Part shown: positions 1-64,000 of the stretch, piece by piece
Numbering within the stretch: position 1 is the stretch's first letter
Layout: every line of letters begins with the position of its first letter
Source: Candidatus Lindowbacteria bacterium RIFCSPLOWO2_12_FULL_62_27
GTDB taxonomy: Bacteria > Lindowbacteria > 2-12-FULL-62-27
Assembly: GCA_001784175.1 (NCBI GenBank)
Contig: MFPR01000004.1
Location: 434,001-498,000 of the forward strand
Reading direction: 5' to 3'
Length of the DNA: 64,000 nucleotides
Notes under the pieces: model-generated
The model's database searches: none
Told to the model about the DNA's origin: nothing
The model's input: the letters and a program-made list of their open reading frames with translations, nothing else
Position numbers and translations under genes: made by a program

Positions 1-466
1 ACGCCACCATCACCGATTCCCACACGGTTCCCTCGTTGGATTCGCCGTCGCCAATGAGGACAAGCACCCGCCGATCCGACTTCTTGAGTTTCAGGCCAAG
101 CGCCATGCCCACGCCCACCCCGATGCCGTGGCCGAGAGAACCGGTTGAAACCTCAACACCCGGTACTTTAAGCCTGTCAGGATGACAGCCGAAGTCCGAA
201 CCGAATGCACCATAGGAGTGCACTTTTTCAACATCGAAATAACCGAAATGGGCCAGAACACAATACAGTCCCAGCGAGGCGTGGCCCTTGCTCAAGATTG
301 AGATATCGCGTCCTTCCCAAGACGGATTGGCCGGGTCATGACGGATCGTCTGGTAGACGCCGTAGAGCATTTCGACAACTGAAAAGCAGGTCGGGATATG
401 TCCATGCCCGCTGGCCTTGGAAATCCGCAGGATATTCCTGCGAATTTCCCTGCACGCGGCAATCAT
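1..466 (-). CDS. Transketolase N-terminal (ThDP-binding) subunit, partial; runs off the window start
   Basis: Not in the ORF track. Hand translation from ATG 466 (ATGA overlap with the upstream stop): MIAACREIRRNILRISKASGHGHIPTCFS...SKGHASLGLY...HPDRLKVPGVEVSTGSLGHG...LIGDGESNEGTVWE. Confidence 0.9.
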   Translation of the reverse strand, partial: MIAACREIRRNILRISKASGHGHIPTCFSVVEMLYGVYQTIRHDPANPSWEGRDISILSKGHASLGLYCVLAHFGYFDVEKVHSYGAFGSDFGCHPDRLKVPGVEVSTGSLGHGIGVGVGMALGLKLKKSDRRVLVLIGDGESNEGTVWESVMVA

Positions 467-1683
467 TTCATTCGACCCGCCGGTTCGAGATCTCCCCGCG
501 GCGCCGGGACCCACTCGCCCTGCAATTCCAGCGAGTGATGGACGGCTTCGACGACCGCCGTCGACGGCAAAGCGGCCCGGAATGTCGGGCGGCAGGCCGC
601 CAAATCCGCCGGCCGGAGGCGGCCGGTCTTCAAGGTGGCAACATCCTCGATGAACTGCCGGATGCTGCGGTATCCGTAGCCTCCGAATCGCGGCGCGCCG
701 TCGGGGCCGGGCAGGATCGAGGAAAAGTACGGGTTCGGAACGGACACGGGCTGTCCGTCCAGAGCGAGTTCCAGGCCGCGATTTTTTTGATCGCTGTCGC
801 ACCGGCCCGCCGAACCGATGAGCGAAATTTTCTGATCCGACATCGCCGTCGTGGAATCCGGATCAATCCAGTTGAGCGCAAAGGTCGAGACAAACCGGTT
901 GCCGGACGGCTCCTCCCATTCGACCATCGCCTGAATCGAATCCCACGTGTCAATGCCCCGCCCGGCCAGCCATCCCTTCTGGCCGACGGCCATCGCCCGC
1001 ACCGGCAGGGCGCCGGTCAGGAAATGGAGGAAATCCGCGTAGTGGACGCCGAGATATTGAAAGACGTTTGTCTGCGCGGCCCATGATTTGAAAAGCGTTT
1101 GAGGCACCATTTTTTTCTGGCTGAAGGCCACGGCCGCATATCGCAACTGCCCGAGCCGGCCGTCCCGGACGAGTGACTTGAGAAACAGGTTGGCCTCGTC
1201 CCAGCGCTTGTGGAATTCGACCGCGCCGTGGACCCCCTTCGATTCCGCCGCGTGGACCAGCCGGACGGCCTCGGCCACGGTTGGAGTGAGCGGCTTGACG
1301 ACAAGACAATGGACGCCGGCATCGATGAGATGGGACGCCAGATCAAAATGCGTTGCGTCCGGCGTCACCACGATCGCCGCGTCAAACCGGCCGCGGGAAA
1401 GCGCCTCGCGATACGCCTGCGGGTCGGTTCCCGCGCGCGGCACGCCGTCGACCGAGAGCCGCGTCCCGAGCCGTTCGTTCAAGGCTTCGAGTTTTCCCCG
1501 GAGGATTCTGACGCTGGACGCAGCCGTCGCCGCCACCGTCACTCGATCGATGAGCCCGTCCCGGTGGCACTCCGCCACCGCCGGCAACACCGTCCCATAC
1601 CCCTCCATCCCGCGGCCGCACACATAGACGCCCGCGCCAATCACCAGCACGTTTACAGCATCCATATCAAGCGCTGCCATCAT
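463..1683 (-). CDS. Gfo/Idh/MocA family NAD(P)-dependent oxidoreductase
   Basis: VLVIGAG Rossmann motif; VVTPDATH, HCLVVKP, EFHKRWD. Confidence 0.85.
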   Translation of the reverse strand: MMAALDMDAVNVLVIGAGVYVCGRGMEGYGTVLPAVAECHRDGLIDRVTVAATAASSVRILRGKLEALNERLGTRLSVDGVPRAGTDPQAYREALSRGRFDAAIVVTPDATHFDLASHLIDAGVHCLVVKPLTPTVAEAVRLVHAAESKGVHGAVEFHKRWDEANLFLKSLVRDGRLGQLRYAAVAFSQKKMVPQTLFKSWAAQTNVFQYLGVHYADFLHFLTGALPVRAMAVGQKGWLAGRGIDTWDSIQAMVEWEEPSGNRFVSTFALNWIDPDSTTAMSDQKISLIGSAGRCDSDQKNRGLELALDGQPVSVPNPYFSSILPGPDGAPRFGGYGYRSIRQFIEDVATLKTGRLRPADLAACRPTFRAALPSTAVVEAVHHSLELQGEWVPAPRGDLEPAGRMK

Positions 1684-1727
1684 AATGAATGCCCGGACAA
1701 GTTACAAGGCGGTTCCGCCGCATCCCA

Positions 1728-4010
1728 TCACATCCGGTCGGACTCGGTGATCTGCTCGACGAGCCTGACATAGTCCGGGCCTGAGAGCCGAAAGAACGCT
1801 TCAAAGTATCCCGCGCCGCCGGCAAGCCAGCTTCGGTGGCTGTTCGTGCCCGACGTGCAGTGGACGTAGTCGAAGGCGGCCGACTGGGATTTGAACATCG
1901 CGATGGCCTTGCGTTTTTTCTCCATCCAGCCGGTGATGTCGACCAGGACATTCGCGGGCAGGGTGGACCAGATTTCGTAGGCGTAGACGGTGATCGGGCG
2001 CGGATAAAATTCCCGCAGGACGCGCGCGAGCATGACGTTGGCCCGGCGGTGGTCGGGGTGGGCGTCGAAGGCAAACGGGATCCAGACGGCGTCCGGCTGA
2101 AAGCCGGTGAAGACCCCGGCCAGCTCCCGGACTTTTTCGTCCTTGATCACGAACGTCGGAATGGCCGGGCAGTCGAGGAAGACCGGCTCGGCGACGCCAA
2201 GCTCCCCGGCGACCCGCCGCGCCTCCTCCTTTCGGACCACCGTCATTTCTGATCTCGACCAAGGACCACTCCGATAGGCGCCGTCGGTCAGATAGACGAT
2301 CTGGACGGTTTTGCCCTCGGCCGCGTTCTTGAGGATCGTGCCGCCGCATCCGATGACTTCGTCGTCCTGATGCGGCGCGATGAACAGCATGTTCTTTTCC
2401 GAAAACGCCGGCACCGGCGCCGGGCGGGCCACGAGGGCATTGAAGGACTCGAGATGGGTCAACAGCGGCGTCAGCTTGTTCTTGATGAGTACGGAAAGAT
2501 ATTCCAGCCCCAGTTTCTCGTGAGAAAATCGCTCGAGTTCGAAGAAATGATCGTCCAGCCGTTTCAGCTCATAGGCCCAATCGGCCACCCAGACCGCCAG
2601 CGAGTCACGCGGCCAGACGGTGCGGACGAAATCAAATATGTTGGCGAAGGCGTCAACGATCTCCCTGGGATATTGGACGCTCATCCCGTGCGCGGAAAAA
2701 ATCACCTGGTCGAAATCGGTCCGCAAAAGTTCGTCCCGGACGCCGGCCGGGATGACCTCCGCCGTCAGCCGGCCGCGCGGGTATTTCAGGATGCGCAACG
2801 GTGGGTACAGATACGAAAAAGATTCCGGCATATCGAGGTTGGTCAGGACCGTGACATTTTCCGCGCCGCACAGGGCGAGCGCCCGTTCGAGCACAAACGC
2901 CCAGTGATCATAGGGCGACGTTCGGATGAGGAGGGTTTTGCGGCCGGCGATGGCGTCGAGATGCGTATTCGGATCCTTTAATCGATAAACAAACACCGGT
3001 GACCCCCGATCCGCGGCCGGCGGACGGCCGACATTCGTGAAGAACCGATCGCCCGTGCCCAGCGAGAGATAGACCGCGCCCCCCGGGTCGAGGGACGCGG
3101 GCAGTTTGATCCAGCAGCCCAGATTCGCCGGCCCCTCCACAAGCTCGAAGCCGGCGGAGATCAGCGCCTCTTTTTCACGCTCCCCCGACACGGAAATCGC
3201 GATGCGCCTGCACGCGACGCTCGGCGCGGTCGCGTGAAGCGCATGAACAAATCCGGCGAACCACGCCCGCCCGTCCGCGACCAAGTCGCCGAGCATGAAA
3301 TACTCCATAACCATCAAGCACGGCTGGCGGTCAAGCTCGCTGATCTGGACCACGGCGCAAAGGTGTTCGGGGCCGCCGGGATGCTGCAGCGAGACAAAGA
3401 GCGGCGACGCCAGCGGATACTGCTCATACCGCCATCGCAGAGACTGCGGATCGACGGCATGCGACAACCCGCCATCCCGGACCGGGGCGCCGAGGGCGGC
3501 GGGCAGGTGCGTGTAGATACGGTGAACGTATCCCGAATTTCCCGAAGGCGCCGCCGGCGCGACCAGGTAATGGGAGGCGATGCGCGAAAACTTGAGCGCC
3601 GTGTACATGCGGTTCGTGGTTTCGTTTTCGAAATTCGCGCTGGCGGTAAACAGGGCGTGCCGCGGAAATTTTTGCAGGACCGCGCTCAGCAGGGGAATTC
3701 CGGCGCCGCGGCATTCCGGGTCGACGCAATAATCGACCAGCCCGATGGCCGGAGTTGCGCGATGGCCGACGATGAATCTTCCCGGCATGAGCCCCATGAG
3801 TCCCGCGAGGGCCCCGGCCTTGCGCGCCACGAGCGCCGCCGGGATGTCCGGTTCTCTCCAAGGATTGTCGAAAAATTTCCAGCGCCAGAGTTTCCGTTCG
3901 TCCGAAAGCGACAGGTGGGTGGGGAGGAACCGGCGCCGGAATTTGATCAGCCCGGTCGCGTCGGTCTCCGCCGGCCACGGCTCGATCGACACCTCCAAAT
4001 TCACAGCCAC
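1728..4010 (-). CDS. Three-domain fusion: GNAT-like N-terminus, GT9-N-like middle domain, PIG-L/LmbE N-deacetylase C-terminus
   Basis: N-terminal WRWKFFDNP...DYCVDPECRGAG (GNAT); C-terminal IAPHQDDEVIGCGG, LTDG, DAHPDH, YEIW (PIG-L). Confidence 0.75.
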   Translation of the reverse strand: MAVNLEVSIEPWPAETDATGLIKFRRRFLPTHLSLSDERKLWRWKFFDNPWREPDIPAALVARKAGALAGLMGLMPGRFIVGHRATPAIGLVDYCVDPECRGAGIPLLSAVLQKFPRHALFTASANFENETTNRMYTALKFSRIASHYLVAPAAPSGNSGYVHRIYTHLPAALGAPVRDGGLSHAVDPQSLRWRYEQYPLASPLFVSLQHPGGPEHLCAVVQISELDRQPCLMVMEYFMLGDLVADGRAWFAGFVHALHATAPSVACRRIAISVSGEREKEALISAGFELVEGPANLGCWIKLPASLDPGGAVYLSLGTGDRFFTNVGRPPAADRGSPVFVYRLKDPNTHLDAIAGRKTLLIRTSPYDHWAFVLERALALCGAENVTVLTNLDMPESFSYLYPPLRILKYPRGRLTAEVIPAGVRDELLRTDFDQVIFSAHGMSVQYPREIVDAFANIFDFVRTVWPRDSLAVWVADWAYELKRLDDHFFELERFSHEKLGLEYLSVLIKNKLTPLLTHLESFNALVARPAPVPAFSEKNMLFIAPHQDDEVIGCGGTILKNAAEGKTVQIVYLTDGAYRSGPWSRSEMTVVRKEEARRVAGELGVAEPVFLDCPAIPTFVIKDEKVRELAGVFTGFQPDAVWIPFAFDAHPDHRRANVMLARVLREFYPRPITVYAYEIWSTLPANVLVDITGWMEKKRKAIAMFKSQSAAFDYVHCTSGTNSHRSWLAGGAGYFEAFFRLSGPDYVRLVEQITESDRM

Positions 4011-5968
4011 GACCCCACCAGGTCCGTGAACGATTCAATCTGATCCGGTTGAAAACAATGCTCGCGCGCCAGTTCCGGCGGAAGGCGCCGGCCGGCATGC
4101 GCCGCCAGGAGATTCCGGAGGGCGGAAGACAGATATTTCTTCTCCCGCACCGCGTACACGGCCGAGGGCGCCGGCGCCGCGGCCGAATCGATCATTCGGG
4201 CCGGAAGCTGGACGTAGCGGCCGCCGCCGCCGTAGATGAGCGCCGGAATTCCGTTGTGGACGGCCTCCTCCACCGTCGCCGAGTAGAAACTCACGAGAAG
4301 GTCGGCGATCGAGAGAACCTCGGAGAATCGCCCGTCGGCGCTGACGAGCAGACGGTCTGATTTCGGGAGCAAGTCCAGCAGGTCCCGCTTTGAAAACTGC
4401 CCGCTGGGCCGGAACCGGACGACCAGCACGCAGTCCTCGATTTCCGACACCGCCTCCAGCAGGTCCTGGACGCTCCGCAGATATTCATCCGGATATTCGC
4501 AGATGAAAAAATGGTGCGCCGCGCGCGTCCGCGGCGTACTCGCGTGGAGAACGATGCGGGTCCGGCCGTTCAGATCCGGCGACACGCGGCGCTTGATCCT
4601 GTCGCGCAGATCCTCCAACGGTTTCCCATCCGGCAGGCGCGACCAGATCAGGGGCCCGGTCCGGAGCCGGCGCGCGGGAACCCTCGCGTCTTCCGCGAAT
4701 CGGGCGGCCCAAGGTGACTGGAGGGCCACGGCGGGGTACGTCGAATGGATGAGCCGCCGGGCCACGTGATCGTGCTCGATCTGCGCCTCCCTCTCCCGCG
4801 CGGGCACGCTGGACCCGTGCGAAATCAGTACGGCCGGCACCTGCCGATGCGCGCACAGCTCGCCGAGCGCGCAGAGGGCGTCGGAACTTGTATGGGACAG
4901 GACAAATTTAGGGTTGAGGACGGACACGAGTTCCTCGAGGGCTGCGGCGCTCCGAAAAATTCCGGCCTGGGCCGGCGCGATATCCGTCTGAATCTTGTTC
5001 ATGAGCCATGGGCCGAGCCTGACGCCGCGATAGGAAAACAGATCCGGATTTTCCCGGATCCAGTCCAAGAATTGTTTTTCAAACGCAGCGCACAGGCGCC
5101 GGGCTTCGTCCATGGATCGGGCGGAATGCCGCGACAAAAAATGCAGCGGGACGAGAAACGGGCCCTTTTCGCCCCGCAGGAGAATCCGGGCGGAGCGCTT
5201 GAGACATTTTTTCAGCTCGATCCATGACGAAACTTTCGTTTCGGTGTCCGGCCACAGCCAGACGATCCGGGGATATCGGGCGCCGATCCGCCGGACCAGG
5301 TCGTCCATGCCGTATCCGGGATTTGAAATGAGGGCTGTGGGCCGGGACGAAATCGACCTCAACAGAAACCGGCACACCGTTCGGATGCACCCATCGAGCA
5401 ACACCGAACGCCCCCCAGGGGCGGCCTCGGGTGGACCCCCGCCATCCTTGCCGGCGTCCACCTCGACGCAGGGTATCCCCCGCTGATCTGTGAAGGCCTT
5501 GGTGAGTTCTCCCACATATCGTTCGTCATCTCGAATCAAAGGGTTTGGCGTGACGAATCCATGCGGGACGCTCCGGCGGCGAGCCGCCGCCCATTTCCCG
5601 ACGGGAACCTGTTCCTGGATACGATGGAGGATTTCCACGTGGACCATCAAATGCGCGAGAAACATGCGGACGTGGAAAACCACGCTGTCGCGATACGTCT
5701 GCCGGACCAGAAATCCGTCCGGCACGTGGAGGTGATCCTGCACGAACCGGCACATCTCCTCCAGTTCCAGAACGATCTTCCGGTGCGACGCGGTGTCGAA
5801 AAAATCCAGGGTCGACCGGCAGGGAATATGTCGCCGCCGAAGTTCCGCGCGAACGGCCGGTGTCAGGCCCACAAGGCACAGCGCGTCGCCAAAGATGCCT
5901 TCGCGCCCCGCATGGGCGACCATGGCCTCCGCCTCGTCCACGAATTCGCACAGCGCCGCCAGGGTCAT
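4001..5968 (-). CDS. Large surface-carbohydrate biosynthesis protein with GT-B-like C-terminus (putative glycosyltransferase)
   Basis: 655 aa; LISHG, TGPLIW, VRFRP and ADLLVSFYSATVEEAVHNGIP patterns typical of GT-B/capsule-type proteins; operon coupling. Confidence 0.55.
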   Translation of the reverse strand: MTLAALCEFVDEAEAMVAHAGREGIFGDALCLVGLTPAVRAELRRRHIPCRSTLDFFDTASHRKIVLELEEMCRFVQDHLHVPDGFLVRQTYRDSVVFHVRMFLAHLMVHVEILHRIQEQVPVGKWAAARRRSVPHGFVTPNPLIRDDERYVGELTKAFTDQRGIPCVEVDAGKDGGGPPEAAPGGRSVLLDGCIRTVCRFLLRSISSRPTALISNPGYGMDDLVRRIGARYPRIVWLWPDTETKVSSWIELKKCLKRSARILLRGEKGPFLVPLHFLSRHSARSMDEARRLCAAFEKQFLDWIRENPDLFSYRGVRLGPWLMNKIQTDIAPAQAGIFRSAAALEELVSVLNPKFVLSHTSSDALCALGELCAHRQVPAVLISHGSSVPAREREAQIEHDHVARRLIHSTYPAVALQSPWAARFAEDARVPARRLRTGPLIWSRLPDGKPLEDLRDRIKRRVSPDLNGRTRIVLHASTPRTRAAHHFFICEYPDEYLRSVQDLLEAVSEIEDCVLVVRFRPSGQFSKRDLLDLLPKSDRLLVSADGRFSEVLSIADLLVSFYSATVEEAVHNGIPALIYGGGGRYVQLPARMIDSAAAPAPSAVYAVREKKYLSSALRNLLAAHAGRRLPPELAREHCFQPDQIESFTDLVGSWL

Positions 5969-7806
5969 GCGCGAACGGACGCGGCGCGAACGGCGTCCGG
6001 CAGGAACGATTCGAGCGGCGTTTCAAAAGCGAGCCGGGCCGCCACGAATTCCTCGACCGCGACCGCTGCGCCTCCGCGCCGGCTCTCGATTTGCCTGAGC
6101 TTCGCCATCAGGTCCTCATAGGTCTCCTCCGGATAAACATGGGCGCACCCCTCCGGCAGATCGATCCATTCGATGTCGAACGCCCGGGCCGGCACGAGGT
6201 GGATGGCCGGCCGGCCCAGCGCGAGCGCGTCGAGATAGGCCGAGGTCGACGTCCAGATCACCGCGCGCGACTGCCGGATCAGGCCCGCCGTGGGTCCCGC
6301 AGCCAGCTCCCATTCGGCTGGAACGTCCACGGAAATCCGGCGCAGGCTTTCCTTCAAGGCGCTCCAATCCATCAGCGTATGGAGTTTGATGCCGACCCGA
6401 CAGGCACGACCGGCCAGGAGGCCAACCAGCCGATGAAGGAGATCGAGTGATTCGGAAAAAACGGACGGAGAGAAAACGAGAAAGTCATACCGAAGCGGCG
6501 CCTCCTGACCGGATTTTCGAGCCTGATCGAGGGAATGAAACCGGAGCGGATACACGATGCGAACGTCCGGGAAGCCCGTTTTCCGCAGGCGCTCGGCAAA
6601 GGCCGGCCCGCTCGACAGAATCGTGTCGGGCCGCGGCGCCATCCGGATTTCCTTCGGCGAGGACTCGCAGGCCGTCTGCAAATCAAAGAGGGCCGCGTGC
6701 TGATAGGCGCCAATCCAGACGCCCGGGAAACTTCGTTTGAGTTCCAGGCAGAACATTTTTTCCCACGGCTGATTCTCAAACGGCAGGTACGCCGCGCCGA
6801 TCCGCCACTGGAGACCCCGGAGACGCCGGACGAGGCGGCGGTGCAGCAGGGAAAAGACGAAAACCGGATCGAAGGCCGTTTTTTGGATTTCCGACCGAAT
6901 CAACGGGCGGACATCCACCCCGCAAAACAAAGCGCGCGACGGCCGAAAGGAGGAAGGCACGAGCGTACGAATCCATACGGCCAGCACATCCCGCATCGGC
7001 ACGATTAGATCGAAGGCCACGAGATCCCGGCGCGCCCTCAGAAGCTCCGCCAGACGCGGCGCGTCCGCGGGACGGTTCAGGCAGACCACCGTCAGCGGAT
7101 GAAACCCCGCCTGCCGGAGCCGGTCCGGCAAGCCTTCGAAATAGACGTCATGGAACCGGCCGTTCGATGCGGCGACGGGGAAGTACCACGAACGAATCAG
7201 CGCGACGGGGCCGTCCGGGGCGACGGCGCGACGGGAACACCCGCCGGACCGCAGGGCCCGGCGTTTCATCCATTCCTCTTTAAGAAATTTCCAGCGCGGC
7301 GTCACATACCGCACGAGATCCTTCCAGGCCCACCGGACGGACCACCGGGGCCGGCCACGCCAGCGCCGGACGGCGGCGCCGGTCGCGGCGAAAAACGTTT
7401 CCAACACATCAGCCAGCGCCGGATGCTCGATCACCAGAAACAACGCCCGCGGGCGCGCCGACTCGACGTACGACCGCACCATGTCCAGCCAGGCCAGGCA
7501 AAAAAAGAGCGGGGAGAGATAGGGACTCTTGGACGACACCGGCGTCGCCCACCATTCCGGATCCGCGGCCTCCTCCGCCAGATTTCCCATCAAGTCCAAA
7601 AACTCGGGCTTGATCCGCACGCACGCCTCCCGGAACAGCCGCGCCGTCGGCGGCGCGACCATCGCATGCGAAACCGCCCATGCGAGCGTTTCCTGCGCCT
7701 TGAGGTAATTGGATCCCAGATAAAAACAGTGGGCCTCCCCTTCCCCCTCCTGAATCCTGGCCCGGTCCATGATCGATACAATCGAAGGCGCCAGGACGAC
7801 CTTCAT
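5965..7806 (-). CDS. Surface-carbohydrate biosynthesis protein (TIGR04326-like, GT-B-like)
   Basis: Start ATG 7806 after GAGAGGG; WWATPVSSKSP, DVYFEGL, PFENQPWEK, AYQH, IKLH, TSAYLDALALG. Confidence 0.55.
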   Translation of the reverse strand: MKVVLAPSIVSIMDRARIQEGEGEAHCFYLGSNYLKAQETLAWAVSHAMVAPPTARLFREACVRIKPEFLDLMGNLAEEAADPEWWATPVSSKSPYLSPLFFCLAWLDMVRSYVESARPRALFLVIEHPALADVLETFFAATGAAVRRWRGRPRWSVRWAWKDLVRYVTPRWKFLKEEWMKRRALRSGGCSRRAVAPDGPVALIRSWYFPVAASNGRFHDVYFEGLPDRLRQAGFHPLTVVCLNRPADAPRLAELLRARRDLVAFDLIVPMRDVLAVWIRTLVPSSFRPSRALFCGVDVRPLIRSEIQKTAFDPVFVFSLLHRRLVRRLRGLQWRIGAAYLPFENQPWEKMFCLELKRSFPGVWIGAYQHAALFDLQTACESSPKEIRMAPRPDTILSSGPAFAERLRKTGFPDVRIVYPLRFHSLDQARKSGQEAPLRYDFLVFSPSVFSESLDLLHRLVGLLAGRACRVGIKLHTLMDWSALKESLRRISVDVPAEWELAAGPTAGLIRQSRAVIWTSTSAYLDALALGRPAIHLVPARAFDIEWIDLPEGCAHVYPEETYEDLMAKLRQIESRRGGAAVAVEEFVAARLAFETPLESFLPDAVRAASVRA

Positions 7807-7837
7807 CGCACCCTCTCGCGAATTCATAACGCAAAAA

Positions 7838-7866
7838 ATATTATCCTCTGGAAGCTGTTTTGCCAA
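7838..7866 (-). promoter_or_regulatory. Sigma70-like promoter TTGGCA-N17-TAATAT for the leftward operon
   Basis: AT-rich divergent intergenic region; exact 17-nt spacer. Confidence 0.5.
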
Positions 7867-7904
7867 TATGGTATGAAACGACCGGATCAAGAGAGGGGGG
7901 ACAC

Positions 7905-8693
7905 GTGAAGCCATTGGATGTTATCGCCATCATACCGGCGCGCATGGGATCATCCCGTTTTCCGGGCAAGCCCCTTGCCTCCATCCTTGGGCGGCCGATG
8001 ATCGAACACGTCTACCGGCGCTGCTCGTTGTGCCGGCGGATCAAGGGTGTCTACGTGGCCACATGCGATACAGAGATCCGGCGGGTCGTCGAGGGATTTG
8101 GCGGCGCCGTCGTGATGACGTCGGACCACCACCAGCGCCCAAGCACACGGGTGGCGGAAGCGGCGCGCGGCCTGGCGGCCGATGTGGTCGTGATGGTCCA
8201 GGGCGACGAACCGATGATCGTGCCCGACATGATCGAACGGTCCGTCGAACCGTTTTTTCAAGATCCCGCCGTCGTCTGCGTCAATCTCATTCAGCGGATC
8301 GACCAGGACGAGGATGTGCGGGATCCGAATACGATCAAAGTCGTCATGGACCGCCATGGACACGCGCTCTATTTTTCCCGCCAGCCGGTTCCCGGCTTTC
8401 ATCCCGGCGAGCATCGAATGCCGGAGGTTCCATTCTACAAGCAGGTCTGTGTCATTCCGTTCCGCCGCGATTTTCTGCTGCTCTACGATCAACTGGCCCC
8501 CACGCCGCTGGAACTGATCGAATCGATCGACATGCTCCGCGTGCTGGAGCACGGTCACCGGGTGCGCCTCGTGGAAACGCCGTTCAAGACCCATGCGGTC
8601 GACACACCGGCCGACCTCGCACGGGTCGAATCCCGGATGCTGTCCGACCCGCTGGTCGCGGCCTACGCGCCGCCGGCACCCTCGCACGCCTGA
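7905..8693 (+). CDS. kdsB: 3-deoxy-manno-octulosonate cytidylyltransferase (CMP-Kdo synthetase family)
   Basis: IIPARMGSSRFPGKPL, VQGDEP, ALYFSR, VDTPADL; GTG start after GAGGGG. Confidence 0.85.
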   Translation: MKPLDVIAIIPARMGSSRFPGKPLASILGRPMIEHVYRRCSLCRRIKGVYVATCDTEIRRVVEGFGGAVVMTSDHHQRPSTRVAEAARGLAADVVVMVQGDEPMIVPDMIERSVEPFFQDPAVVCVNLIQRIDQDEDVRDPNTIKVVMDRHGHALYFSRQPVPGFHPGEHRMPEVPFYKQVCVIPFRRDFLLLYDQLAPTPLELIESIDMLRVLEHGHRVRLVETPFKTHAVDTPADLARVESRMLSDPLVAAYAPPAPSHA

Positions 8694-8694
8694 C

Positions 8695-10626
8695 ATGAAT
8701 CATCCCGAAACCTCCATCGTCATTCGCGCGTACAATGAAGAACGGCATCTGCCGGCGCTCCTGGAGGCGATCCGCCGCCAAACGTACCGAGACTTCGAAA
8801 TCATCGTTGTCGACTCCGGGTCGATCGACAAAACACGGGACATTGCCGCCGCGCACGCCGACAAGGTCCTGCGCATTCACCCGCATGATTTCACGTTCGG
8901 ATACTCCCTCAACCGGGGCATTCAGGCCGCCGCGGGACGGTTCATCGCCATGGCCTCCGCCCACACGCTTCCGGCGCACCCGGACTGGCTCGGCCGCCTG
9001 ATCGAGCCGCTCCGGACGGAGCCGATCGCGATGGTCTTCGGCCGGCAGTTTGGGTCGGAGCGGTCCAAGTACAGTGAACAGCGTGATCTGGCGCAGACTT
9101 TCACTTCGCGCCGCGAGATCCTCCGGACAAATCGTCTGATCGGCAACAACGCGAACGCCGCCATTCGCAGGGACCTGTGGGAACAACATCCATTTCGGGA
9201 AAATCTGCCGGGGATCGAGGATTTGGACTTCGCGAAATACTGGATCGGGCGCGGCTACCAGGTGGTCTATGAGCCGGAGGCGCCCCTCTACCACATCCAC
9301 GAAGAAACGTGGCGGCAGGTCCGGCGCCGGTATTACCGGGAGGCGCTGGCGGCCAAGTGGATCGGTCTCAAGCGGCCTGCCGACGCCGCGATTGACACCG
9401 GTCTCGAATTGATCCGCGCGTTCCGCGATATCGGCCGCGCGATCCTGGAACCGGTCGCCTCGGCGGATGCGAAACCCGGCTGGATCGACCGGTCTTTGGA
9501 GATTCTCCTGTTTCGGGCGAACAAGGGGATCGGCACCGTCGCCGGCCTTTTGGACGGCGCGGCCATGGAAACCGAAACGGCGCGGGAAAACATGTTTTAT
9601 GATCGGCACTGCCAGGCCGTCGTGATCCGCGGCCCGGGCCAGGCGGCGCTGGAGGAGATCGAAATTCCGAGGGTGAATCCGGGCGATGCTCTCATTCGCG
9701 TGGCCTACGAGGGCGTGTGCGCCACGGACGTGGAGATTCTGAACGGAAGCCTCGGCTACTATAAAACGGGGACGGCGCGGTATCCGATCGTGCCCGGCCA
9801 TGAACTCAGCGGCCGGATCGTGAGCGTCGGCCCGAACGTTCAGCATCTTCAAGAGGGGGACCGGGTGGTGGTCGAGTGCATTCAGAGCTGCGGCCACTGC
9901 GAGGAATGCCGGCGGTCGAACTGGATCGGCTGTCCGGACCGCGCCGAACTCGGTGTCATCCGCCGAAACGGCGGATATTCAAAATACGTGGTGGTGCCCG
10001 GCCGGTTCGTCCATCGGTTGCCGCCGGAAACAGACCTCCGCGCCGCGTGCCTCTGCGAGCCGCTGGCGGTGGCGCTGAAAGGTCTTCGGAGGCTTTCGCG
10101 ATGCTGGCCGGCGGAACCGGCTGTGAAACGGTGCGCGGTGATAGGCGCGGGTCCTCTGGGCCATCTCTGCGCCCGCGTTCTGGCGCACCGGGGCCACGCC
10201 GTCACGGCCTTTGATCGCGATCCGCAGCGCCTGGCCTGTTTCGCAGGGTCGCCCGTCCACCTTTCGGAGAACCTCGACGGCCTGCGCGGATTCGACGCCG
10301 TGATCGAGGCGACGGGAAATCCCGACGCGCTGGACCGGGTTCTGCGTTCGAGTTCCGCGGGATCAACCGTGCTCCTCCTGGGACTTCCTTACGCCGGCCG
10401 CGAATTCAATTTCGAGCAGGTGGTCGCCTACGACAAAACGGTCGTCGGGTCGGTGGGCAGCGGCGCCGAGGATTTCAGGGAAGCGATCGATCTGGCGGGT
10501 CACCTGGACCTTGCGCCCTTTCTAACATCTGTCCTGCCGCTGTCGCGGTTCAGGGAAGCCTGGGAGAATTTCAAGTCGCCGAGGCGCCTCAAAGTTCTTC
10601 TGGAGGTCAACCCGGACGTTGACTGA
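8695..10626 (+). CDS. GT2 glycosyltransferase fused to a Zn-dependent (MDR) alcohol/sugar dehydrogenase
   Basis: N-terminal SIVIRAYNEE, VVDSGSID; C-terminal GVCATD, PGHE, CGHCEEC...C structural Zn site, IGAGPLG. Confidence 0.85.
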   Translation: MNHPETSIVIRAYNEERHLPALLEAIRRQTYRDFEIIVVDSGSIDKTRDIAAAHADKVLRIHPHDFTFGYSLNRGIQAAAGRFIAMASAHTLPAHPDWLGRLIEPLRTEPIAMVFGRQFGSERSKYSEQRDLAQTFTSRREILRTNRLIGNNANAAIRRDLWEQHPFRENLPGIEDLDFAKYWIGRGYQVVYEPEAPLYHIHEETWRQVRRRYYREALAAKWIGLKRPADAAIDTGLELIRAFRDIGRAILEPVASADAKPGWIDRSLEILLFRANKGIGTVAGLLDGAAMETETARENMFYDRHCQAVVIRGPGQAALEEIEIPRVNPGDALIRVAYEGVCATDVEILNGSLGYYKTGTARYPIVPGHELSGRIVSVGPNVQHLQEGDRVVVECIQSCGHCEECRRSNWIGCPDRAELGVIRRNGGYSKYVVVPGRFVHRLPPETDLRAACLCEPLAVALKGLRRLSRCWPAEPAVKRCAVIGAGPLGHLCARVLAHRGHAVTAFDRDPQRLACFAGSPVHLSENLDGLRGFDAVIEATGNPDALDRVLRSSSAGSTVLLLGLPYAGREFNFEQVVAYDKTVVGSVGSGAEDFREAIDLAGHLDLAPFLTSVLPLSRFREAWENFKSPRRLKVLLEVNPDVD

Positions 10627-11569
10627 TTTCGAGCGTTCCGGACCGCCGCTGGTCAGCGTCATTCTCTGCGTTTACAACGGCGAGCGATATCTGCGGGAAG
10701 CCATCGACTGCGCGCTCCATCAAACCTATCCCGCCGTCGAGGTGGTCGTGGTGGATGACGGATCCACCGACGGCACGGACGCGATCTGCCGATCGTACGG
10801 CGACCGCATCCGTCATCTCCCTGAGAGGCATCTGGGTCTTGCCGGGGCCCGTAATCTCGCGATTCGCAGCGCCCGCGGCCGGTACGTCGCGATCCTCGAT
10901 CACGATGACCACTGGCATCCGGAGAAATTGACCAGGCAAGTCCGGCTCTTTTTCAACCGGCCAAAGCTCGGGCTCGTGTACTCAAATTACCTCCAGATCA
11001 ATCCTGCGGCGCAAGTGATGGAGGAGAAGAGCGCGGCGGAGCGCGGGATGCGGCGCGGGCGCGTGCTGCCCGAACTCTATGAGCGGAATTTCATCGGCAA
11101 CACCACCGTGGTCATTCCGAAGCCGGTGCTGGCGGAGGTCGGGCTGTTTGACGAAAGACTCTGTTATTCCCTCGATTGGGATCTGTGGCTTCGCATCTGT
11201 CACCAACATCCGATCGACTATGTGGACGAAGCGCTCGCCTCCTGGCGCTGGCGGCCGAACTACGCCGAGGACCATCACGAAATCATGTTGAGAGAGGCTT
11301 ACCAGATCGTTTCAACGCGCCAGCCGCGACTGGCCGACCGGCTGACGGACGCGCAGAACCAATCGGTGGAGAACCGGCTCGCGAGGATCAGTTTTTCACT
11401 GGGCCGCCTCTACGGGCGCGCCGGTCGGGTTCCAACGGCAATCGAATGGATTCAAAGGTCGATCCGTCACGAGATTTTCACGCCGGAACAGCCGCGTGCG
11501 CTCAAATCCCTCGAAGACTTGACTGCGCTTGCAGCCGCTTCAAGTCCTCCGGGGCGCGATGGAATCTGA
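10619..11569 (+). CDS. GT2 family glycosyltransferase
   Basis: VSVILCVYNGE, VDDGSTD, ARNLAI, LDHDD, DWDLWLR. Confidence 0.9.
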   Translation: MTDFERSGPPLVSVILCVYNGERYLREAIDCALHQTYPAVEVVVVDDGSTDGTDAICRSYGDRIRHLPERHLGLAGARNLAIRSARGRYVAILDHDDHWHPEKLTRQVRLFFNRPKLGLVYSNYLQINPAAQVMEEKSAAERGMRRGRVLPELYERNFIGNTTVVIPKPVLAEVGLFDERLCYSLDWDLWLRICHQHPIDYVDEALASWRWRPNYAEDHHEIMLREAYQIVSTRQPRLADRLTDAQNQSVENRLARISFSLGRLYGRAGRVPTAIEWIQRSIRHEIFTPEQPRALKSLEDLTALAAASSPPGRDGI

Positions 11570-12557
11570 CGCCGCCGCTCCGGATCTCAGCATTTCGATT
11601 CTCACGTGGAATACCCGCGCCTGCCTGAAAGCGTGTCTGGACTCGATCCGCCGCCACACGCATGAGATCCGGTATGAAATCATCGTCGTCGACAACGGCT
11701 CCACGGACGGCGCGTTTGAGATGCTCAAGCAGGAGTACCCAGGGGTGCGCGCGATCCGGCATGAGGAGAATCTGGGATTCACCGCCGGCAACAACGTCGC
11801 CCTGCGCGCGGCGCGCGGCCGATACATCCTGCTGCTCAACAGCGATACCGTTGTCCGCGAAGGGTGTCTGGACCTCTGGATCCGCCTCATGGAGGGCGAT
11901 CCGGCGGTGGGCGTGTCCGCGCCGAAGATGTTTTACCCGGACGGACGGCTGTACCTTTCGATCCATCCGCGTTTTCCGGATCCGCTGTGCTGTCTGTCGG
12001 AGCGATCCATCCTGACGGAACTCTGCCCGCGTTCCGGATGGGTTGAACATTTCCGCCGCCGGTACTTTTACACGGCCGAATCCGACTATGCCTCCGACCG
12101 CGACATCGCGTGGGGGATCGGCGCCGCGCTCATGCTGAGGCGCGCCGCGGTGGAGGCGACGGGGCTGTTGGACGTGGGATTTTTCGCGTTCTTCGAGGAA
12201 ATCGACTACTGCCTGCGGGCGCGGGCGGCCGGCTGGAGGCTCCGATATTACCATCAGCCGGAAGTGATCCACATTTCCGCCGGAAGCCTCCGGCAGGACT
12301 ATGACCGCATCACGCACATCTGGCATGCCAGCCGGTTTTACTTTTACCGGAAACATTTTTCGGCGCCGGCCATGTTCGCGCTCAAGGCCCTGACGGCCAC
12401 CGGGATTGTGATCCGGCTGATCAAACTGCTGTTTCGAATCCGATGGGTGTCGACCGCAGGGTCAGAGTGGCGCGGCACGTTCAAAACGTACGTCCGCATT
12501 CTCCTCATGAGCGTGTTGTACCCCCTCTTTGGACCCCGCGGGAAATCCAAATCCTGA
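11559..12557 (+). CDS. GT2 family glycosyltransferase (WbbL/rhamnosyltransferase-like)
   Basis: VVDNGSTD, NLGFTAGNN, LLNSD, FFEEIDYCLR. Confidence 0.9.
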   Translation: MESDAAAPDLSISILTWNTRACLKACLDSIRRHTHEIRYEIIVVDNGSTDGAFEMLKQEYPGVRAIRHEENLGFTAGNNVALRAARGRYILLLNSDTVVREGCLDLWIRLMEGDPAVGVSAPKMFYPDGRLYLSIHPRFPDPLCCLSERSILTELCPRSGWVEHFRRRYFYTAESDYASDRDIAWGIGAALMLRRAAVEATGLLDVGFFAFFEEIDYCLRARAAGWRLRYYHQPEVIHISAGSLRQDYDRITHIWHASRFYFYRKHFSAPAMFALKALTATGIVIRLIKLLFRIRWVSTAGSEWRGTFKTYVRILLMSVLYPLFGPRGKSKS

Positions 12558-14570
12558 GACAATCGCAGCCTCGCCCCAGCGCCCCGCATACTTTGAACTG
12601 GCGGACGCCAACGCCTCATCACGGGATTTCCCCTCCTTGAATTTCTCCAGCAAGCCCTCCAGGTACTCGGCGATCCGGACGGCCGCGCGGCCGTCCTGAA
12701 AGGGGTCCTCTTGGGACATGGTGGGGAAGATCCTGCCGAAGTCCGGCTGGGCGGACGGATCCCGGCGATACTGGTCAAGGGCCTTCCAGAGGTCCTCCCA
12801 CGTTTCGTAAACGACCCGCGGGGACCATCGATATTCCGGCCGGTCATGCACACTTTCAAGATCGAGATAGACGGTCCTGCATCCGGAAAGAATGGCCTCC
12901 ATGGCCGCCGTGCCGGTAAAAAGAAATCCGACCGTCACGTCCGCCGCCTGCGCCGCCTCGGTCGGCAATAGATCCGTGACCACCGTCCCCTCATCCAGAA
13001 ACAGGCACCGCCCCGTCGCCCGGGCCTGATCCGCCAGCGACCGGATGTTCGGCAGGCGCTGAAACAGGGTCCGCGGGTATCCCGGTTTGATGATGAGCCC
13101 CAGCGCCGGGTCCTCCATCACCGCGGTCAGAAACTTCCGGTAGAGGTCCTCCGTTCGGCGGTTCGAGATGGGAAAGAGACGGTTGGCCCATGAGTTCTCA
13201 TCGAAAAAACAGACGACAAACTTCGCGCCTGCACTCATGAGCCGTTCCCGGTGCTGTCGGGATCTGTCCCTGACCAGCGGGAAGGCCTGGTCGGTGATGT
13301 ATCCGCAAAACACCAGCCGGCCAACAACCGATTCCATGCCGCGCAGGACATCCAGATAATACGGGCCAAACGCGAAATAGACATCCCGGCATACCGCAAG
13401 CAGGATGGCCGCGAAATTATGGACCGAAAACTGGTATCCGACCGTGACGCCGCCCGTGGATTTAACGGCCAGATGAAAGGGGATGGTGTCAATACTGAAG
13501 TCGTCGATGTCCACATGAATTTTCACACCATATCGCTCCACAAACTCCACCCATCGGGCATAATGGCGCACGAAATCGATAAACTGGTCCAGATAAAAAC
13601 CGGAGACAGGCTTCCCTCGCGCAAGCGACCTGATCACAAGCCCCGCGATGCGGACATTCCATTTCAGAATCATGAGCGCGCTCCGCGGACCCGGACGGTG
13701 GATCGGAACGCGGCAGTCCCGGCGGGCCCGTGGAGAAAGGGCAACAAATTCCATGTTCTCCGCCATCATGGATTCGACCATGTCCGCCGTCACCGGATGA
13801 TCCGATCGGTTGAAACAAATCATCACGCGGGAGCGGGGAACCACCGGCGGGATCGCCCAGAAAAAATCGCTTCGAATGGATGGATCGAAGGAAACGCGCT
13901 TGCCGTTGAAATTGGCCGCAAGAATCGGTCCCGCGGGCCGACCCTTACCGCCCGGCGCGCGGCGCGCCACCAGCCCCCGGACGGAAAGGACGGGCCAAAT
14001 GAATCGAGCGAGAATACGCGTCCACCGGCGCAGCGCGTGCACGGGGTGGGCATAGGTTTCAACGTGCACGCCCTGCCGGCCGGCCGCACGCGCCAGTTCC
14101 CGCGAGAAAAAGTGAGACAGCAAAAAGACGTTGGCGTGCGTCTCCATCGCAGGTTGAGTCCGTGCGTGCGCGGCGATGGCGTGGATGAACGCGTTGTATG
14201 TCATCAGCGTCGGTTGGATTTTCTTTTTCAGGTGCAAATGGATTTCAGGTTTTCCGAATCGGTCGGAAAAATAACCTGTTAGAACGTCCCTCGAAAACGA
14301 GGTCTTTGCAATCTCGGTGCACAATTCCGACAAGTCTGATCCAAAAACCGTTTCAAAGAGGCCACGCCCTGTCTCCGACCTCAGATCTCCGAGGAAGAAC
14401 TCCATCGGCCGGACGGGCATGGTTCGAAGAAAAAGAGCGTGAAGCATCGGGAAATACAGCCGACAGAAGCGCGGCCGGTCGAAGTAGTATACGCCTGCGC
14501 ACAACTTGCGCCGACGGATGATCCAAAAGACGGCGGAGAGGTTCAGTTCGTCAACGTAGAAGACCTGCAT
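12462..14570 (-). CDS. Large surface-carbohydrate biosynthesis protein (GT-B-like); paralog of 30082..32214
   Basis: 702 aa; RSDFFW, GYQFS, FFDENS, IIKPG, DPFQDGRAA shared with 30082..32214. Confidence 0.6.
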   Translation of the reverse strand: MQVFYVDELNLSAVFWIIRRRKLCAGVYYFDRPRFCRLYFPMLHALFLRTMPVRPMEFFLGDLRSETGRGLFETVFGSDLSELCTEIAKTSFSRDVLTGYFSDRFGKPEIHLHLKKKIQPTLMTYNAFIHAIAAHARTQPAMETHANVFLLSHFFSRELARAAGRQGVHVETYAHPVHALRRWTRILARFIWPVLSVRGLVARRAPGGKGRPAGPILAANFNGKRVSFDPSIRSDFFWAIPPVVPRSRVMICFNRSDHPVTADMVESMMAENMEFVALSPRARRDCRVPIHRPGPRSALMILKWNVRIAGLVIRSLARGKPVSGFYLDQFIDFVRHYARWVEFVERYGVKIHVDIDDFSIDTIPFHLAVKSTGGVTVGYQFSVHNFAAILLAVCRDVYFAFGPYYLDVLRGMESVVGRLVFCGYITDQAFPLVRDRSRQHRERLMSAGAKFVVCFFDENSWANRLFPISNRRTEDLYRKFLTAVMEDPALGLIIKPGYPRTLFQRLPNIRSLADQARATGRCLFLDEGTVVTDLLPTEAAQAADVTVGFLFTGTAAMEAILSGCRTVYLDLESVHDRPEYRWSPRVVYETWEDLWKALDQYRRDPSAQPDFGRIFPTMSQEDPFQDGRAAVRIAEYLEGLLEKFKEGKSRDEALASASSKYAGRWGEAAIVSGFGFPAGSKEGVQHAHEENADVRFERAAPL

Positions 14571-14576
14571 GGCAGA

Positions 14577-14604
14577 AGAGTAGCTCCCGTCGCACCGGAG
14601 TCAA
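14577..14604 (-). promoter_or_regulatory. Promoter TTGACT-N16-TACTCT, 6 nt before ATG 14570 (leaderless configuration)
   Basis: Read on the reverse strand; no Shine-Dalgarno sequence. Confidence 0.5.
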
Positions 14605-14637
14605 TCCTTATTCCGTCTCATCATCATCGCCGTCCCA

Positions 14638-14666
14638 TTGACTACCTCTTTCGCCTGTGCTTCCAT
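14638..14666 (+). promoter_or_regulatory. Promoter TTGACT-N17-TTCCAT (GTGC-TTCCAT type)
   Basis: Same motif at 27195..27223(-) and 33319..33348(+); in-frame ATG 6 nt downstream. Confidence 0.5.
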
Positions 14667-14672
14667 TCGCGC

Positions 14673-15518
14673 ATGCGTGCCGCGTCGAATCTCGTCTGTC
14701 CGTCGCCTGTTCTGCAGGATCAGCGATTATGGCCGGGGCGGAACGGATCTTTCGGGCGTGGGTTGATTCCCACCGCCGCACCGACCGTCGGCATCATGCA
14801 GCCCACTTATTTCCCATGGGCGGGGTATTTCGACATCATGGATCAGAGCGATATCTTCGTGCTGCTGGATTCCGTGCAGTTCACCGCCCGCAGTTGGCAG
14901 CAGCGGAACCGGATCAAAACTCCAACCGGCCCCCGCTGGCTCACCGTGCCGGTCCTGTCGAAGGGCCGGCGATACCAGAACATCCCGGATGTGCGCATCG
15001 ATCCCGCATCGGATTTCGGGCGGCGGCATCTGGAAACCATCCGTCACTGTTACCGCCGGGCGCCCTTCTTCAAGGATTACTTCGGGAATATTGCCGCCAT
15101 CCTTGCCCGGCCGCACGAGCGCCTGGTAGACTTGAATGTGGAGATCATCGAATGGATCCGGCAGAGGCTCGGGATCCGCGCCCAATTGGTGCGTAGTTCA
15201 ACGCTCGGGATCGAATCCCACAATGTGCAACTGCTCGTGGACATCTGCAAGGCCGTCCATGGGAGCCGCTATCTTTCGACGCCCGGCTCGCATGTTTACA
15301 TTGATAAGAACAATCTCTTTCCGGACCAAGGCATCGAACTCGTGTATCACGCCTTTTCGCCCCCGACGTACCGGCAGCTTCACGGAGGGTTCACCCCCCG
15401 GCTCTCCATTCTGGATCTGCTGATGAACGAGGGTCCCGTGAGTGCGGCCCTGATCCGGTCGGGGAGACGTCCTTCACGTATGGCGGAAGAAATTCACTCG
15501 ACGCTCATCCTCGATTAA
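14673..15518 (+). CDS. WbqC family protein (start uncertain: ATG 14673 or TTG 14763)
   Basis: IMQPTYFPWAGYF, QQRNRIKT, WLTVPV, YRQLHGGF, LSILDLLMNEG. Confidence 0.85.
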   Translation: MRAASNLVCPSPVLQDQRLWPGRNGSFGRGLIPTAAPTVGIMQPTYFPWAGYFDIMDQSDIFVLLDSVQFTARSWQQRNRIKTPTGPRWLTVPVLSKGRRYQNIPDVRIDPASDFGRRHLETIRHCYRRAPFFKDYFGNIAAILARPHERLVDLNVEIIEWIRQRLGIRAQLVRSSTLGIESHNVQLLVDICKAVHGSRYLSTPGSHVYIDKNNLFPDQGIELVYHAFSPPTYRQLHGGFTPRLSILDLLMNEGPVSAALIRSGRRPSRMAEEIHSTLILD

Positions 15519-15589
15519 TCCATGCCCGTCGTCATCCGCGCGCCGCGCCGTGGACGGCCTGTATCCCCGCACATTAGATCGGCGCGCTC

Positions 15590-17311
15590 ATGACCGCCTC
15601 CGTCAGCCTGGTGATTCCGGCCTGCGATCCGAAATGGTTCGAGGCGGTCGGAGACGAGCATCTGTTTGCAGCCGCTGTGAAAAAGGCGAAATCCTGTGAA
15701 GCAATCGGGCCCCTTTACGCGGCCGTCCTGCTGGAAACCCGGCGTGAGTTGGATGCGCGGATGCAACAGATCTCGGCGCCCATCACGCCGATCGTTCTGG
15801 ATCATCGCCCGAACCTGAGACCTCGGACCGCCGTGCACTTTTTAAAACGCGCACTCCAGTCCACCGATACCGAATGGGTGGCCACCCTGCCGCCGCCCGA
15901 GGCGAATTTTTTTGATGTCGATACGTTCAACTACATGTACCGGAAGGCGCTTGAACACCGGCCCCAACTTCTGATGAACTGGCCATGGCCGGGATGGAGA
16001 ATTGTCCTCATGCATCGATCGATGTTGCCCCGGCTGGAGGAATGGGAAACGCTTCTGCAGAAGCCCCACGACTGCACGCTGTGGATGCTGAAAATTTTCA
16101 ACTCGCTCGGAAACAAATTTATGATGCTCCATGACGAGTATTACGTGGACTACCGGAAGCGGAAAAAAAGGCCGTTCAACAACAATCATCCCTATTTCTG
16201 GGGCGTCGGGGAGAGCACGATCGAAGCCTATCGGACGCTCACGGGAACGCTGAAGCGCCGGCTTTCAGAGTTGGACGTGGAAACCGTGTCCGAGTGCCTG
16301 GAAACCTGCGATGTCCTCGCAGGCGCCAACCCCTCCTCGATCTGGGTTGAGATTTCTTCCGTGAACGACGCGCCGCCCGTTTACTTTGATCCTCGTCAAG
16401 CTCCGGCGAGGGCTCAGGACCCGCCGTACATGCCGATGGCCGTTTTTGAACGAATCCTGTCTCTGGCCGGAGAAGATCCGGCCATGTGCCGGAATCTGCA
16501 TCTGAGCGGCATCGGAGAGCCCCTGCAGCATCCCGAATATCCGGGCATCCTGCAACGTCTTCATGCCGTCTACGAACGCGACGGATTCGCGGGTGTCCAT
16601 TGCTATACCGATGGCCGGCACCTGACGGAGGCCGTGGCCCGCGAACTGGTCCGGGGGGCCGTCGAGTCGGTCATGATCTCGCTGGACGCCGTGGATGAAT
16701 CCAATTATCGGAAAGTCCGGCCCAAAGGCGATTACGCGGCCATTCGGCGGAACATCGATCGACTTTTGGACTTCAAGCGGTCCAAACCCGGCCATCCGCT
16801 GTTGAACGGCCCAAGCCCGATCATCGCGCTCACCACCACGCTCGTTGCCGAACTGGAAGATCACATCGATGCGTTCATGTCGGCCTACACGACCGGCGAG
16901 GCATTCTTAAAGAAGTACGGCAGGTCGCTGACTCATGATCAGTGGGCGGAGGCCGACCTGGCCTATTACCGCGAGGGCCACGGGGTGGAACATCTGGTGA
17001 TTGCAGGCGCCTCGACCTATGCCGGCCAAAATCCGGACCATCGGCGGATCAATTACACGCCGTTCAAGCGATTGCCCTGCCGGAGGCTCCTCAAAACCCT
17101 TTTCATCAAAGCCAGTGGAGACATTGTTCCCTGTGACCGCGTTCTCAGTCCAACGCCCCAAACGGTGGTCGCGAACGTCATGGAAATCAGATCGCTCAAA
17201 GATGCTTGGGACCGGCTGGCGGGGGCCCGGCAGGCGCATCGCGACGGACGATACGAGAGAGCCATCAGCCTTTGTGTTCCATGCGAGGACTGGTTTTATC
17301 CAGTCGACTGA
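15590..17311 (+). CDS. Degenerate radical SAM protein with C-terminal SPASM/twitch domain (spiro-SPASM-like architecture)
   Basis: LSGIGEPLQHP, YTDG, ISLDA; C-terminal PCRRL...GDIVPC...LCVPCEDW; no CxxxCxxC at the expected position. Confidence 0.7.
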   Translation: MTASVSLVIPACDPKWFEAVGDEHLFAAAVKKAKSCEAIGPLYAAVLLETRRELDARMQQISAPITPIVLDHRPNLRPRTAVHFLKRALQSTDTEWVATLPPPEANFFDVDTFNYMYRKALEHRPQLLMNWPWPGWRIVLMHRSMLPRLEEWETLLQKPHDCTLWMLKIFNSLGNKFMMLHDEYYVDYRKRKKRPFNNNHPYFWGVGESTIEAYRTLTGTLKRRLSELDVETVSECLETCDVLAGANPSSIWVEISSVNDAPPVYFDPRQAPARAQDPPYMPMAVFERILSLAGEDPAMCRNLHLSGIGEPLQHPEYPGILQRLHAVYERDGFAGVHCYTDGRHLTEAVARELVRGAVESVMISLDAVDESNYRKVRPKGDYAAIRRNIDRLLDFKRSKPGHPLLNGPSPIIALTTTLVAELEDHIDAFMSAYTTGEAFLKKYGRSLTHDQWAEADLAYYREGHGVEHLVIAGASTYAGQNPDHRRINYTPFKRLPCRRLLKTLFIKASGDIVPCDRVLSPTPQTVVANVMEIRSLKDAWDRLAGARQAHRDGRYERAISLCVPCEDWFYPVD

Positions 17312-17967
17312 GCGCCTTCCTGGAAACAGTTCTTTCTTGGTGTATGAGGTGTCCGATAAACGTACACGCTGAATTCAAACGGCATCACGCCCGCGCGGAC
17401 TTCGTAGTCGTGCCGAAGCACGACACAGGGGCTCAATGTCTCCTTGCAATAGGAAAAAACGCGGCCCGGGTCCACATACCATAGGTCCGGCGAGAAGTGA
17501 TCGACGTAGGTCGAGAGCAAATTGAACGCCAGAACGCGTCGGACGCCGGGGAAAACCCTGCCGCACACTCGCGTGAAGAATTCCCAGTTGGCCGTCCGCC
17601 GGTTGTTAAACACTCCGCTGATGCAGGCGACATCACAGGGCGCCGCCAGGCCCTCCTCGGCAACGTCACGGACTTCGAAGGTCGCTTCCGGATATTTGCG
17701 CCGGGCATGCGCGATGACGCCGGGAACGACGTCATAGCCCGTGTAGGCCCCTCGAAAATCGGCGGCCCGCAAAAAGGCGTACAACTGTCCCGGCCCGCAG
17801 CCGACATCCGCCACGACAGACTGGCGCATGTCGATCACTTCGGACAAAATCTTGAACCGGCTGTACTGGGACTCCCGGCTTGCCCATTGCGACGCCTCGG
17901 GGGCATCGCCATACTGTTCGAACAGGCGGGCGTAATGGTCCCGGATCAGACAGGTGTCGGTGTTCAT
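17296..17967 (-). CDS. Class I SAM-dependent methyltransferase
   Basis: DVGCGPG, GYDVV, SGVFN, VLRHDY. Confidence 0.85.
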   Translation of the reverse strand: MNTDTCLIRDHYARLFEQYGDAPEASQWASRESQYSRFKILSEVIDMRQSVVADVGCGPGQLYAFLRAADFRGAYTGYDVVPGVIAHARRKYPEATFEVRDVAEEGLAAPCDVACISGVFNNRRTANWEFFTRVCGRVFPGVRRVLAFNLLSTYVDHFSPDLWYVDPGRVFSYCKETLSPCVVLRHDYEVRAGVMPFEFSVYVYRTPHTPRKNCFQEGAQSTG

Positions 17968-18758
17968 GAATGACCCGGGATTGTGTAAAGCACGTTAAAG
18001 CGGCACCCGAAATAGGGATTCCGCTCATGCACGTCACAAATCTGCGTCGTCAAGCCATGCTCCTCGCCAAAACGAAGGAATTCCTCCCTGCAGAAAAAAT
18101 AACATCCAACCTTCGGCTCAATGCCCCACACGGCTCTCTTGTACCAGAGAAGGATCCGCCTGAATAGACTTGATTTCACCTGCGGGCGCCGGGCCGGGCC
18201 GTAGCGACGGTCCAAGTCCTCGGCGACGGCCGCAAGGCGACGGCCGAAGGATTCGGTCATGGACCGGTCGTTGATCCCGCCGATCAGCATCTTTCCACCG
18301 GGCCGGGTCACCCGCATCATCTCGCTCATGATCTGCCGCACAATTCTGAAAGCCGGGACGTTCGTAAGGACGTCATAACAAAGAACCCGGTCGAAATGGC
18401 GGGCTGGAAAATCCAGACGGGCGGCGTCCATCACCTGAAACTCCGCGCCCGCCAGCCGGCGGGACCGCGCCAGGCCAACGGCGGCCCTCGACACATCGAT
18501 CCCTGAATAGGACCCGACGTGGCGCGACAGCCCCGCCGTCAACAGGCCGGCCGCGCATCCAACTTCAAGCATGGCGTGACTCGGGGACAGTTCCAGCTGC
18601 CGGCGGATCGATTCGATCACATCGTCCAGAAAATCCTGCCGGCCCCACACCCGCACATCCTTCCCGCTGACATGGCAAAGATCTTCAACGCTTGGTGGAA
18701 CCGAAATGCCAATCGCCCGCAGATCATAAAACGCCGTCAACGACCCCAGCCATCTCAT
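17964..18758 (-). CDS. Class I SAM-dependent methyltransferase (start uncertain)
   Basis: MLEVGCAAG, GIDVS, FDRVLCY, RVTRPGG. Confidence 0.8.
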   Translation of the reverse strand: MRWLGSLTAFYDLRAIGISVPPSVEDLCHVSGKDVRVWGRQDFLDDVIESIRRQLELSPSHAMLEVGCAAGLLTAGLSRHVGSYSGIDVSRAAVGLARSRRLAGAEFQVMDAARLDFPARHFDRVLCYDVLTNVPAFRIVRQIMSEMMRVTRPGGKMLIGGINDRSMTESFGRRLAAVAEDLDRRYGPARRPQVKSSLFRRILLWYKRAVWGIEPKVGCYFFCREEFLRFGEEHGLTTQICDVHERNPYFGCRFNVLYTIPGHS

Positions 18759-18945
18759 CGCTGCGCGCTGACTGTGCCACGCAACCGGTGGAATTTCAAC
18801 CACACGAGAGTAGACGGGATTGTCCGGAAATGGTAAAGACGGGCCGCCGATGAGCAACGGGTTCGCAGATGCAGGGCGTCGTGGCCAGAACAGTGTGAAA
18901 ACTGCCGCGATCCGCAGACCAGCCGACAAGGGAGCGCGCAGACGG

Positions 18946-20196
18946 ATGGACGAGCAGGCACAAGCGCCTCTGGACCTGTCGGGGCCGGAGGTCTGGCGCG
19001 ATCCCCGCTATCACACGATCATCTTGGAAGGGCTCAGGCGCGACGGGCTCGGCGCCGATGCAATCGAGCCGGTTCGCATGGCGTTTGCGGAGGGGGCGAT
19101 CGGCTCGAACGAGGACCTCTACGAGGCGATCGATCGGATCGCTTCCGGGATGCCGGCGGCGCGGCGGGATGCGGCCGCCGCCGTTCTGCGCCACCTTCGA
19201 GGCGTCGCGGCCGTCAACGCCGCATCCTACCGAATCGCGACAGCGGAGGACGCCCGGACCGTCCATTGGCCGAACGCGCGGGATGTTCTCGAAAGAGACT
19301 CCGAGGCATACGTGGACATCCACGCCGACCTTTTTTATCGAACGTGTCATGCCTTCATCACGCGCAGTACGCCCATTGGCAGTGCAGGATCCTGTTTTGC
19401 GAAGCGTATCGCACAACACCTTCAGATGTGGGGATACAACTACGTGATCGAAGAAGACGACCTTCCTGAGGGATATCCGCTCGAGAGCCTGACCGACACG
19501 GAATATCGCATGGCGCCCGCACGAATGGGAACGCTGTTCAACGTGCAGAGCATGCTGCAGATGGTCGAGAGGGCGTTCGGCAGCCGTCGGCCGGATATGC
19601 TGATTTCGACCCATTCGGACGGCGCATGGCTGGATCCATTCCGGTACGTGCGCTCGCGCTACAGTGACACCCGCGGGTATGTCGATGACTATGAGCGCCA
19701 CAGCCGCGCCCTGAACCGGGCGCTCCTGCGATGCGAGGTGTTCGTTTTTACGCTGGGCCTGACCGAAGCGTGGTACTTCGCACATTCTGGAGACTACACG
19801 AGCGTCACGCCCTGCAACAGGATTAACCCGCTCCTCTTGCGGATGAAGACGCTTTCGGTCGAGGAGAACGTGGCGGCGCTGGAATCGATGTACGAACTCT
19901 ACCGCAGCCACCGCCCGGACATTAAATTCATCATCAGCGTCTCTCCCATTCCGCTTCGGCGGACATTCTCAAAGGACCACCACATCGTGGTGGCAAACAA
20001 TCTGTCGAAGGCGACGCTGGTTGTCGCGGCGCACAGGTTTGTGGACCGGCACCCCGGCCGCGCGTATTACTTTCCCGCGTATGAGATGGTGATGTACGGA
20101 GCGAAGGATCCGTGGGAGGCCGACCGGCGGCACGTGACGAAGGATGCGGTCAGCCGCGTGATGTCGCTCTTTCGCGCCATGTTTCTGGCCGAGTGA
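18946..20196 (+). CDS. GSCFA domain protein (SGNH-like)
   Basis: SAGSCFA, FTLGLTEAW, SVSPIPL, SKATL, YFPAYE, RHV. Confidence 0.85.
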   Translation: MDEQAQAPLDLSGPEVWRDPRYHTIILEGLRRDGLGADAIEPVRMAFAEGAIGSNEDLYEAIDRIASGMPAARRDAAAAVLRHLRGVAAVNAASYRIATAEDARTVHWPNARDVLERDSEAYVDIHADLFYRTCHAFITRSTPIGSAGSCFAKRIAQHLQMWGYNYVIEEDDLPEGYPLESLTDTEYRMAPARMGTLFNVQSMLQMVERAFGSRRPDMLISTHSDGAWLDPFRYVRSRYSDTRGYVDDYERHSRALNRALLRCEVFVFTLGLTEAWYFAHSGDYTSVTPCNRINPLLLRMKTLSVEENVAALESMYELYRSHRPDIKFIISVSPIPLRRTFSKDHHIVVANNLSKATLVVAAHRFVDRHPGRAYYFPAYEMVMYGAKDPWEADRRHVTKDAVSRVMSLFRAMFLAE

Positions 20197-20216
20197 GCGG
20201 CGGGGATGAATGCCCG

Positions 20217-20900
20217 ATGATGTTTGAGGAATCCCAGTGCCCCACCGACAGGAAGCTCTGGAACTTTTCAAAGTACGTGCGACGCCAGTCGATTGCCAGA
20301 TTCCTCGTTTTTTATGAGATTTTCAAGCGGATCATCGACGTCAAAGGCTCGATTGTCGAATGCGGCATCCATCATGGCGGAGGGTTGATGACATGGGCCA
20401 AGCTGTCGAGTACGCTGGAACCCTACAATTACCATCGAAAGATCATCGGGTTTGACACCTTTGACGGATTTCCAAGCGTGAATCCGGTGGATGGGAGCCG
20501 GCCGGAGGCCAGGGTGGGGATGTTCCGGGAATCGTACGACATTTACGTCGAACTGACCGGCTGCATCAAGGAATACGACGCGAACCGTTTCCTCAATGAC
20601 ATACCGAAGATTGATCTGGTGAAGGGCGACGCCAATGAAACCATTCCACGCTACGTCGACGAAAACAAGCATCTGCTGGTGGCCCTCCTTTATCTCGATT
20701 TCGACATCTACCAGCCGACCGTCACTGCGCTCAAGACGTTCCTGCCAAGGATGCCGAAGGGTGCGGTGATCGCATTTGATGAAGTGGACAACCCGCACTG
20801 GCCCGGAGAAACGGCGGCCCTGCTCGACTGCATGGATTTAAGCACGCATCGTCTCGAATGCGCGCCGTTTGAACCGAACGTTTCCTGGATCGTGTTGTAG
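20217..20900 (+). CDS. TylF/MycF/NovP-related sugar O-methyltransferase
   Basis: GSIVECG, GFDTFDGFP, LDFDIYQPT, IAFDE, WPGET. Confidence 0.85.
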   Translation: MMFEESQCPTDRKLWNFSKYVRRQSIARFLVFYEIFKRIIDVKGSIVECGIHHGGGLMTWAKLSSTLEPYNYHRKIIGFDTFDGFPSVNPVDGSRPEARVGMFRESYDIYVELTGCIKEYDANRFLNDIPKIDLVKGDANETIPRYVDENKHLLVALLYLDFDIYQPTVTALKTFLPRMPKGAVIAFDEVDNPHWPGETAALLDCMDLSTHRLECAPFEPNVSWIVL

Positions 20901-20929
20901 CCGTTTCCCGGCCGAACAACAGGTGCGCG

Positions 20930-21679
20930 ATGGCTGAGACGGAATCCCATGGCCACGAAATCGTCTGCATCATCCAGGCCCGCGTCCGGTCCGCGCGCCT
21001 TCCCGGGAAAGTGCTCAAGGAGGTGGCCGGAAAAACGGTCCTGGAGCACTTGATTTCGAGGGTCCAATCCGCCCGGCGGGTCGATCGGATCATTTTGGCG
21101 ACGGGCGCGGATGTGGCCAACCGCCCCTTGGAGAAAATCGCGGATGCTTCAGGCGTCTCGTTTTTTTCGGGCAGCGAGACGGACGTGCTGGACCGATATT
21201 ACCGGGCGGTCCAACGGTTTCGTCTGGAAGGCGCGCGCGGCGTGGTGCGAATCACGGGAGATTGCCCGCTGATTGATCCGGCGGTGGTCGATGCCGTCAT
21301 CCGTCATTATCTGGACCACGATTTGGATTACGTTTCAAACACGGTTCCGCCTGCGTATCCGGACGGCCTGGACACAGAGGTTTTCAGTTTTCGGTCGCTT
21401 GAAACGGCATGGCGGGAGGCGGCGGCGCCGTATGACAGAGAGCATGTCACGCCGTACATCACCGGCTGCGGCAGGTTCGCTCTGGGAAACGTCGCCTGCG
21501 AGCAGGATTTGTCTCATGAGCGGTGGACCCTGGACTATCCGGAGGACTGGGAGTTGATTCGAAGGATCTTCGAACGTTTTTCCGGGCCTTTCGGGATGAC
21601 GGACATCCTGAAATACAGGATGGAACAGCCCGCGCTGTTCCTCGCCAATCAGCGTCTCCGGGCCGTTCCTTTCACGTAG
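20930..21679 (+). CDS. SpsF-like cytidylyltransferase (ulosonic acid activation)
   Basis: IIQARVRSARLPGKVL, GSETDVLDRY, RITGDCPLID, REHVT, TLDYPED. Confidence 0.85.
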   Translation: MAETESHGHEIVCIIQARVRSARLPGKVLKEVAGKTVLEHLISRVQSARRVDRIILATGADVANRPLEKIADASGVSFFSGSETDVLDRYYRAVQRFRLEGARGVVRITGDCPLIDPAVVDAVIRHYLDHDLDYVSNTVPPAYPDGLDTEVFSFRSLETAWREAAAPYDREHVTPYITGCGRFALGNVACEQDLSHERWTLDYPEDWELIRRIFERFSGPFGMTDILKYRMEQPALFLANQRLRAVPFT

Positions 21680-23063
21680 ACCCCCGGCACTCGCGCTCCA
21701 GGGGACAGGGCATCGCCGGGCAGACTTGGGCGCAGCCATTGTATTTTCGGAACACGGGCCGGATCGGCCGCCCCACCAGATATTTTTCCATGCCCTGATC
21801 CAGCGCATCCCGATACACCGCGCACGACGCCTCAAAGGCCGACACGATCTGCGACACGTCCTCGTCCGTGTGCGTGTAACAGGGAAGAAAATATCCGTGG
21901 AACAACACGCCGCGGCCAATCATTTCCTGCATGAGGAGCGTCTTGAACGCCGGCGACGGCCGGCCGGCGCCGTCCAGACAGACGGAAACGATCCGCCAGG
22001 AGGAGGCGTGGATTTCGAGGAAGTCCGACACGCGGGCCGCGGCTGCCGCCGAACGCATTCCCGCCGCGACAGACTCGACCCGCTGCCGGTGCCGGCTCAG
22101 GACGTCCCTGGTCTGAAATTCCCGAAGCACCGCTTGGCCGGCCGCCAGTCCCGTTGTTTCACCACCGTGGGTGGTTGAAATGAGAAACACCCGGGGCGCG
22201 ATCTCCTGCCGGATCCCCCCCAGATCCATGATGCCGGCGCGGCCGGTCAGGGCGCAAATCGAAAACCCGTTCCCGATGGCCTTGCCCCATGCCACCAGAT
22301 CCGGCTCAAGCCCATGACGCGCGTGTGCGCCAGGCCAGCCCGCGCGGAACCCCGTGACCATCTCGTCGACAATGAAGACCGCACCGTGCCGGCGCGCCAA
22401 TTTCTGCGCTTCACGGAGCGCGCCCGGCGGCGAGGAGCAAATCTCCTCGGGCTCCGTGATGACGCAGGCGATCCGCCCGGGGTGATCGGAAAAAAGCCGT
22501 TCCAGCGTTTCCGGGTGCGTTGAATCGTACGTCAGGGAAAGCGCACGGGTCGAGTCCGGCACGCCGCTCTTGCAAACCGTCGACCCGATGAACCAGTCGT
22601 CGTAACTGTAAAACGGATGATTGCCCGGAAACGCCACGAGGTCCCGGCCGGTGAAAGCCCGCGATAGCTTGACGGCGGCCGTCGTCACGGTCGAGCCATT
22701 CTTCGAAAATTTGATCCGTTCCGCGCCCGGCACCGCGCTCAGAAACTCCCTCGCAAACTCCAGCTCGATGACGGCCGGCCGCTGAAAATTCACGCCCAGA
22801 TCAAGTTGTTTCCGGACCGCGCTCAGCACCGGCTCATACGCGTGGCCGAGACTGACGGAGCCCAGTCCCAGCGCGCAGTCGACATACTCGTTGCCGTCCA
22901 GATCCCACACCCGACCGTGTTTGCCGCGGGCGATCGCCGCCGGCGACAGCTCCGGAAACTGGTCGTCCCCCTTCGAATAGGTATGCGCGCCGCCGGGGAT
23001 CCGCTCATGAACTTCCCGACGGTACGCAACGGAGCGGGTAAAGGACCGGGCAGGAAGGGCCAT
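21672..23063 (-). CDS. Class III PLP aminotransferase (glutamate-1-semialdehyde aminomutase-like, sugar-cluster type)
   Basis: IPGGAHTYSKGDDQ, FSKNGS, DEMVTGFR, GKAIGNG, STTHGGE. Confidence 0.85.
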   Translation of the reverse strand: MALPARSFTRSVAYRREVHERIPGGAHTYSKGDDQFPELSPAAIARGKHGRVWDLDGNEYVDCALGLGSVSLGHAYEPVLSAVRKQLDLGVNFQRPAVIELEFAREFLSAVPGAERIKFSKNGSTVTTAAVKLSRAFTGRDLVAFPGNHPFYSYDDWFIGSTVCKSGVPDSTRALSLTYDSTHPETLERLFSDHPGRIACVITEPEEICSSPPGALREAQKLARRHGAVFIVDEMVTGFRAGWPGAHARHGLEPDLVAWGKAIGNGFSICALTGRAGIMDLGGIRQEIAPRVFLISTTHGGETTGLAAGQAVLREFQTRDVLSRHRQRVESVAAGMRSAAAAARVSDFLEIHASSWRIVSVCLDGAGRPSPAFKTLLMQEMIGRGVLFHGYFLPCYTHTDEDVSQIVSAFEASCAVYRDALDQGMEKYLVGRPIRPVFRKYNGCAQVCPAMPCPLERECRGST

Positions 23064-23923
23064 CAGAGCCGGGCCGGCCATCGGTCCGGATCGGCCCACG
23101 CGTCCTCCGGACAGGCGAATTCCTCCAGGGCGGCAAGTTGCCGGTCGTCCAACCGGGGACGGCGGGCTGCGCGGCCCGCCACTTCCAGTTCCTCCGTGCG
23201 GCCGATGCCGACCAGCACCACATCGGCGGGAGAATCCAGCGCGAAACGAATGGCCAGTTCCGGCAACGTCATGTCCCATTCCGCAGCCAGCCGATCCAGC
23301 CGGTTCAATCGCGTCTTCATCTCGCATTCATCTCCAAGGATGGAATTCCGGCGGTCCGTCAGAAGCCCTCGGCACAGGACGGTACGCGCCACAACCTCCG
23401 GGGAGCCGCGTTGGACCCGCTTGAGGGCGGGGATCACGGATGGATTCAGAATGCTGTATTCGACTTGAACCACATCACACCAGGACGATTCAATCGCCAG
23501 CCGGGCGTCCTCGACGCCGTAGGTGGAGGCGCCGATCCGGCGGGCCAGGCCGCGGGATTTGATCTCCTGCATCTCCTGAATCACATCGCGTGCCGTAAGA
23601 TCCACCCGCGTCGCGCTGTGAAGGAGGAGCGTATCGATCCGGTCCAGCCGAAGCCGGCCCAGCGAAGCCTTGAGACGCGCCATGAGCGGCCCGGCGGTCA
23701 GCTTGGTGCAGATTCGGACATTCCCTCGCAGCATCCGTTCCGCGGATTCCCCCAGGATTCGCTCGCTGTCCCCATAATCCGATGCGGTGTCGATATAGCC
23801 GACGCCCGACGCGACGGCTTGTTCAATGATTTGAACCGTCGTTGTCCGGCCGGTTTCAACCGGCCAGCCATATTCTGGGGAAAACGGCGCGGTGCCAAGC
23901 CCGAGTATCGCGGCGCTCACCAC
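23063..23923 (-). CDS. Aldo/keto reductase
   Basis: LGLGT, IDTASDYGDSE, TK, LLLH, IGASTY, QVEYSIL. Confidence 0.85.
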   Translation of the reverse strand: MVSAAILGLGTAPFSPEYGWPVETGRTTTVQIIEQAVASGVGYIDTASDYGDSERILGESAERMLRGNVRICTKLTAGPLMARLKASLGRLRLDRIDTLLLHSATRVDLTARDVIQEMQEIKSRGLARRIGASTYGVEDARLAIESSWCDVVQVEYSILNPSVIPALKRVQRGSPEVVARTVLCRGLLTDRRNSILGDECEMKTRLNRLDRLAAEWDMTLPELAIRFALDSPADVVLVGIGRTEELEVAGRAARRPRLDDRQLAALEEFACPEDAWADPDRWPARL

Positions 23924-25138
23924 TCAACCACCGGCGGCCACGAGCCAATTGAAATACTCCGGCTCATGGAAAAACCGGGCGGCTTCATCCGACGGCGCGG
24001 TTCCTTTCCGGTAAAGCTTCAGCCGTCGGAGTTCGATGGTCCGGTGGTACAAACGCCACGGGGTGCTGTAGAAGAATCTGCCGCCGACGATCTGCCGGCA
24101 CCACGGACCCAGCCTGTCATAGGAAATATCATGCTGAAAAAGCAGGCCGACATCACCTGTCTCCACGGTTCGCGGATGAATATCACCGTAGCCGAGCGCA
24201 ATCATTTCGGGCAGGCAGAACTTCTCGATCTGAATCCGCAGCTCCTCCGATAGATACTGTTTCCATTTTTCCCTGAATTCGCCCGAAATTCCCCCCGGCT
24301 TCGCAGGCCCGGCAACTCCGCCCTTCTCCTGATAGCTGGTATTCGGCGCTTTGAATTTCCCGTGCACCATCGACTCCTCGTAAGGCACGCCGAGAAAATC
24401 CGCCACGTTCTTCAAGATCTCCGCCGGTTGGCTGACGAGGGCTTCGTACCGAACGGTGATCACCCGCCCCTTGAGCTCGCTTTCGGCCGTTTGATATTTC
24501 CAGGAATAGTAAACCGATTTGCGCCAGTCACGGATATTGAAGAGAAGCGGATAAGGCGAATCCGACATGAAATTGGAACTCACGACCGACCGGGGATCGC
24601 GCAGAATATGGATGAATTTCATGCCGGGAAACGTTCTCGACATCGGCAGGAAAAGCTGCTCGCACCAGGCGTCTTTGAAGCCGGCGTAAACGCACCCGTT
24701 CTTTTCCGAACCCCGGTAAAGCAGATTCATAATCTCGAGGAAGAGTCCGTCAAAAGACCGGGACGCGCAGGATTTGACAGGCTCCCGAATCTCCGGGCAA
24801 AAATATCCGCCCCGCCCGGAGATCCGCTCCAGAATCTCCCCCTTCAAAAAGTCCGGCAGGTCGTGCCTGAGGTCCGTGCGATCGACAAACTCGCGGACGC
24901 GGGGACTTCCCATGAAATAAAAATGATCGATCGGATAGGCGGCCTCCTTGATCACGCCGTGAATCCGGTGGTAGGCGAAATGCAGGAATCCCCTGAAAAA
25001 TTCCGCCAGCGGGTCCGGCGCGCAAATCATCCGGGGGTGCTGATTCAAACATTCGGCGATGAGCGTCGTCCCGCTTCGCGCCACACCGCTGACCATCACA
25101 AATTTGGAATGTTCGTTGAGGCGCGGGAGGTCATTCAT
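23924..25138 (-). CDS. Sulfotransferase family protein
   Basis: PAPS loop GVARSGTT, ILRDPRSVVSS, VRYEALV. Confidence 0.85.
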   Translation of the reverse strand: MNDLPRLNEHSKFVMVSGVARSGTTLIAECLNQHPRMICAPDPLAEFFRGFLHFAYHRIHGVIKEAAYPIDHFYFMGSPRVREFVDRTDLRHDLPDFLKGEILERISGRGGYFCPEIREPVKSCASRSFDGLFLEIMNLLYRGSEKNGCVYAGFKDAWCEQLFLPMSRTFPGMKFIHILRDPRSVVSSNFMSDSPYPLLFNIRDWRKSVYYSWKYQTAESELKGRVITVRYEALVSQPAEILKNVADFLGVPYEESMVHGKFKAPNTSYQEKGGVAGPAKPGGISGEFREKWKQYLSEELRIQIEKFCLPEMIALGYGDIHPRTVETGDVGLLFQHDISYDRLGPWCRQIVGGRFFYSTPWRLYHRTIELRRLKLYRKGTAPSDEAARFFHEPEYFNWLVAAGG

Positions 25139-26138
25139 TAAACTGTTTCGTCCCCCGGAACCACGCCACCCGCCGGCCGCCGAACCCCGATTTGAACAGG
25201 GCGATGCTGGTTGCCTTCGCATCGCCGGTTTCTCCGGGAACCGGCTGCCAGCCCATGTCAAGAAACCGGTCCTCTCGGGAGCGGGCGTGTCGGAGGGCGG
25301 CCCAGATTCCATAATGCCCGTGGCCGCCATCCGGACCGGCGTCCGGATGTGTGGCGGACGAGGCGTAGTAAACATGTCCGTTGAATCTGTAAAACAGGGC
25401 GGCGACCGCCCATGCGCCTTCCGGATTCGTGACGGCGACGAGAAACGCCTGATCGGCGCGGATCATCTCATACATTGTCTCAAACGTGTTCCTCGGACGC
25501 GTGACGCGGCCGGCCGCGAGATGATGCAGGATCCGGTATTTTTCGCACGCCTCGTAATTCCAGTTCTCTCGATCGATGACGGTGACCGGGAATTTCTTCA
25601 TGGCCCGCGTGATCAGCGGCCTGTAACTCTTTCGTACCGCGCGCCAGAGCGTGTCTTCATCCTCCCGCAGATCAATCACGCGGCTGGCGGAGGACTCGTC
25701 CCGGAATCCGTGCATCTTCAGAAAATTGAACAGGGTTCTTCCCGAGACCAGCTCCACCGGTTCAATGGCGACCCTGTACCGTTCCGCCTGTTTTCTCGCC
25801 GCGAGATCCGACACTTCCGAGAAGATTTCCTCCTCCACCCGGGAACGCGCATTCGATGCCTCCGGCAGCGCGAAAATCGGCGCGGAGAGATAGTCGCCGC
25901 CGTAGGAGAATTCCAGTCCGCCATTGTTCCGGCAGAGATATACCGGCACGTAAGCAGCGAGTTCCCCGGAATCCAAATACGCAAGGAACGACAAATCCTC
26001 AACCCAGCGATTCCCCAGATAGAGATGGTCATACTCCCGGACCAGGGAACTGTAGAACGCGGTGGAACCCGGAATTTTCGCGATTTCCTTTTCGGCGAGG
26101 ACCGGAAACTGTTTGTCGTGTGCGAATATGAATTTCAT
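25131..26138 (-). CDS. FemAB-like GNAT-fold acyl/aminoacyl transferase
   Basis: IDLREDEDTLWRAVRKSYRPLI, AAGRVTR, YYASSA, FKSGFGG. Confidence 0.75.
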   Translation of the reverse strand: MKFIFAHDKQFPVLAEKEIAKIPGSTAFYSSLVREYDHLYLGNRWVEDLSFLAYLDSGELAAYVPVYLCRNNGGLEFSYGGDYLSAPIFALPEASNARSRVEEEIFSEVSDLAARKQAERYRVAIEPVELVSGRTLFNFLKMHGFRDESSASRVIDLREDEDTLWRAVRKSYRPLITRAMKKFPVTVIDRENWNYEACEKYRILHHLAAGRVTRPRNTFETMYEMIRADQAFLVAVTNPEGAWAVAALFYRFNGHVYYASSATHPDAGPDGGHGHYGIWAALRHARSREDRFLDMGWQPVPGETGDAKATSIALFKSGFGGRRVAWFRGTKQFNE

Positions 26139-27163
26139 ACCACATCGTCATAGTCGGACAAATGCCGGCGACGGTCCACGAATCGGCCGACGTGGAGTAC
26201 GGCCTCATCGGGATGGGCCCGGACCGCCTCGAAAAGCGCCAGGGCCTCCTGCGAGGCGTGCGACGCTCTCAAGGCCGACCGGCGGGCGACCAAAGATCGA
26301 ATTCGATCGGCCTCCTCCCCCTTCGCCCACGTTTCGAGCGACAGTTGAAGCGCAAAATCAAAATATTCCAAAAGCAGGGCGCACACAAAAAGGACATGCT
26401 GCGCCCGCTCCGGAAACGGCCCCTTCCACGCGCCCCCCGCCAAAGGATCCTTGAAAAACACGGCATCCGCCCAGAACGTCCGTTCTCGGCCGGCCGATGT
26501 CCGTTTGTCCAGAAGCCTGCTCGACCGGAAATGAAGCTCAAAACCATAAAAGGAAAATCCGCGGTTCCTCAAAAACAGTTCGACTTCCGAAAAAAGTTTT
26601 TCTCCGGCATACATTTCGAAAAACTCCACTTCCGCAAAAATCGCCACCGTCCGCTCCGCCAGTGTCCGCTCGGCACCCTCCAGAATCTCGTGGGTGCCGC
26701 CCTGGCAGTCAATTTTCAAAAATTCGCCCCAAGGATCCCCGCCCCCAAGCAAGTCAAAAATCACGGAATCCAGACTTCGCGTTTTCAGCGGAATCGTTTG
26801 ATTCAACTCATACCCCTTCATTCCATACCGGCGGACGAATGCCGGATTGGGCATGCGAAGAGAACTGTTCACCGGAGACGACAGGGCGTAAAGCGTTGCC
26901 TGGGTTTCTCCGCCGGCCAGCGCGGCGGGTTGAAAGAGACATTTCGACCAAGGAGAATTCCGGGCGGATTGCGACGACAATTTCCGGCATTCCTCCTCGT
27001 CGGGTTCGAAGGCCAGCACCGCCGTCACGCCCGCAATGGGCGCCACCAAGTCATGTACTCCCCCTCGCGCGCCGACATCCACAAACCCGAGGGGAAGACC
27101 TCGCAAGGTCAGACACGGAGCGCTTCTTTCGAATAGGGGCTCCTTGAAGAGGGAATTCAGCAT
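26135..27163 (-). CDS. FkbM family methyltransferase
   Basis: VDVGARGG, AFEPD, LKIDCQG, EVEF, WADAVF. Confidence 0.85.
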   Translation of the reverse strand: MLNSLFKEPLFERSAPCLTLRGLPLGFVDVGARGGVHDLVAPIAGVTAVLAFEPDEEECRKLSSQSARNSPWSKCLFQPAALAGGETQATLYALSSPVNSSLRMPNPAFVRRYGMKGYELNQTIPLKTRSLDSVIFDLLGGGDPWGEFLKIDCQGGTHEILEGAERTLAERTVAIFAEVEFFEMYAGEKLFSEVELFLRNRGFSFYGFELHFRSSRLLDKRTSAGRERTFWADAVFFKDPLAGGAWKGPFPERAQHVLFVCALLLEYFDFALQLSLETWAKGEEADRIRSLVARRSALRASHASQEALALFEAVRAHPDEAVLHVGRFVDRRRHLSDYDDVV

Positions 27164-27194
27164 GACACTTGTTGATTCTGCATATACGCGGGAA

Positions 27195-27223
27195 ATGGAA
27201 GCACGTCCGGGAACGGCAGTCAA
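27195..27223 (-). promoter_or_regulatory. Promoter TTGACT-N17-TTCCAT (GTGC-TTCCAT type)
   Basis: Reverse strand TTGACT gccgttcccggacGTGC TTCCAT, upstream of the FkbM operon. Confidence 0.5.
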
Positions 27224-27245
27224 CGGAAGGGGTCACGGACGGCCC

Positions 27246-27274
27246 TTGACACGTTCTCACCCCTGACATTAAAT
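27246..27274 (+). promoter_or_regulatory. Promoter TTGACA-N17-TTAAAT for the transketolase operon
   Basis: Perfect -35; GGGGGAG Shine-Dalgarno downstream. Confidence 0.5.
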
Positions 27275-27304
27275 AGCCGATCTCAAAGGGGGAGCGTGCA
27301 TCAC

Positions 27305-28153
27305 ATGAGAGGGCAATCAACCGGGGACTTGGCGGCCATCGCCAAGTGGGTTCGTCTCAAAGTGGTCGACATGGCGGTGAAGGCCAACAGCGGCCACATC
27401 AGTACAGCGTTCTCGCAGACCGAAATTCTGGTTTCGCTCTATTTTGGCGGAATTCTCCGATATGATCCGATGAACCCCCGGTGGGAGGGACGGGACCGAT
27501 TCATCCAGAGCAAGGGCCAGGGGGGGATCGGGCTCTATCCGGTCCTCGCCCGAGCCGGATTTTTCCCTCTCGATGTGCTCGAAGGATTTGCGCAGGAAGG
27601 CAACATGCTCGGCGTTCACACTGATTGGCACATTCCGGGCATCGAGGTCGTCACGGGGTCTTTGGGTCACGGCCTGCCGATCGCCACCGGGATGGCCCAG
27701 GCGGCGCTCAACGACCACAAGAAGCATTTGATTTTCGTCCTGCTCGGCGATGCCGAACTCTATGAGGGGTCCAACTGGGAAGCCGCCCTGATGGCCGCCC
27801 ACAAGGGCTACTCGAATCTCATCTGCATGGTGGACCGAAACGGGCAGGGAACGATCGGCTATACGGACCGGATCGAGGGACAAAACGATGGGCCGAGGCT
27901 CAACCCCCTCGACAGAAAGTTCGAGGCGTTTGGGTTTGAAACCCGCGTCATCGACGGCCACGATTTCGGACAGATTTTCGAAGCCCTCAAGGATGTCCGG
28001 GCCCGGCCGTTGGCCGCAGGCAGGCCCCTCATGATCATCGCCAACACCCGCAAAGGCAAAGGGTGCTCGCTCATGGAGGACGAGCGCTTTTGGCATTATC
28101 GGGTTCCGGCCGGCGCGGACCTGGAAAGTGTCCGCAGGGACCTCCGGCCATGA
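27305..28153 (+). CDS. Transketolase N-terminal subunit
   Basis: SGHIS, DRFIQSKG, TGSLGHG, GDAELYEGSNWE, NTRKGKG. Confidence 0.9.
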   Translation: MRGQSTGDLAAIAKWVRLKVVDMAVKANSGHISTAFSQTEILVSLYFGGILRYDPMNPRWEGRDRFIQSKGQGGIGLYPVLARAGFFPLDVLEGFAQEGNMLGVHTDWHIPGIEVVTGSLGHGLPIATGMAQAALNDHKKHLIFVLLGDAELYEGSNWEAALMAAHKGYSNLICMVDRNGQGTIGYTDRIEGQNDGPRLNPLDRKFEAFGFETRVIDGHDFGQIFEALKDVRARPLAAGRPLMIIANTRKGKGCSLMEDERFWHYRVPAGADLESVRRDLRP

Positions 28154-29139
28154 CCTCCACGCCGTTCATCATCGGAATGCGCGACGCTTTTTTCGACGCG
28201 CTCTATGAAATCGCACGGACAGACCGGAACGTGATCATCATCAGCGCCGACAACGGCGCGCCCAGCCTCGACAAATTCGCGCAGACCCTGCCCAACCAGT
28301 ACTTCACCGTCGGCATCGCCGAACAGCAGATGATCGGCATGGCCGCCGGGATGGCCTTTGAAGGCAAGAAGGTCTACACCTACGCGATTGCGCCGTTCAT
28401 CACAACGCGCGTCCTTGAACAACAGAAACTCGACGTCTGCTCGATGAACCTGCCCATCGTCAATCTGGGCATCGGCGCGGGATACGCCTACGACATCATG
28501 GGACCCAGCCATCACACGGTCGAGGATATCTCCATCATGCGGGCGCTGCCGGGAATGAAGATCTATTGCCCGGCGGACGCCATCTGTTCGAGGGCGCTGG
28601 TCGACCTGTCGTACGCCGATCCGTCGCCCCAATACATCCGTTTTGATCGCGCCGGCATTCCGAATATCTACGCCGGTCGACCTGTCGATTTTACACCAGG
28701 CTTGGTCAAGACACGGGAAGGCCGGGACATGTATATCGTGGCCACGGGGATCATGGTCCATCAGGCGCTGAAAGTGTCCGATGAACTCAAAAGGGACGGC
28801 CTTGAGGTCGGCGTCATCGACGTCTGCCGGATCAAACCCTTCCCCGTCGAATGGCTGTTCGAATATCTGGAGGAGGTTCCCTGGGTGGTCACGCTGGAGG
28901 AGCATCTGCTGGCCGGCGGGCTCGGCGGCATCGTGGCCGAAATATTCGTGGACAGCGGCGTCACCACACCCCTGCTCCGGATCGGGCAGGAGGACCGATT
29001 TGTCTTCACCTACGGCGGCCGCTCCGTGATCTGGAAAAAATACGGCCTGGATGTGCCATCCGTGGTCGAAAAAATCCAAACGTGGATGAGTTCTCGAAGC
29101 GGAGGCGTGGAGTTCGCCAAAAGGGCGGCGGTCCGATAA
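28150..29139 (+). CDS. Transketolase C-terminal subunit
   Basis: MRDAF, GIAEQQMIG, GPSHH, YIRFDR, LEEH. Confidence 0.9.
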   Translation: MTSTPFIIGMRDAFFDALYEIARTDRNVIIISADNGAPSLDKFAQTLPNQYFTVGIAEQQMIGMAAGMAFEGKKVYTYAIAPFITTRVLEQQKLDVCSMNLPIVNLGIGAGYAYDIMGPSHHTVEDISIMRALPGMKIYCPADAICSRALVDLSYADPSPQYIRFDRAGIPNIYAGRPVDFTPGLVKTREGRDMYIVATGIMVHQALKVSDELKRDGLEVGVIDVCRIKPFPVEWLFEYLEEVPWVVTLEEHLLAGGLGGIVAEIFVDSGVTTPLLRIGQEDRFVFTYGGRSVIWKKYGLDVPSVVEKIQTWMSSRSGGVEFAKRAAVR

Positions 29140-29180
29140 GAAACGCGCGCCCCAAGAGAAAACTCGCGCGCCCCCATGTT

Positions 29181-30104
29181 TTGATCACCGGCGGAGCCGG
29201 CTATCTGGGATCGATTCTCACGCGGCAACTCCTCGATCAGGGCTTCAAGGTCACCGTGCTCGATAATTTCATGTACCGGCAGGACAGCCTGCTGGAAGCA
29301 TGCGCCCATCCCGATTTCGCCGTCGTGCGCGGAGACTGCCGGGACGCGCCGCTCATGAGGTCCAGCCTGAAGGGCGTGGACGTGGTGATTCCCATGGCCG
29401 CGCTCGTGGGCGCGCCCGCGTGCGACCGGGACCGTTCCGCCGCGGTCCGCATCAACCGCGACGCGGTCCGGATGATCTGCAGGGAGATGTCCCCTGCGCA
29501 ATGGCTGCTTTTCCCCACCACCAACAGCGGCTACGGCGTGGGAGAGAACGGCAAGTTCTGCACGGAAGCGTCGCCCCTCCGTCCCATCAGCCTGTACGGG
29601 GTGACGAAGGCCGAGGCGGAGGCGGCGGTGATGGAACGCCGAAACTCGATCAGTTTCCGGCTGGCCACGGTCTTCGGAGTCTCGCCCCGGATGCGGATGG
29701 ACCTTCTGGTGAACGATTTTGTGTGGCGTGCACTGACCGACCGGTATCTGGTGCTGTTCGAAGGCCATTTCAAGAGGAATTACATCCATGTCCGGGACGT
29801 GGCCAAAGTGTTTCTGCACGGACTGAATCGCTTCTATTTCATGAGGGGGCAGGTGTACAACGTGGGCCTGGAGGACGCGAACCTCTCGAAGCGGGAACTC
29901 TGCGAACGGATCCGGGCTGTGATTTCCGATTTTGTCTTTTTCGAATCACCGATCGGGGAGGACGCGGACAAGCGCAATTACATCGTGTCGAACGCCAAAA
30001 TCCTCAAGACCGGGTTCCGGCCGGACTGGGATCTGGACCGGGGAATCCGGGAACTGGTCAAGGCCCATCTCATGCTGGGAAATGTCCGTCACGCCAACGC
30101 CTGA
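29181..30104 (+). CDS. NAD-dependent epimerase/dehydratase (start uncertain: TTG 29181 or ATA 29136)
   Basis: LITGGAGYLGS, AALVGAPAC, YGVTK, RLATVFG, RNYIHVRD. Confidence 0.85.
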   Translation: MITGGAGYLGSILTRQLLDQGFKVTVLDNFMYRQDSLLEACAHPDFAVVRGDCRDAPLMRSSLKGVDVVIPMAALVGAPACDRDRSAAVRINRDAVRMICREMSPAQWLLFPTTNSGYGVGENGKFCTEASPLRPISLYGVTKAEAEAAVMERRNSISFRLATVFGVSPRMRMDLLVNDFVWRALTDRYLVLFEGHFKRNYIHVRDVAKVFLHGLNRFYFMRGQVYNVGLEDANLSKRELCERIRAVISDFVFFESPIGEDADKRNYIVSNAKILKTGFRPDWDLDRGIRELVKAHLMLGNVRHANA

Positions 30105-32214
30105 AGGCGCAGCCCGACCCGGCGGCGGAACCGGCCGGCGAATCATTTACGTCGATGAGCTGAACGCCTTTTCCGCCGCCTGGCTGGCCCGGCATCGCGG
30201 GACGGTTTCCGGTATCTATTACATCGACGTATCCGGATGGATGAAACGGGTTCTCCCCGTGTTTCGCCGTGTGTTTCTGCGTGGCACGCCCATCCTCCCC
30301 CTTGACTTTTACATGGGCGACATCCGCACGGAACGTGGAGAGAACCTCTTCATCAAGATCTCTTTCGGGGATATCGGAAAATTCCACGGCCGGATGGTCC
30401 GCGACCATCTGGACCACGATCCGCTGTGCCGGATGTTCGCACGCCGGTTCGGCGCGGCCGAAATTTCGCTGTACGTGAAAATAAAAACCATGCGCGCGCT
30501 GCGAAGATACAATTCGTATCTCTACGCCGCCGCCTGGCATGCCCGGTCCCTGCCCGCCAATCCGCCCGCGGACCCCGGCTTCCTCCTCTCTCACTTCTAT
30601 TCCGACCTCCTCGCCGGCCACGCGATGTCGCTCGGCCTGCGGGTGACCGCCTACACAAATTTCTCCCGGCTGTTCTCGCGATGGATCCGGATTCTCAAGC
30701 GACTCCTCTGGCCCGTGCTGTCCCTGCGCGGCCTGACGCAAAAAAACGCCGGCCCGCGCCCGGCCGCGCCCATTCTGGCGGCGGGATTCAACGGCAAGTA
30801 CATCACGTTTGATCCGTCGGTTCGAAGCGATTTTTTCTGGCTCATTCCCTCGTCCCTGCCGAGGTCCAGGGTCATGATCTGCTTCCATCGGCATGACTAC
30901 CCCGTGACCGCCGAGATGGTGGACACGCTGAGGTCGGCCGGCATGAATTTCGTGGCCTTTTCAGAGTCCGCGCGGGTGGATCCCAGGGTACCTCTGTTTT
31001 CTCCCGGCCGGAGGGCCGCGTGGGATCTGGCCGTCTGGAATGCGCGGCTGGCCGTCCGGGTGTTGACGGCGATGTTCAGCGGCGCTGTTTCAAGTTTCTA
31101 TCTTGACTTGTTCGCGGATTTTGTCCGGCACTACGCGTGGTGGGGCGATTTTTTTCGCCGATACGGGGTGAGCGTCTACATCAACATCAACGATGCCTCC
31201 GACGATTCCGTACCCTTTCATCTGGCCCTCAAGGCCGCGGGCGGCGTCAGCGTCAGCTACCAGTTTTCCGCCCACAGCCTCAACCACAGCCCGGAAACCC
31301 TGATCCTGCCGATCTGCCGCGACGTCTTTTTTTCGTTCGGGCCCTATTACCGGCCTCTCCTAGACTCCGTGCATACAGCGATCGGCCACGGCGTCTATAC
31401 GGGTTACATCACCGACCAGGCCTTTGAGTTGGTGAAGGAAAGATCGCGGGGATACCGCGAGCGGCTTCAGCGGGCCGGGGCGAACTTCATTGTCGCATTT
31501 TTCGACGAAAACTCTTCCGATGACCGGATGAGAATGGTTTCCAACCGGAGAATGACCGGGGTTTACCGGCGCTTTCTCGACGCAGTCCTTTCCGACCCCA
31601 CGCTGGGACTCATCCTGAAACCCGGCTATCCGGGCACATTGTTCAAACGCCTGCCCGACATCCGGCCCCTCGTGGATCGCGCCCGTTCGACGGGCCGGTG
31701 CCTCCTTCTGGACGAGGGCGTGGTGGTGACGCGCGTGCTTCCGACGGAAGCCGCCCAGGCGGCGGACCTGGCCGTCGGGTTTCTGTACAGCGGAACAGCG
31801 GCGATGGAGTCCGTCCTCTCGGGCACGCCGACGGTTTATTTTGATTTTGAGAATCTCTTTGATCAGCCCGAGTACCAATGGCCGGCTCGGATCAGCCTCT
31901 CCGAGGCCCCAAGTGCCGGCGTCTCCGACGCCGGCCGGATCGTCTTCAACACGTGGGAGGAACTTTGGACGGCCATCCAGTCATTTCGGCGGGAGGCCCG
32001 GTCACGGCCGGATTTGAGGCGGACGATTCCTTTTCTTTCGCAGAAAGATCCCTTTCAGGACGGGCGGGCGGCGGAGCGCATGGGCGAGTATCTGTCGTCG
32101 CTCCTTATGTGCCTCGAACGGGAAGAGCCGGCGGCCGGGGCCGTGGCGTGGGCGAACCGGAAATTTTCGGAGAAATGGGGCGCGGACAAAATCGTTTCGC
32201 GTGCCGTCAGGTGA
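30082..32214 (+). CDS. Large surface-carbohydrate biosynthesis protein (GT-B-like); paralog of 12462..14570; carries an in-frame 48-bp element
   Basis: Colinear with 12462..14570 (YVDELN...RSDFFW...FFDENS...DPFQDGRAA). Confidence 0.6.
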   Translation: MSVTPTPEGAARPGGGTGRRIIYVDELNAFSAAWLARHRGTVSGIYYIDVSGWMKRVLPVFRRVFLRGTPILPLDFYMGDIRTERGENLFIKISFGDIGKFHGRMVRDHLDHDPLCRMFARRFGAAEISLYVKIKTMRALRRYNSYLYAAAWHARSLPANPPADPGFLLSHFYSDLLAGHAMSLGLRVTAYTNFSRLFSRWIRILKRLLWPVLSLRGLTQKNAGPRPAAPILAAGFNGKYITFDPSVRSDFFWLIPSSLPRSRVMICFHRHDYPVTAEMVDTLRSAGMNFVAFSESARVDPRVPLFSPGRRAAWDLAVWNARLAVRVLTAMFSGAVSSFYLDLFADFVRHYAWWGDFFRRYGVSVYININDASDDSVPFHLALKAAGGVSVSYQFSAHSLNHSPETLILPICRDVFFSFGPYYRPLLDSVHTAIGHGVYTGYITDQAFELVKERSRGYRERLQRAGANFIVAFFDENSSDDRMRMVSNRRMTGVYRRFLDAVLSDPTLGLILKPGYPGTLFKRLPDIRPLVDRARSTGRCLLLDEGVVVTRVLPTEAAQAADLAVGFLYSGTAAMESVLSGTPTVYFDFENLFDQPEYQWPARISLSEAPSAGVSDAGRIVFNTWEELWTAIQSFRREARSRPDLRRTIPFLSQKDPFQDGRAAERMGEYLSSLLMCLEREEPAAGAVAWANRKFSEKWGADKIVSRAVR
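31889..31936 (+). repeat. 48-bp double-hairpin mini-element, copy 1
   Basis: GGATCA GCCTC-TCC-GAGGC CCCAAGT GCCGGCGTC-TCC-GACGCCGGC C; absent from the paralog. Confidence 0.9.
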
Positions 32215-33286
32215 CGTTGGTTGGATTCGTGACGGCTCTGTAGACGGGCAGAAAGTCGTTGTGATAGACGCAGGTCGGCCGCGCGAGGTCATTCAACGAC
32301 AATTCGACAGCGCTCGGCGGGATGAAAGAAAATAAACGGTGCCCGGTCTTCAGCCGGCCCAGCATGCGCCGCAACTTCTCCCGGGCGCGGGCGCGGAATC
32401 CATTGAATCGTTGTGGCGCATACAGCCTGTCCCATTCGTGGGTTAAATGCCTTCGCACCACCCACCACAGATACTTTTTCGCGATCTCGTCCCCTTCACG
32501 GATCGACAGACCATCCTGGCGGGCCAGCTCTTCCGCCAGACAGCGCCGAACTCCATCGCTCTCCTCCCGCCAGCGGGGTGTGCTGTACCGTTCGAAGGGT
32601 TCCTGCGCGGCGAGAACAGAGTCCTGCCCGGGATGCGCCTGACACAGCTTGTAGAGTTTGTCCAGACGCTTGACCTTGCCGCGGATGACGGGAATACACG
32701 TGGTCAGGAGCTCGCCGAACCAGTTTCCAAGCCCGAATTCGATCGTCCGGGCGTATCCGTCCCGGATGTCTTCCGTCCGGTGGATCGAGTTTCCTGTAGC
32801 AAACCAATGGCTCATGAAACGGCCGAACCGGCCGGCGCCGGTGTCGTCTTCGATGTCAGCATACTCATAATGAACCATCCACTGGAACCGCCCATGGGCA
32901 CGGCCGGAATCGAGCCCGAACATGAGACAGAGGCCGTGCGCGACCCGGTACGCCGGATGCCGGTCCAGAAAATCCATGCAGAGATCCATCGTTTCAGGCA
33001 CGTAAAAATCGTCGTCGGCGGCGTACATGCAATAGGGGGTCCGGACATGCTCCAGTCCCCTGGCGATGCAATCGTTGAACGAGGCCCCCGGTTGGGCGAG
33101 ATGGGTCACGTTCAGCCGTTCGCGATACCTCCGGATCACGGAACCGATCGCGTCAAACGGTTCCGGATCGCTGGCATCCGAAATGACGATCGGATGCGAA
33201 AACGCCGCGGATGCATAATAGGTCAGGAACCGCGACAGGAACTGCGCGCGATTCCGCGTTGAAACCACAAGGGTCAACCGTTCCAT
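32207..33286 (-). CDS. GT-A glycosyltransferase (TIGR00180-like), copy A
   Basis: STRNRAQFLSRFLTYY, ISDAS, TPYCMYAADDDF, FGELL. Confidence 0.8.
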   Translation of the reverse strand: MERLTLVVSTRNRAQFLSRFLTYYASAAFSHPIVISDASDPEPFDAIGSVIRRYRERLNVTHLAQPGASFNDCIARGLEHVRTPYCMYAADDDFYVPETMDLCMDFLDRHPAYRVAHGLCLMFGLDSGRAHGRFQWMVHYEYADIEDDTGAGRFGRFMSHWFATGNSIHRTEDIRDGYARTIEFGLGNWFGELLTTCIPVIRGKVKRLDKLYKLCQAHPGQDSVLAAQEPFERYSTPRWREESDGVRRCLAEELARQDGLSIREGDEIAKKYLWWVVRRHLTHEWDRLYAPQRFNGFRARAREKLRRMLGRLKTGHRLFSFIPPSAVELSLNDLARPTCVYHNDFLPVYRAVTNPTNVT

Positions 33287-33295
33287 CGAAAGCCG

Positions 33296-33348
33296 ACTTA
33301 ACCTTCCGAACAAAAGGCTTGTCAAGTTTCATTCGCTTGTGCTTTCAT
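33296..33348. promoter_or_regulatory. Back-to-back promoters sharing the near-palindrome CTTGTCAAG as -35: TTGACA-N18-TTAAGT (-) and TTGTCA-N18-TTTCAT (+)
   Basis: 68-bp divergent gap; the + promoter is followed after 6 nt by ATG 33355. Confidence 0.45.
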
Positions 33349-33354
33349 GGATCC

Positions 33355-34134
33355 ATGCCAGTCGAATCGACGCATCCCTTCATTCTGACGGCGCACCAAC
33401 CCGTGTATCTGCCGTGGCTGGGGCTCATGCACAAAATCGCGCTGTCGGACATGTTCTGCCTGTTTGATGACGTGCAGTACTTGAAAAAGGACTGGATGAA
33501 TCGAAACAGGATCAAGACGGCCAACGGCCCGGTCTGGCTGACCGTGCCGGTTCTGAGCAGGGACCATTACCATTTGAAATGCAGGGACGTGAGGATCCAT
33601 GCCGCCCTGCCGTGGCGGAGGAAACACTGGCGTTCGATTCTGAACGCGTACCGGAGCGCTCCCTTCTTCAGGAGATACGCCGATTTTTTTGAAGACCTCT
33701 ATTCAAAGGAATGGACGCATCTCGCGGATTTGAATCAACATATCCTCCGGTATCTGCTCGACGCCTTTTCGATCAAAGTGGCTTGGGTTCGGGCGTCCGA
33801 CTGTTCTTTTGACGGAAAGGGGTCTGATCTCGTGCTGGACATGTGCCGCCGCCTGAATGCGGACATCTATGTGTTCGGCGCCTTGGGCCGAACCTACGCG
33901 CGGGTGGAGGATTTTGAAAAGGCCGGAATATCCGTTTATTTCCAGGACTATCGGCACCCCTCCTATCCGCAGCTCGGGGGGCAATTCTCGCCGTCCATGA
34001 GCGCGATCGATCTTCTCTTTAATCACGGCCCGGCCTCCTTCGAGATTTTGATGGAAGGCAATCACAGCCGGGAACACCTCGTCCGCGCCGCCGGGGTTCT
34101 GCCCCTGACGGAAGCCGGGGCGGGACGCCCATGA
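33355..34134 (+). CDS. WbqC family protein
   Basis: HQPVYLPWLG, NRNRIKT, WLTVPV, HPSYPQ, SAIDLLFNHG. Confidence 0.9.
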   Translation: MPVESTHPFILTAHQPVYLPWLGLMHKIALSDMFCLFDDVQYLKKDWMNRNRIKTANGPVWLTVPVLSRDHYHLKCRDVRIHAALPWRRKHWRSILNAYRSAPFFRRYADFFEDLYSKEWTHLADLNQHILRYLLDAFSIKVAWVRASDCSFDGKGSDLVLDMCRRLNADIYVFGALGRTYARVEDFEKAGISVYFQDYRHPSYPQLGGQFSPSMSAIDLLFNHGPASFEILMEGNHSREHLVRAAGVLPLTEAGAGRP

Positions 34135-35018
34135 GAATCCTGGTCACCGGCGCCGGAGGCTATTTGGGAAGCGCCTGCGTGGGCCATCTTGCCGGGCGCC
34201 ATGAAGTGACGGCGGGCGGGCACAGTTCACCGGAACGGCCGGACGCCGTCATTCACATGGCGTTTCGATTTCCTAAAGACAACTCCGCGCGGGCCGAACT
34301 TGAAAACCAAACCGCGTTGCGCGCCATGATTGATTTCTGCATGGCCCGGAATGTTTCGCGATTCATTTTTCCGTCCACGTATGCGGTGTATCCCTGCAGC
34401 GAGCGGACCGCGGTGGAATCGGACGCCCTGTTTCCAGAATCCGAATACGCCCGCGGAAAGGGGACGGCGGAAAGGATGCTGCAGGAGTCCGGCCTTCCCC
34501 ATGTGATCCTTCGTCTGACGCACGTCTATGGCCGGGGCACCGGCGTCGGCGACGAGGGCGGCGTCATCCTGCAGTGGCTGGATCGGGCCATGCATGGAAA
34601 GGACATCGAAGTGATCGACGGAGAAACCATCGAGCGGGACTATATCCACCTTCGTGACGTCCTGGCGGCCGTCGAGGCGTGCCTTGAAAGAGAGCCGGCC
34701 ATGGGACGCGTCTACAACATCGGAAGCGGCGCCGGCGTGACGCTTCTGGATCTCGCGCGACAGATCGCGCGGATCGCCGGCGGGGAAACCGGCCGGGACG
34801 TTTCGGTGCGGAATCGCCGGAGCGCAACCCCCGTGATCTGGCGGCGGCGCGTGGACCTCCGGCGGGCGGAGGAGGAATTGGGCTTTTATCCGCGGGTCAA
34901 CCTCGTGGAAGGCTTGAAAGAGATGGCGGCGGCGCGCACGACGGGACTGCCGGATCAGCGCCTCCGGCGCCCCAAGTGCCGGCGTCTCCGACGCCGGCCG
35001 GAGGCGGCCGCAAGATGA
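34131..35018 (+). CDS. NAD-dependent epimerase/dehydratase; C-terminus contains the 48-bp element
   Basis: ILVTGAGGYLG, STYAVY, YARGK, RDYIHLRD, YNIGSG. Confidence 0.85.
   Translation: MRILVTGAGGYLGSACVGHLAGRHEVTAGGHSSPERPDAVIHMAFRFPKDNSARAELENQTALRAMIDFCMARNVSRFIFPSTYAVYPCSERTAVESDALFPESEYARGKGTAERMLQESGLPHVILRLTHVYGRGTGVGDEGGVILQWLDRAMHGKDIEVIDGETIERDYIHLRDVLAAVEACLEREPAMGRVYNIGSGAGVTLLDLARQIARIAGGETGRDVSVRNRRSATPVIWRRRVDLRRAEEELGFYPRVNLVEGLKEMAAARTTGLPDQRLRRPKCRRLRRRPEAAAR
34952..34999 (+). repeat. 48-bp double-hairpin mini-element, copy 2
   Basis: GGATCA GCGCC-TCC-GGCGC CCCAAGT GCCGGCGTC-TCC-GACGCCGGC C; differs from copy 1 only by two compensatory base pairs. Confidence 0.9.
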
Positions 35019-36157
35019 GGATCAAGGGCGCGCATCCTGCATTTTCCGAGGGTGAAATAGCGTCGATCACCGGCGAGATCGCCGAGGTCCTTCGCTCGGG
35101 CCGGCTGATTTTGGGAAGCCGGACAGAGCGGTTTGAAGCAGCCTTCGCCGAATACGTTGGAACCCGGCATGCCATCGCCGTCAATTCCGCAACGACCGCG
35201 CTCCAGATCACCCTCCAGTATCTCGATGTCAGGGACCGCGAGGTCGTCCTTCCGACCAACACATTTCTGGCCACGGCCAACGCCGTCCTGTACGCGGGGG
35301 GACGACCGGTTTTCGGCGACATCGAACCGCAGTCTCTCGCCCTGTGCCCGGACAGCCTGATCCGGAACATCACGCCGCGCACAAAAGGCGTCATCCTCGT
35401 CCATCTGGCCGGATTCATCAGCCCGCATCTGGAAGACATTCAACAGATATGCCGGGACCGGAGGTTGTTTTTGATTGAAGACGCGTCGCATGCTCATGGG
35501 GCCCTTTACAAGGGTTCAAAGGCGGGGTCGCTGTCGTTCGCCGGATGTTTTTCCTTTTATCCCACCAAAGTCATGACGGCGGCGCTGGGCGGCATGATCA
35601 CGACAAACGATGCGGCCTTGGACCGCTACGCCAGAAGCCTTCGGCATCACGGCCAGACCGACCGGACGCTCGACGTGCTGACCCGGTTCGGGAACGACTG
35701 GCTTCTCGACGAAGTGCGATCCGTGATCGGCTATCATCAGTTGAGGGGGCTTGAGAATGCAGTTCTCAGGCGGAATGCCCTGGCGCGCCGGTACACGGAA
35801 CGATTGAAGGACGTGAAGGGCATTCAAGTATTTGAAGTTGCGCCTCACATCAGGCACGCCTACTATAAATTCCCGGTTTCCGTCGATCCGCCCATTTCCC
35901 GTGACCATCTGATGCGGCGGTTGAACGAGGAACATGACGTTGAGACCGGTGTACTCTATGATCCGCCCTGTCATCTCCAGCCCATTGTCATGGAAACGTT
36001 CGGCACGAAACCGGGTGACTGCCCGGTTTCCGAATCGATCCTCCGGCGTGAACTCTGCCTGCCGATGCATGTGAGCCTCACGGAAGAGGACGTCGATCGC
36101 GTGGTGGGAATCCTGTCCGCCGAAATCGATCTCCGGATGGACATGGCGGTCGCCTGA
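35015..36157 (+). CDS. DegT/DnrJ/EryC1/StrS sugar aminotransferase
   Basis: VNSATTAL, VHLAG, IEDASHAHG, FSFYPTK, LCLPMH. Confidence 0.9.
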   Translation: MRIKGAHPAFSEGEIASITGEIAEVLRSGRLILGSRTERFEAAFAEYVGTRHAIAVNSATTALQITLQYLDVRDREVVLPTNTFLATANAVLYAGGRPVFGDIEPQSLALCPDSLIRNITPRTKGVILVHLAGFISPHLEDIQQICRDRRLFLIEDASHAHGALYKGSKAGSLSFAGCFSFYPTKVMTAALGGMITTNDAALDRYARSLRHHGQTDRTLDVLTRFGNDWLLDEVRSVIGYHQLRGLENAVLRRNALARRYTERLKDVKGIQVFEVAPHIRHAYYKFPVSVDPPISRDHLMRRLNEEHDVETGVLYDPPCHLQPIVMETFGTKPGDCPVSESILRRELCLPMHVSLTEEDVDRVVGILSAEIDLRMDMAVA

Positions 36158-37212
36158 TGGGCGGCGTCAGAATCTCGGATCGTGCGATCGGGCCGGGGCA
36201 TCCCTGTTTTGTGGTAGCCGAGATCGGCACGAACCACGATCGGAACATTCAAACGGCCCGGACCCTCATCGATGCGGCGGCGACGGCCGGCGTCGACGCG
36301 GTCAAATTTCAATTTTATCACGGCGAAGATGTCGTCACGCCCCGGGCCACCGCCGGCGAGTACGGCCTTCACAGGATGTATCCCGGCCTTCACAGAATGG
36401 TGGACATCTACAATGGCCGGCTCCGGACCCCCCGGGCGTGGTTTCCCGAACTGAGCGACCGTGTGAGAAGGCTGGGAATGATTCCGTTCGCCGCGCCGCA
36501 CTGCATCGACTGCGCGCAGTTCGCAGTGTCGCTGGGCATGCCGGCCTTCAAAGTCGCGTCCGTTGAAATCACGAACCTGCAGTTTTTGGAGGCGCTGGCC
36601 GCATTTCGAAAACCGATCATCCTCTCCACCGGCTTCGCCACCTCACGCGAGATCGCCGAGGCCGTTCGCGCGGTTCGACGCGCCGGCCACTCGAAATTGA
36701 TTCTCCTGCACTGCGTTTCCGACTATCCGACTCGGCCGCAAGACGTCAATTTGCAATTCATCCAAACGCTCCGCCGGCGATTCGGCGCACCCGTCGGATT
36801 TTCCGACCATACGACAGGCTTGGCCGTGTCGTTCGCGGCCGTCGCGCTGGGGGCGAGCGTGATCGAACGCCACGTGACACTGGATCGAAACCGGAGCGGC
36901 CCCGATCATCCGTTTGCCCTCGAGCCGCAGATGCTGGTGGAACTCGTCCGGGGCATCCGCGACATTCATCGGGCGATGGGGAAGGCCGCCAAGAAACTCA
37001 CCGCATCCGAGAGGGACAAAAGAAAACTCTTCTTCCGCAGCATCGTCGCGTCGCGGCACATTCCCAGGGGCCAGAAGATCCGCGCCGCCGACCTTGATCT
37101 CAAGCGGCCGGGCACGGGTCTGCCTCCGAAAATGCTGCGCACCGTCATCGGCCGCAGAGTGAGGAGAGACATCCGGCAATATGATCTCATTGAAACCGGT
37201 ACGCTCGTCTGA
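36157..37212 (+). CDS. N-acetylneuraminate/pseudaminate synthase family (NeuB/PseI/SpsE) with C-terminal SAF domain
   Basis: VAEIGTNH, DAVKFQ, KVAS, ILSTG, LHCVSDYP, GFSDHT, IERHVTLD, KRPGTG. Confidence 0.9.
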   Translation: MGGVRISDRAIGPGHPCFVVAEIGTNHDRNIQTARTLIDAAATAGVDAVKFQFYHGEDVVTPRATAGEYGLHRMYPGLHRMVDIYNGRLRTPRAWFPELSDRVRRLGMIPFAAPHCIDCAQFAVSLGMPAFKVASVEITNLQFLEALAAFRKPIILSTGFATSREIAEAVRAVRRAGHSKLILLHCVSDYPTRPQDVNLQFIQTLRRRFGAPVGFSDHTTGLAVSFAAVALGASVIERHVTLDRNRSGPDHPFALEPQMLVELVRGIRDIHRAMGKAAKKLTASERDKRKLFFRSIVASRHIPRGQKIRAADLDLKRPGTGLPPKMLRTVIGRRVRRDIRQYDLIETGTLV

Positions 37213-37215
37213 ACC

Positions 37216-38211
37216 ATGAACCTGCCGACCATGCCGGCCGCTCGTGAATTCCAGAGACTGACGCCAGACCGCGCCGAGGCCCTGGTGCCTTTCATCAAGG
37301 CCCATCGAAGCATTTATGACGGACAATTCAACCCGGATGTCCCGCCCGACGTGCTGGGTGACTATTTCATTCATGACCTCCGGCAGAAATTCTCGGAGGG
37401 CGTGTGGGCGGGGCTGATGCATGAACCGGCAGGGGGGGGCTTCGCGGCAGCGGTATTTCATCACAGCGCATGGGACACCAATTTTTTCGGATTTCGGATG
37501 GATCGTCTCGATTATCTGTTTGGCTCACATGAAAACGCCATGGATGCTGTTCTTTGCCGATACGCCGGCCTTTCGGAGAAGGAGGGCGTCCGCCACATCT
37601 CTGCGCGGGTAAACATGTCTGACCGTCGGACCGCGAGCGTTCTGCGCCAAAACGGCTTTGCTGAGGTGTGCGTAAAGTCCCTCTGGCGCCACTCGCTGGC
37701 GGATCCAGCGGCGGTTCAGGTGCCATCACCCCACATTCGAGCATTTTCTCCGCAAGACGGCGACGATGTCCGAGTGCTGGCGGCGACGCTGGCCGGGGCC
37801 GGCAGATTCTCCATGGACGGACGCTTTGATCCGAAGCGCGTCCGGGAGATGTATGAGCAGTGGGCGGTCCACCTGTGCGAAACGGCGCCGGCGCAGGTTT
37901 TGGTGGCGCGCGTGCGGGGTGCCACGGCCGGATTTTTGGTGTTTACGGTTGGCGTGCCCTTGTACGGTGCGCCGGACGTTGCCGATTTGAAGCCGGGCGT
38001 TGTCACGCACGTGGCGGTTGATCCGTCCCTGAGGGGGCGTGGGTTCGGCCGGGCGCTGATTGTCGCAGGATTGAAGCGCATGTGCGAGCTGGGCGCCCGC
38101 GCGGCGTACGCGGCAACCGCGGCGGGAAACGCAGCCGGCGCCGCCGCTTTTCAATCGGCGGGATTCCGCCCGGTAACATCGCATTGGGATTTCCATCGAT
38201 GGCTCGACTGA
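37216..38211 (+). CDS. GNAT N-acyltransferase (WecD/RffC-like)
   Basis: WDTNFFG, RFSMDGRF, MYEQW, VAVDPSLRGRGFG. Confidence 0.8.
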   Translation: MNLPTMPAAREFQRLTPDRAEALVPFIKAHRSIYDGQFNPDVPPDVLGDYFIHDLRQKFSEGVWAGLMHEPAGGGFAAAVFHHSAWDTNFFGFRMDRLDYLFGSHENAMDAVLCRYAGLSEKEGVRHISARVNMSDRRTASVLRQNGFAEVCVKSLWRHSLADPAAVQVPSPHIRAFSPQDGDDVRVLAATLAGAGRFSMDGRFDPKRVREMYEQWAVHLCETAPAQVLVARVRGATAGFLVFTVGVPLYGAPDVADLKPGVVTHVAVDPSLRGRGFGRALIVAGLKRMCELGARAAYAATAAGNAAGAAAFQSAGFRPVTSHWDFHRWLD

Positions 38212-38924
38212 TTCAGGAGGGGGTGCGTCCCATTCTGGTCATCGCGGCCCACCCCGACGACGAGTCACTGGGCTGTGGCGGGACCATCGCGCGTCACAGC
38301 CGCCAGGGACACGACGTGCATCTTCTCATCCTCGGCGAGGGCGCCACGTCCAGAAGGCGCCATCGCACGGGCGGACGGGGCGCAGCAGCCAGGGAAGTAA
38401 AAGAATTGGACAAGGCCGTCCGCAAAGCGGCGCAGGTCCTGGGAATCAACGAGGTGCATCGCCGATATTTTCCCGACAACCGCTTTGACAGTCTGGACTT
38501 GCTCGAAATCGTCAAAACGATCGAAGAGGTCATCGAGAGGATCGGCCCCGGCCGCGTCTACACGCACAGCGCCGGGGATCTGAACCTCGACCACCGGATC
38601 GTTCACCAGGCCGTCCTGACGGCATGCCGCCCCCAGAACGGGTGCCCCGTCCAGACCATCCTGGCCTTCGAAATCCCGTCGTCCACCGAATGGCAGGGGC
38701 CTGGGAGTCACACGCCATTTTGGCCGCAAATCTACATGGACATTAAAGAGACACTGCCGTTAAAACAGAAGGCGCTCAGTTGTTATCCGACAGAAGTCCG
38801 ACCGTATCCCCATCCCCGGTCGCCTGAATCAATCGAGATCATCGCAAGACGTTGGGGCCTGAATGCAGGTCTGGAAGCCGCCGAGCCGTTCATGTTGATC
38901 CGGGATATCGTGACGTCTCCATGA
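38199..38924 (+). CDS. PIG-L/LmbE family N-deacetylase (start ATG 38199 or GTG 38223)
   Basis: AAHPDDESLGCGG, DNRFD, DLNLDH, EIPSSTEW, PHPRS. Confidence 0.9.
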   Translation: MARLIQEGVRPILVIAAHPDDESLGCGGTIARHSRQGHDVHLLILGEGATSRRRHRTGGRGAAAREVKELDKAVRKAAQVLGINEVHRRYFPDNRFDSLDLLEIVKTIEEVIERIGPGRVYTHSAGDLNLDHRIVHQAVLTACRPQNGCPVQTILAFEIPSSTEWQGPGSHTPFWPQIYMDIKETLPLKQKALSCYPTEVRPYPHPRSPESIEIIARRWGLNAGLEAAEPFMLIRDIVTSP

Positions 38925-40813
38925 AGCTCCTAATAAGGTGCGGCGTTCCTCCGGACGGCGCTTCTAAATCGCAGGCTGGACTGAAGGAGCTTCATCGCTC
39001 AGACCGATTCTGCATCGAGGGGGATACAGACATCCGGCGGTTCCGGGACGCCCTGGGGTCGAGCCTTTTTGTGGGAGGTCGATTCCTTGGGGTGGATTCG
39101 GAGGCGGCCAAGATCGTTTTCCAGAAGGGCATGGAGGCCGGCCGCGAGACTCTGGAAGGCCGCTATTTCCTCGTCCTTGTCCGGCCGGACGGCTCATGCG
39201 AAGTTTGCACGGATCGGTTCGGCCAACAGGAACTATATTATGAAGAAGACTCGGAGGGCTTGGTCTTGGCTACGGATATTTCGCTCCTGCCCCGCCGCGC
39301 TCAGCGCCATCACCAGCCGGCCCTTGCGCACGCGCTTTGCGTCTACGGCTGGCGTCCTCCCAAGCGTCACACCTTTTGGGAGGGTGCGCGGCGTCTGGGG
39401 ATCGACCAGGTTCTTCGAGTGGAGGGTGGCCGCGCGCATATCCGGGACATTCCGTTCCAGCCGCTCAAGACCGGCAATTATACCGAACACCATCTGAACG
39501 CGTATGCGGATTCCCTGCTCAATGCCATTCGAGTCCGGGGATCGGACCATGGAAATGTCGTTTACCTCTCGTCCGGGTGGGACTCGACCGCGATTCTGGC
39601 GTGCCTGGTGAAGCTTTTTGGCGCGGGGAAAGTTCGAGCGATCACCGGGCGGATCATCTACTCGGATCGAAGCGGCATCATCAACCGGTTTGAAACGGAC
39701 CGGGCACGGGCGGTCGCCGATTACTATGGGATCAAGCTCGACATCGTCGACATTGACTACCGACGGGAGGGGCCCGACCTCTTGGAGCGGTTGCAGCCGT
39801 TGATGCAGGCGCACCAGATCGGCAGTATTTCGTTGCTCACTCAGGAACGCTTCGCCGCGCACGTGGCTGCAACCTCGAACGGCGACGAATCGGTCTTTGC
39901 CGGAGAAATCAGCGACGGAGCGCACAATCTCGGATTCAGCCAGTTCACCACGATCTTCCACCCGGTTCATGAGTTTCGCGAGTACAGTGACAAGATGGCC
40001 AGCTATCTGTTCGGGCCCACGTTTCTTGGACGCTTGCAAGATGGAACGTACTTCGAGGACCCTGTTTACCAGTTGCTTCGGTCCCGCCTACCGGACGCCG
40101 CCTTCGATGCGCCTGCCAACGGCAGCCGGGCCGGCCACACCATGCATCTGCTGTCCAGTTTCTTTCTCCGTCTCAGACGCTTTCCGCTCTGGTCCTTGAG
40201 CAACAGCCGGGTCCTCACCGGGGACGGTCGCATGGCGTATCTTCGGGAAATGGAAACCACCTATCTGAAGCGGGCCGCCGAAGAGGCGACGGTCGAAACA
40301 CTCTACTCGTGGTATCTTTGGCTTTACAACTCGTTCCACTGGCAGGGTTCGACGGTCCTTTCGTTATACCTGACCGCTGAGGCGCAGGGCCTCAGGATGG
40401 AGATGCCGTTCTGGGACGGCCGGATACAGGAGTTTCTGTCTGCCATGCCCGAGTCTTGGGGCCGGGGGCTCGACCTCAATCCCACCAAATATCCGCTCAA
40501 ATGGACGCTGAAACATCGGGTCGATTACCCCTTCCATCTTCAGCGCGGCCCCCATTCCTATATTTACGACGTCCAGCCGGGATTCAGTCTGGTCGCCGAA
40601 GTGTTGTACGATTCCGCGTTTTCTCCCTATTTCAGGAAAATCCTGGCACGACGGCAATATCGGGAGGTGCTGTCACCAGAAGTGTTCGATCTGGAGCATA
40701 TTGACGGAATTGTCCACCGATATCAGGAGGGAACGGAAGTGCGTGGAGAGGAACTCAGCGAACTTTTGGCCCTATGCCAGCTCTCAGCCGCAGGATGGTT
40801 CGCCTCGCGATGA
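38921..40813 (+). CDS. Asparagine-synthase-like ATP pyrophosphatase/amide ligase
   Basis: TDRFG, PP-loop LSSGWDST, AGEISDG, MPFWD, KYPLK; no N-terminal catalytic Cys. Confidence 0.75.
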   Translation: MKLLIRCGVPPDGASKSQAGLKELHRSDRFCIEGDTDIRRFRDALGSSLFVGGRFLGVDSEAAKIVFQKGMEAGRETLEGRYFLVLVRPDGSCEVCTDRFGQQELYYEEDSEGLVLATDISLLPRRAQRHHQPALAHALCVYGWRPPKRHTFWEGARRLGIDQVLRVEGGRAHIRDIPFQPLKTGNYTEHHLNAYADSLLNAIRVRGSDHGNVVYLSSGWDSTAILACLVKLFGAGKVRAITGRIIYSDRSGIINRFETDRARAVADYYGIKLDIVDIDYRREGPDLLERLQPLMQAHQIGSISLLTQERFAAHVAATSNGDESVFAGEISDGAHNLGFSQFTTIFHPVHEFREYSDKMASYLFGPTFLGRLQDGTYFEDPVYQLLRSRLPDAAFDAPANGSRAGHTMHLLSSFFLRLRRFPLWSLSNSRVLTGDGRMAYLREMETTYLKRAAEEATVETLYSWYLWLYNSFHWQGSTVLSLYLTAEAQGLRMEMPFWDGRIQEFLSAMPESWGRGLDLNPTKYPLKWTLKHRVDYPFHLQRGPHSYIYDVQPGFSLVAEVLYDSAFSPYFRKILARRQYREVLSPEVFDLEHIDGIVHRYQEGTEVRGEELSELLALCQLSAAGWFASR

Positions 40814-42363
40814 TGAGAGGCGCGTCGAAACTGGACTTGCTGATCGTCTCGCCCGGCGACCACAAGATCATTTACCAGGACCTGGCGGCGGAATACGCCG
40901 CGCTCGAACCGCCCATTTGGGCGGGGCTCATTGCAAACTTTGCGAGACACAAAGGCTGCAGCGTCGATATCATCGACCAGCAGGCCGAGGGCCTGACGCC
41001 GGGGGATATCGTCCGGAGGGCCTTGGACGACCGGCCGAGGCTCGTGGCCATCCTCGTCTATGGCCAGCAGCCGTCCGCGTCCACTCAAAACATGACCATG
41101 GCCGGCGAGATCGCGGCGCAATTCAGTGAACACGCGCCGGAATTCAAAACGATCCTGATCGGCGGCCACGTCTCCGCCATCCCGGAACCCACGATGCGGG
41201 AGACGGCCTGCGATTTCGTATGCGAGGGGGAAGGCCCCTGCACCGTGGATGCGCTCCTTCAGCTTGAGAACATGAACGATCCCTCGGACTACTCCAAAGT
41301 CCCGGGTCTTTGGTACCGGCGCGATGGACACATCCTGAACACAAACCCCGCGCCGGTCGTGCCGGAAAAAGAACTGCCGGCCACCCTGCCCGGCATCGCA
41401 TGGGACCTTCTGCCGATGCATGCCTACCGGGCGCACAACTGGCACTGTTTCTCGCACATCCACGACCGCAGCCCCTATGCATCGATGTATACGAGCCTCG
41501 GCTGCCCGTTCAGATGCACCTTTTGCTGCATCAACGCACCCTTCGGATCGGCCGGACTGCGATGCTGGGATCCAAAATTCGTCATCACGGAACTCGACCT
41601 CCTGGCCAACCGCTACCGCGTCAAGAACATCAAAATCGCCGACGAGATGTTCGTCTTGAATGAACGCCACGTGCTGGATCTGTGCGACCTCATCATCGAA
41701 CGGGGCTATGAGTTTAACTTCTGGGCATACGCGCGCGTCGATACAGTCAAGGACAGGTTTCTGGAGAAACTCAAGAAAGCCGGATTCAACTGGCTCTGCC
41801 TCGGGATCGAATCGAGGAGCAACCATGTTCGCGCAGGGGTCGTCAAGGGACAGTACAGCGAAGAGGACATCTACGATACGGTGCAGCGCATCAAGAACGC
41901 CGGCATCCATGCCTTCGGCAACTACATCTTTGGCCTGCCGGACGACACCTGCGAATCGATGCAGGAAACGCTGGATCTGGCGGTCGACCTCAACTGTGAG
42001 ATGGCCAATTTTTATTGCGCCGCCGCCTACCCGGGATCCAAACTCTACGAGATGGCGAAGGCGAAGGGTTGGCGCCTCCCCGAGAAATGGCATGACTTCT
42101 CACAGCATTCCTACGGCCAGTTGCCGCTGCCGACAGAGACGCTTCCCGCAGGAGAAGTTTTGGCGTTTCGGGACAAGGCCTGGCAAATCTATTTCACCAA
42201 TCCCCGGTATCTCAATCTGATTCTGGAAAAATTCGGCCGGGAGGCGGTGGATCACATCGCCAAGCTGACCACGTATACGCTGCGTCGAAAGCATGCGGCG
42301 CCCCTGCGCGTTGAACCGTGTCTGCGAAAGGACGCGACGGAAGTGAAGGGCGTCAGCGTCTGA
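40810..42363 (+). CDS. B12-binding domain radical SAM protein
   Basis: EPPIW, GGHVSA, GEG, SLGCPFRCTFC, ADEMF, YARVD, LGIES, AYPGS. Confidence 0.9.
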   Translation: MMRGASKLDLLIVSPGDHKIIYQDLAAEYAALEPPIWAGLIANFARHKGCSVDIIDQQAEGLTPGDIVRRALDDRPRLVAILVYGQQPSASTQNMTMAGEIAAQFSEHAPEFKTILIGGHVSAIPEPTMRETACDFVCEGEGPCTVDALLQLENMNDPSDYSKVPGLWYRRDGHILNTNPAPVVPEKELPATLPGIAWDLLPMHAYRAHNWHCFSHIHDRSPYASMYTSLGCPFRCTFCCINAPFGSAGLRCWDPKFVITELDLLANRYRVKNIKIADEMFVLNERHVLDLCDLIIERGYEFNFWAYARVDTVKDRFLEKLKKAGFNWLCLGIESRSNHVRAGVVKGQYSEEDIYDTVQRIKNAGIHAFGNYIFGLPDDTCESMQETLDLAVDLNCEMANFYCAAAYPGSKLYEMAKAKGWRLPEKWHDFSQHSYGQLPLPTETLPAGEVLAFRDKAWQIYFTNPRYLNLILEKFGREAVDHIAKLTTYTLRRKHAAPLRVEPCLRKDATEVKGVSV

Positions 42364-42865
42364 AGGCGGGTTTCAGTCGATAATACAGGAGGGCGAAAGG
42401 TAGCGCCAGCGCGGCCAGACACGCCGCGGACAGGGCGCCGGCCATTGCCCGGATTCTGTCCAACACGAATCCTTTCCATGTCACTTGCCTGAAATGTTTC
42501 ACCGGCGCGTGGGAGACGATCCTTGAAACGCCGGCCGCCGTTAAAAAACGGATGATCCCCCCATATCCGCGGCCGTCCACATGGTTGTACGGCACATAGG
42601 CTTCATCGATCCGCTCCCGCCGGAGCCTCTCCAGACACAGCCGGTTCAATCCTCCGTAGGTCATCCACGGCCGGTCATACAGCAGAAAATCAGCTTCCAC
42701 ACCTTCCGATGCCTTGCGGATCTCCTTTTCCGCGGATGGCTGGACAATCCAGATCCACCGGACGCCAGCGTCTCCGACGCCGGCCGGATACCGCACCTCT
42801 TTGAGATACCGAAACAGAGCCAGACACTGCGACAGCGGGGCGGACCGGATCAGCAGGATGTTCAT
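42353..42865 (-). CDS. Small protein resembling the N-terminal half of GT9 heptosyltransferases, with a hydrophobic C-terminal tail
   Basis: MNILLIRSAP...YLK..RYP...WIVQ...LRRERIDEAYVPY; hydrophobic C-terminus; ATGA coupling. Confidence 0.55.
   Translation of the reverse strand: MNILLIRSAPLSQCLALFRYLKEVRYPAGVGDAGVRWIWIVQPSAEKEIRKASEGVEADFLLYDRPWMTYGGLNRLCLERLRRERIDEAYVPYNHVDGRGYGGIIRFLTAAGVSRIVSHAPVKHFRQVTWKGFVLDRIRAMAGALSAACLAALALPFALLYYRLKPAFRR
42760..42788 (+). repeat. Half copy of the 48-bp element (second hairpin plus CGGA end)
   Basis: GCCAGCGTC-TCC-GACGCCGGC-CGGA inside the 42353..42865 ORF (reads PAGVGDAG). Confidence 0.7.
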
Positions 42866-43953
42866 GGGACGGTTGCTTCGACAGGACGGGTCACGGCTTC
42901 ACAGACGGGCGCGAAGTCGTCGTGATAAACGGAGGTCGGCCGAGCGAGGTCGTTCAACGACAATTCGACGGCGTCCGTCGGGATGAAAGATAACATGCGG
43001 TGGGCGGATTTCAGCCGTCCCAGCATGCGCCGCAACGTCTCCCGGGAGGAGGCGCGAAATCCGTTAAACCGGTGCGGCGCATAGAATCTGTCCCACTCCC
43101 GGCTCAAATACTTTCCCAGCATCCACCAAAGGTATTTTTTCGCAGTCTCTTCCCCTTCCCGGACCGACATACCGTCCTGGCGGGCCAGTTCCTCCGCGAG
43201 GCAACGCTGGACTCCCTCGCACTCGCCCCGCCAGGGGGCTGCGCAGAACCATTCGAAGAGTCCGGGTTCCTGCGAGCCGCGGGCTGAGACCTGGCCGGGA
43301 TGGGCCTGACACAGTTTGTAGAGTTTCTCCAGACGCTTGACCTTGCCGCGGATGACGGGAATGCATGTGGTCAGGATCTCGGCGAACTCATATCCAAGCT
43401 TGCGTTCAATCACGCGGGTGTATCCGTCCCGGACGTCTTCCGTCCGGTGGATCGAGTTTCCGGTCGCAAACCAATGGCTCATGAAGCGGCCTAACCGGCC
43501 GGCGCCGGTGTCGTCTTCGATGTCGGCGTACTCATAATGCGTCATCCACTGGAACCGGCCATGGGTCTGGCCGGAATCAAGCCCGAACATGAGGCAGAGG
43601 CCATGCGCGACCCGGTACGCCGGATGCCGGTCCAGAAAATCCATGCAGAGATCCATCGTTTCAGGCACGTAAAAGTCGTCGTCGGACGCCAGCATGCAGT
43701 AGGGCGTCCGGGCCTGCGCCAGGCCCTGCGCCAGGCAAATGTTGGCGGAGGCCCGCGGATGGGCGAGATGGGTCACGTTCAATTGATCGCGATATCGCCG
43801 GATCATGGAAACGATGGCCTCAAAAGGTTCGGGGTCGCTCGCGTCTGAAATAATGATGGGATGTGAAAAGGCGCGGCCCGCGTAATACGCAAGAAACCGG
43901 GACAGGAACTGTACGCGGTTCCGCGTGGTCACCACCATGGTCAACCTGGGCAT
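42862..43953 (-). CDS. GT-A glycosyltransferase (TIGR00180-like), copy B
   Basis: Highly similar to 32207..33286; ATG 43953 after GGAGG. Confidence 0.8.
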   Translation of the reverse strand: MPRLTMVVTTRNRVQFLSRFLAYYAGRAFSHPIIISDASDPEPFEAIVSMIRRYRDQLNVTHLAHPRASANICLAQGLAQARTPYCMLASDDDFYVPETMDLCMDFLDRHPAYRVAHGLCLMFGLDSGQTHGRFQWMTHYEYADIEDDTGAGRLGRFMSHWFATGNSIHRTEDVRDGYTRVIERKLGYEFAEILTTCIPVIRGKVKRLEKLYKLCQAHPGQVSARGSQEPGLFEWFCAAPWRGECEGVQRCLAEELARQDGMSVREGEETAKKYLWWMLGKYLSREWDRFYAPHRFNGFRASSRETLRRMLGRLKSAHRMLSFIPTDAVELSLNDLARPTSVYHDDFAPVCEAVTRPVEATVP

Positions 43954-43967
43954 GTCCGACAGCCTCC

Positions 43968-44063
43968 GGATCAGCCTCTCCGAGGCCTCAAGTGCCGGCG
44001 TCTCGGACCAGCGCCTCCGGCGCCTCAAGTGTCGGAGTCTCCGACTCCGACCCGACGCCGGCT
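43968..44063 (+). repeat. Two nested 48-bp elements (outer copy split by inner copy at 44005..44052)
   Basis: 96 bp = 2 x 48; removing 44005..44052 restores the outer GCCGGCGTC-TCC-GACGCCGGC hairpin. Confidence 0.9.
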
Positions 44064-45046
44064 GGACAGGCTGCCGTAAGGCTCATCACGTCCGATAGAA
44101 ATTCTTGGGAAAGCCGGATGTCGTTTTGATTGCTGGCGTACCGAAAGCCGCTCTTGACCCGCCGGCCGTTCTTGCTGATGTCACCCAAGGGCGGGAACGC
44201 CGGATAAATCACATAGTGGTCGTCAAACTCGCGCGTGTGCTCGCTTTCGTCCTCCGTGATCAATACCTCATGGATCTTTTCTCCCGGTCGCTTGCCGATA
44301 AATTCGAGCTCGCAGTCCGGCGCGATCAGGCGCGCAATATCCACCACCCGCGTGCTCGCGATTTTCGGAACGAGGATTTCACCGCCATGCATCCGTTCGA
44401 GACAGGTGAGCACGAATTCCACGGCGTTGTCGAGCGACATCCAGAAGCGCGTCATGCGGGGGTCGGTCACAATCAGTTTTCCGCTTTCCCGCTGCTCGAG
44501 AAACAGGGGCACCACGCTTCCGCGGCTCGCCAGAACATTTCCGTATCGCACCACGCTGAACCGCGTCCCCTTCTCCCCGGAATAGACATTGGCCGCGACA
44601 AACAATTTCTCCGCGCAGAGTTTCGTGGCCCCATAGAGATTGACGGGGTGAACCGCCTTGTCCGTGCTCAGGGCGATCACCTTCCGAACGCCCTGGTCGA
44701 TGGCCGCGTTCAGGACGTTCTCCGCACCGATGACGTTGGTCTTGACGGCTTCGATGGGATTGTACTCCAGGGTCGGCACCTGTTTGAGCGCCGCCGCGTG
44801 AATGACGATGTCCACGCCCTGAAAGGCCCGGTCCAAGCGGCTCTTGTCGCGCACATCCCCGATGAAAAATCGGATGGCCGGGTTCCCCACGAACTCCCGC
44901 TGCATCTCCACCTGCTTGAGTTCGTCCCGGCTGAAGATGATCAATTTTTCAGGCAACATTCGGTCGAGGACGAATCTCGCGAAATGTCTCCCGAACGACC
45001 CCGTTCCCCCCGTGACGAGCACCACTCGTCCGTTCAGATCAATCAT
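43988..45046 (-). CDS. pseB: UDP-N-acetylglucosamine 4,6-dehydratase (inverting)
   Basis: VTGGTGSFG, FSRDELKQ, HAAALKQVP, LSTDKA, YGATK, RYGNV, RPGEKIHE; stop codon lies inside the repeat. Confidence 0.9.
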   Translation of the reverse strand: MIDLNGRVVLVTGGTGSFGRHFARFVLDRMLPEKLIIFSRDELKQVEMQREFVGNPAIRFFIGDVRDKSRLDRAFQGVDIVIHAAALKQVPTLEYNPIEAVKTNVIGAENVLNAAIDQGVRKVIALSTDKAVHPVNLYGATKLCAEKLFVAANVYSGEKGTRFSVVRYGNVLASRGSVVPLFLEQRESGKLIVTDPRMTRFWMSLDNAVEFVLTCLERMHGGEILVPKIASTRVVDIARLIAPDCELEFIGKRPGEKIHEVLITEDESEHTREFDDHYVIYPAFPPLGDISKNGRRVKSGFRYASNQNDIRLSQEFLSDVMSLTAACPAGVGSESETPTLEAPEALVRDAGT

Positions 45047-45087
45047 TCCGTGGACAACTTAAACTTGGGATCAAAAGCATGTCAAGT

Positions 45088-46149
45088 TCAGTACGGGCCT
45101 TTGAACGTGTCGACCGCGTCGATGCCCCGCAGGTTGCCCTGCGGATGCCGGCCGAGCATGTGCAGAGACAGCCCGACGATGGTCGAAGCCTTTGGATACA
45201 GGACCGACTCGAGACTGGCTGCCACCGGCGCGGGGCAGTTTGGGGAGGAGAGCCGCCGGACGGGGCCGCGCAAGGCGTCGAAGGCCTTTTCCGCGGCCAG
45301 CGCGGCGATCTCGCTTGAGAATCCGCAGCATTCCCAGCTTGTGTCCGCAACGATCAGCCGGCCCGTCTTTCGCACGGACGCCAGAATCGTTTCCTCGTCC
45401 AGGGGCCGGATGGATCTCGGGTCGATGATTTCCACTTCAATCCCTTCCTTGGCAAGCACGCCTGCGGCCACAAGCGCTTCCTGCACCATGTAGGATGTCG
45501 CAACAAGCGTCAGGTCGACGCCCGGCCGGACCACCTTCGCATGGCCGAAGGGCGTCGCGTAGTACTCCTCGGGCACCGGCCCGGTCAATTCGAAGAGCGA
45601 CCGGTGTTCCAGAATGATCACCGGATGGGACGCGCGCAGTGCGGCCATGGTGAGGCCCTTGGCGTCCTCCGGAGACGCCGGCATGACGACCGCCAGACCG
45701 GGGAAATGCGCCAGAACGGACTGCAGGCTCTGCGAATGCGTGGGACCCTGCCCCCAGCCCCGCCCGATGATACCCCGGACCACGATGGGCACAGACCCCG
45801 CACGGCCGCCGTACATGTATCGCCACTTCGCCGCCACGTTGATGAGCTGGTCGAACGCGAGGAACATGAAATCATTTCGCGGGTGGACGACGACCGGCCG
45901 CATGCCCATGACCGCGGCGCCGATGGCGATGCCGGTCAGGGCGTTCTCCATCGCGGGCGCGTCAAACACGCGCGCCGGCCCGAACCGCCGCAGGGCTTCG
46001 ACGGTCGACCCGAAAATTCCCGACGGATAGTCGACGGAGATGCCGGTGACAAAAATACCCGGATCCCGTTCCATGGCCATGCAGAGCCCCTCGGACAGTG
46101 CATCCTTGAATTTGATGTTGCGCGCCGGCCTCAAGGCGTCACCAGACAT
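45088..46149 (-). CDS. ThDP-dependent dehydrogenase E1 beta-like subunit
   Basis: DAPAMEN, DQLINVAAK, GQGPTHSQ, IILEHR, RKTGRL. Confidence 0.9.
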   Translation of the reverse strand: MSGDALRPARNIKFKDALSEGLCMAMERDPGIFVTGISVDYPSGIFGSTVEALRRFGPARVFDAPAMENALTGIAIGAAVMGMRPVVVHPRNDFMFLAFDQLINVAAKWRYMYGGRAGSVPIVVRGIIGRGWGQGPTHSQSLQSVLAHFPGLAVVMPASPEDAKGLTMAALRASHPVIILEHRSLFELTGPVPEEYYATPFGHAKVVRPGVDLTLVATSYMVQEALVAAGVLAKEGIEVEIIDPRSIRPLDEETILASVRKTGRLIVADTSWECCGFSSEIAALAAEKAFDALRGPVRRLSSPNCPAPVAASLESVLYPKASTIVGLSLHMLGRHPQGNLRGIDAVDTFKGPY

Positions 46150-47134
46150 CGGCGTACAGATCTCCCTGGGGTGGCGGATCGGCGGCCCGCGCGCGTTTCA
46201 CGGCGTCTTCGACGTCGCGGGTGATGCCGTTGGACAACGCGGCGAGCGCGGCCTCGTCCGCAACGCCAAGGCGGATGATTTCGGCAGCGCTGCGTTTGAC
46301 GGGACACCGCTGCATCCAGGATTCGACTTCTTCGCGCGACCGGTACGTCCGGCCGGCTTCATGATCAAAATGCGGGCCGACATGCTCGAGCCACCGGTAG
46401 GTCATGCATTCCAGAAAGGCCGGCCCCTCGCCGCGTCTCAGGCCATCCGCCAGACGCGCCGAAGCCTCGTACACGGCGGCGAGGTCGTTGCCGTCAACCC
46501 GCTCCGCCTTCAGTTTGAACGATCTCGCCCGTTCGCAGAGTTCCGTGCCGGCCGGTTGGCGGACGGAGAGAGGGCTTTCCGTCGAATAGAGATTGTTCTC
46601 GCAGACGTACAGGACCGGCAGACGGCGGATGGCGGCATAATTGATGCTCTCGTAGAATATCCCCTCTTCGCAGGCCGCCTCGCCAAAGAAGGATACCGCC
46701 AGCCGCCGCTCGCCGCGCATGGAGAATGCCAGGGCCGATCCGGTCGCGATGGCAATCGTCTCACCCAGAATGGCGGTGGAGGCGATGAAGCCGACGGCCT
46801 GCGCTGTCAGATGGGCGGACCCGCCTCGGCCCCGGGAACAGCCGGCCTCACGGCCGTACAGCTCCGCCGCCAGCTCATAGACGCTCCCGCCGCTCGCCAG
46901 GTAATGATTGTGGGCCCGGTGATGGCTGTAGACAACATCGCCCGGCCGCAGCGCCGTGACAACACCGACGGCAACCGCCTCCTGACCAAGTCCAAAATGC
47001 GCGGGCGTCCGCATCTCCTGCTCGCGATATAATTCCGCCAAGCGCCGGCTCGCGATCCGTACGCGCAGGAGCCGCGCGTGCATCTCAAGACGCAGTTCGC
47101 CGGGAATTTCTGTCCGCGCCGGTTCGGCCTTCAC
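46139..47134 (-). CDS. ThDP-dependent dehydrogenase E1 alpha-like subunit
   Basis: HFGLGQEA, SHHRAH, GRGGSAH, GEAACEEG, CENNLYS, TYRWLEHVG; GTG after GGAGGA. Confidence 0.9.
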   Translation of the reverse strand: MKAEPARTEIPGELRLEMHARLLRVRIASRRLAELYREQEMRTPAHFGLGQEAVAVGVVTALRPGDVVYSHHRAHNHYLASGGSVYELAAELYGREAGCSRGRGGSAHLTAQAVGFIASTAILGETIAIATGSALAFSMRGERRLAVSFFGEAACEEGIFYESINYAAIRRLPVLYVCENNLYSTESPLSVRQPAGTELCERARSFKLKAERVDGNDLAAVYEASARLADGLRRGEGPAFLECMTYRWLEHVGPHFDHEAGRTYRSREEVESWMQRCPVKRSAAEIIRLGVADEAALAALSNGITRDVEDAVKRARAADPPPQGDLYADVW

Positions 47135-48405
47135 ACATCCTCCCTGACGCCCAACACGAATTGCCGGATGCCCGCCGCACGGCATTTCTGGCGGTCCAGC
47201 ACGCCGAACGGATCGACGATGAGCGCGCCGGACATGGCGGCGCGCACATCGGCCGGCGCAACATTCGAAAATTCCTTCCACGGCGTCATGACGACCAATG
47301 CGTCGGCGCCTTCGACGGCCTCCCGCGCGCTGGTGACCTGCACGCCGTTCGGCGCCGCGTCTTTGTCCAGCATGGCCTGCGGATCATACGCCTTCAGGGA
47401 AAGGGGCGCCAGGGCCCGCATCAGCGCGACTGCCGGCGAGTTCTTGATGGACGCCGTATCGGCCTTGTAGGCGATCCCCCAGATGCCGATTTTAGGGCGT
47501 GGGTGATGCGCCAGCAGATGCGTTTTGAGAATTCGCATCGGCCAGTTTTTTCTGTGCGCGCTGTTGGCGAGAAAGGCGTCGATGACACCCCCATCCGTGC
47601 CCCGCGTGAGGGCCATCGATTGAACGGCCGCAAGATCCCGCTCGATGTTGCCGCCGCCGATGCCCAGACCCGGCACGAGATACGCGTGAGGGCCGATCCG
47701 CCGGTCGGATTTCAGCGCCGGAATAATCTCGGACCAGTCCGCGCCCACCGTCTCGCACAGCTCCGCCAGCGTGTTGGAAGCGGACAGCGATGCCGCCAGA
47801 CACACGTTGATGGAAATCTTCGCCAGCTCGGCGCTCTCGTATCGCATTTGAACTACGGGACAGCCGAAAACGTCGAGAATCGCCCGGTACGCCGCCGGCA
47901 GCCTCTCGGCCGGATTCGCGCAACCCACAATGAACCGCTCGGGGTTACGCGCCCGGTCCACCGCGTCGCCGAAAATCAGCGTTTCGACCTGGTAGTAGAG
48001 GCGGATGTCCCGCCGCGCGCCGGCCAGGGTCCGCATCGTGCCCGGCGGAAGCTGGCTCATGACCGCAAGGACCGCATCCGGCGGCGCGGCCCGGACGGCC
48101 GTGTCGAAGAGATGATGAAACCTCGTGAGATCGCTTCGATTCTGGTGGTCGGTTGCGATGTCGATGGAAACATGAATGACCCGGCAGGATGCGAGACCCC
48201 CGGGATCGGACATGAAACGAATCCGGCCGGCGTTTTCTCGAAAAAGTTCCGCAAGGCCCTTCTCATAAATCGGTAAGCGACCGTGCGTCAGATCCCGGCA
48301 CAGGTCCTCATCGGAATCGAACGCCAGAACCTGATCCCCGGTTTTCGCCGCGATCACAATGCTCGATACGATTCCCAGATGGGACAGGCCGGCGAACCCG
48401 ATCAT
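47131..48405 (-). CDS. UDP-glucose/GDP-mannose dehydrogenase-like protein lacking the catalytic Cys
   Basis: GLSHLG, LPIYEKGL, SAELAKISIN, DRRIG, GIGGGNIERD, GIAYKADT. Confidence 0.85.
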   Translation of the reverse strand: MIGFAGLSHLGIVSSIVIAAKTGDQVLAFDSDEDLCRDLTHGRLPIYEKGLAELFRENAGRIRFMSDPGGLASCRVIHVSIDIATDHQNRSDLTRFHHLFDTAVRAAPPDAVLAVMSQLPPGTMRTLAGARRDIRLYYQVETLIFGDAVDRARNPERFIVGCANPAERLPAAYRAILDVFGCPVVQMRYESAELAKISINVCLAASLSASNTLAELCETVGADWSEIIPALKSDRRIGPHAYLVPGLGIGGGNIERDLAAVQSMALTRGTDGGVIDAFLANSAHRKNWPMRILKTHLLAHHPRPKIGIWGIAYKADTASIKNSPAVALMRALAPLSLKAYDPQAMLDKDAAPNGVQVTSAREAVEGADALVVMTPWKEFSNVAPADVRAAMSGALIVDPFGVLDRQKCRAAGIRQFVLGVREDV

Positions 48406-49319
48406 GCGGGTTCCCGTTCCGGAACCCCGCTCAACACCGAATGAATCCAAGCGTCCTGGTCGAGGCGGGTGCCGGCGGTCCGGCAGAGTTCCTGAAAGTA
48501 CCGGTATTCTTTTGCCCATGTCGGATCCGGGCCCTCGGCACGTTCCGTTTCCTCGGAGGGCCGGCCGCTCGGCAAGACCCGTTTTCGGATCGTCAGCGTG
48601 CTGAACCCCCATTTGCACAGGCCGTGCAGGTGGAGGCTGCCGAGTTCGCCGAAGAGATCGATCACGAAGGTGTTCCTCCAGCAGATGAGCGACATCTCGA
48701 GTTCGACCATCGGCGTCCCGCGGCTGATCAGGATCGCATGATCGTACGCGCGGTTTTCAAAGCGGTTGAGGCAGCGGACATCGTATGTGCGATGCCGCTG
48801 GTCGCCGAGCAGAAACACCGTCAAGTCGAGGAGATGCGAACCGAGGTCCGATACGACACCGATGCCCCTGTCCCGCCAGGGAGAATTACGCGAATCCCGC
48901 GCCGTGCCGTTCCCGTAGTGGAGCTTCGCCAGATACACGGCGCCGATCGCGTTCTGATCCAGGAGCGCCTTCATGCGCTCGATGGTCGGTTCAAACCGAT
49001 GGTTGTAGGCCGTGTAGCAGGCCACGCGCGAGCGGCGGGTGAGGTCCCGCAGTTCCGCGTAGACGCCGGCCTCCGGCGCGAGCAGCGGTTTTTCGACAAG
49101 AACGTGCTTGCCGCCGGAGATCAGGCGCCGCAGAAGATCAAGCTTCGGGCCGTCACCGGTGCAGAGGAGGGCGGCGTCGAAGTCCGCGGGCGGAACGTCG
49201 TCAATGCGCCTGTGGGACGCGTCGGAAACGGCGGGGTCGACGGTCGCCACGACATCGGCGCCGCATGCCGCCACGCGCTTTCGGCCCTGAATCCCAAGGC
49301 CCACGACGACGCATCTCAC
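48402..49319 (-). CDS. Gfo/Idh/MocA family oxidoreductase
   Basis: VGLGIQG, HVLVEKP, YNHRFEP, DLGSHLLD. Confidence 0.85.
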   Translation of the reverse strand: MRCVVVGLGIQGRKRVAACGADVVATVDPAVSDASHRRIDDVPPADFDAALLCTGDGPKLDLLRRLISGGKHVLVEKPLLAPEAGVYAELRDLTRRSRVACYTAYNHRFEPTIERMKALLDQNAIGAVYLAKLHYGNGTARDSRNSPWRDRGIGVVSDLGSHLLDLTVFLLGDQRHRTYDVRCLNRFENRAYDHAILISRGTPMVELEMSLICWRNTFVIDLFGELGSLHLHGLCKWGFSTLTIRKRVLPSGRPSEETERAEGPDPTWAKEYRYFQELCRTAGTRLDQDAWIHSVLSGVPEREPA

Positions 49320-50869
49320 GAGAATTTCAGCTTGCTTTCGACCGTGTCCAGTTTCTTGAGAATATCTTCAGGAGAAACAGGGATATTGCCCTCGCGCTCG
49401 CAGGCGACGCCCGCCGCCATCGACCCCAGGATGGAGGCGACCACAGGGGATTCCGTGGCGCACAGGGCCAGCGTCGCGTACGCCAGCATCGCGTCGCCGC
49501 TGCCCACTGCGTCCACGACATGGGACGCAAAACTGTCCACTGTGAAAAATGACCGCGCTTCGATGCTCGGACGCCGATACGTGAGGATGCCCCGGCTTCC
49601 CAGTTTCAGAATCAGCGTCCTGCATTGCGCGCGTTTGTAGAGCTCCAGCGCCAGCGGCCGGACGACCGAGTCCTGATCGCCCAGCGCAAACCGGGCCTCC
49701 CGTTCATTCGGCGTGATGAGATCGAACGCCTGAAAATCGAGGATGTTGCCCCACCGGCTGGCGACCTGGCTGTCGGCGACCCGCAGTTTTCCCGGCGGAA
49801 GGGCGGCAATCAGGCGTGGAATGCTTTCGTGGTTGAAAATGCCGTGCCGAAAATCGCTGAAAACGTACGCGGCCGCGCCGTCGGCGGAAATGGACGCGAT
49901 GAGTTTGTCCAGCACGCGATCGGAAATCGGGCGATTGTCGACCTTGTCGAATTTCAGCAGCCGGTATCCGTCCGAGACAAATACGTTTTTCTGGGTGGTC
50001 GGCCTCGTCACGTCAATCACAAAATCACCCTCCACCCCGGCCTTCGTCACCTCCCGGATGACAAAATCCTTGAGCGCGTCGCCGCCCAGCACCGTGGAAA
50101 AGCGGACGCGCGCGCCGGCGGCGGCCAGATGCCCGGCGACCACGGCCGCGGCGCCGGCAAAATCGGCGTGCCGTTCATACTTGACGCTCAGGGTGGGCGT
50201 CTTGACCGAGCCGGTGTTGATCGTCGTGCAATGCGTGTGGGTATCGACGATGGTGTCGCCGACGACATGCACGCGGACGCCCCTGAATTTCTGCACGGCC
50301 TCCCGGAGCGCTGGACAGGTGACACCCTCGGATTCCATCAATGTTCCGAGCTTCTCGATCGCCAAGCCCGGCAGTCCGCTTTCGATGAATGCCGAGGACG
50401 AGAAAACGATGTCGCCGGGCGTGAAGAGAATTTCGCCGCCGTAACTGTTCAGCGTTTCCACCTCCACCCGGGTCTGCGGGTGAAGCCCCCGCTCCGTGTA
50501 TTCGTAACCCTTGGCAAAAAAATCCGGCTGCAGCGTCTGAAGGCTGTCGATGGGGGTGGCGCTGTGATCGATCAGGACGTAATCGACGATTTCCAGGGCC
50601 GCAAGATTCATCGCCCGGAGTTCCTGCGGAACAAACGGCCTGAAATTTGCCTTGGTGATGTAGTCGTCGCCGGTCAGGCTCGCAATCAGAACGTCCGCCT
50701 TGGCCTTCGCGTACATGAGATGGCGGATATGTCCGGGATGAACGAGGTCGAACGTGCCGTGACACATGATCACCGTCTGCGCGCGCGGCCGGGGACCGAT
50801 GATCGCCGCAAGCTCCTCACGCGACTTGATTTTCCGGCGGTAATCATTTCCAGTGCGGGCCGATTTCAT
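49316..50869 (-). CDS. Bifunctional nucleotidyltransferase + PfkB sugar kinase (HldE-like, reversed domain order)
   Basis: N-terminal HGTFDLVHPGH, KGYEY; C-terminal GDTIVD, SDFRHG, TPNEREA, DAVGSGD. Confidence 0.85.
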   Translation of the reverse strand: MKSARTGNDYRRKIKSREELAAIIGPRPRAQTVIMCHGTFDLVHPGHIRHLMYAKAKADVLIASLTGDDYITKANFRPFVPQELRAMNLAALEIVDYVLIDHSATPIDSLQTLQPDFFAKGYEYTERGLHPQTRVEVETLNSYGGEILFTPGDIVFSSSAFIESGLPGLAIEKLGTLMESEGVTCPALREAVQKFRGVRVHVVGDTIVDTHTHCTTINTGSVKTPTLSVKYERHADFAGAAAVVAGHLAAAGARVRFSTVLGGDALKDFVIREVTKAGVEGDFVIDVTRPTTQKNVFVSDGYRLLKFDKVDNRPISDRVLDKLIASISADGAAAYVFSDFRHGIFNHESIPRLIAALPPGKLRVADSQVASRWGNILDFQAFDLITPNEREARFALGDQDSVVRPLALELYKRAQCRTLILKLGSRGILTYRRPSIEARSFFTVDSFASHVVDAVGSGDAMLAYATLALCATESPVVASILGSMAAGVACEREGNIPVSPEDILKKLDTVESKLKFS

Positions 50870-50908
50870 GACGACACCTTTCCGTAACGGTCACATTTCG
50901 ACGGCGGG

Positions 50909-51673
50909 TTACTTCACCATCACGAGTTCTTGGGGCGACCCCAACGGCGAAACGTCGATGGCGTAGCCGGCGGCCAGCGCGTCCTTTCGGAACATCCGGA
51001 CGGTATCAAGCGAAAATTCTCCAAGGTCTTTGCCGACCAGCGGCAGTTTCGACAGCACGTCCCGGGTGGCCGTGATGATAGGGCAGCCGACCGCATCGGC
51101 CTGGAAGATGTTCAGAAGTTCGCGCGGGCTGGCCCAGATGAGTTCGACGGAAGGATAGGCCGCCAGAAGTTTCACGCACTCGCCCATGAGAGGACACGGA
51201 TCGCGGCCCGTGTCGGCAATGCGCCCCGCAAAGACCGACACATATCCGCGAACCGCAGGGGCCATGCATTTGAGAACGTCCGCCACCTGTGCGGGCGTCA
51301 TGATCGCGGTGACATTCAGTTGAACGCCCGCTTCCGTAAGGTCGCGGACAAGTTCGCCGGAAAATTCGCCGCGCGTGTTGCTGACCGGGATCTTCACGTA
51401 GATGTTGGCGCCGCCCCACGACGCGATCTCCAGCGCCTGGGCTTTCATTTCCAAAAATTCGTCCGAGAATACTTCAAACGAAATCGGCTTGTCCCCGATG
51501 ATCCTCAGCGCCTCCTGCGCAAACGCCCGGTAGTCGATCACGCCGGCCTTGCGCATGAGCGTCGGATTGGTCGTAAATCCCTTGATCATCGGGTTCCGAG
51601 CCATCTCGGCGATGACCGCGAGATCCGCCCCGTCCGCAAACAACTTTACCTTCAGCTTTCTGACATCTGTCAT
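50909..51673 (-). CDS. Transaldolase (short FSA/TalC-like, sugar-cluster type)
   Basis: LFADGAD, GFTTNPTLMRKAG, YVKIP, NVTA, SVFAGRIAD, WASPRE. Confidence 0.9.
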   Translation of the reverse strand: MTDVRKLKVKLFADGADLAVIAEMARNPMIKGFTTNPTLMRKAGVIDYRAFAQEALRIIGDKPISFEVFSDEFLEMKAQALEIASWGGANIYVKIPVSNTRGEFSGELVRDLTEAGVQLNVTAIMTPAQVADVLKCMAPAVRGYVSVFAGRIADTGRDPCPLMGECVKLLAAYPSVELIWASPRELLNIFQADAVGCPIITATRDVLSKLPLVGKDLGEFSLDTVRMFRKDALAAGYAIDVSPLGSPQELVMVK

Positions 51674-51817
51674 GAACGTCCCCCTCCCCGTTTTCAAGAA
51701 AAACTGAAAACGAAATCACATATCACATTTCCCGCCGCAAGTCACGAGGCACAGCGTCGGTTGCCTTGAAAAACCCTTCGCCATCTCCTATATCGGGAAC
51801 ATGGAGAACCCCTTCGA

Positions 51818-52657
51818 ATGAGCGGATTGGCCGGCCGGGCCGGAATGGTCACGGGCGCGGGGCGTGGGATCGGCCGGGCCATTGCACTCGCACTGGCGGG
51901 CGCCGGCGCGCGGCTCCTCTTGGTTTCGAGAACTCGAAGCGAGCTGGAAGAAACGGAACGGATGATCCGGAACGCCGGCGGAGATGCGCGGATACTTGCG
52001 GCAGACGTTTCCCACGAGAACACGGCCCGGCGGGCGGTGGAGGTGTGCCATGAAGAATTCGGAACGGTGGACATCCTCGTGACTGCGGCGGGCATCATCG
52101 GGCCCATCGGGCCGGTTGAAGAGGCGACGGTGGCCGACTGGCGAAATACCATCGACATCAATCTGACCGGAACGTTCTTGTTCATCAAGGCCGTGCTGCC
52201 CGTCATGAAGAAACAACGACGCGGGAAACTCCTGCTCCTGTCCGGCGGCGGCGCCTCGGCGGGATTTCCGTTCCATGCCGCCTATGCGGCCGCCAAGGTC
52301 GCCATCGCGCGGCTGGCGGAGACAGTCGCGATGGAAGTCAAGGACGACAACATTCAGGTCTTCGCGATCGCCCCCGGCGCCGTGCACACACGGATGGCCG
52401 AAGAAATGATGGCGGCCGGACGTCGAGGCGGCGAATTGGAATATCAGCGGTTGGTGGAACAGAAAAAGACCGGCGGCGTACCGCCGGAAAAGGCCGCGGA
52501 ACTTGCCGTGTTTCTCGCGTCGGACGCGTCGGCCGGCCTGACCGGCCGGTTGATCAGCGCCGTATGGGACCCATGGCAGTCGTGGAGTCCGGAGGACATC
52601 CGGCGGATGGGGGAAGGGGACATCTTTCAGTTGCGGCGCGTCACGGAGAAGAACTGA
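51818..52657 (+). CDS. SDR family oxidoreductase
   Basis: TGAGRGIG, AAGIIGPIG, SGGGA, YAAAK, IAPG. Confidence 0.9.
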   Translation: MSGLAGRAGMVTGAGRGIGRAIALALAGAGARLLLVSRTRSELEETERMIRNAGGDARILAADVSHENTARRAVEVCHEEFGTVDILVTAAGIIGPIGPVEEATVADWRNTIDINLTGTFLFIKAVLPVMKKQRRGKLLLLSGGGASAGFPFHAAYAAAKVAIARLAETVAMEVKDDNIQVFAIAPGAVHTRMAEEMMAAGRRGGELEYQRLVEQKKTGGVPPEKAAELAVFLASDASAGLTGRLISAVWDPWQSWSPEDIRRMGEGDIFQLRRVTEKN

Positions 52658-52683
52658 AGGCGAGAACCGCCGAAGCGTTCCGC

Positions 52684-53286
52684 TCACGCGCTTTCGCGAA
52701 TGCGCTCGGCCAGTCGATACGTGATGAGATGGTGCAGGACAACGTGGAACGATTCGACGTGGGGCGTGGTGTTCCAGGGAACGACAATGCAGGCGTCGGT
52801 CATCTGCTTCATGGCGCCGCCGTCAAATCCGCTGAATCCCAGCGCCACACCTCCGTGGTCCGTGGCGTATCCAAGGCCCTTCAGGAGATTCTGGGACCAC
52901 CGCCCCGCCTTGTCCTTGCCCGATCCTCCGTGGACGCTGAGGGCCAGCGCCACGTCGCCGGGCTCAAAAAAGTTCTTCATCTGTTCCGTGTAGACATTCT
53001 CCCAGCCGTCGTCGTTCGTCAGGGCGCTGACCCATGGCACGCTGTCGACGAGGCTCATGACTTTGATGCGTTTCTTTCCCTCGATGGCCGTGCACTTGTT
53101 GAGGTCCGCGGCGAAATGGGACGCGGTGCCGGCTGATCCGCCGTTGCCGAAAATGAAGATCCGCCGGCCTTTTTCCCAGGCGCCGTAGAGATACTCGATC
53201 ACGCGGTCGATGTCGGCCCGGTTTATCTGGCGGGCGATTTCGACGATGCCATCCAAGTAGGTGTTGATGTAAGCCTCATTTCTCAT
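52684..53286 (-). CDS. gmhA: SIS-domain phosphosugar isomerase (GmhA-like)
   Basis: GNGGSAGTASHFAAD, ALTND, SVHG, GFDGG, VESFH. Confidence 0.75.
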   Translation of the reverse strand: MRNEAYINTYLDGIVEIARQINRADIDRVIEYLYGAWEKGRRIFIFGNGGSAGTASHFAADLNKCTAIEGKKRIKVMSLVDSVPWVSALTNDDGWENVYTEQMKNFFEPGDVALALSVHGGSGKDKAGRWSQNLLKGLGYATDHGGVALGFSGFDGGAMKQMTDACIVVPWNTTPHVESFHVVLHHLITYRLAERIRESA

Positions 53287-53303
53287 CTCATGCCCCTCGG
53301 GTG

Positions 53304-53332
53304 ATCATGATTGGCTGCGTTCCGGCGGTCAA
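53304..53332 (-). promoter_or_regulatory. Promoter TTGACC-N17-CATGAT for the gmhA-like gene
   Basis: Exact 17-nt spacer, followed by GAGGGG Shine-Dalgarno. Confidence 0.45.
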
Positions 53333-53384
53333 GCCCGGTGCGCCGTTGACCGGATTCACGGCCTTATAGTACATAACAATCGTA

Positions 53385-54566
53385 ATGATGGAATGGATTT
53401 TTGCCTGTTCTCCGCCTCTTTCGGCTCCAGTTCAAAAAGCGGCGCGCTACCGGCTGCATTTTTGCTCGCCCGAGATCATCCGATTTCAGGTTTCTCCGGA
53501 TGCCATACGTCTCACGCTGTCGACCGACGACGAGTCCGTCTGGCATGAGGTGTCCCGCAAGGTTGAGCGGGTGGTATCCGGCGTGCGGGACGGATTTGTC
53601 CCGCCGGAGGAGCGTTTGTACATGGAGCGGCGGCATCCCTCGCCGGCGTGGTCCGGCGCCGGTGTGAACCTCGAACAGGCCGGCCTGATCAAGAAAGCCG
53701 GCGAAGGATTTTACGTGACCGGCCCCTTGATCGCCGGGCTGGTGGAGCGGCTGGATCGAATTCTCCTGGATATGGCGGATGTCTTCGGCGCGCGAGCCGT
53801 CGGAACGCCGGCCCTGATCGCACCCGAAGTTCTGTCCCGCGTGGACTATTTCCGCGCCTTTCCCCACTCTCTCACGTTCGCGTGTCATCTCCCGCGGGAC
53901 GTGGACGAGATCGAGGCCTTTTCGAAACAACCTTTCGAGGCGGACGGATCGCTGGCGCCGGCCGCCTCCGGCGCGGGCGCAGCCGTTCTGTCTCCCGCCG
54001 TCTGTTTTCATCTCTACCATTTTCTCGAGGGCACAAGCCTGGGTCAGGCCCTCGAATCCTACACTGTCCGCGGGCGGTGTTTCCGATATGAGGCCGGCGC
54101 GCTCGCGGGGCTCGAACGGCTGTGGGACTTCACCATGCGCGAAATCGTCTTTGTCGGAGAGCAAGCCGATGTCATGGACGCCCGCAAGCGGTCGATGGAG
54201 TGGGTCACGGACCTCGCGGACCGCCTGGGTCTGGTATGCCGGATCGAGAGCGCGGCCGATCCCTTTTTTGTGGGCGAGTTCAAACAGCGCACGGTCTTTC
54301 AGGCCGCGTTTGATTTGAAATATGAGTGGCGCGCCGACCTCGATCCCGCCGCCGCGGACGATCTGGCCGTCGGATCGTTCAACGTTCATCAGACGCATTT
54401 CGGCAAGGCCTTCCGGATCGCCGCACCGTCCGGCGAGATGGCCTGGACGGGCTGCACGGCATTCGGGCTCGAACGGCTGGCGCTTGCGGTCCTGCGGCAG
54501 CACGGTCTTTCTCCGGACGGCTGGCCGGAGATTCTGAAATCTGATCTTTCCGTGTCAATCGAATGA
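53385..54566 (+). CDS. Amino acid--[carrier protein] ligase (class II SerRS-like catalytic domain, no tRNA-binding domain)
   Basis: YFRAFPH, SPAVCFH, motif 2 CFRYE...FTMREIVFVG, SFNVH..HFG, motif 3 TGCTAFGLER; adjacent ACP. Confidence 0.85.
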   Translation: MMEWIFACSPPLSAPVQKAARYRLHFCSPEIIRFQVSPDAIRLTLSTDDESVWHEVSRKVERVVSGVRDGFVPPEERLYMERRHPSPAWSGAGVNLEQAGLIKKAGEGFYVTGPLIAGLVERLDRILLDMADVFGARAVGTPALIAPEVLSRVDYFRAFPHSLTFACHLPRDVDEIEAFSKQPFEADGSLAPAASGAGAAVLSPAVCFHLYHFLEGTSLGQALESYTVRGRCFRYEAGALAGLERLWDFTMREIVFVGEQADVMDARKRSMEWVTDLADRLGLVCRIESAADPFFVGEFKQRTVFQAAFDLKYEWRADLDPAAADDLAVGSFNVHQTHFGKAFRIAAPSGEMAWTGCTAFGLERLALAVLRQHGLSPDGWPEILKSDLSVSIE

Positions 54567-54799
54567 CCGGCGCGGCCGACACTGTCAAGTCCTTCATCGC
54601 GCGCGCGCTCAAAATCGACGAGTCGGCCGTCCACGAGTCGCTGCAGCTCGGCGCCATCCCCCAGTGGGATTCGTTCGGACACATCAATCTGATGATGGCG
54701 CTTGAAGCCGAATACGGCGTGCCGATCACCGAGCAGACGGTGCTCCAGCACGTTTCCTACGCCGCCATCGCCGCGAGCCTCGCCGCGCTAAAACGATGA
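54563..54799 (+). CDS. Acyl/aminoacyl carrier protein
   Basis: 78 aa acidic protein; WDSFGHINL phosphopantetheine site; LEAEYGV. Confidence 0.85.
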   Translation: MTGAADTVKSFIARALKIDESAVHESLQLGAIPQWDSFGHINLMMALEAEYGVPITEQTVLQHVSYAAIAASLAALKR

Positions 54800-55743
54800 C
54801 CCGGTTTCTTCTGGTCGGCAATGGCCGGCCGCTGGAGGAAGTGTGCCAGGCGATCCCGCGACTGGGCGGGGAAGTCGCCGGCGTGTACGCCAATCCGGAA
54901 TCTGCACGGCGGCTGCAAGCCATGGGAATCGATCCGCAGCAGTCTTCGATTCTGCGCGCGCCGGAAGCCGCGGAAGTCATACGCGCGCAAAGGATCGACT
55001 GGCTGCTCAATGTCCAATCGCAAGTTGTTTTTCCGGCGGCCGTGATTCGCGCGCCGGCGCTCGGCGCGATCAATTTCCATCCGGGACCCCTGCCCGAAGG
55101 CGCCGGCCTCACGGCGCATGAGTGGGCCGTCATTCTGGGCGAATCGGCCTTCGCGGCGACCCTCCATTATATGACGCCTGATCTGGACGCCGGCCCCATC
55201 ATCGTACGCAGGGATTTCGAAATTTCCGACACCGACACCGGCCTCACGCTTCTCGCGCACGCCTGGCGCGTCGGCACCGAGCTTTTGTGCGATCTCCTCC
55301 CGTCGTTGATCGCCGGGCAGCGGCCGTCGGCTTATGCTCAGGACAAATCGAAGTTCCGCTACTTTCCCGGCAAGCCTCCGCACGGCGGGCGGATCGACGT
55401 GAGTTGGCCCGCGGATCGGATTTTGAATTTTGTCCGCGCGCTCCAGTATTATCCCCTGCAGTCGCCCTCCGGACCGCCCCGGCTTGTCGTAAACGGCGAG
55501 CCATTCGCTGTGTTGCAGGCCGAACGCGGCGAATCCTCATCCGGGCATTCTCCGCCAGGTAAAATCACTGAAGTTTCGGAGAGGGGCGTTCAGATTGCGG
55601 TGAGCGGCCACGAAAGCGTCTGGATCATTCGTCTCCTGCGCGAAGGATCTCCCGTCGCCGCCGGGCCATTCTTTCAGCGGCACGGCATCTCCGCCGGCGC
55701 CCTCTGCGACACGGAACTTCCGGCCTCCTCCGGGCGGCCGTGA
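54796..55743 (+). CDS. N10-formyl-THF-dependent formyltransferase (Fmt/ArnA-like)
   Basis: INFHPGPLP, TLHYM...LDAGPII, C-terminal IDVSWPA...VRAL. Confidence 0.85.
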   Translation: MTRFLLVGNGRPLEEVCQAIPRLGGEVAGVYANPESARRLQAMGIDPQQSSILRAPEAAEVIRAQRIDWLLNVQSQVVFPAAVIRAPALGAINFHPGPLPEGAGLTAHEWAVILGESAFAATLHYMTPDLDAGPIIVRRDFEISDTDTGLTLLAHAWRVGTELLCDLLPSLIAGQRPSAYAQDKSKFRYFPGKPPHGGRIDVSWPADRILNFVRALQYYPLQSPSGPPRLVVNGEPFAVLQAERGESSSGHSPPGKITEVSERGVQIAVSGHESVWIIRLLREGSPVAAGPFFQRHGISAGALCDTELPASSGRP

Positions 55744-56498
55744 GCCAAGGCGCTGTCGGCATCGAAACGGTTGACTGGGAAGCTGTCCACCGGCTGTCCT
55801 TCGTTGACGAGCCCGGTTGCTGGACCAGCGGCTGTCAGAGCTATTGCTGCACGCACAAATCGGACCTTCTGGCATTCTCGATCCTCACGGGCGGCGCCGG
55901 CATGATTTTTTTCGAAGCCGAATATGACTATCTCCGGGCATCGGGCCGCCTGCAAAAGGGGTTTGAGTCCCACGCCAAACGCATGTCCTATGAACTGGCG
56001 CCGGGCCTCCATCTAAGATTCGTCCTTTCCAAATGCGAATTGAACGGCATCTGCACGATTCGGGAGTCCCGGCCGCTCTGTTGCAAGCTCTATCCGTTTT
56101 TGCCGCGCGTCGACCCGGCGACATCCGCACTGACCGGTTTCGTGTCCGGCACGGTCTTCGACGCCTTCTGGCCGGTCCTCGGCGTCCCGCATCCCTGCAC
56201 GCTCGCACGCGAGAAGGCCGACGCGGTGCAAGCACGGATGAAACCGTCGCTCACGCGCCTGCTCGGCCATCCATACTTCTTGTTTCATTTCCGTGCGGTG
56301 GAAATTCTTCTCGACCGCATTTCCGAAGGGTTGGACGCGCTCAAACGAGCCCACGCGGGTATCGACGCCCGTGCGCTGTCCAGAAAGTGGGAACTCCTCT
56401 ATCTGACCGGAAAGGCCTTTGACGGCGGGCGCCTGCGTGCCGATCTCCTCCACGCCTATTCAACGGTTGCGGCGCGCTTCCCGGGATTCGAGATTTAA
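55740..56498 (+). CDS. Cys-cluster protein (YkgJ/CxxCxxCC-like, Fe-S or Zn binding)
   Basis: CWTSGCQSYCC, C....CTIRESRPLCCKLYPF, HPC. Confidence 0.6.
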   Translation: MSQGAVGIETVDWEAVHRLSFVDEPGCWTSGCQSYCCTHKSDLLAFSILTGGAGMIFFEAEYDYLRASGRLQKGFESHAKRMSYELAPGLHLRFVLSKCELNGICTIRESRPLCCKLYPFLPRVDPATSALTGFVSGTVFDAFWPVLGVPHPCTLAREKADAVQARMKPSLTRLLGHPYFLFHFRAVEILLDRISEGLDALKRAHAGIDARALSRKWELLYLTGKAFDGGRLRADLLHAYSTVAARFPGFEI

Positions 56499-56499
56499 A

Positions 56500-57246
56500 A
56501 TGAATGCGGCCGGCCGCGTCCGCGACGCCGTCATTCTCGCCGGCGGACAGGGAACGCGGATTCGGCATCTGATTCCGAACATTCCAAAACCGATGGTCGA
56601 AACCGCTGGCCGGCCGTTCGTTGAATCGGTGGTGCGGCTCCTCAGGGATCAGGGAATCGAGCGCATCGTCTTCAGCACGGGACATCGCGCCGAAGTTCTT
56701 GAGACTTTTTTCGGCGACGGGCGCACATGGGACATGCGCATCGTTTATCTCAGGGACCCCGTCCCGCTCGGAACCGGCGGCGCCGTCCGGCATGCGCTCC
56801 GGGAGGTACGGTCGGATCGGTTTCTTGTTCTCAATGGAGATTCCTATTGTCGGTTTGATGTCGATTCCATGGTATCCGTCCATGAGAAAACGCGCGCCGG
56901 CGTGACGATCTGGCTGGCACGGTCGGACCGCATCGCCGAATCAGGCCGCGTCGACATTCGCGAGGACGGAACCGTGACGGGCTTTCTGGAAAAACCTGCC
57001 GACCCGCAAGCCGGCTTCGTCAACGCGGGCGTGTATCTGTTCGACCGGCAGGCCGCCGAAACGATCCCGGACGGAAAAACCGTCTCGCTCGAACACGACG
57101 TATTTCCGAATCTGGTTGGCCGCGGGCTCAGTGCAGTGCCCGGCCCGCACCCGCTTCTGGACATCGGCACCGAATCGGGCCTGCAGGCCGCGGCAGCGTT
57201 TTTTCAGCATGAATTTCCGTTGAAATCATGCACTGAAACCTGCTAA
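56500..57246 (+). CDS. Sugar-1-phosphate nucleotidyltransferase (HddC-like guanylyltransferase)
   Basis: ILAGGQGTR, PKPM, PLGTGGA, NGDS, NAGVY, SLE, DIGT. Confidence 0.85.
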   Translation: MNAAGRVRDAVILAGGQGTRIRHLIPNIPKPMVETAGRPFVESVVRLLRDQGIERIVFSTGHRAEVLETFFGDGRTWDMRIVYLRDPVPLGTGGAVRHALREVRSDRFLVLNGDSYCRFDVDSMVSVHEKTRAGVTIWLARSDRIAESGRVDIREDGTVTGFLEKPADPQAGFVNAGVYLFDRQAAETIPDGKTVSLEHDVFPNLVGRGLSAVPGPHPLLDIGTESGLQAAAAFFQHEFPLKSCTETC

Positions 57247-57283
57247 CGTAGGTCCGCAGTACGAGAGGAGGGGATTTCGCACA

Positions 57284-58339
57284 GTGATCATTTCGAAGAC
57301 GCCGTATCGCATATCTTTCTTCGGCGGCGGCACCGATTATCCGGCGTGGTACCGCAAGGAAGAGGGGGCGGTGCTGTCGACGACCATCGACAAGTACTGC
57401 CACATCACCTGCCGGCACCTGCCGCCGTTTTTCAACCACAAACACCATGTGGTGTGGTCCCATAACGAAACGGTTTCCTCCATCTCCGAGATTCTTCACC
57501 CCGCTGTCCGCGAGGGACTGCGATACATGGGGTTTGACGACTCGGTTGGACTTGAAATCTCGCACCAGGGGGATCTGCCGGCGCGCACGGGCATCGGATC
57601 GAGTTCGGCCTTCACGGTCGGGCTTATCCTCGCGCTGTCGGCGTTGAGGGGCCGGACAATGGACAAGCGGGAACTCGCGCTCCGCGCCATCGAGCTTGAG
57701 CAGGACGTCATCAAAGAATCCGTCGGGTCACAGGATCAGGCGGCGGCGGCCTTCGGTGGGTTCAACCACATCCGGTTTTCCAAAGACGGGGTATTCGCCG
57801 TCGATCCCACGGACGTTCCGCAGCACCGAGTGGAGCAACTGGAATCCCGGCTCATGCTGCTGTTCACGGGCACCAGCCGCCTTTCGACGGACGTCGCGTC
57901 TTTGATCGTTCAAAATCTCAAGAACAGGACCGCAACGCTCCGCCGCATGCGCGATCTCGTCGACCGCGCGGTAGCCCTGCTCAAGGGCAAAACATCCCTC
58001 GATGAGTTCGGAGAACTTCTTCATGAAGGCTGGCAGCTTAAACGAAATCTCGCCGGGCCGGTGACCAATCCGACCATCGACGCCGTATACCAGACAGCTC
58101 GCGAGGCGGGCGCGCTGGGCGGGAAACTCCTCGGCGCGGGCGCGGCGGGATTCATGGTGTTTTACGTCCCGCCCGACCGGCAGGACCCCGTGCGGCAGGC
58201 GCTCCCCAATTATCTCTGGGTTCCGTTTGCTTTCGAGTCCGACGGCGCGAAGATCATACACAACAGCTCCTTCCCGGAAATCCCCCCCGAGGTCGCGGCG
58301 CCCGAGGCCGCCGGCGCGGCCGTCCGCGCAGCCGGCTGA
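57284..58339 (+). CDS. hddA: GHMP-family D-glycero-alpha-D-manno-heptose 7-phosphate kinase (HddA-like)
   Basis: TPYRISFFGGGTD, DLPARTGIGSSS, GSQDQ, GGKLLGAG. Confidence 0.8.
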   Translation: MIISKTPYRISFFGGGTDYPAWYRKEEGAVLSTTIDKYCHITCRHLPPFFNHKHHVVWSHNETVSSISEILHPAVREGLRYMGFDDSVGLEISHQGDLPARTGIGSSSAFTVGLILALSALRGRTMDKRELALRAIELEQDVIKESVGSQDQAAAAFGGFNHIRFSKDGVFAVDPTDVPQHRVEQLESRLMLLFTGTSRLSTDVASLIVQNLKNRTATLRRMRDLVDRAVALLKGKTSLDEFGELLHEGWQLKRNLAGPVTNPTIDAVYQTAREAGALGGKLLGAGAAGFMVFYVPPDRQDPVRQALPNYLWVPFAFESDGAKIIHNSSFPEIPPEVAAPEAAGAAVRAAG

Positions 58340-58342
58340 GGC

Positions 58343-58867
58343 GTGGAGGTCACCCGCACCAAACTCGACGGCGTCCTGCGGATCCGGCCGCCGACCTGCT
58401 TCAAGGATTTTCGCGGGGAATACGTCGAACTCTACAACGAAAAAGTCTATCGCGAAGCTGGGATCACTGTGTCATTCATCCAGGACGACATCTCGGTTTC
58501 CGGCAGAAACGTCCTGCGCGGGATTCACGGCGACCACAAAACATGGAAACTCGTCTCGTGCCTTTACGGAGAGTTTTTCATGGCGGTCGTCGACTGCCGC
58601 GACGGATCGGCCGGATTCGGCAAATGGGAATCCTTCACCCTCTCGGAACATAACCGGCTTCAGGTCCTGGTCCCGCCCTCCTTCGGCCTCGCGCACCTCG
58701 TGCTGAGCGACCGGGCGATTTTTCATTACAAGCAGTCAACCTACTACGACCGCGCGTCCCAGTTCACCTATCGGTGGAACGATCCGCGCTTCGCCATTCC
58801 ATGGCCAGTCCAGAACCCCATCCTGTCCGAACGCGACCAGATGGGCGGCAGCCGATCGATCTCCTGA
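58343..58867 (+). CDS. RmlC-family NDP-4-keto-sugar 3,5-epimerase
   Basis: DFRGEY, VLRGIH, KLV, VVDCR, HYKQ, WNDP. Confidence 0.85.
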   Translation: MEVTRTKLDGVLRIRPPTCFKDFRGEYVELYNEKVYREAGITVSFIQDDISVSGRNVLRGIHGDHKTWKLVSCLYGEFFMAVVDCRDGSAGFGKWESFTLSEHNRLQVLVPPSFGLAHLVLSDRAIFHYKQSTYYDRASQFTYRWNDPRFAIPWPVQNPILSERDQMGGSRSIS

Positions 58868-58988
58868 ACCGGAATTTCCACCACGTCAGACTGGTTCGCC
58901 ACCTGCAGCGGCTGAACGGCCCTTCATGACGACGGGGATGATGCCGGAGAGCCAGAAGCTGATGGAGGTCGTCTGGATTTCATAAAAA

Positions 58989-60035
58989 CTATTCTTCGGT
59001 AACAGAAAGATCCATCAACGTCTGTGCCGCGCGATGCGCGCCCAACCCGTCCACCAGCTCACGGCCACGCGCCGACATGCCGGACCGGCGCCGGGGGTCT
59101 GTCAGAAGGTCTGTGACCAGGGGGGCGATCGTTTCCGGAATCGCGCCGCTCTGGGAGGCGAACCCCGCCAGACACGCGCACCCGTGCCGGACCAGGGCCG
59201 ACGCGTTCGGCGCCTGATTCGGCGCCAGCGCCAGGATCGCCATCGGCACGCCCAGGCAGCACAGTTCCCAGCAGGTCGATCCTGCCGCATTGACGGACAC
59301 ATCGGCGGCGGCCATGAGGTCCGCCATGTTCTCGGCGTTTCTTATGATGCGGATTTCGTGTTTCGAATCGGCGACCGCGCGATCAAGCCCGGCGGTCGCG
59401 GCCCCTTCACCGCCGAGGACGCACTGCACAACGAAAGAACGCGGCGCTTGATTCAGCGCAACAAGGACTTCGGCACAAGTGTCAGCCGTGGCGCCCCCGC
59501 CGAATGTCACAAGCACCTGCCGGTCGTTCGCGCTGAACTTTCGTGTCTGTGACTGGCGAATCCTGGAGAACTCCGGCCGCAGGAGCGCGTAGGCCGGCCC
59601 ACGTAAAACGCGGCATTCCGGCGACACCCGGTAGGACATATCCACCGCGTCCGGATTCTGATTCAGCACCCAGTTCGCCGCGCCCAGATCCCGGTCGGCC
59701 AGATCGTCGATGACGGCCACTTGAAAACCGGCTGCGCGTAATTGCCGAAAATCGGCGGGGGTCGCGCCGTAGTGGTCCACCACCACGCAGCGGGCGCCCA
59801 CGGCCATGGCCCGGTCTACCGTGAAAGCCGTGTCCAGCGCGCCTGCGACGCGCTCCACCGCAAACCCCGCCTGCTCGACCACGCGAAGCGGCGTGTCCGC
59901 GATCGGACGCATGACGAAAACGGGTTCGCCGCCGAGATCGCGCAGCGCAAGGGCCAGCGCCACACACCGGCGCACATGGCCCATGCCGATCTCGGGCGAC
60001 CCGTCGCATCGAAACAGAAAGGGAATCCGGCGCAT
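58989..60035 (-). CDS. pseG: PseG/SpsG-like UDP-2,4-diacetamido-sugar hydrolase
   Basis: FRCDG...GMGHVRRC, VDHY, IDD, YALLRPEF, TFGG, AAGSTCWE, APNQ. Confidence 0.8.
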   Translation of the reverse strand: MRRIPFLFRCDGSPEIGMGHVRRCVALALALRDLGGEPVFVMRPIADTPLRVVEQAGFAVERVAGALDTAFTVDRAMAVGARCVVVDHYGATPADFRQLRAAGFQVAVIDDLADRDLGAANWVLNQNPDAVDMSYRVSPECRVLRGPAYALLRPEFSRIRQSQTRKFSANDRQVLVTFGGGATADTCAEVLVALNQAPRSFVVQCVLGGEGAATAGLDRAVADSKHEIRIIRNAENMADLMAAADVSVNAAGSTCWELCCLGVPMAILALAPNQAPNASALVRHGCACLAGFASQSGAIPETIAPLVTDLLTDPRRRSGMSARGRELVDGLGAHRAAQTLMDLSVTEE

Positions 60036-60041
60036 GGGACG

Positions 60042-60078
60042 AATCTATATTGACAGACCCGGCCGCGTAAAGAAAAAT
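60042..60078. promoter_or_regulatory. Overlapping divergent promoters TTTACG-N18-TAGATT (-) and TTGACA-N17-AAAAAT (+)
   Basis: 51-bp gap; ATGs lie 6 and 8 nt after the -10 boxes; no Shine-Dalgarno sequence. Confidence 0.45.
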
Positions 60079-60086
60079 GCGCGTGA

Positions 60087-61847
60087 ATGAATATCGTAAT
60101 TTGCAACGCGGTCGGCGTGGACCGGGAGGAGAATCACATCGTTCACTCGCCGAGCCGGTGGTCGTTCAGCATGAAAAATTATGACGACGTGTTCACCTAC
60201 TACCCGTGGGAACTCTGCTACACCTCTGCACTCCTGAAGCGCCGGACCGGCCACCGGGTCCGGTTCCTCGATCCGTGCATCGAGCGATGGGACGCGGAGG
60301 AAACGACGCGCCGGATACTCTCAGAAAAACCCGATCTCCTCCTCATGGAACCCTCGTCGCGGACTTTCCGCGAAGATTGGTCGGTCGCATCCGAGGTCAA
60401 AGCACGGCTCGGCACGAAAATCGCGCTGGCCGGCCAGCACGCCTCTGCCTTCCCCGAAACGCTCGCCCGCGAGGCCGACTACATCCTGATCGGCGAGTAC
60501 GAGGGGACCGTGCTGGACATTGTGTCCGGTGTCGACCGCAGCAAGATTTCCGGGCTGTACCCGAACCCGCGGCGGCCGGCGATGGACATCACGAGTCTGC
60601 CGTGGCCGGAGGACGAGGACGTGTCGCGGATCCGCTACGCGATTCCGGGCGAGCCGAACTGCGAGTACACGGAAATCCAGATGTACGCCAGCCGCGGTTG
60701 CCCCTTTCATTGCAACTATTGCGCCTCCGGCACCGTCTACTTCGCCGGCTGGCGGCCGCGCGAAGTCCGCAACGTCGCCGACGAAATCGAGGCGATGGGA
60801 CACAAGTATCCGGAATGCGAGGGATTTTTTCTTGACGAGGAGGAACACAATACCGGAAAAAAATTTGTTCTGCAACTCGCGGAAGAGATCCGGCGGCGCG
60901 GCCTGAACCGGTACAAGTTCGACGCGATGTGCGCCTATTTCAATCTCGACCGACCCGTGCTCGAAGCGATGGCCTCGGCCGGGTACTACAAGATCCGCGC
61001 GGGGGTCGAGACCCTGAGCGAGAAGACCGCGAGAGGCATGGACCTCGGCGCGAAATTCAATCCGGAAAAACTTGTACAGGCAATGACCCTCTGCCGGGAA
61101 CTCGGACTTCATTTCTATGGCACCTTTACCATCGGCGGCTGGGGATCGACCCGCGAGGAAGACCTGGTGACGGGACGGTTCATCGAGGACGCGGCCGCTC
61201 GGGGTCTTCTGCACGATCTCCAGATGTCCATCAACACGCCCCAGCCCGGAACGCCGTTTTATCAGAAAGCCAAATCGGCCGGGTATCTCCTGACTGAAGA
61301 CTGGCACAAATTCGACGGAGGCCGGCAGTCGGTCGTCAGTTACCCGGATTATCCGGCTGACGAAATCGTCCGGACCTATGACGACGTCCTGCGCCACTAC
61401 GACTGCGGCCTCTATCGTCGAAACCGCGACCTGTTCCGAAAACATTTCTCTGAATCCTTCGGCCAGGGTAACCGGCCCGGCGCGCGGAACATCCTCATCC
61501 TGCGATCGACCCGCATGTGGCACGTCCGGCTGGCAGCCGAATGCCTCCGGGACGCCGGCGCGGAGGTGTCGCTTCTGGGCCAGGACCGGATCCGGCCCGA
61601 TTTGAACGGCATGGCCGGCGTGCGGGACTTCTTCTCTTATGGCGACGGCCACATGCATCCGGAAGCCATCGACCGGGGCCTTTTGAACCACCTCCGGGAC
61701 CGCCGATTTGATCTCGTGCTGGCGCTGTACAGCAACACGGACGGCCGGTCGTTCGAGAATGTCCGAAAGGTTGCGCGGCGGATCGCCGACGGCGACGGAG
61801 CCGTCGCCGCAGTCGCTCATGACGGAACCGTCCTCCCCATCCGCTGA
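60087..61847 (+). CDS. B12-binding/HpnJ-like radical SAM protein with C-terminal GT9-N-like domain
   Basis: GEYE, SRGCPFHCNYC, GVET, PQPGT; tail NILILRST...LRDRRFDLVLALY. Confidence 0.85.
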   Translation: MNIVICNAVGVDREENHIVHSPSRWSFSMKNYDDVFTYYPWELCYTSALLKRRTGHRVRFLDPCIERWDAEETTRRILSEKPDLLLMEPSSRTFREDWSVASEVKARLGTKIALAGQHASAFPETLAREADYILIGEYEGTVLDIVSGVDRSKISGLYPNPRRPAMDITSLPWPEDEDVSRIRYAIPGEPNCEYTEIQMYASRGCPFHCNYCASGTVYFAGWRPREVRNVADEIEAMGHKYPECEGFFLDEEEHNTGKKFVLQLAEEIRRRGLNRYKFDAMCAYFNLDRPVLEAMASAGYYKIRAGVETLSEKTARGMDLGAKFNPEKLVQAMTLCRELGLHFYGTFTIGGWGSTREEDLVTGRFIEDAAARGLLHDLQMSINTPQPGTPFYQKAKSAGYLLTEDWHKFDGGRQSVVSYPDYPADEIVRTYDDVLRHYDCGLYRRNRDLFRKHFSESFGQGNRPGARNILILRSTRMWHVRLAAECLRDAGAEVSLLGQDRIRPDLNGMAGVRDFFSYGDGHMHPEAIDRGLLNHLRDRRFDLVLALYSNTDGRSFENVRKVARRIADGDGAVAAVAHDGTVLPIR

Positions 61848-62799
61848 CCCAGGCGGCGCGGGCCGCGGCGTCAGCGTCGTCATCACCAACTACAACGGCC
61901 GCGCGCTCCTCGAACGGTGTCTGCCGGCCGTCGAGACGGCGGCGGCGGCCTATGGCGGCCCGACCGAAATCATTCTGGTCGACGACTGCTCGACAGACGG
62001 CAGCCGGGAGTTTGTCTACGAATATTTTCCAAAAATAGACGTTTTCAAACCCAGGCAGAATCTCGGTTTCCAGGGCGCGTCCAACCTCGGATTTTCCAAA
62101 GCGCGTTTTCCGGTCGTCCTGTCGCTGAACAACGATGTCGAGGTGACGCCACAGTCTTTCGCGCAGTTGGCGGCGCATTTTTCCCGGCCGGACCTGTTCG
62201 CCGTCAGCGCCAAGCTTCTCCAGTGGGACCGCACAACATACCTGGCGGGCCGGAGGATCGGTGTGTTCGAGGAGGGGCATCTGCGTCTCGTGGACGAACC
62301 CGGCGACGGCAGCGTGTCCCCCACGCTCTTTGCGACCGGCGGCGCCGCCGCGTTCGACCGGGAAAAGCTGCTGGCCCTCGGCGGATTCGACCCGATCTTC
62401 CATCCGCTGTACTGGGAGGACATCGACCTCTGTTACCGCGCGTGGAAACGCGGCTGGCGGGTGATCTACGATCCCAACATCGTGATGTACCACAAGCACC
62501 GCGCGACGATCGAGACACTGGTGGAACCTGACCGCCTGCAGCAAATCACGGCGCGAAACAGCTACCTGTTTTTATGGAAAAATCTCTCGGAAGGCCGCGC
62601 CCTTCGGGCCCACCTCTGGCACGCCCCCATCCTCCTCCTCCGGGACGCCTTGAATCGCCGATGGCGATTTCCACTCGCCTTCGGCCGTGCGCTCGCCCGC
62701 CTGCCCGCCGTCTGGTCGGCCCGTTTGAAGGAACAGCGCCACTGGCGCCGGCCCGACCTGTCCGTCCTGTCGGAAATATCCGCACGCCGGCCTTCTTAG
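61819..62799 (+). CDS. GT2 family glycosyltransferase
   Basis: VSVVITNYNG, VDDCSTD, NLGF, LNND, YWEDIDLCYR. Confidence 0.9.
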   Translation: MTEPSSPSADPGGAGRGVSVVITNYNGRALLERCLPAVETAAAAYGGPTEIILVDDCSTDGSREFVYEYFPKIDVFKPRQNLGFQGASNLGFSKARFPVVLSLNNDVEVTPQSFAQLAAHFSRPDLFAVSAKLLQWDRTTYLAGRRIGVFEEGHLRLVDEPGDGSVSPTLFATGGAAAFDREKLLALGGFDPIFHPLYWEDIDLCYRAWKRGWRVIYDPNIVMYHKHRATIETLVEPDRLQQITARNSYLFLWKNLSEGRALRAHLWHAPILLLRDALNRRWRFPLAFGRALARLPAVWSARLKEQRHWRRPDLSVLSEISARRPS

Positions 62800-62825
62800 C
62801 CCGACCTTGTCGGGCGGCCGTTTTT
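62799..62825 (+). terminator. Possible intrinsic terminator at the island edge
   Basis: GCCCGAC-CTT-GTCGGGC stem followed after 5 nt by TTTTT. Confidence 0.3.
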
Positions 62826-62841
62826 CAGGGACAATTCAACC

Positions 62842-63855
62842 ATGTTGAGAGACACGCTGGGCCGGCCCATCCGGGATCTTCGGATTTCCGTCACGGACCG
62901 GTGCAATTTCCGGTGCACCTACTGCATGCCCTACGAGGTGTACGACTGGGTTGAGCGCGGGGAGATCCTGTCCTTTGAGGAGATCGCGCGGCTGACCCGC
63001 ATCTTCGCGGCGCTCGGCGCGGAAAAGGCCCGCCTGACAGGCGGCGAGCCTCTGCTCAGGAGAGGATTGCACAAACTCGTCAGGATGCTGATCGACATCC
63101 AGGGAATCAAAGATGTGAGTCTCACCACCAACGGCGCGTTGCTTGCCGAACAGATGCCGGATCTCGCGGCGGCCGGCCTTCGGCGGATCAACGTCAGCCT
63201 CGACACCTTGAACGCGGCGAAATTCCGGCAGATCACCCAGAAGGGAGACCTGCAGCCCGTGCTGGAGGGTCTGCGCGCCGCGCGCGAGGCAGACCTCGAT
63301 TCGATCAAAATCAACACCGTCATCATCCGGGGATTCAACGACGACGAAATACCGGACCTCGCCGCGTTCGCCCGCGACAACGGCTTTCACCTGCGCCTCA
63401 TCGAGTACATGGACGTCGGCAACGCCAGCGGATGGACGTTGGAGAAGCTCGTGTCAAAAAAAGAAATGCTCGAATGGGTCCGGAGTCGCTTCCCGCTCCG
63501 CGAAATCGGCCGGGCGGACGGCCGCGCACCGGCGGTCGACTACGAGTACCTGGACGGCCGGGGGAAAATCGGAATCATCGGCTCGGTGACCGAACCCTTC
63601 TGCTCAACCTGCGACCGCGCGCGCCTGACGCCGGACGGCAAACTGGTGACGTGCCTCTTTTCCAACGAGGGGGTGGATCTCAAGTCACCCCTGCGCGGCG
63701 GCTCGCCCGATGAGCAAATCAGCGCCGCCATCCACACAGCGTGGACTGCGCGAAAAGACCGCTACTCCGACGAGCGGTGGGCGTCCCTCAAAAACGGCGC
63801 GGGCTATGACCCAGCGGCCAGGCGAAAAATAGAAATGATCCGTCTGGGAGGATAA
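62842..63855 (+). CDS. moaA: GTP 3',8-cyclase (molybdenum cofactor biosynthesis)
   Basis: LRISVTDRCNFRCTYCMP, TGGEP, FCSTCDRARL...CLF, C-terminal GG. Confidence 0.95.
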   Translation: MLRDTLGRPIRDLRISVTDRCNFRCTYCMPYEVYDWVERGEILSFEEIARLTRIFAALGAEKARLTGGEPLLRRGLHKLVRMLIDIQGIKDVSLTTNGALLAEQMPDLAAAGLRRINVSLDTLNAAKFRQITQKGDLQPVLEGLRAAREADLDSIKINTVIIRGFNDDEIPDLAAFARDNGFHLRLIEYMDVGNASGWTLEKLVSKKEMLEWVRSRFPLREIGRADGRAPAVDYEYLDGRGKIGIIGSVTEPFCSTCDRARLTPDGKLVTCLFSNEGVDLKSPLRGGSPDEQISAAIHTAWTARKDRYSDERWASLKNGAGYDPAARRKIEMIRLGG

Positions 63856-63858
63856 AAA

Positions 63859-64000
63859 TCAGGTTTTGACGTACAGTTCGGAACCCTGCCTGCGAAACTC
63901 CTCTGATTTGTCTGACATGCCTCTTTGAATGGCGGCCTGATCGTCCATCTGCAGTTTGGCCGCGTAGTCCCGGACCGTGTTCGTGATCTCCATGCTGCAA
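63859..64000 (-). CDS. thiC: Phosphomethylpyrimidine synthase, 3' end only
   Basis: Hand translation CSMEITNTVRDYAAKL...GMSDKSEEFRRQGSELYVKT* matches the ThiC C-terminal pattern (CSM.IT..VRDYA...GM..KS.EF...G.ELY). Confidence 0.8.
   Translation of the reverse strand, partial: CSMEITNTVRDYAAKLQMDDQAAIQRGMSDKSEEFRRQGSELYVKT

Follow-up and report, generated by a model that had tools for sequence, protein, structure and literature searches.

A 48-bp double-hairpin element inserted precisely and in frame in genes of a groundwater bacterium

A 48-bp element made of two separate short hairpins is inserted precisely, without target duplication, at many independent sites in the genome of this groundwater bacterium (G000). 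Of its 60 full copies, 52 (87%) lie within predicted genes of all kinds, and each in-gene insertion adds 16 amino acids. The element behaves like the Rickettsia palindromic elements (RPEs) and like the PATEs and SMRs of Haloquadratum walsbyi, yet it lacks the sequence features by which REPs, MITEs and RPEs are recognised.

Copies in the window

The window, a stretch of 64,000 nucleotides, holds four full copies and a remnant (Table 1). A pattern built on the four full copies gives four matches in the window and none in 100 shuffles, and all four lie where a preliminary description of this DNA had placed them. The half copy that it gave as 42760-42788 exists as a partial copy, with a shorter extent of 26 bp. 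The nesting of one copy in another is also as described, and excision of the inner copy in silico leaves an outer copy of 48 bp. A variant base of the outer copy produces the TGA at 43988-43990 (minus strand) that is the stop of the host ORF; because the ORF terminates there, bases 43968-43987 are noncoding in it. The gene of this nested pair is presumably PseB-like.

Table 1. Copies of the element in the window and the genes that hold them
Feature	Position	Strand	Remarks
Full copy 1	31889-31936	+	In frame in ORF 30082-32214; adds 16 residues
Copy 1, alternative boundary	31888-31935		One base leftward
Full copy 2, consensus type	34952-34999	+	C-terminal tail of ORF 34131-35018; Arg-rich frame
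Remnant	42760-42785	+	Only hairpin 2 and the 3' end are left; in frame in minus-strand ORF 42865-42353
Outer copy	43968-44063 (43968-44004 and 44053-44063)	+	Broken in hairpin 2 loop
Inner copy, T28-A46 subtype	44005-44052	+	Nested in hairpin 2 loop of outer copy; ORF 45046-43988 reads it from the minus strand, at its C-terminus
Host gene of copy 1	30082-32214	+	No Pfam match; paralogue at 12462-14570
Host gene of copy 2	34131-35018	+	NAD-dependent epimerase/dehydratase, PF01370
Host gene of remnant	42353-42865	-	No Pfam match
Host gene of nested pair	43988-45046	-	Polysacc_synt_2 dehydratase, PF02719

Copy 1 is present at the identical place in contigs of an independent 2020 study, and the window copies are therefore no assembly artefact. 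In contigs of a related strain (three runs from one study) 15 bp from 42762 are absent; these contigs end at the repeat, and scoring there leaves out copy 2 and the nested pair. Neither a circle nor a polymorphic full-length empty site was seen in the read data, which were contigs only.

Structure, conservation and boundaries

Both hairpins carry pyrimidine triloops and there are no terminal inverted repeats. What copies keep is the hairpins, the total length and two unpaired linkers, each of 7 nt and with fixed bases; the unpaired bases are invariant. Both stems covary, with 97.1% of cells paired (at most 51% in slid controls) and double changes at 8 of the 14 pairs. The stems, loops and compensatory changes thus agree with the preliminary description, as does its view that structure and not peptide is conserved. 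Also seen among the copies are one-sided G-T changes and, in hairpin 2, a tandem G-A variant; the two tandem-G-A variants that were folded did no better than shuffles, and folding energy did not tell the active strand apart. Stability of minus-strand GNA triloops was considered as the key feature and is doubtful, because loop variants break the triloop and the middle base is fixed.

Across 161 copies the ends vary by one base at most and no circularly permuted copy is seen; the length stays at 48 in lineages with different stems, and half elements of 24 bp also occur. Of 124 family copies, 123 have a C before the first G. Five orthologue comparisons were informative about this C, three of them assigning it to the element and two to the target, and the boundary is ambiguous by one base at this position.

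Distribution and reading frames

The 60 full 48-bp copies in G000 comprise 36 variants (0 matches in a Markov control; one weak match in the reversed genome), and about one gene in 60 bears a copy. Most copies are solitary; head-to-tail arrays of at least two units, without spacers, are also present. All four genomes of the family (G000-G003) contain the element, in numbers from 1 to over 60. Related copies of the same length, with different stems, occur in eight genomes of another lineage belonging to another bacterial phylum, where they sit inside hairpins of other repeats. Four scans of viral contigs, and the phage records, gave no match, and a single partial match among plasmids (E 0.03) was treated as chance. 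In Rfam nothing came near the gathering score except tRNAs. Three element motifs had no match in Table S1 of PMC6006769, and no description of this element family was found in the literature searched, a search that subscription journals and ISfinder fall outside.

The intragenic copies lie on the same strand as the gene in 34 cases and on the opposite strand in 18. Five of the six frames are open, and all five, on both strands, are in use; the three plus-strand frames are stop-free, as had been claimed, and one minus-strand frame does hold a stop. Copies can persist within genes since a length of 48, being divisible by three, keeps the frame and only one of the six frames is closed. Copies read in the stop-bearing frame number 0 against 6.7 expected (p = 0.0013), the small-residue frame is over-used (18 against 8.7 expected, p = 0.002), and 12 of the 52 copies lie at most 40 codons from the C-terminus, where 9% would be expected. 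Purifying selection alone can explain these biases of frame and position, and the added peptides are best read as tolerated passengers without function.

Precise insertion and target sites

Copy 1 corresponds to an exact 16-residue gap against its paralogue in the window, and the DNA alignment of the region is ungapped once the copy is removed. At all 19 foreign sites compared the G000 orthologue is without a copy, and 10 of the 19 testable foreign copies align to it ungapped after removal of 48 bp. Likewise, an IS91-like transposase that carries a copy differs from its close homologues by a 16-residue gap. Further copies genome-wide and precise empty sites in orthologues, which the preliminary description had named as checks, are thus both found and, together with the lack of Rfam matches, bear out its proposal of an uncharacterised non-autonomous mobile element in frame in genes. 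Its link to glycan enzymes is not supported: copies occur in all kinds of genes and the element is therefore not specific to such enzymes, the window holding only three of the 60 uninterrupted copies plus the interrupted outer one.

Three of the reconstructed empty sites of the window copies are C^GGA and one is C^CGA, as first reported; across copies the target range is broader than C^GGA. The adjoining C is a near-invariant target base, the rest of the target is degenerate, and many targets have only this C in common. Two target modes are seen, namely sites that resemble the element's own junction and DNA hairpin loops, those of the element included. In the first, target positions -8 to -2, +1 and +2 match the end-to-start junction far above chance in frame-matched controls (at -2, 42 of 48 against 15.2; at -6, 28 against 12.4; at +1, 42 against 16.8). 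A matrix built from 28 sites in other genomes scores 32 of the 54 G000 sites higher than 95% of random C sites. From junction-like targets head-to-tail arrays follow. Sites of the second mode do not resemble the junction. Among sites in other lineages, 13 of 35 lie in hairpin loops (shuffled mean 3.4), as do 6 of 8 T28 copies of the family (shuffled mean 3.1), with no excess for the main family subtype (14 of 115 against 14.7 shuffled).

Palindromic symmetry at the family's empty sites was not above that of shuffled sites, and by inspection no guide tetranucleotide under the IS608 or REP rule covaried with the targets. Corrected for gene orientation, 21 of 54 copies lie on the G-rich replication strand (p = 0.13); a first estimate (20 of 60, p = 0.013) was dropped because it was confounded by gene orientation, and the bias is not significant once corrected.

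Search for a mobilising enzyme

A Y1 transposase gene bordered by the element, another check named in the preliminary description, was not found: the element borders none of the 54 Y1 loci from 12 genomes that carry it (8 in G000, 26 in G001-G003 and 20 in the eight genomes of the other lineage), these genomes being incomplete MAGs from which the gene could be missing. The Y1 genes of the family have terminal inverted repeats of their own, of TIRYT type. Copy numbers and Y1 genes do not go together in G001 (6 Y1 genes, 1 copy) or G061 (13-14 copies, no Y1 match). The family yielded neither a short TnpA of IS200 type nor a TnpB; a TnpB search of 7 genomes gave one weak match, in a 1552-aa frame, and a motif scan of G000 revealed no class 3-like Y1 protein.

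Other enzyme classes were equally unflanked. Neither the element nor its junction lies at the ends of four IS110 loci or of the 30 tyrosine-recombinase loci scanned out of 49 matches; G000 has 14 tyrosine-recombinase matches and one IS110 gene, and G003 and G061 have no IS110 match. A single Y2 locus, 8 DUF559 loci and 12 GIY-YIG loci are not flanked by the element, with one 9.4-bit partial match among the latter two classes. Reverse transcriptases occur in all five genomes tested, and none of 11 loci is flanked; a copy is nearby at only two of these, one of them inside an IS91 remnant. One reverse transcriptase type is single-copy in all four family genomes, and in G000 an element copy lies just downstream of it. 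No recurring gene family was found beside the copies.

Proposed mechanism and alternatives

On balance we take the element to be a non-autonomous 48-nt unit whose single-stranded form is mobilised in trans, probably by an enzyme of the HUH type. An enzyme encoded elsewhere would bind the folded single strand, cut both ends, and either join them to a small circle or transfer the strand directly; circle or strand would then be joined into the target. As the family target resembles the end-to-start junction, donor and target may fall under one recognition, and head-to-tail arrays would therefore result. Insertion into exposed DNA hairpin loops, the element's own or those of other repeats, would be an apparently older mode, through whose loops the element could hitchhike on other repeats. 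Chemically, a single-strand transposase of the HUH class (Y1 or Y2) would be the likeliest agent, as with IS200/IS605-type PATEs and with REPs; we infer this RAYT/HUH connection, as the preliminary description did. IS200/IS605 transposition predicts a bias to one replication strand, and HUH guides read 2-4 bases. Against an HUH enzyme stand the lack of a significant strand bias, the unflanked Y1 loci, the copies in G061 without a Y1 match, and a target match (8 bases on one side and 2-7 on the other) that is longer than such guides.

The likeness of the target to the junction on both sides of the cut could also point to a site-specific recombinase, either of IS110 type or a tyrosine recombinase that, like an integron integrase, works on folded single strands. 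It would recombine the junction of the circle with a chromosomal site of similar sequence, the core being 1 base. Perfect targets would then give tandem arrays, the divided assignment of the boundary base is what resolution of a core mismatch could give, and G000 has candidate genes of both types. We regard this as rather unlikely, given the loop-targeting mode without junction likeness, the recombinase and IS110 loci without element or junction at their ends, and the two genomes without an IS110 match. Junction-like targets can equally be seen as microhomologies, at which template switching or single-strand annealing might act once replication has stalled at the stable hairpins or host nucleases have opened them. 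Such a process needs no dedicated enzyme, in keeping with the outcome of the search, and the half elements, a 15-bp remnant and the arrays resemble slippage products; it is nonetheless improbable in view of the fixed ends without permutations, a length kept across lineages with different stems, the invariant unpaired bases, and the many targets that share only the C.

An RNA route, in which a group II intron or another reverse transcriptase copies an excised, folded transcript into DNA at new sites, would suit the presence of such enzymes in every genome tested, the shared family type with its adjoining copy, and the G-T and tandem G-A changes, which are compatible with RNA. Copies on both gene strands, the lack of a 5' truncation series, of target duplications and of an Rfam match, and the rarity of copies near reverse transcriptase loci make it a poor candidate. 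Least probable of all is that the host keeps the element for a function, as an mRNA hairpin for pausing or stability or as a flexible peptide linker: the preference for the small-residue frame and for C-termini would agree with this, but five frames and both strands are used, orthologues do without the copy, copy number varies widely within the family, and purifying selection suffices for the biases.

A bolder reading, which we think doubtful, would have the 48-nt unit moved across phyla by an enzyme class new to repeats, with two sequence-dependent target modes. The ancestral form would parasitise the hairpin loops of other repeats, and one compensated pair swap in stem 2 would accompany a change of target to coding sites resembling the junction, with a burst of insertions into genes. 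If so, the element would be among the smallest precisely mobile DNA units known, and a natural DNA-programmed, scarless system for in-frame peptide insertion. 

The element can be made as one synthetic oligonucleotide, its ends are known to one base, and it has natural stem variants, a target model that predicts sites in another genome, and two target modes; candidate enzymes are thus directly testable.

Comparison with known repeats

RPEs are short palindromic repeats found in frame in many unrelated genes, with mobiliser unknown (PMC2229807, PMC10969869), and are described as stem-loops of 105-146 bp with terminal inverted repeats (PMC2229807). Tolerated in-frame insertion in unrelated protein genes, with 16-residue gaps, is common to both, whereas the present element has 48 bp, two small hairpins and non-complementary ends, is read in five frames, is not confined to one phylum, and has a defined target that resembles its junction. 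In-gene peptide-adding repeats are a known phenomenon, of which this is a clear case, selfish DNA making protein loops and tails, outside Rickettsia. At publication, RPE-like and CGTC-type mobility had no dedicated enzyme or experimental support according to PMC3733652 and PMC2229807.

PATEs have near-terminal palindromes, no terminal inverted repeats, no target duplication and a short target motif, and a 52-bp terminal-only form may be mobile (PMC3119063). The first three of these traits are shared. PATEs, however, match IS605-type transposon ends in their own genome, whereas no such parent was found for the element: beyond the one weak match no TnpB element was found, and the Y1 genes have other ends. 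A fixed target of 4-6 bases and a lagging-strand bias would be expected of an IS200/IS605 derivative; here the target is degenerate around one near-invariant C, and 21 of 54 copies lie on the G-rich strand (p = 0.13). SMR-A repeats of about 110 bp, with inverted termini, insert into palindromes of other elements by an unknown mechanism (PMC3119063); that habit is common to both, size and termini differ, and the account in PMC3119063 describes in-frame gene invasion for neither PATEs nor SMR-A.

With REPs and REPINs the element shares short perfect stems, 3-4-nt loops, an unpaired foot and a C at the presumed cut, REP nucleases cutting single strands after C near a bound hairpin (PMC8266576). 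Some GTAG and CGTC repeats lie in frame within genes, the gene of their own transposase included (PMC3733652, PMC6006769). The element has no GTAG/GTGG or CGTC foot, CGTC occurring only inside stem 2; its unit is no inverted doublet, no RAYT gene flanked by it was found among the Y1 loci, and it is largely intragenic where REPs are extragenic. Repeats of class 3 TnpA-Y1 have a CnGA foot, and the element starts CGGA if the leading C is included; tandem G-A mismatch hairpins occur in both, but a class 3 repeat consists of one hairpin, with a 4-nt loop, and differs in sequence (PMC6006769).

DDE-type MITEs have terminal inverted repeats and target duplications, and here neither is found, the two flanks varying independently and 48-bp removal restoring the orthologues. 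CRISPR is likewise set apart by the spacerless arrays, the mostly solitary copies and the lack of an Rfam match. The first 7 bases of the element resemble the motif GGGG[AT][CG]A[CG] that opens the long terminal inverted repeats of TIRtrons (TIRYT, Y1 subclass 2.1), but the element has no inverted pair, and 0 of 34 family TIRtron ends match the element profile. In the comparison with IS91/ISCR, based on one IS91-like element (L116) and the oriIS consensus, oriIS/terIS ends were unmatched and the copy lies inside the gene. A link to IS91 was rejected, just one of 120 homologues of the IS91-like gene bearing a copy and the ends of that gene's element being unrelated. Two IS91 remnants bear a copy at a second site.

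Copies in the source genome

The preliminary description placed every copy, the four full ones and the partial one, correctly. A pattern of the element's first 38 bases matched the window four times against none in 100 shuffles, and two hairpins form on either strand upon folding (z about -3 to -5). In the source genome (G000) as a whole, a profile found 85 hits at E up to 1; the reversed genome gave one weak hit. Full-length, gap-free 48-mers account for 60 of the 85 and fall into 36 variants, of which the two most frequent occur 11 and 10 times. A strict structural scan returned 46 hits, and its Markov control none. Also present are a 57-bp form, truncated copies and 24-bp half elements, the last derived by deletion between the element's two hairpins.

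When genes are called with a simple model of our own, under which 88% is coding, 52 of the 60 full copies lie within genes, 7 are intergenic and 1 spans a gene end. The window corresponds to a large locus for glycan biosynthesis and the element had been linked to glycan enzymes; genome-wide, host genes are of all kinds, and the link reflects only the choice of window. Five of the six element reading frames are open. Among 48 non-nested intragenic copies, with expectations derived from target availability, the stop-bearing frame is never used (0 vs 6.7 expected, p = 0.0013), a small-residue frame is over-represented (18 vs 8.7, p = 0.002) and the rarity of the Arg-rich frame (2 vs 5.2) is not significant. 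Twelve of the 52 intragenic copies lie at most 40 codons from the C-terminus and 7 as close to the N-terminus (9% expected for each). Frame use and position fit tolerated insertions in putatively translated genes. The glycan locus also contains recent paralogue pairs, some of them oriented against the neighbouring genes.

Locations of the element copies and associated features
Feature	Location	Remark
Glycan-biosynthesis locus (window)	G000:C4:434001-498000	
Copy 1	window 31889-31936	
Remnant	window 42760-42785	
Recent paralogue pair	window 32207-33286 / 42862-43953	DNA identity 80-87%
Further paralogue pair	window 12462-14570 / 30082-32214	
Further paralogue pair	window 14439-15518 / 33355-34134	
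IS91-like gene 3'-end remnants	G000:C3:14801-14982; L119:330-480	two genera
Inverted 48-mer pair around ORF	L328:650-1026 (G074:C62)	ORF of 65 codons
Reverse-transcriptase-like ORF	G000:C4:147559-149124 (L127); L121, L124, L126	YVDD motif

Structure and ends

Compensatory stem changes, previously noted within the window, hold more widely: a set of 30 selected copies has 97.1% of its stem cells paired, against at most 51% in slid controls, and 8 of the 14 stem pairs show two-sided changes. The accompanying shuffle test is inflated by relatedness of the sequences. Each loop consists of three pyrimidines, and its central C does not vary. Both linkers contain invariant unpaired bases (G1, G2, C5, A6; C22, A23, G25, T26 nearly so), which, from sequence conservation, suggests recognition by a protein. 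Copies in the family (G000 and its relatives G001-G003) are preceded by C in 123 of 124 cases, and those of other lineages in 32 of 37, with T in the rest of the latter. Where this preceding base and base 48 differ, orthologues place the leading C inside the element three times against two, leaving an uncertainty of one base at the ends.

Precise insertion and mobility

Relative to its in-window paralogue, copy 1 corresponds to a gap of exactly 16 residues, and its DNA aligns ungapped once 48 bp are taken out. Orthologues confirm precise empty sites of this kind. A G000 orthologue spans the site for 19 of 101 copies from other genomes and lacks the element in all 19; once the 48 bp are excised, 10 align with no gap across 30 bases per side, and the other 9, with more diverged flanks, show 1-15 gap columns. 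One gene family in two genera (L068 and G000:C33) has independent insertions at different places, and in G002 a copy adds a clean stretch of 16 residues to an IS91-like transposase whose homologues, 76-78% identical, lack it. Independent variation of the two flanks shows that the target is not duplicated. The element is almost certainly mobile and non-autonomous.

In contigs of a related strain from a 2020 study, copy 1 occupies the identical site, and the remnant is short of 15 bp at 42762. Without those 15 bp the remnant site resembles a junction-type target; the difference may reflect either slippage loss or a segment never present. Remnants of IS91-like genes in two genera bear the same element subtype at the same place, one (L119) being followed by a group II intron.

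Target choice

At family sites the flanks resemble the element's own end-to-start junction: about eight bases of its 3' end recur on the left, and its opening two to seven bases on the right. The likeness clearly exceeds that of frame-matched controls, and still does so once the last four bases are conditioned on. A matrix built on 28 sites outside G000 scores 32 of 54 G000 sites higher than 95% of random C sites. A resident copy offers a perfect target at its end, and G002 has many head-to-tail arrays.

In a second mode the element enters the loops of hairpins. Among the 13 copies carrying the T28-A46 stem-2 pair, 7 lie inside loops of another copy and 4 directly behind a related-repeat hairpin (3 of these being one compound unit), as against 2 of 118 other copies; the nominal p of 2e-12 is overstated, the copies being related. 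Loops contain 13 of the 35 distinct sites from other lineages (shuffled mean 3.4, maximum 7), whereas the main family subtype shows no loop excess (14 of 115 vs 14.7 shuffled). Judged by eye, loop hosts in other lineages include CGTC-type, BoxC-like, GTAG-type and IS5-like miniature repeats.

At L328, two inverted 48-mers in similar sequence flank an ORF beside a tRNA gene, and seem to have inserted at both inverted ends of a small cassette. In G061 (L063, L083) a compound repeat bearing the 48-mer directly adjoins tRNA genes, in two copies.

Distribution

The element pattern matched 51 times in G002, 25 in G003 and once in G001, and in none of 57 genomes beyond these. A left-half pattern occurred in 1 of 397 unrelated genomes, no higher than its control, and a covariance model gave one weak hit among 147 genomes. 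Scanning 185,579 genomes for the exact pattern yielded 41 stretches, three in a Deltaproteobacteria-titled record (L043, L053, L063). In 149 genomes around that one the covariance model matched 9, of which all except G090 carry true 48-mers on inspection, with about 18 in G081 and 13 in G061. Outside the family the length of 48 is kept and the stems differ; hairpin 2 has tandem G-A mismatches in 20 of 37 outside copies vs 2 of 124 family copies. A metagenome scan gave 81 stretches, 56 being dropped as identical to G000; most of the remaining 25 duplicate G002 sites, and L171 and L208 derive from other organisms. The element was not found in viral contigs and phage records.

G081 (L346-L362), L208, L217 and L218 contain a broader group of units with two hairpins whose 5' ends and linkers are different; these units sit inside one another and inside IS5-like miniature elements. 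These are probably a superfamily that includes the 48-mer.

Mode of movement and relation to known elements

HUH single-strand transposases (PMC3119063, PMC8266576) yield precise, duplication-free insertion with cutting beside C, and are associated with conserved single-strand hairpins, with tandem arrays and with insertion into or close to hairpins already resident. Because the element's traits match these products, we lean slightly, by analogy, towards an HUH-type enzyme, which would move the element as a single strand. A recombinase would also account for the two-sided junction likeness of targets, but appears unlikely overall. Enzyme-free copying fits less well and is distinctly improbable; spread by an RNA route, also a poorer fit, is more doubtful still, and retention for a host function, likewise fitting less well, is the most improbable of these.

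The element behaves in genes as RPE does and resembles PATE and SMR-A in build and nesting. Sequence tests nevertheless separate it from RPE, REP, MITE and IS91, and a parentage test separates it from PATE. Literature searches in the library used returned no description of the family. The element is real and of a known type.

Candidate mobilizers and neighbouring repeats

No gene for moving the element was found in the searched genomes, which are incomplete MAGs where repeat-flanked genes are often unassembled. DUF559 genes (8 loci) and recombinases (30 of 49 matches scanned) were negative for the element as candidates. The four family genomes have 8, 6, 10 and 10 genes of the HUH-type Y1 class, with subclass 2.1/TIRYT motifs and inverted ends (34 genes; L001-L008, L086-L111); PMC6006769 states that this subclass lacks REPs. 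Outside many of these ends lie imperfect tandem repeats of a few flank bases plus the end's first bases, as if from repeated cutting and rejoining.

A reverse-transcriptase-like ORF, whose long C-terminal part looks helical, occurs once in each of the four family genomes. Other small repeat families also abound (G000 genome-wide; L219-L221, L224, L229): tandemly repeated heptamers, BoxC-like palindromes serving as the inverted ends of DUF559 genes, and, in G003, CGTC-type repeats on either side of a GIY-YIG gene.

What the first reader, a model, noticed from the sequence alone, without database searches (positions are those of the whole stretch)
43968..44063. One element copy sits precisely in the loop of another, and the outer copy supplies the pseB stop codon
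Seen: outer ...GCCGGCGTCTC [GGACCAGCGCCTCCGGCGCCTCAAGTGTCGGAGTCTCCGACTCCGACC] CGACGCCGGCT. Excising the bracketed 48 bp restores a complete 48-bp copy. The inner copy is a different sequence variant, which argues for an independent insertion rather than tandem slippage. It also shows that the leading GGA belongs to the element, so no multi-base target duplication is needed. PseB reads through the inner copy and part of the outer one (PAGVGSESETPTLEAPEALVRDAGT) and stops at a TGA (43988-43990) created by the CCCAAG>CTCAAG variant. The element ends right next to the GGAGG Shine-Dalgarno of the next gene.
Basis: seen in the sequence. Interest (0 to 1): 0.78.

Follow-up and report, generated by a model that had tools for sequence, protein, structure and literature searches.

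The report
Nested mini-repeats forming pseB's tail
A 48-base, two-hairpin repeat of an uncultivated groundwater bacterium sits exactly inside the hairpin loop of another copy at the end of a sugar-synthesis gene, so that repeat DNA now encodes the protein's last 25 residues and its stop codon; the repeat belongs to an undescribed family that mostly lives in frame inside ordinary genes.

Summary
Window 43968-44063 (+) is one 48-nt repeat. It is split in the TCC loop of its long hairpin by a second complete 48-nt copy (44005-44052). Splicing the inner copy out leaves a unit 46/48 identical to the copy at 31889. The two copies differ at 10/48 positions, 8 of them paired stem changes.

PseB (43988-45046, minus) reads through both copies and stops at a TGA in the outer copy's linker. 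That TGA exists only because of a C>T variant. 13 of 13 aligned homologues end about 25 residues earlier.

The family is new to the libraries searched. It is absent from Rfam, plasmids and phages. Among 185,579 species genomes it occurs in only two MAGs; a near-identical cluster mate of PseB is named Candidatus Lindowbacteria.

Its unit is GGAYCAG, a 5-bp hairpin, CYCAAGT, a 9-bp hairpin and C, which makes 16 codons. Seven of 14 stem pairs covary. Most copies lie in frame inside real genes, in either orientation. Flanks resemble the element's own head-to-tail junction (CCGGCC^GGA). A second MAG shows insertion at the same loop position.

Best reading: a REP/RPE-like miniature mobile element that targets single-stranded sites. 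The enzyme is unknown. It is a new member of a known kind and moderately interesting.

The parts
43968..44004 (+). Outer copy, left part: GGATCAG, short hairpin (GCCTC/TCC/GAGGC), linker CTCAAGT, first arm of the long hairpin, and TC of the loop.
   Evidence: (39.4 bits).
44005..44052 (+). Inner copy, a complete 48-nt unit of a different stem variant (GCGCC/GGCGC and GTCGGAGTC/GACTCCGAC). It begins GGACCAG and has the linker CTCAAGT.
   Evidence: (70.6 bits, E 6e-17).
44053..44063 (+). Outer copy, right part: last C of the loop, second arm GACGCCGGC, and a terminal T (C in other copies).
43988..45046 (-). pseB ORF (UDP-N-acetylglucosamine 4,6-dehydratase, inverting), 352 aa. Residues 328-352 are encoded by repeat DNA.
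   Evidence: Polysacc_synt_2, 7.9e-101; residues 327-352 have pLDDT below 50.
43988..43990 (-). TGA stop of pseB, inside the outer copy's linker. The minus strand reads ACTTGAGG here; other copies read ACTTGGGG.
43963..43967 (-). GGAGG Shine-Dalgarno-like motif directly abutting the element, 11 nt upstream of the ATG at 43951-43949.
   Evidence: read directly from the sequence.
42862..43951 (-). Downstream gene, weakly GT2-like. A paralogue lies at 32207-33325.
   Evidence: (80-87% nt identity).
43960..43965 (+). Left arm (CAGCCT) of a 6-bp inverted repeat that brackets the insertion site of the outer copy. The right arm is at 44068-44073.
   Evidence: read directly. Without the repeats the site is CAGCCT-CC^GGAC-AGGCTG.
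44068..44073 (+). Right arm (AGGCTG) of the flanking inverted repeat.
31889..31936 (+). Intact copy inside a + strand ORF (29932-32214). It encodes a 16-aa insert absent from homologues.
   Evidence: 79.6 bits; gap in 11 of 11 homologues.
34952..34999 (+). Intact copy in the 3' end of an epimerase/dehydratase ORF (34131-35018). GGAGG and the next gene's ATG (35015) follow it directly.
   Evidence: (79.7 bits).
42742..42785 (+). Degenerate copy. The long hairpin is nearly intact (1 mismatch) and the left half has decayed. It lies inside the minus-strand ORF 42353-42865.
   Evidence: 20.8 bits, E about 1e-3.

Best explanation
The locus holds two members of a family of 48-nt (16-codon) miniature mobile repeats found in Lindowbacteria-like genomes.

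The unit is GGAYCAG, a 5-bp hairpin with a TCC loop, CYCAAGT, a 9-bp hairpin with a TCC loop, then C.

Proposed history of the locus:
1. One copy inserted at a CC^GGA site between the end of pseB and the ribosome-binding site of the next gene.
2. A second copy of another stem variant later inserted into the exposed TCC loop of the first copy's long hairpin.
3. Each unit is a whole number of codons and is open in five of six frames, so both are read as protein.
4. pseB lost its own stop. It now terminates at a TGA made by a C>T change in the outer copy's linker. That adds a 25-residue tail, predicted to be disordered.

Shown: the anatomy, the family, the stem covariation, the in-frame intragenic habit, the flank consensus and the recurrent loop insertion.

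Inferred: movement goes through single-stranded DNA by cut-and-join at sites resembling the element's own head-to-tail junction. This is the style of IS200/IS605- or RAYT-type HUH enzymes supplied in trans. Hairpin loops would be hit because they are single-stranded.
For: Family and structure:
- The window holds 4 copies plus 1 degenerate copy, all in + orientation.
- A scan of 185,579 species genomes returned 35 loci. 32 come from two MAGs and 3 are chance hits.
- In 21 distinct copies, 98% of cells pair and 7 of 14 pairs change on both sides. 0 of 500 shuffles reach this.

Mobility-type evidence:
- A 16-aa insert is absent from 11 of 11 homologues of the 760-aa ORF.
- MAFFT places a 16-aa gap against the closest epimerase homologue.
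- A solved CheR shows a 12+3-residue gap at the element-coded segment.
- 19 of 27 element-spanning ORFs in the MAG loci carry Pfam domains. These include AcrB, AccA, CarB, NuoG, CheR, YceG and ApbE.
- Of those 19, 11 have the element in the gene's orientation and 8 in the opposite one.

Target:
- Among 18 isolated copies, position -1 is C in 18 of 18. Positions -6 to -1 read CCGGCC in 10 to 18 of 18, by position.
- Positions +1 and +2 are G in 14 and 13 of 17.
- This equals the tandem junction seen in L004, L017, L013, L029 and L034.

Loop insertion recurs:
- It is seen in the window and in L030 at the same TC^C point. It is probably also present in L001/L003 across a contig break.

Independence of the inner copy: it differs from the outer at 10/48 positions.

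Tail is new.

Folding: the composite folds as nested hairpins, with a DNA z-score of -5.4.
Against: - No empty-site allele of this locus was seen, so movement here is inferred, not observed.
- The window encodes no transposase or HUH enzyme, and the rest of the genome could not be searched.
- The hairpins are perfect and the right end lies 1 nt from the stem foot. This is unlike the IS608 ends as I recall them.
- The loop sites (GTCTC^CGAC) fit the CCGGCC^GGA consensus poorly.
- Both copies at pseB share the T in CYCAAGT. That T occurs in 0 of 36 family matches in the MAGs. This hints at gene conversion rather than full independence.
- Removing both copies does not restore a stop.
- Cluster mates P0122 and P0125 have different tails after the first junction. 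The cause could be strain variation or trouble assembling the repeats.
- The copies used for covariation were preselected for pairing.
Confidence: 0.68

Rival explanations
1. Local origin. The inner copy arose from the neighbouring copy by slippage, hairpin-primed template switching or gene conversion, not by a separate insertion.
For: Both copies share the rare T of CTCAAGT. It is found in 2 of 4 window copies, both at this locus, and in 0 of 36 family matches in the MAGs. Head-to-tail tandems of the family are common.
Against: The copies differ at 10/48 positions, including four compensated stem pairs. The inner stem variant occurs in another genome, again nested at the same loop position (L030). 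A nested order, rather than a tandem one, would need two precise deletions.
Confidence: 0.08
2. Assembly artefact. The nesting is a mis-join of short repeats in a metagenome assembly.
For: The repeats break MAG contigs: L001, L003, L009, L014 and L018 lie at contig ends, three of which share one 55-nt end. Cluster mates of PseB have other tails: P0122 has 386 aa and P0125 has 340 aa.
Against: The exact 352-aa protein is recorded on 9 contigs from several sources, and fragment P0123 has the same tail. P0122 shares the first junction through ...EAPEAL. An equivalent nesting occurs in an unrelated locus of another MAG (L030). The 96 nt is shorter than a typical read pair.
Confidence: 0.07
3. Host-selected functional motif. 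The unit would be kept as an RNA or DNA signal rather than as selfish mobile DNA. Possible roles are mRNA stabiliser, terminator, protein-binding site with GGA loops, or translational-coupling device next to the Shine-Dalgarno motif.
For: Two of three window insertions abut GGAGG of the next gene. In the RNA fold, the segment just 5' of the start can pair with the GGAGG region. Stems covary.
Against: Copies occur in both orientations relative to transcription, 11 same and 8 opposite. They sit inside coding regions of unrelated housekeeping genes. The RNA z-score is only -1.9. Rfam has no match. The CC^GGA target preference alone explains the adjacency to GGAGG.
Confidence: 0.1
4. Classical MITE. 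The unit would be a deletion derivative of a double-strand DNA transposon that cuts a palindromic CCGGCCGG target with a 4-bp stagger and duplicates GGCC.
For: The commonest flanks, ccGGCC...GGCCgg, can be read as a 4-bp duplication around a 44-nt core.
Against: The element has no terminal inverted repeats: GGATCAGC matches the reverse complement of the other end, GGCCGGCG, at only 4 of 8 positions. The putative duplication fails in about half of the young, near-identical copies. Failures include both clean nested copies, L010, L012, L016, L019, L025 and window copies 31889, 34952 and 43968.
Confidence: 0.07

Closest known systems
Rickettsia palindromic elements (RPE)
   Same: Both are hairpin-forming repeats inserted in frame into unrelated functional genes. 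Both add short peptides and have no known dedicated enzyme. Source: passages of PMC10969869 and PMC3733652.
   Different: RPEs are about 100-150 bp and belong to obligate intracellular alphaproteobacteria. Some end in CGTC. Here the unit is 48 nt with two different hairpins and fixed TCC loops. It occurs in a free-living candidate phylum, and three reading frames are in common use.
REP / REPIN elements mobilised by RAYT (IS200-like Y1/HUH) enzymes, including the GTAG- and CGTC-tagged families
   Same: Both are short structured repeats with stem subfamilies. Both form clusters by insertion into or next to existing copies (PMC3116915). Some tagged families lie within ORFs or inside small palindromes (PMC3733652).
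   Different: This element has no terminal GTAG or CGTC tag and is not extragenic. It forms head-to-tail tandems rather than inverted doublets. No RAYT was seen, though only 64 kb plus 400-nt flanks could be examined.
IS200/IS605 'peel and paste' single-strand transposition and its miniature derivatives
   Same: Both have two subterminal hairpins, no terminal inverted repeats and no duplication. Both have a fixed base or short motif on the left flank. All 5 window copies share one orientation. This is what the element works like, by inference. Background: abstract of PMC6006769 and passages of PMC3116915.
   Different: No transposase has been found. The hairpins are perfect. The right cleavage point would lie 1 nt from the stem. 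The element is far smaller than described derivatives. Details of the IS608 ends are recalled, not checked.
Small dispersed repeats (SDR) of Nostoc punctiforme (Elhai et al. 2008)
   Same: As I recall the paper, these are very small (21-27 nt) mobile repeats with a shared predicted secondary structure, found inserted within one another.
   Different: They occur in a different phylum and differ in size and sequence. The paper is not held; I saw it only as a citation, so this comparison is unverified.
IS1397/ISKpn1 insertion into loops of enterobacterial palindromic units
   Same: Both involve a mobile element choosing the loop of a repeated hairpin as its target. This is recalled, not checked.
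   Different: Those are full insertion sequences with their own transposase. Here a 48-nt repeat inserts into its own kind.

Membership tests
REP/REPIN (RAYT-associated) | Conserved GTAG (or CGTC) tetranucleotide at one end of a 20-40 nt imperfect palindrome. | tested here: not met
   The unit begins GGAYCAG and ends GCCGGCC. CGTC occurs only inside the long stem. Definition taken from passages of PMC3733652.
REP/REPIN (RAYT-associated) | Predominantly extragenic location. | tested here: not met
   19 of 27 element-spanning ORFs carry Pfam domains. All 3 intact window copies and the interrupted outer copy lie within ORFs.
REP/REPIN (RAYT-associated) | Inverted doublets (REPIN). | tested here: not met
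   Neighbouring copies are head-to-tail on one strand in L004, L013, L017, L029 and L034. No inverted pairs appear among the 47 model hits.
REP/REPIN (RAYT-associated) | A RAYT gene flanked by the repeats somewhere in the genome. | not testable with these tools
   Only the 64-kb window (no Y1 transposase) and 400-nt flanks were available.
Rickettsia palindromic elements | Palindromic repeat inserted in frame in functional ORFs. | tested here: met
Rickettsia palindromic elements | Sequence relatedness to the RPE families, size about 100-150 bp, Rickettsiales host. | tested here: not met
   The unit is 48 nt. Among the species genomes scanned, the exact left-half pattern occurs as a family only in two MAGs titled merely bacterium, and a PseB cluster mate is named Lindowbacteria. 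No direct alignment to RPE sequences was made.
MITE (double-strand transposon derivative) | Terminal inverted repeats. | tested here: not met
   The 5' end GGATCAGC matches the reverse complement of the 3' end, GGCCGGCG, at 4 of 8 positions. Read directly from the sequence.
MITE (double-strand transposon derivative) | Target-site duplication at every copy. | tested here: not met
   Nested copies have none. The GGCC reading fails in about half of the isolated copies.
IS200/IS605-type single-strand elements (miniature derivative) | Subterminal hairpins, no TIR, no TSD, and insertion 3' of a short specific sequence. | tested here: inconclusive
   Two hairpins with covariation. Position -1 is C in 18 of 18 copies and CCGGCC is the majority left flank. 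The loop targets fit that consensus poorly.
IS200/IS605-type single-strand elements (miniature derivative) | A cognate Y1 (HUH) transposase whose gene ends match the element. | not testable with these tools
   The genome outside the window cannot be reached.
Rfam RNA families | A match at the family's gathering score. | tested here: not met
   0 matches in the window. The only match in the E-value search of 43900-44130 is a chance one at E 0.25.

The most novel reading that the evidence does not exclude
The family may be an actively moving, self-targeting single-strand element sized as exactly 16 codons. Its 5' GGA, or its CC-GGA circle junction, would find targets by pairing with exposed TCC hairpin loops and with self-complementary CCGGCCGG sites. 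It would therefore colonise coding DNA and its own copies preferentially. In an uncultivated phylum it would act as a general generator of protein loops, tails, new stop codons and operon-junction structures. An enzyme class not yet linked to such tiny elements would mobilise it.
Probability: 0.12. Interest if true: 0.7.

Novelty: new member of a known kind. Interest (0 to 1): 0.45.

Why it matters
In-frame repeat insertion into working genes is best known from Rickettsia. This finding shows the same habit in a free-living candidate phylum, with a much smaller and sharply defined unit.

The nested copy is useful evidence about how these repeats insert. It fixes the unit's boundaries to within one base. 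It shows that no target duplication is needed. It also identifies the 3-nt loop of a folded hairpin as a recurrent target, which points to a single-stranded DNA step.

For annotation, such repeats create false C-terminal extensions, shift stop codons and break metagenome assemblies.

For protein evolution, the locus is a concrete case of selfish DNA supplying a gene's tail and its terminator.

Tried and rejected
Searches that found nothing:
- Rfam at gathering thresholds on the whole window gave nothing. An E-value search of 43900-44130 gave only a chance lncRNA hit.
- blastn of a copy against plasmids and phages gave no match.
- No transposase or HUH domain was found among 22 + 36 window ORFs scanned with Pfam.
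- A search for 'Lindowbacteria' returned 19 papers, of which 15 were listed. None of the listed titles or abstract starts concerns repeats.

Calls that failed:
- A fuzzy-regex census script timed out. The DNA search and a covariance model replaced it.
- The Elhai 2008 paper is not held.
- One paper search failed on term syntax and was not repeated.
- A Pfam scan of the flanks of the L003/L004 cluster, meant to look for a nearby enzyme, failed because a frame I gave contained stops. I dropped it.

Ideas considered and set aside:
- Strand orientation against replication. GC skew of the + strand is weakly negative in 6 of 8 blocks. This is too weak, and too confounded by gene orientation, to say which strand the copies favour.
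- A GGCC target duplication, rejected.
- Integron attC-like or recombination-site readings, set aside because no cassette-like genes lie between copies.
- L005 and L022 as two loci. They are the same locus on a contig that is its own reverse complement (coordinates).

Full report
**What is at the site.** On the + strand, 43968-44063 reads as GGATCAG, a 5-bp hairpin with a TCC loop, CTCAAGT, then the first arm of a 9-bp hairpin. After the TC of that hairpin's loop comes a complete second unit (44005-44052). After that come the last loop C, the second arm and a T. In a script, the two outer pieces joined to 48 nt. This differs from the copy at 31889-31936 at 2 of 48 positions and from the inner copy at 10 of 48. 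Shifting the cut by one base to the left is equally good, so the insertion point is T^CC or TC^C. The unit is 48 nt including its final C.

**More than chance.**
- The left-half pattern has 4 matches in the window where 0.01 are expected.
- The long-hairpin pattern gives 5 matches where 0.01 are expected. They fall at three sites, because the two intact palindromic copies match on both strands.
- A covariance model built from 25 copies finds three intact copies (79.7, 79.6 and 70.6 bits). It also finds the left part of the interrupted one (39.4 bits) and a degenerate copy at 42742-42785 (20.8 bits, E about 1e-3). All are in + orientation.
- Other model hits in the window have E above 0.04 and look like chance.

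**The gene.**
- ORF 43988-45046 (minus strand) is PseB. It matches Polysacc_synt_2 at 7.9e-101, and its relatives are named UDP-N-acetylglucosamine 4,6-dehydratase (inverting).
- It is 352 aa long. The 120 listed relatives are mostly 321-343 aa.
- In an alignment with 13 of them, chosen as the closest plus a few named ones, all 13 end at or within a few residues of the window's ...SLTAA. The two closest (79% and 77% identity) end exactly there.
- The extra CPAGVG...DAGT is encoded by the repeats.
- An AlphaFold model with this 14-row alignment has pLDDT below 50 for residues 327-352 and places the last helix at 314-325. The tail has no alignment depth, so low confidence there is partly expected.
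- The stop at 43988-43990 lies in the outer copy's linker, which reads ACTTGAGG on the minus strand; other copies read ACTTGGGG.
- With the canonical base the frame runs to 408 aa. Without the inner copy it gives 336 aa. Without both copies it gives 376 aa.
- So the gene now depends on the variant base for termination, and simple excision does not recover an ancestral stop.
- The closest relatives stop where the window has TGT. A lost TGA at that codon is therefore a reasonable inference, but it is untested.

**The neighbours.**
- GGAGG (43963-43967 on the minus strand) touches the element. The ATG at 43951 follows it.
- The paralogue at 32207-33325 starts MERLTLVV against MPRLTMVV here, which supports that start.
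- Without the repeats, the site reads CAGCCT-CC^GGAC-AGGCTG. The first insertion therefore also fell in the loop of a small palindrome (read directly).
- In the RNA fold, the segment just upstream of the start can pair with the GGAGG region. I treat this only as a lead.

**The family.**
- One scan of 185,579 species-representative genomes, using the degenerate left half, gave 35 loci. 32 come from two MAGs (CAZHRJ01 and JACQOF01) and 3 are single chance hits in alphaproteobacteria.
- The window's own genome is not among them.
- A cluster mate of PseB with an identical body is named Candidatus Lindowbacteria.
- The scan needed an exact 27-nt pattern, so these counts are lower bounds.
- From 33 full-length copies I kept 25 rows, after dropping 8 exact duplicates. 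Of these, 21 are distinct.
- 98% of cells pair and 7 of 14 pairs change on both sides. 0 of 500 shuffles and none of the slid controls come near this.
- The rows had been preselected for at least 4 of 5 and at least 7 of 9 pairs. This inflates the percentage paired but not the double changes.
- Single-stranded parts are nearly invariant.
- Stem variants recombine freely between the two hairpins.

**Where copies sit.**
- *760-aa ORF.* The copy at 31889 adds ARISLSEAPSAGVSDAG to a conserved 760-aa protein, at a point where 11 of 11 aligned homologues have a gap.
- *Epimerase.* The copy at 34952 adds 16 residues near the C-terminus of an epimerase, just before the next gene's GGAGG and ATG. MAFFT places a 16-residue gap against the closest homologue.
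- *MAG loci.* I examined 31 loci and 30 had a stop-free frame of at least 100 codons across the element. I sent 27 of these to Pfam, dropping L001 for a coordinate slip and L004 and L034 for N runs. 19 carry domains of ordinary proteins, including a protein kinase, UvrD, CobQ, ApbE, glutamate dehydrogenase, Rrf2, AccA, an ABC ATPase, NuoG, AcrB, Crp, CarB, LpxB, a short-chain dehydrogenase, CheR and YceG. In several the domain match runs on both sides of the element.
- *Solved structures.* Against a solved CheR, the element-coded segment falls in a 12+3-residue gap. For AccA, the E. coli chain aligns over 185 query residues against 171 of its own.
- *Orientation.* Among the 19, the element lies in the gene's orientation in 11 and opposite in 8.
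- *Reading frames.* I examined 17 intact intragenic copies: 14 from the MAGs and 3 from the window, leaving out five partial or complex copies. Three frames account for 15 of them. These give Gly/Ser/Ala/Pro-rich peptides. The Arg-rich frame occurs once, as a C-terminal tail. That pattern fits purifying selection on what proteins tolerate.

**Targets.**
- I tabulated 18 isolated full-length copies, excluding tandem, nested and truncated ones. The base before the element is C in all 18. Positions -6 to -1 read CCGGCC in 10 to 18 of 18, depending on position. Positions +1 and +2 are G in 14 and 13 of 17.
- That consensus is the element's own tail followed by its own head, the same as the junction in head-to-tail arrays (L004, L013, L017, L029, L034).
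- It is a preference, not a duplication. About half of these near-identical copies do not fit a GGCC duplication, and nested copies have none.
- The two window insertions next to GGAGG fit a CC^GGA target.

**Loop insertions.**
- The window and L030 share the same point (GTCTC^...^CGAC) and the same inner stem variant.
- L001 and L003 show GTCTCC^...^GAC across a contig break. L009 shares the same 55-nt contig end, so that join is only probable.
- L008 and L009 are unclear.
- Loops make up a tiny share of a genome, so even two or three such events are far above a random expectation. This is an inference; I made no census.

**Mechanism.**
- Shown: the unit, its structure under selection, its spread into unrelated genes in frame, its flank consensus, and repeated insertion into its own loop.
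- Inferred: a single-stranded DNA step. The supporting features are two subterminal hairpins, no terminal inverted repeats, no duplication, a fixed left-flank base, tandem growth and a taste for exposed loops. These are what IS200/IS605- and RAYT-type HUH enzymes would produce. Background comes from passages of PMC3116915 and the abstract of PMC6006769 in a listing.
- Against this reading: no enzyme was found in the window, and the rest of the genome was out of reach. The stems are perfect. The loop sites fit the linear consensus poorly.
- A possible pairing of the 5' GGA with TCC loops, and the self-complementarity of CCGGCCGG, are my own speculations.

**Open points.**
- Both copies at pseB carry the T of CTCAAGT, whereas 0 of 36 family matches in the MAGs do.
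- In the inner copy the T is read as CTT GAG and makes no stop, so selection for termination cannot explain it. Short-patch conversion between the two copies is the simplest idea.
- P0122 has the same inner-copy peptide (TLEAPEAL) and then a different continuation. P0125 diverges after PAGVG.
- These differences may reflect strain variation or assembly trouble at repeats, which also break the MAG contigs.

**Comparison with known systems.**
- In-frame palindromic inserts are the hallmark of Rickettsia RPEs. They are also reported for some GTAG/CGTC REP families, including copies at ORF ends and copies sitting inside small palindromes (passages of PMC10969869 and PMC3733652).
- Clusters formed by insertion into or next to existing copies are described for REPINs (PMC3116915).
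- This family fails the REP tests (terminal tag, extragenic habit, inverted doublets) and the MITE tests (terminal inverted repeats, duplication).
- It shares the RPE habit but not RPE size or host.
- It is absent from Rfam, plasmids and phages.
- I saw no paper on repeats among the 15 listed of the 19 that mention Lindowbacteria.
- I file it as a new member of a known kind.

**Verdict.** Interest is moderate: the nested copy is a neat natural experiment on target choice, and the family's 16-codon, mostly intragenic habit deserves a full-genome study.

Noticed in passing
window 1-64000: The whole 64-kb window is one glycan / nonulosonic-acid biosynthesis region. It holds PseB, NeuB, DegT aminotransferases, two WbqC, two PIG-L deacetylases and three B12-radical-SAM proteins. 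It also holds many GT2 glycosyltransferases, methyl- and sulfotransferases and cytidylyltransferases. No mobile-element gene is present.
   Followed up: partly
window 32207-33325 and 42862-43951: Two paralogous, weakly GT2-like genes are 80-87% identical at the DNA level over at least 670 nt. An element copy lies within about 300 nt of one end of each.
   Followed up: partly
window 42742-42785: A degenerate copy lies inside a 170-aa ORF of no known family (P0128, seen on 12 contigs). Its long hairpin is nearly intact and is read as PAGVGDAG, while its left half has decayed. I did not test whether homologues lack these residues.
   Followed up: no
window 43960-43965 / 44068-44073: A 6-bp inverted repeat (CAGCCT/AGGCTG) brackets the outer copy's insertion site, so the first insertion also fell in a hairpin loop. 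The left flank CAGCCTCC resembles the element's own CAGCCTCTCC.
   Followed up: partly
window 43988 and 44025: Both copies at pseB share the T of CTCAAGT, which is absent from all 36 family matches in the two MAGs. Only the outer T makes a stop. This is unexplained; gene conversion is a possibility.
   Followed up: partly
L005 and L022 (contig CAZHRJ010000014.1): The two loci are identical and mirror each other about the contig's midpoint (5124 + 28851 = contig length + 1). The contig is therefore a fold-back palindrome, probably an assembly artefact. The gene is a YceG/MltG homologue carrying the left half of an element in frame.
   Followed up: partly
L001, L003, L009, L014, L018; L004, L034: Elements sit at contig ends. 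Three of these ends share the same 55 nt, which looks like an unresolved assembly-graph node. Tandem arrays contain runs of N. The repeat fragments these MAG assemblies.
   Followed up: no
L008, L014; L001 401-459: Structural subvariants exist. In one, an extra small hairpin (GCGGGC-TGC-GCCCGC) replaces the outer part of the long hairpin's first arm. In another, a 19-nt segment lies between GCCGG and CCGGC.
   Followed up: no
L033, L020, L029 329-379, L028 429-452: Truncated copies lie inside real genes (CarB, CheR, CobQ). One has a 6-nt loss of the loop plus part of arm 2, and others have breaks within arm 1. These may be deletions after insertion that weaken the hairpin.
   Followed up: no
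proteins P0122, P0125 (cluster of PseB): Other assemblies of the same gene give tails of different length (386 and 340 aa) after a shared beginning. The continuation in P0122 looks like the locus's opposite-strand flank, which may indicate a fold-back contig end.
   Followed up: no
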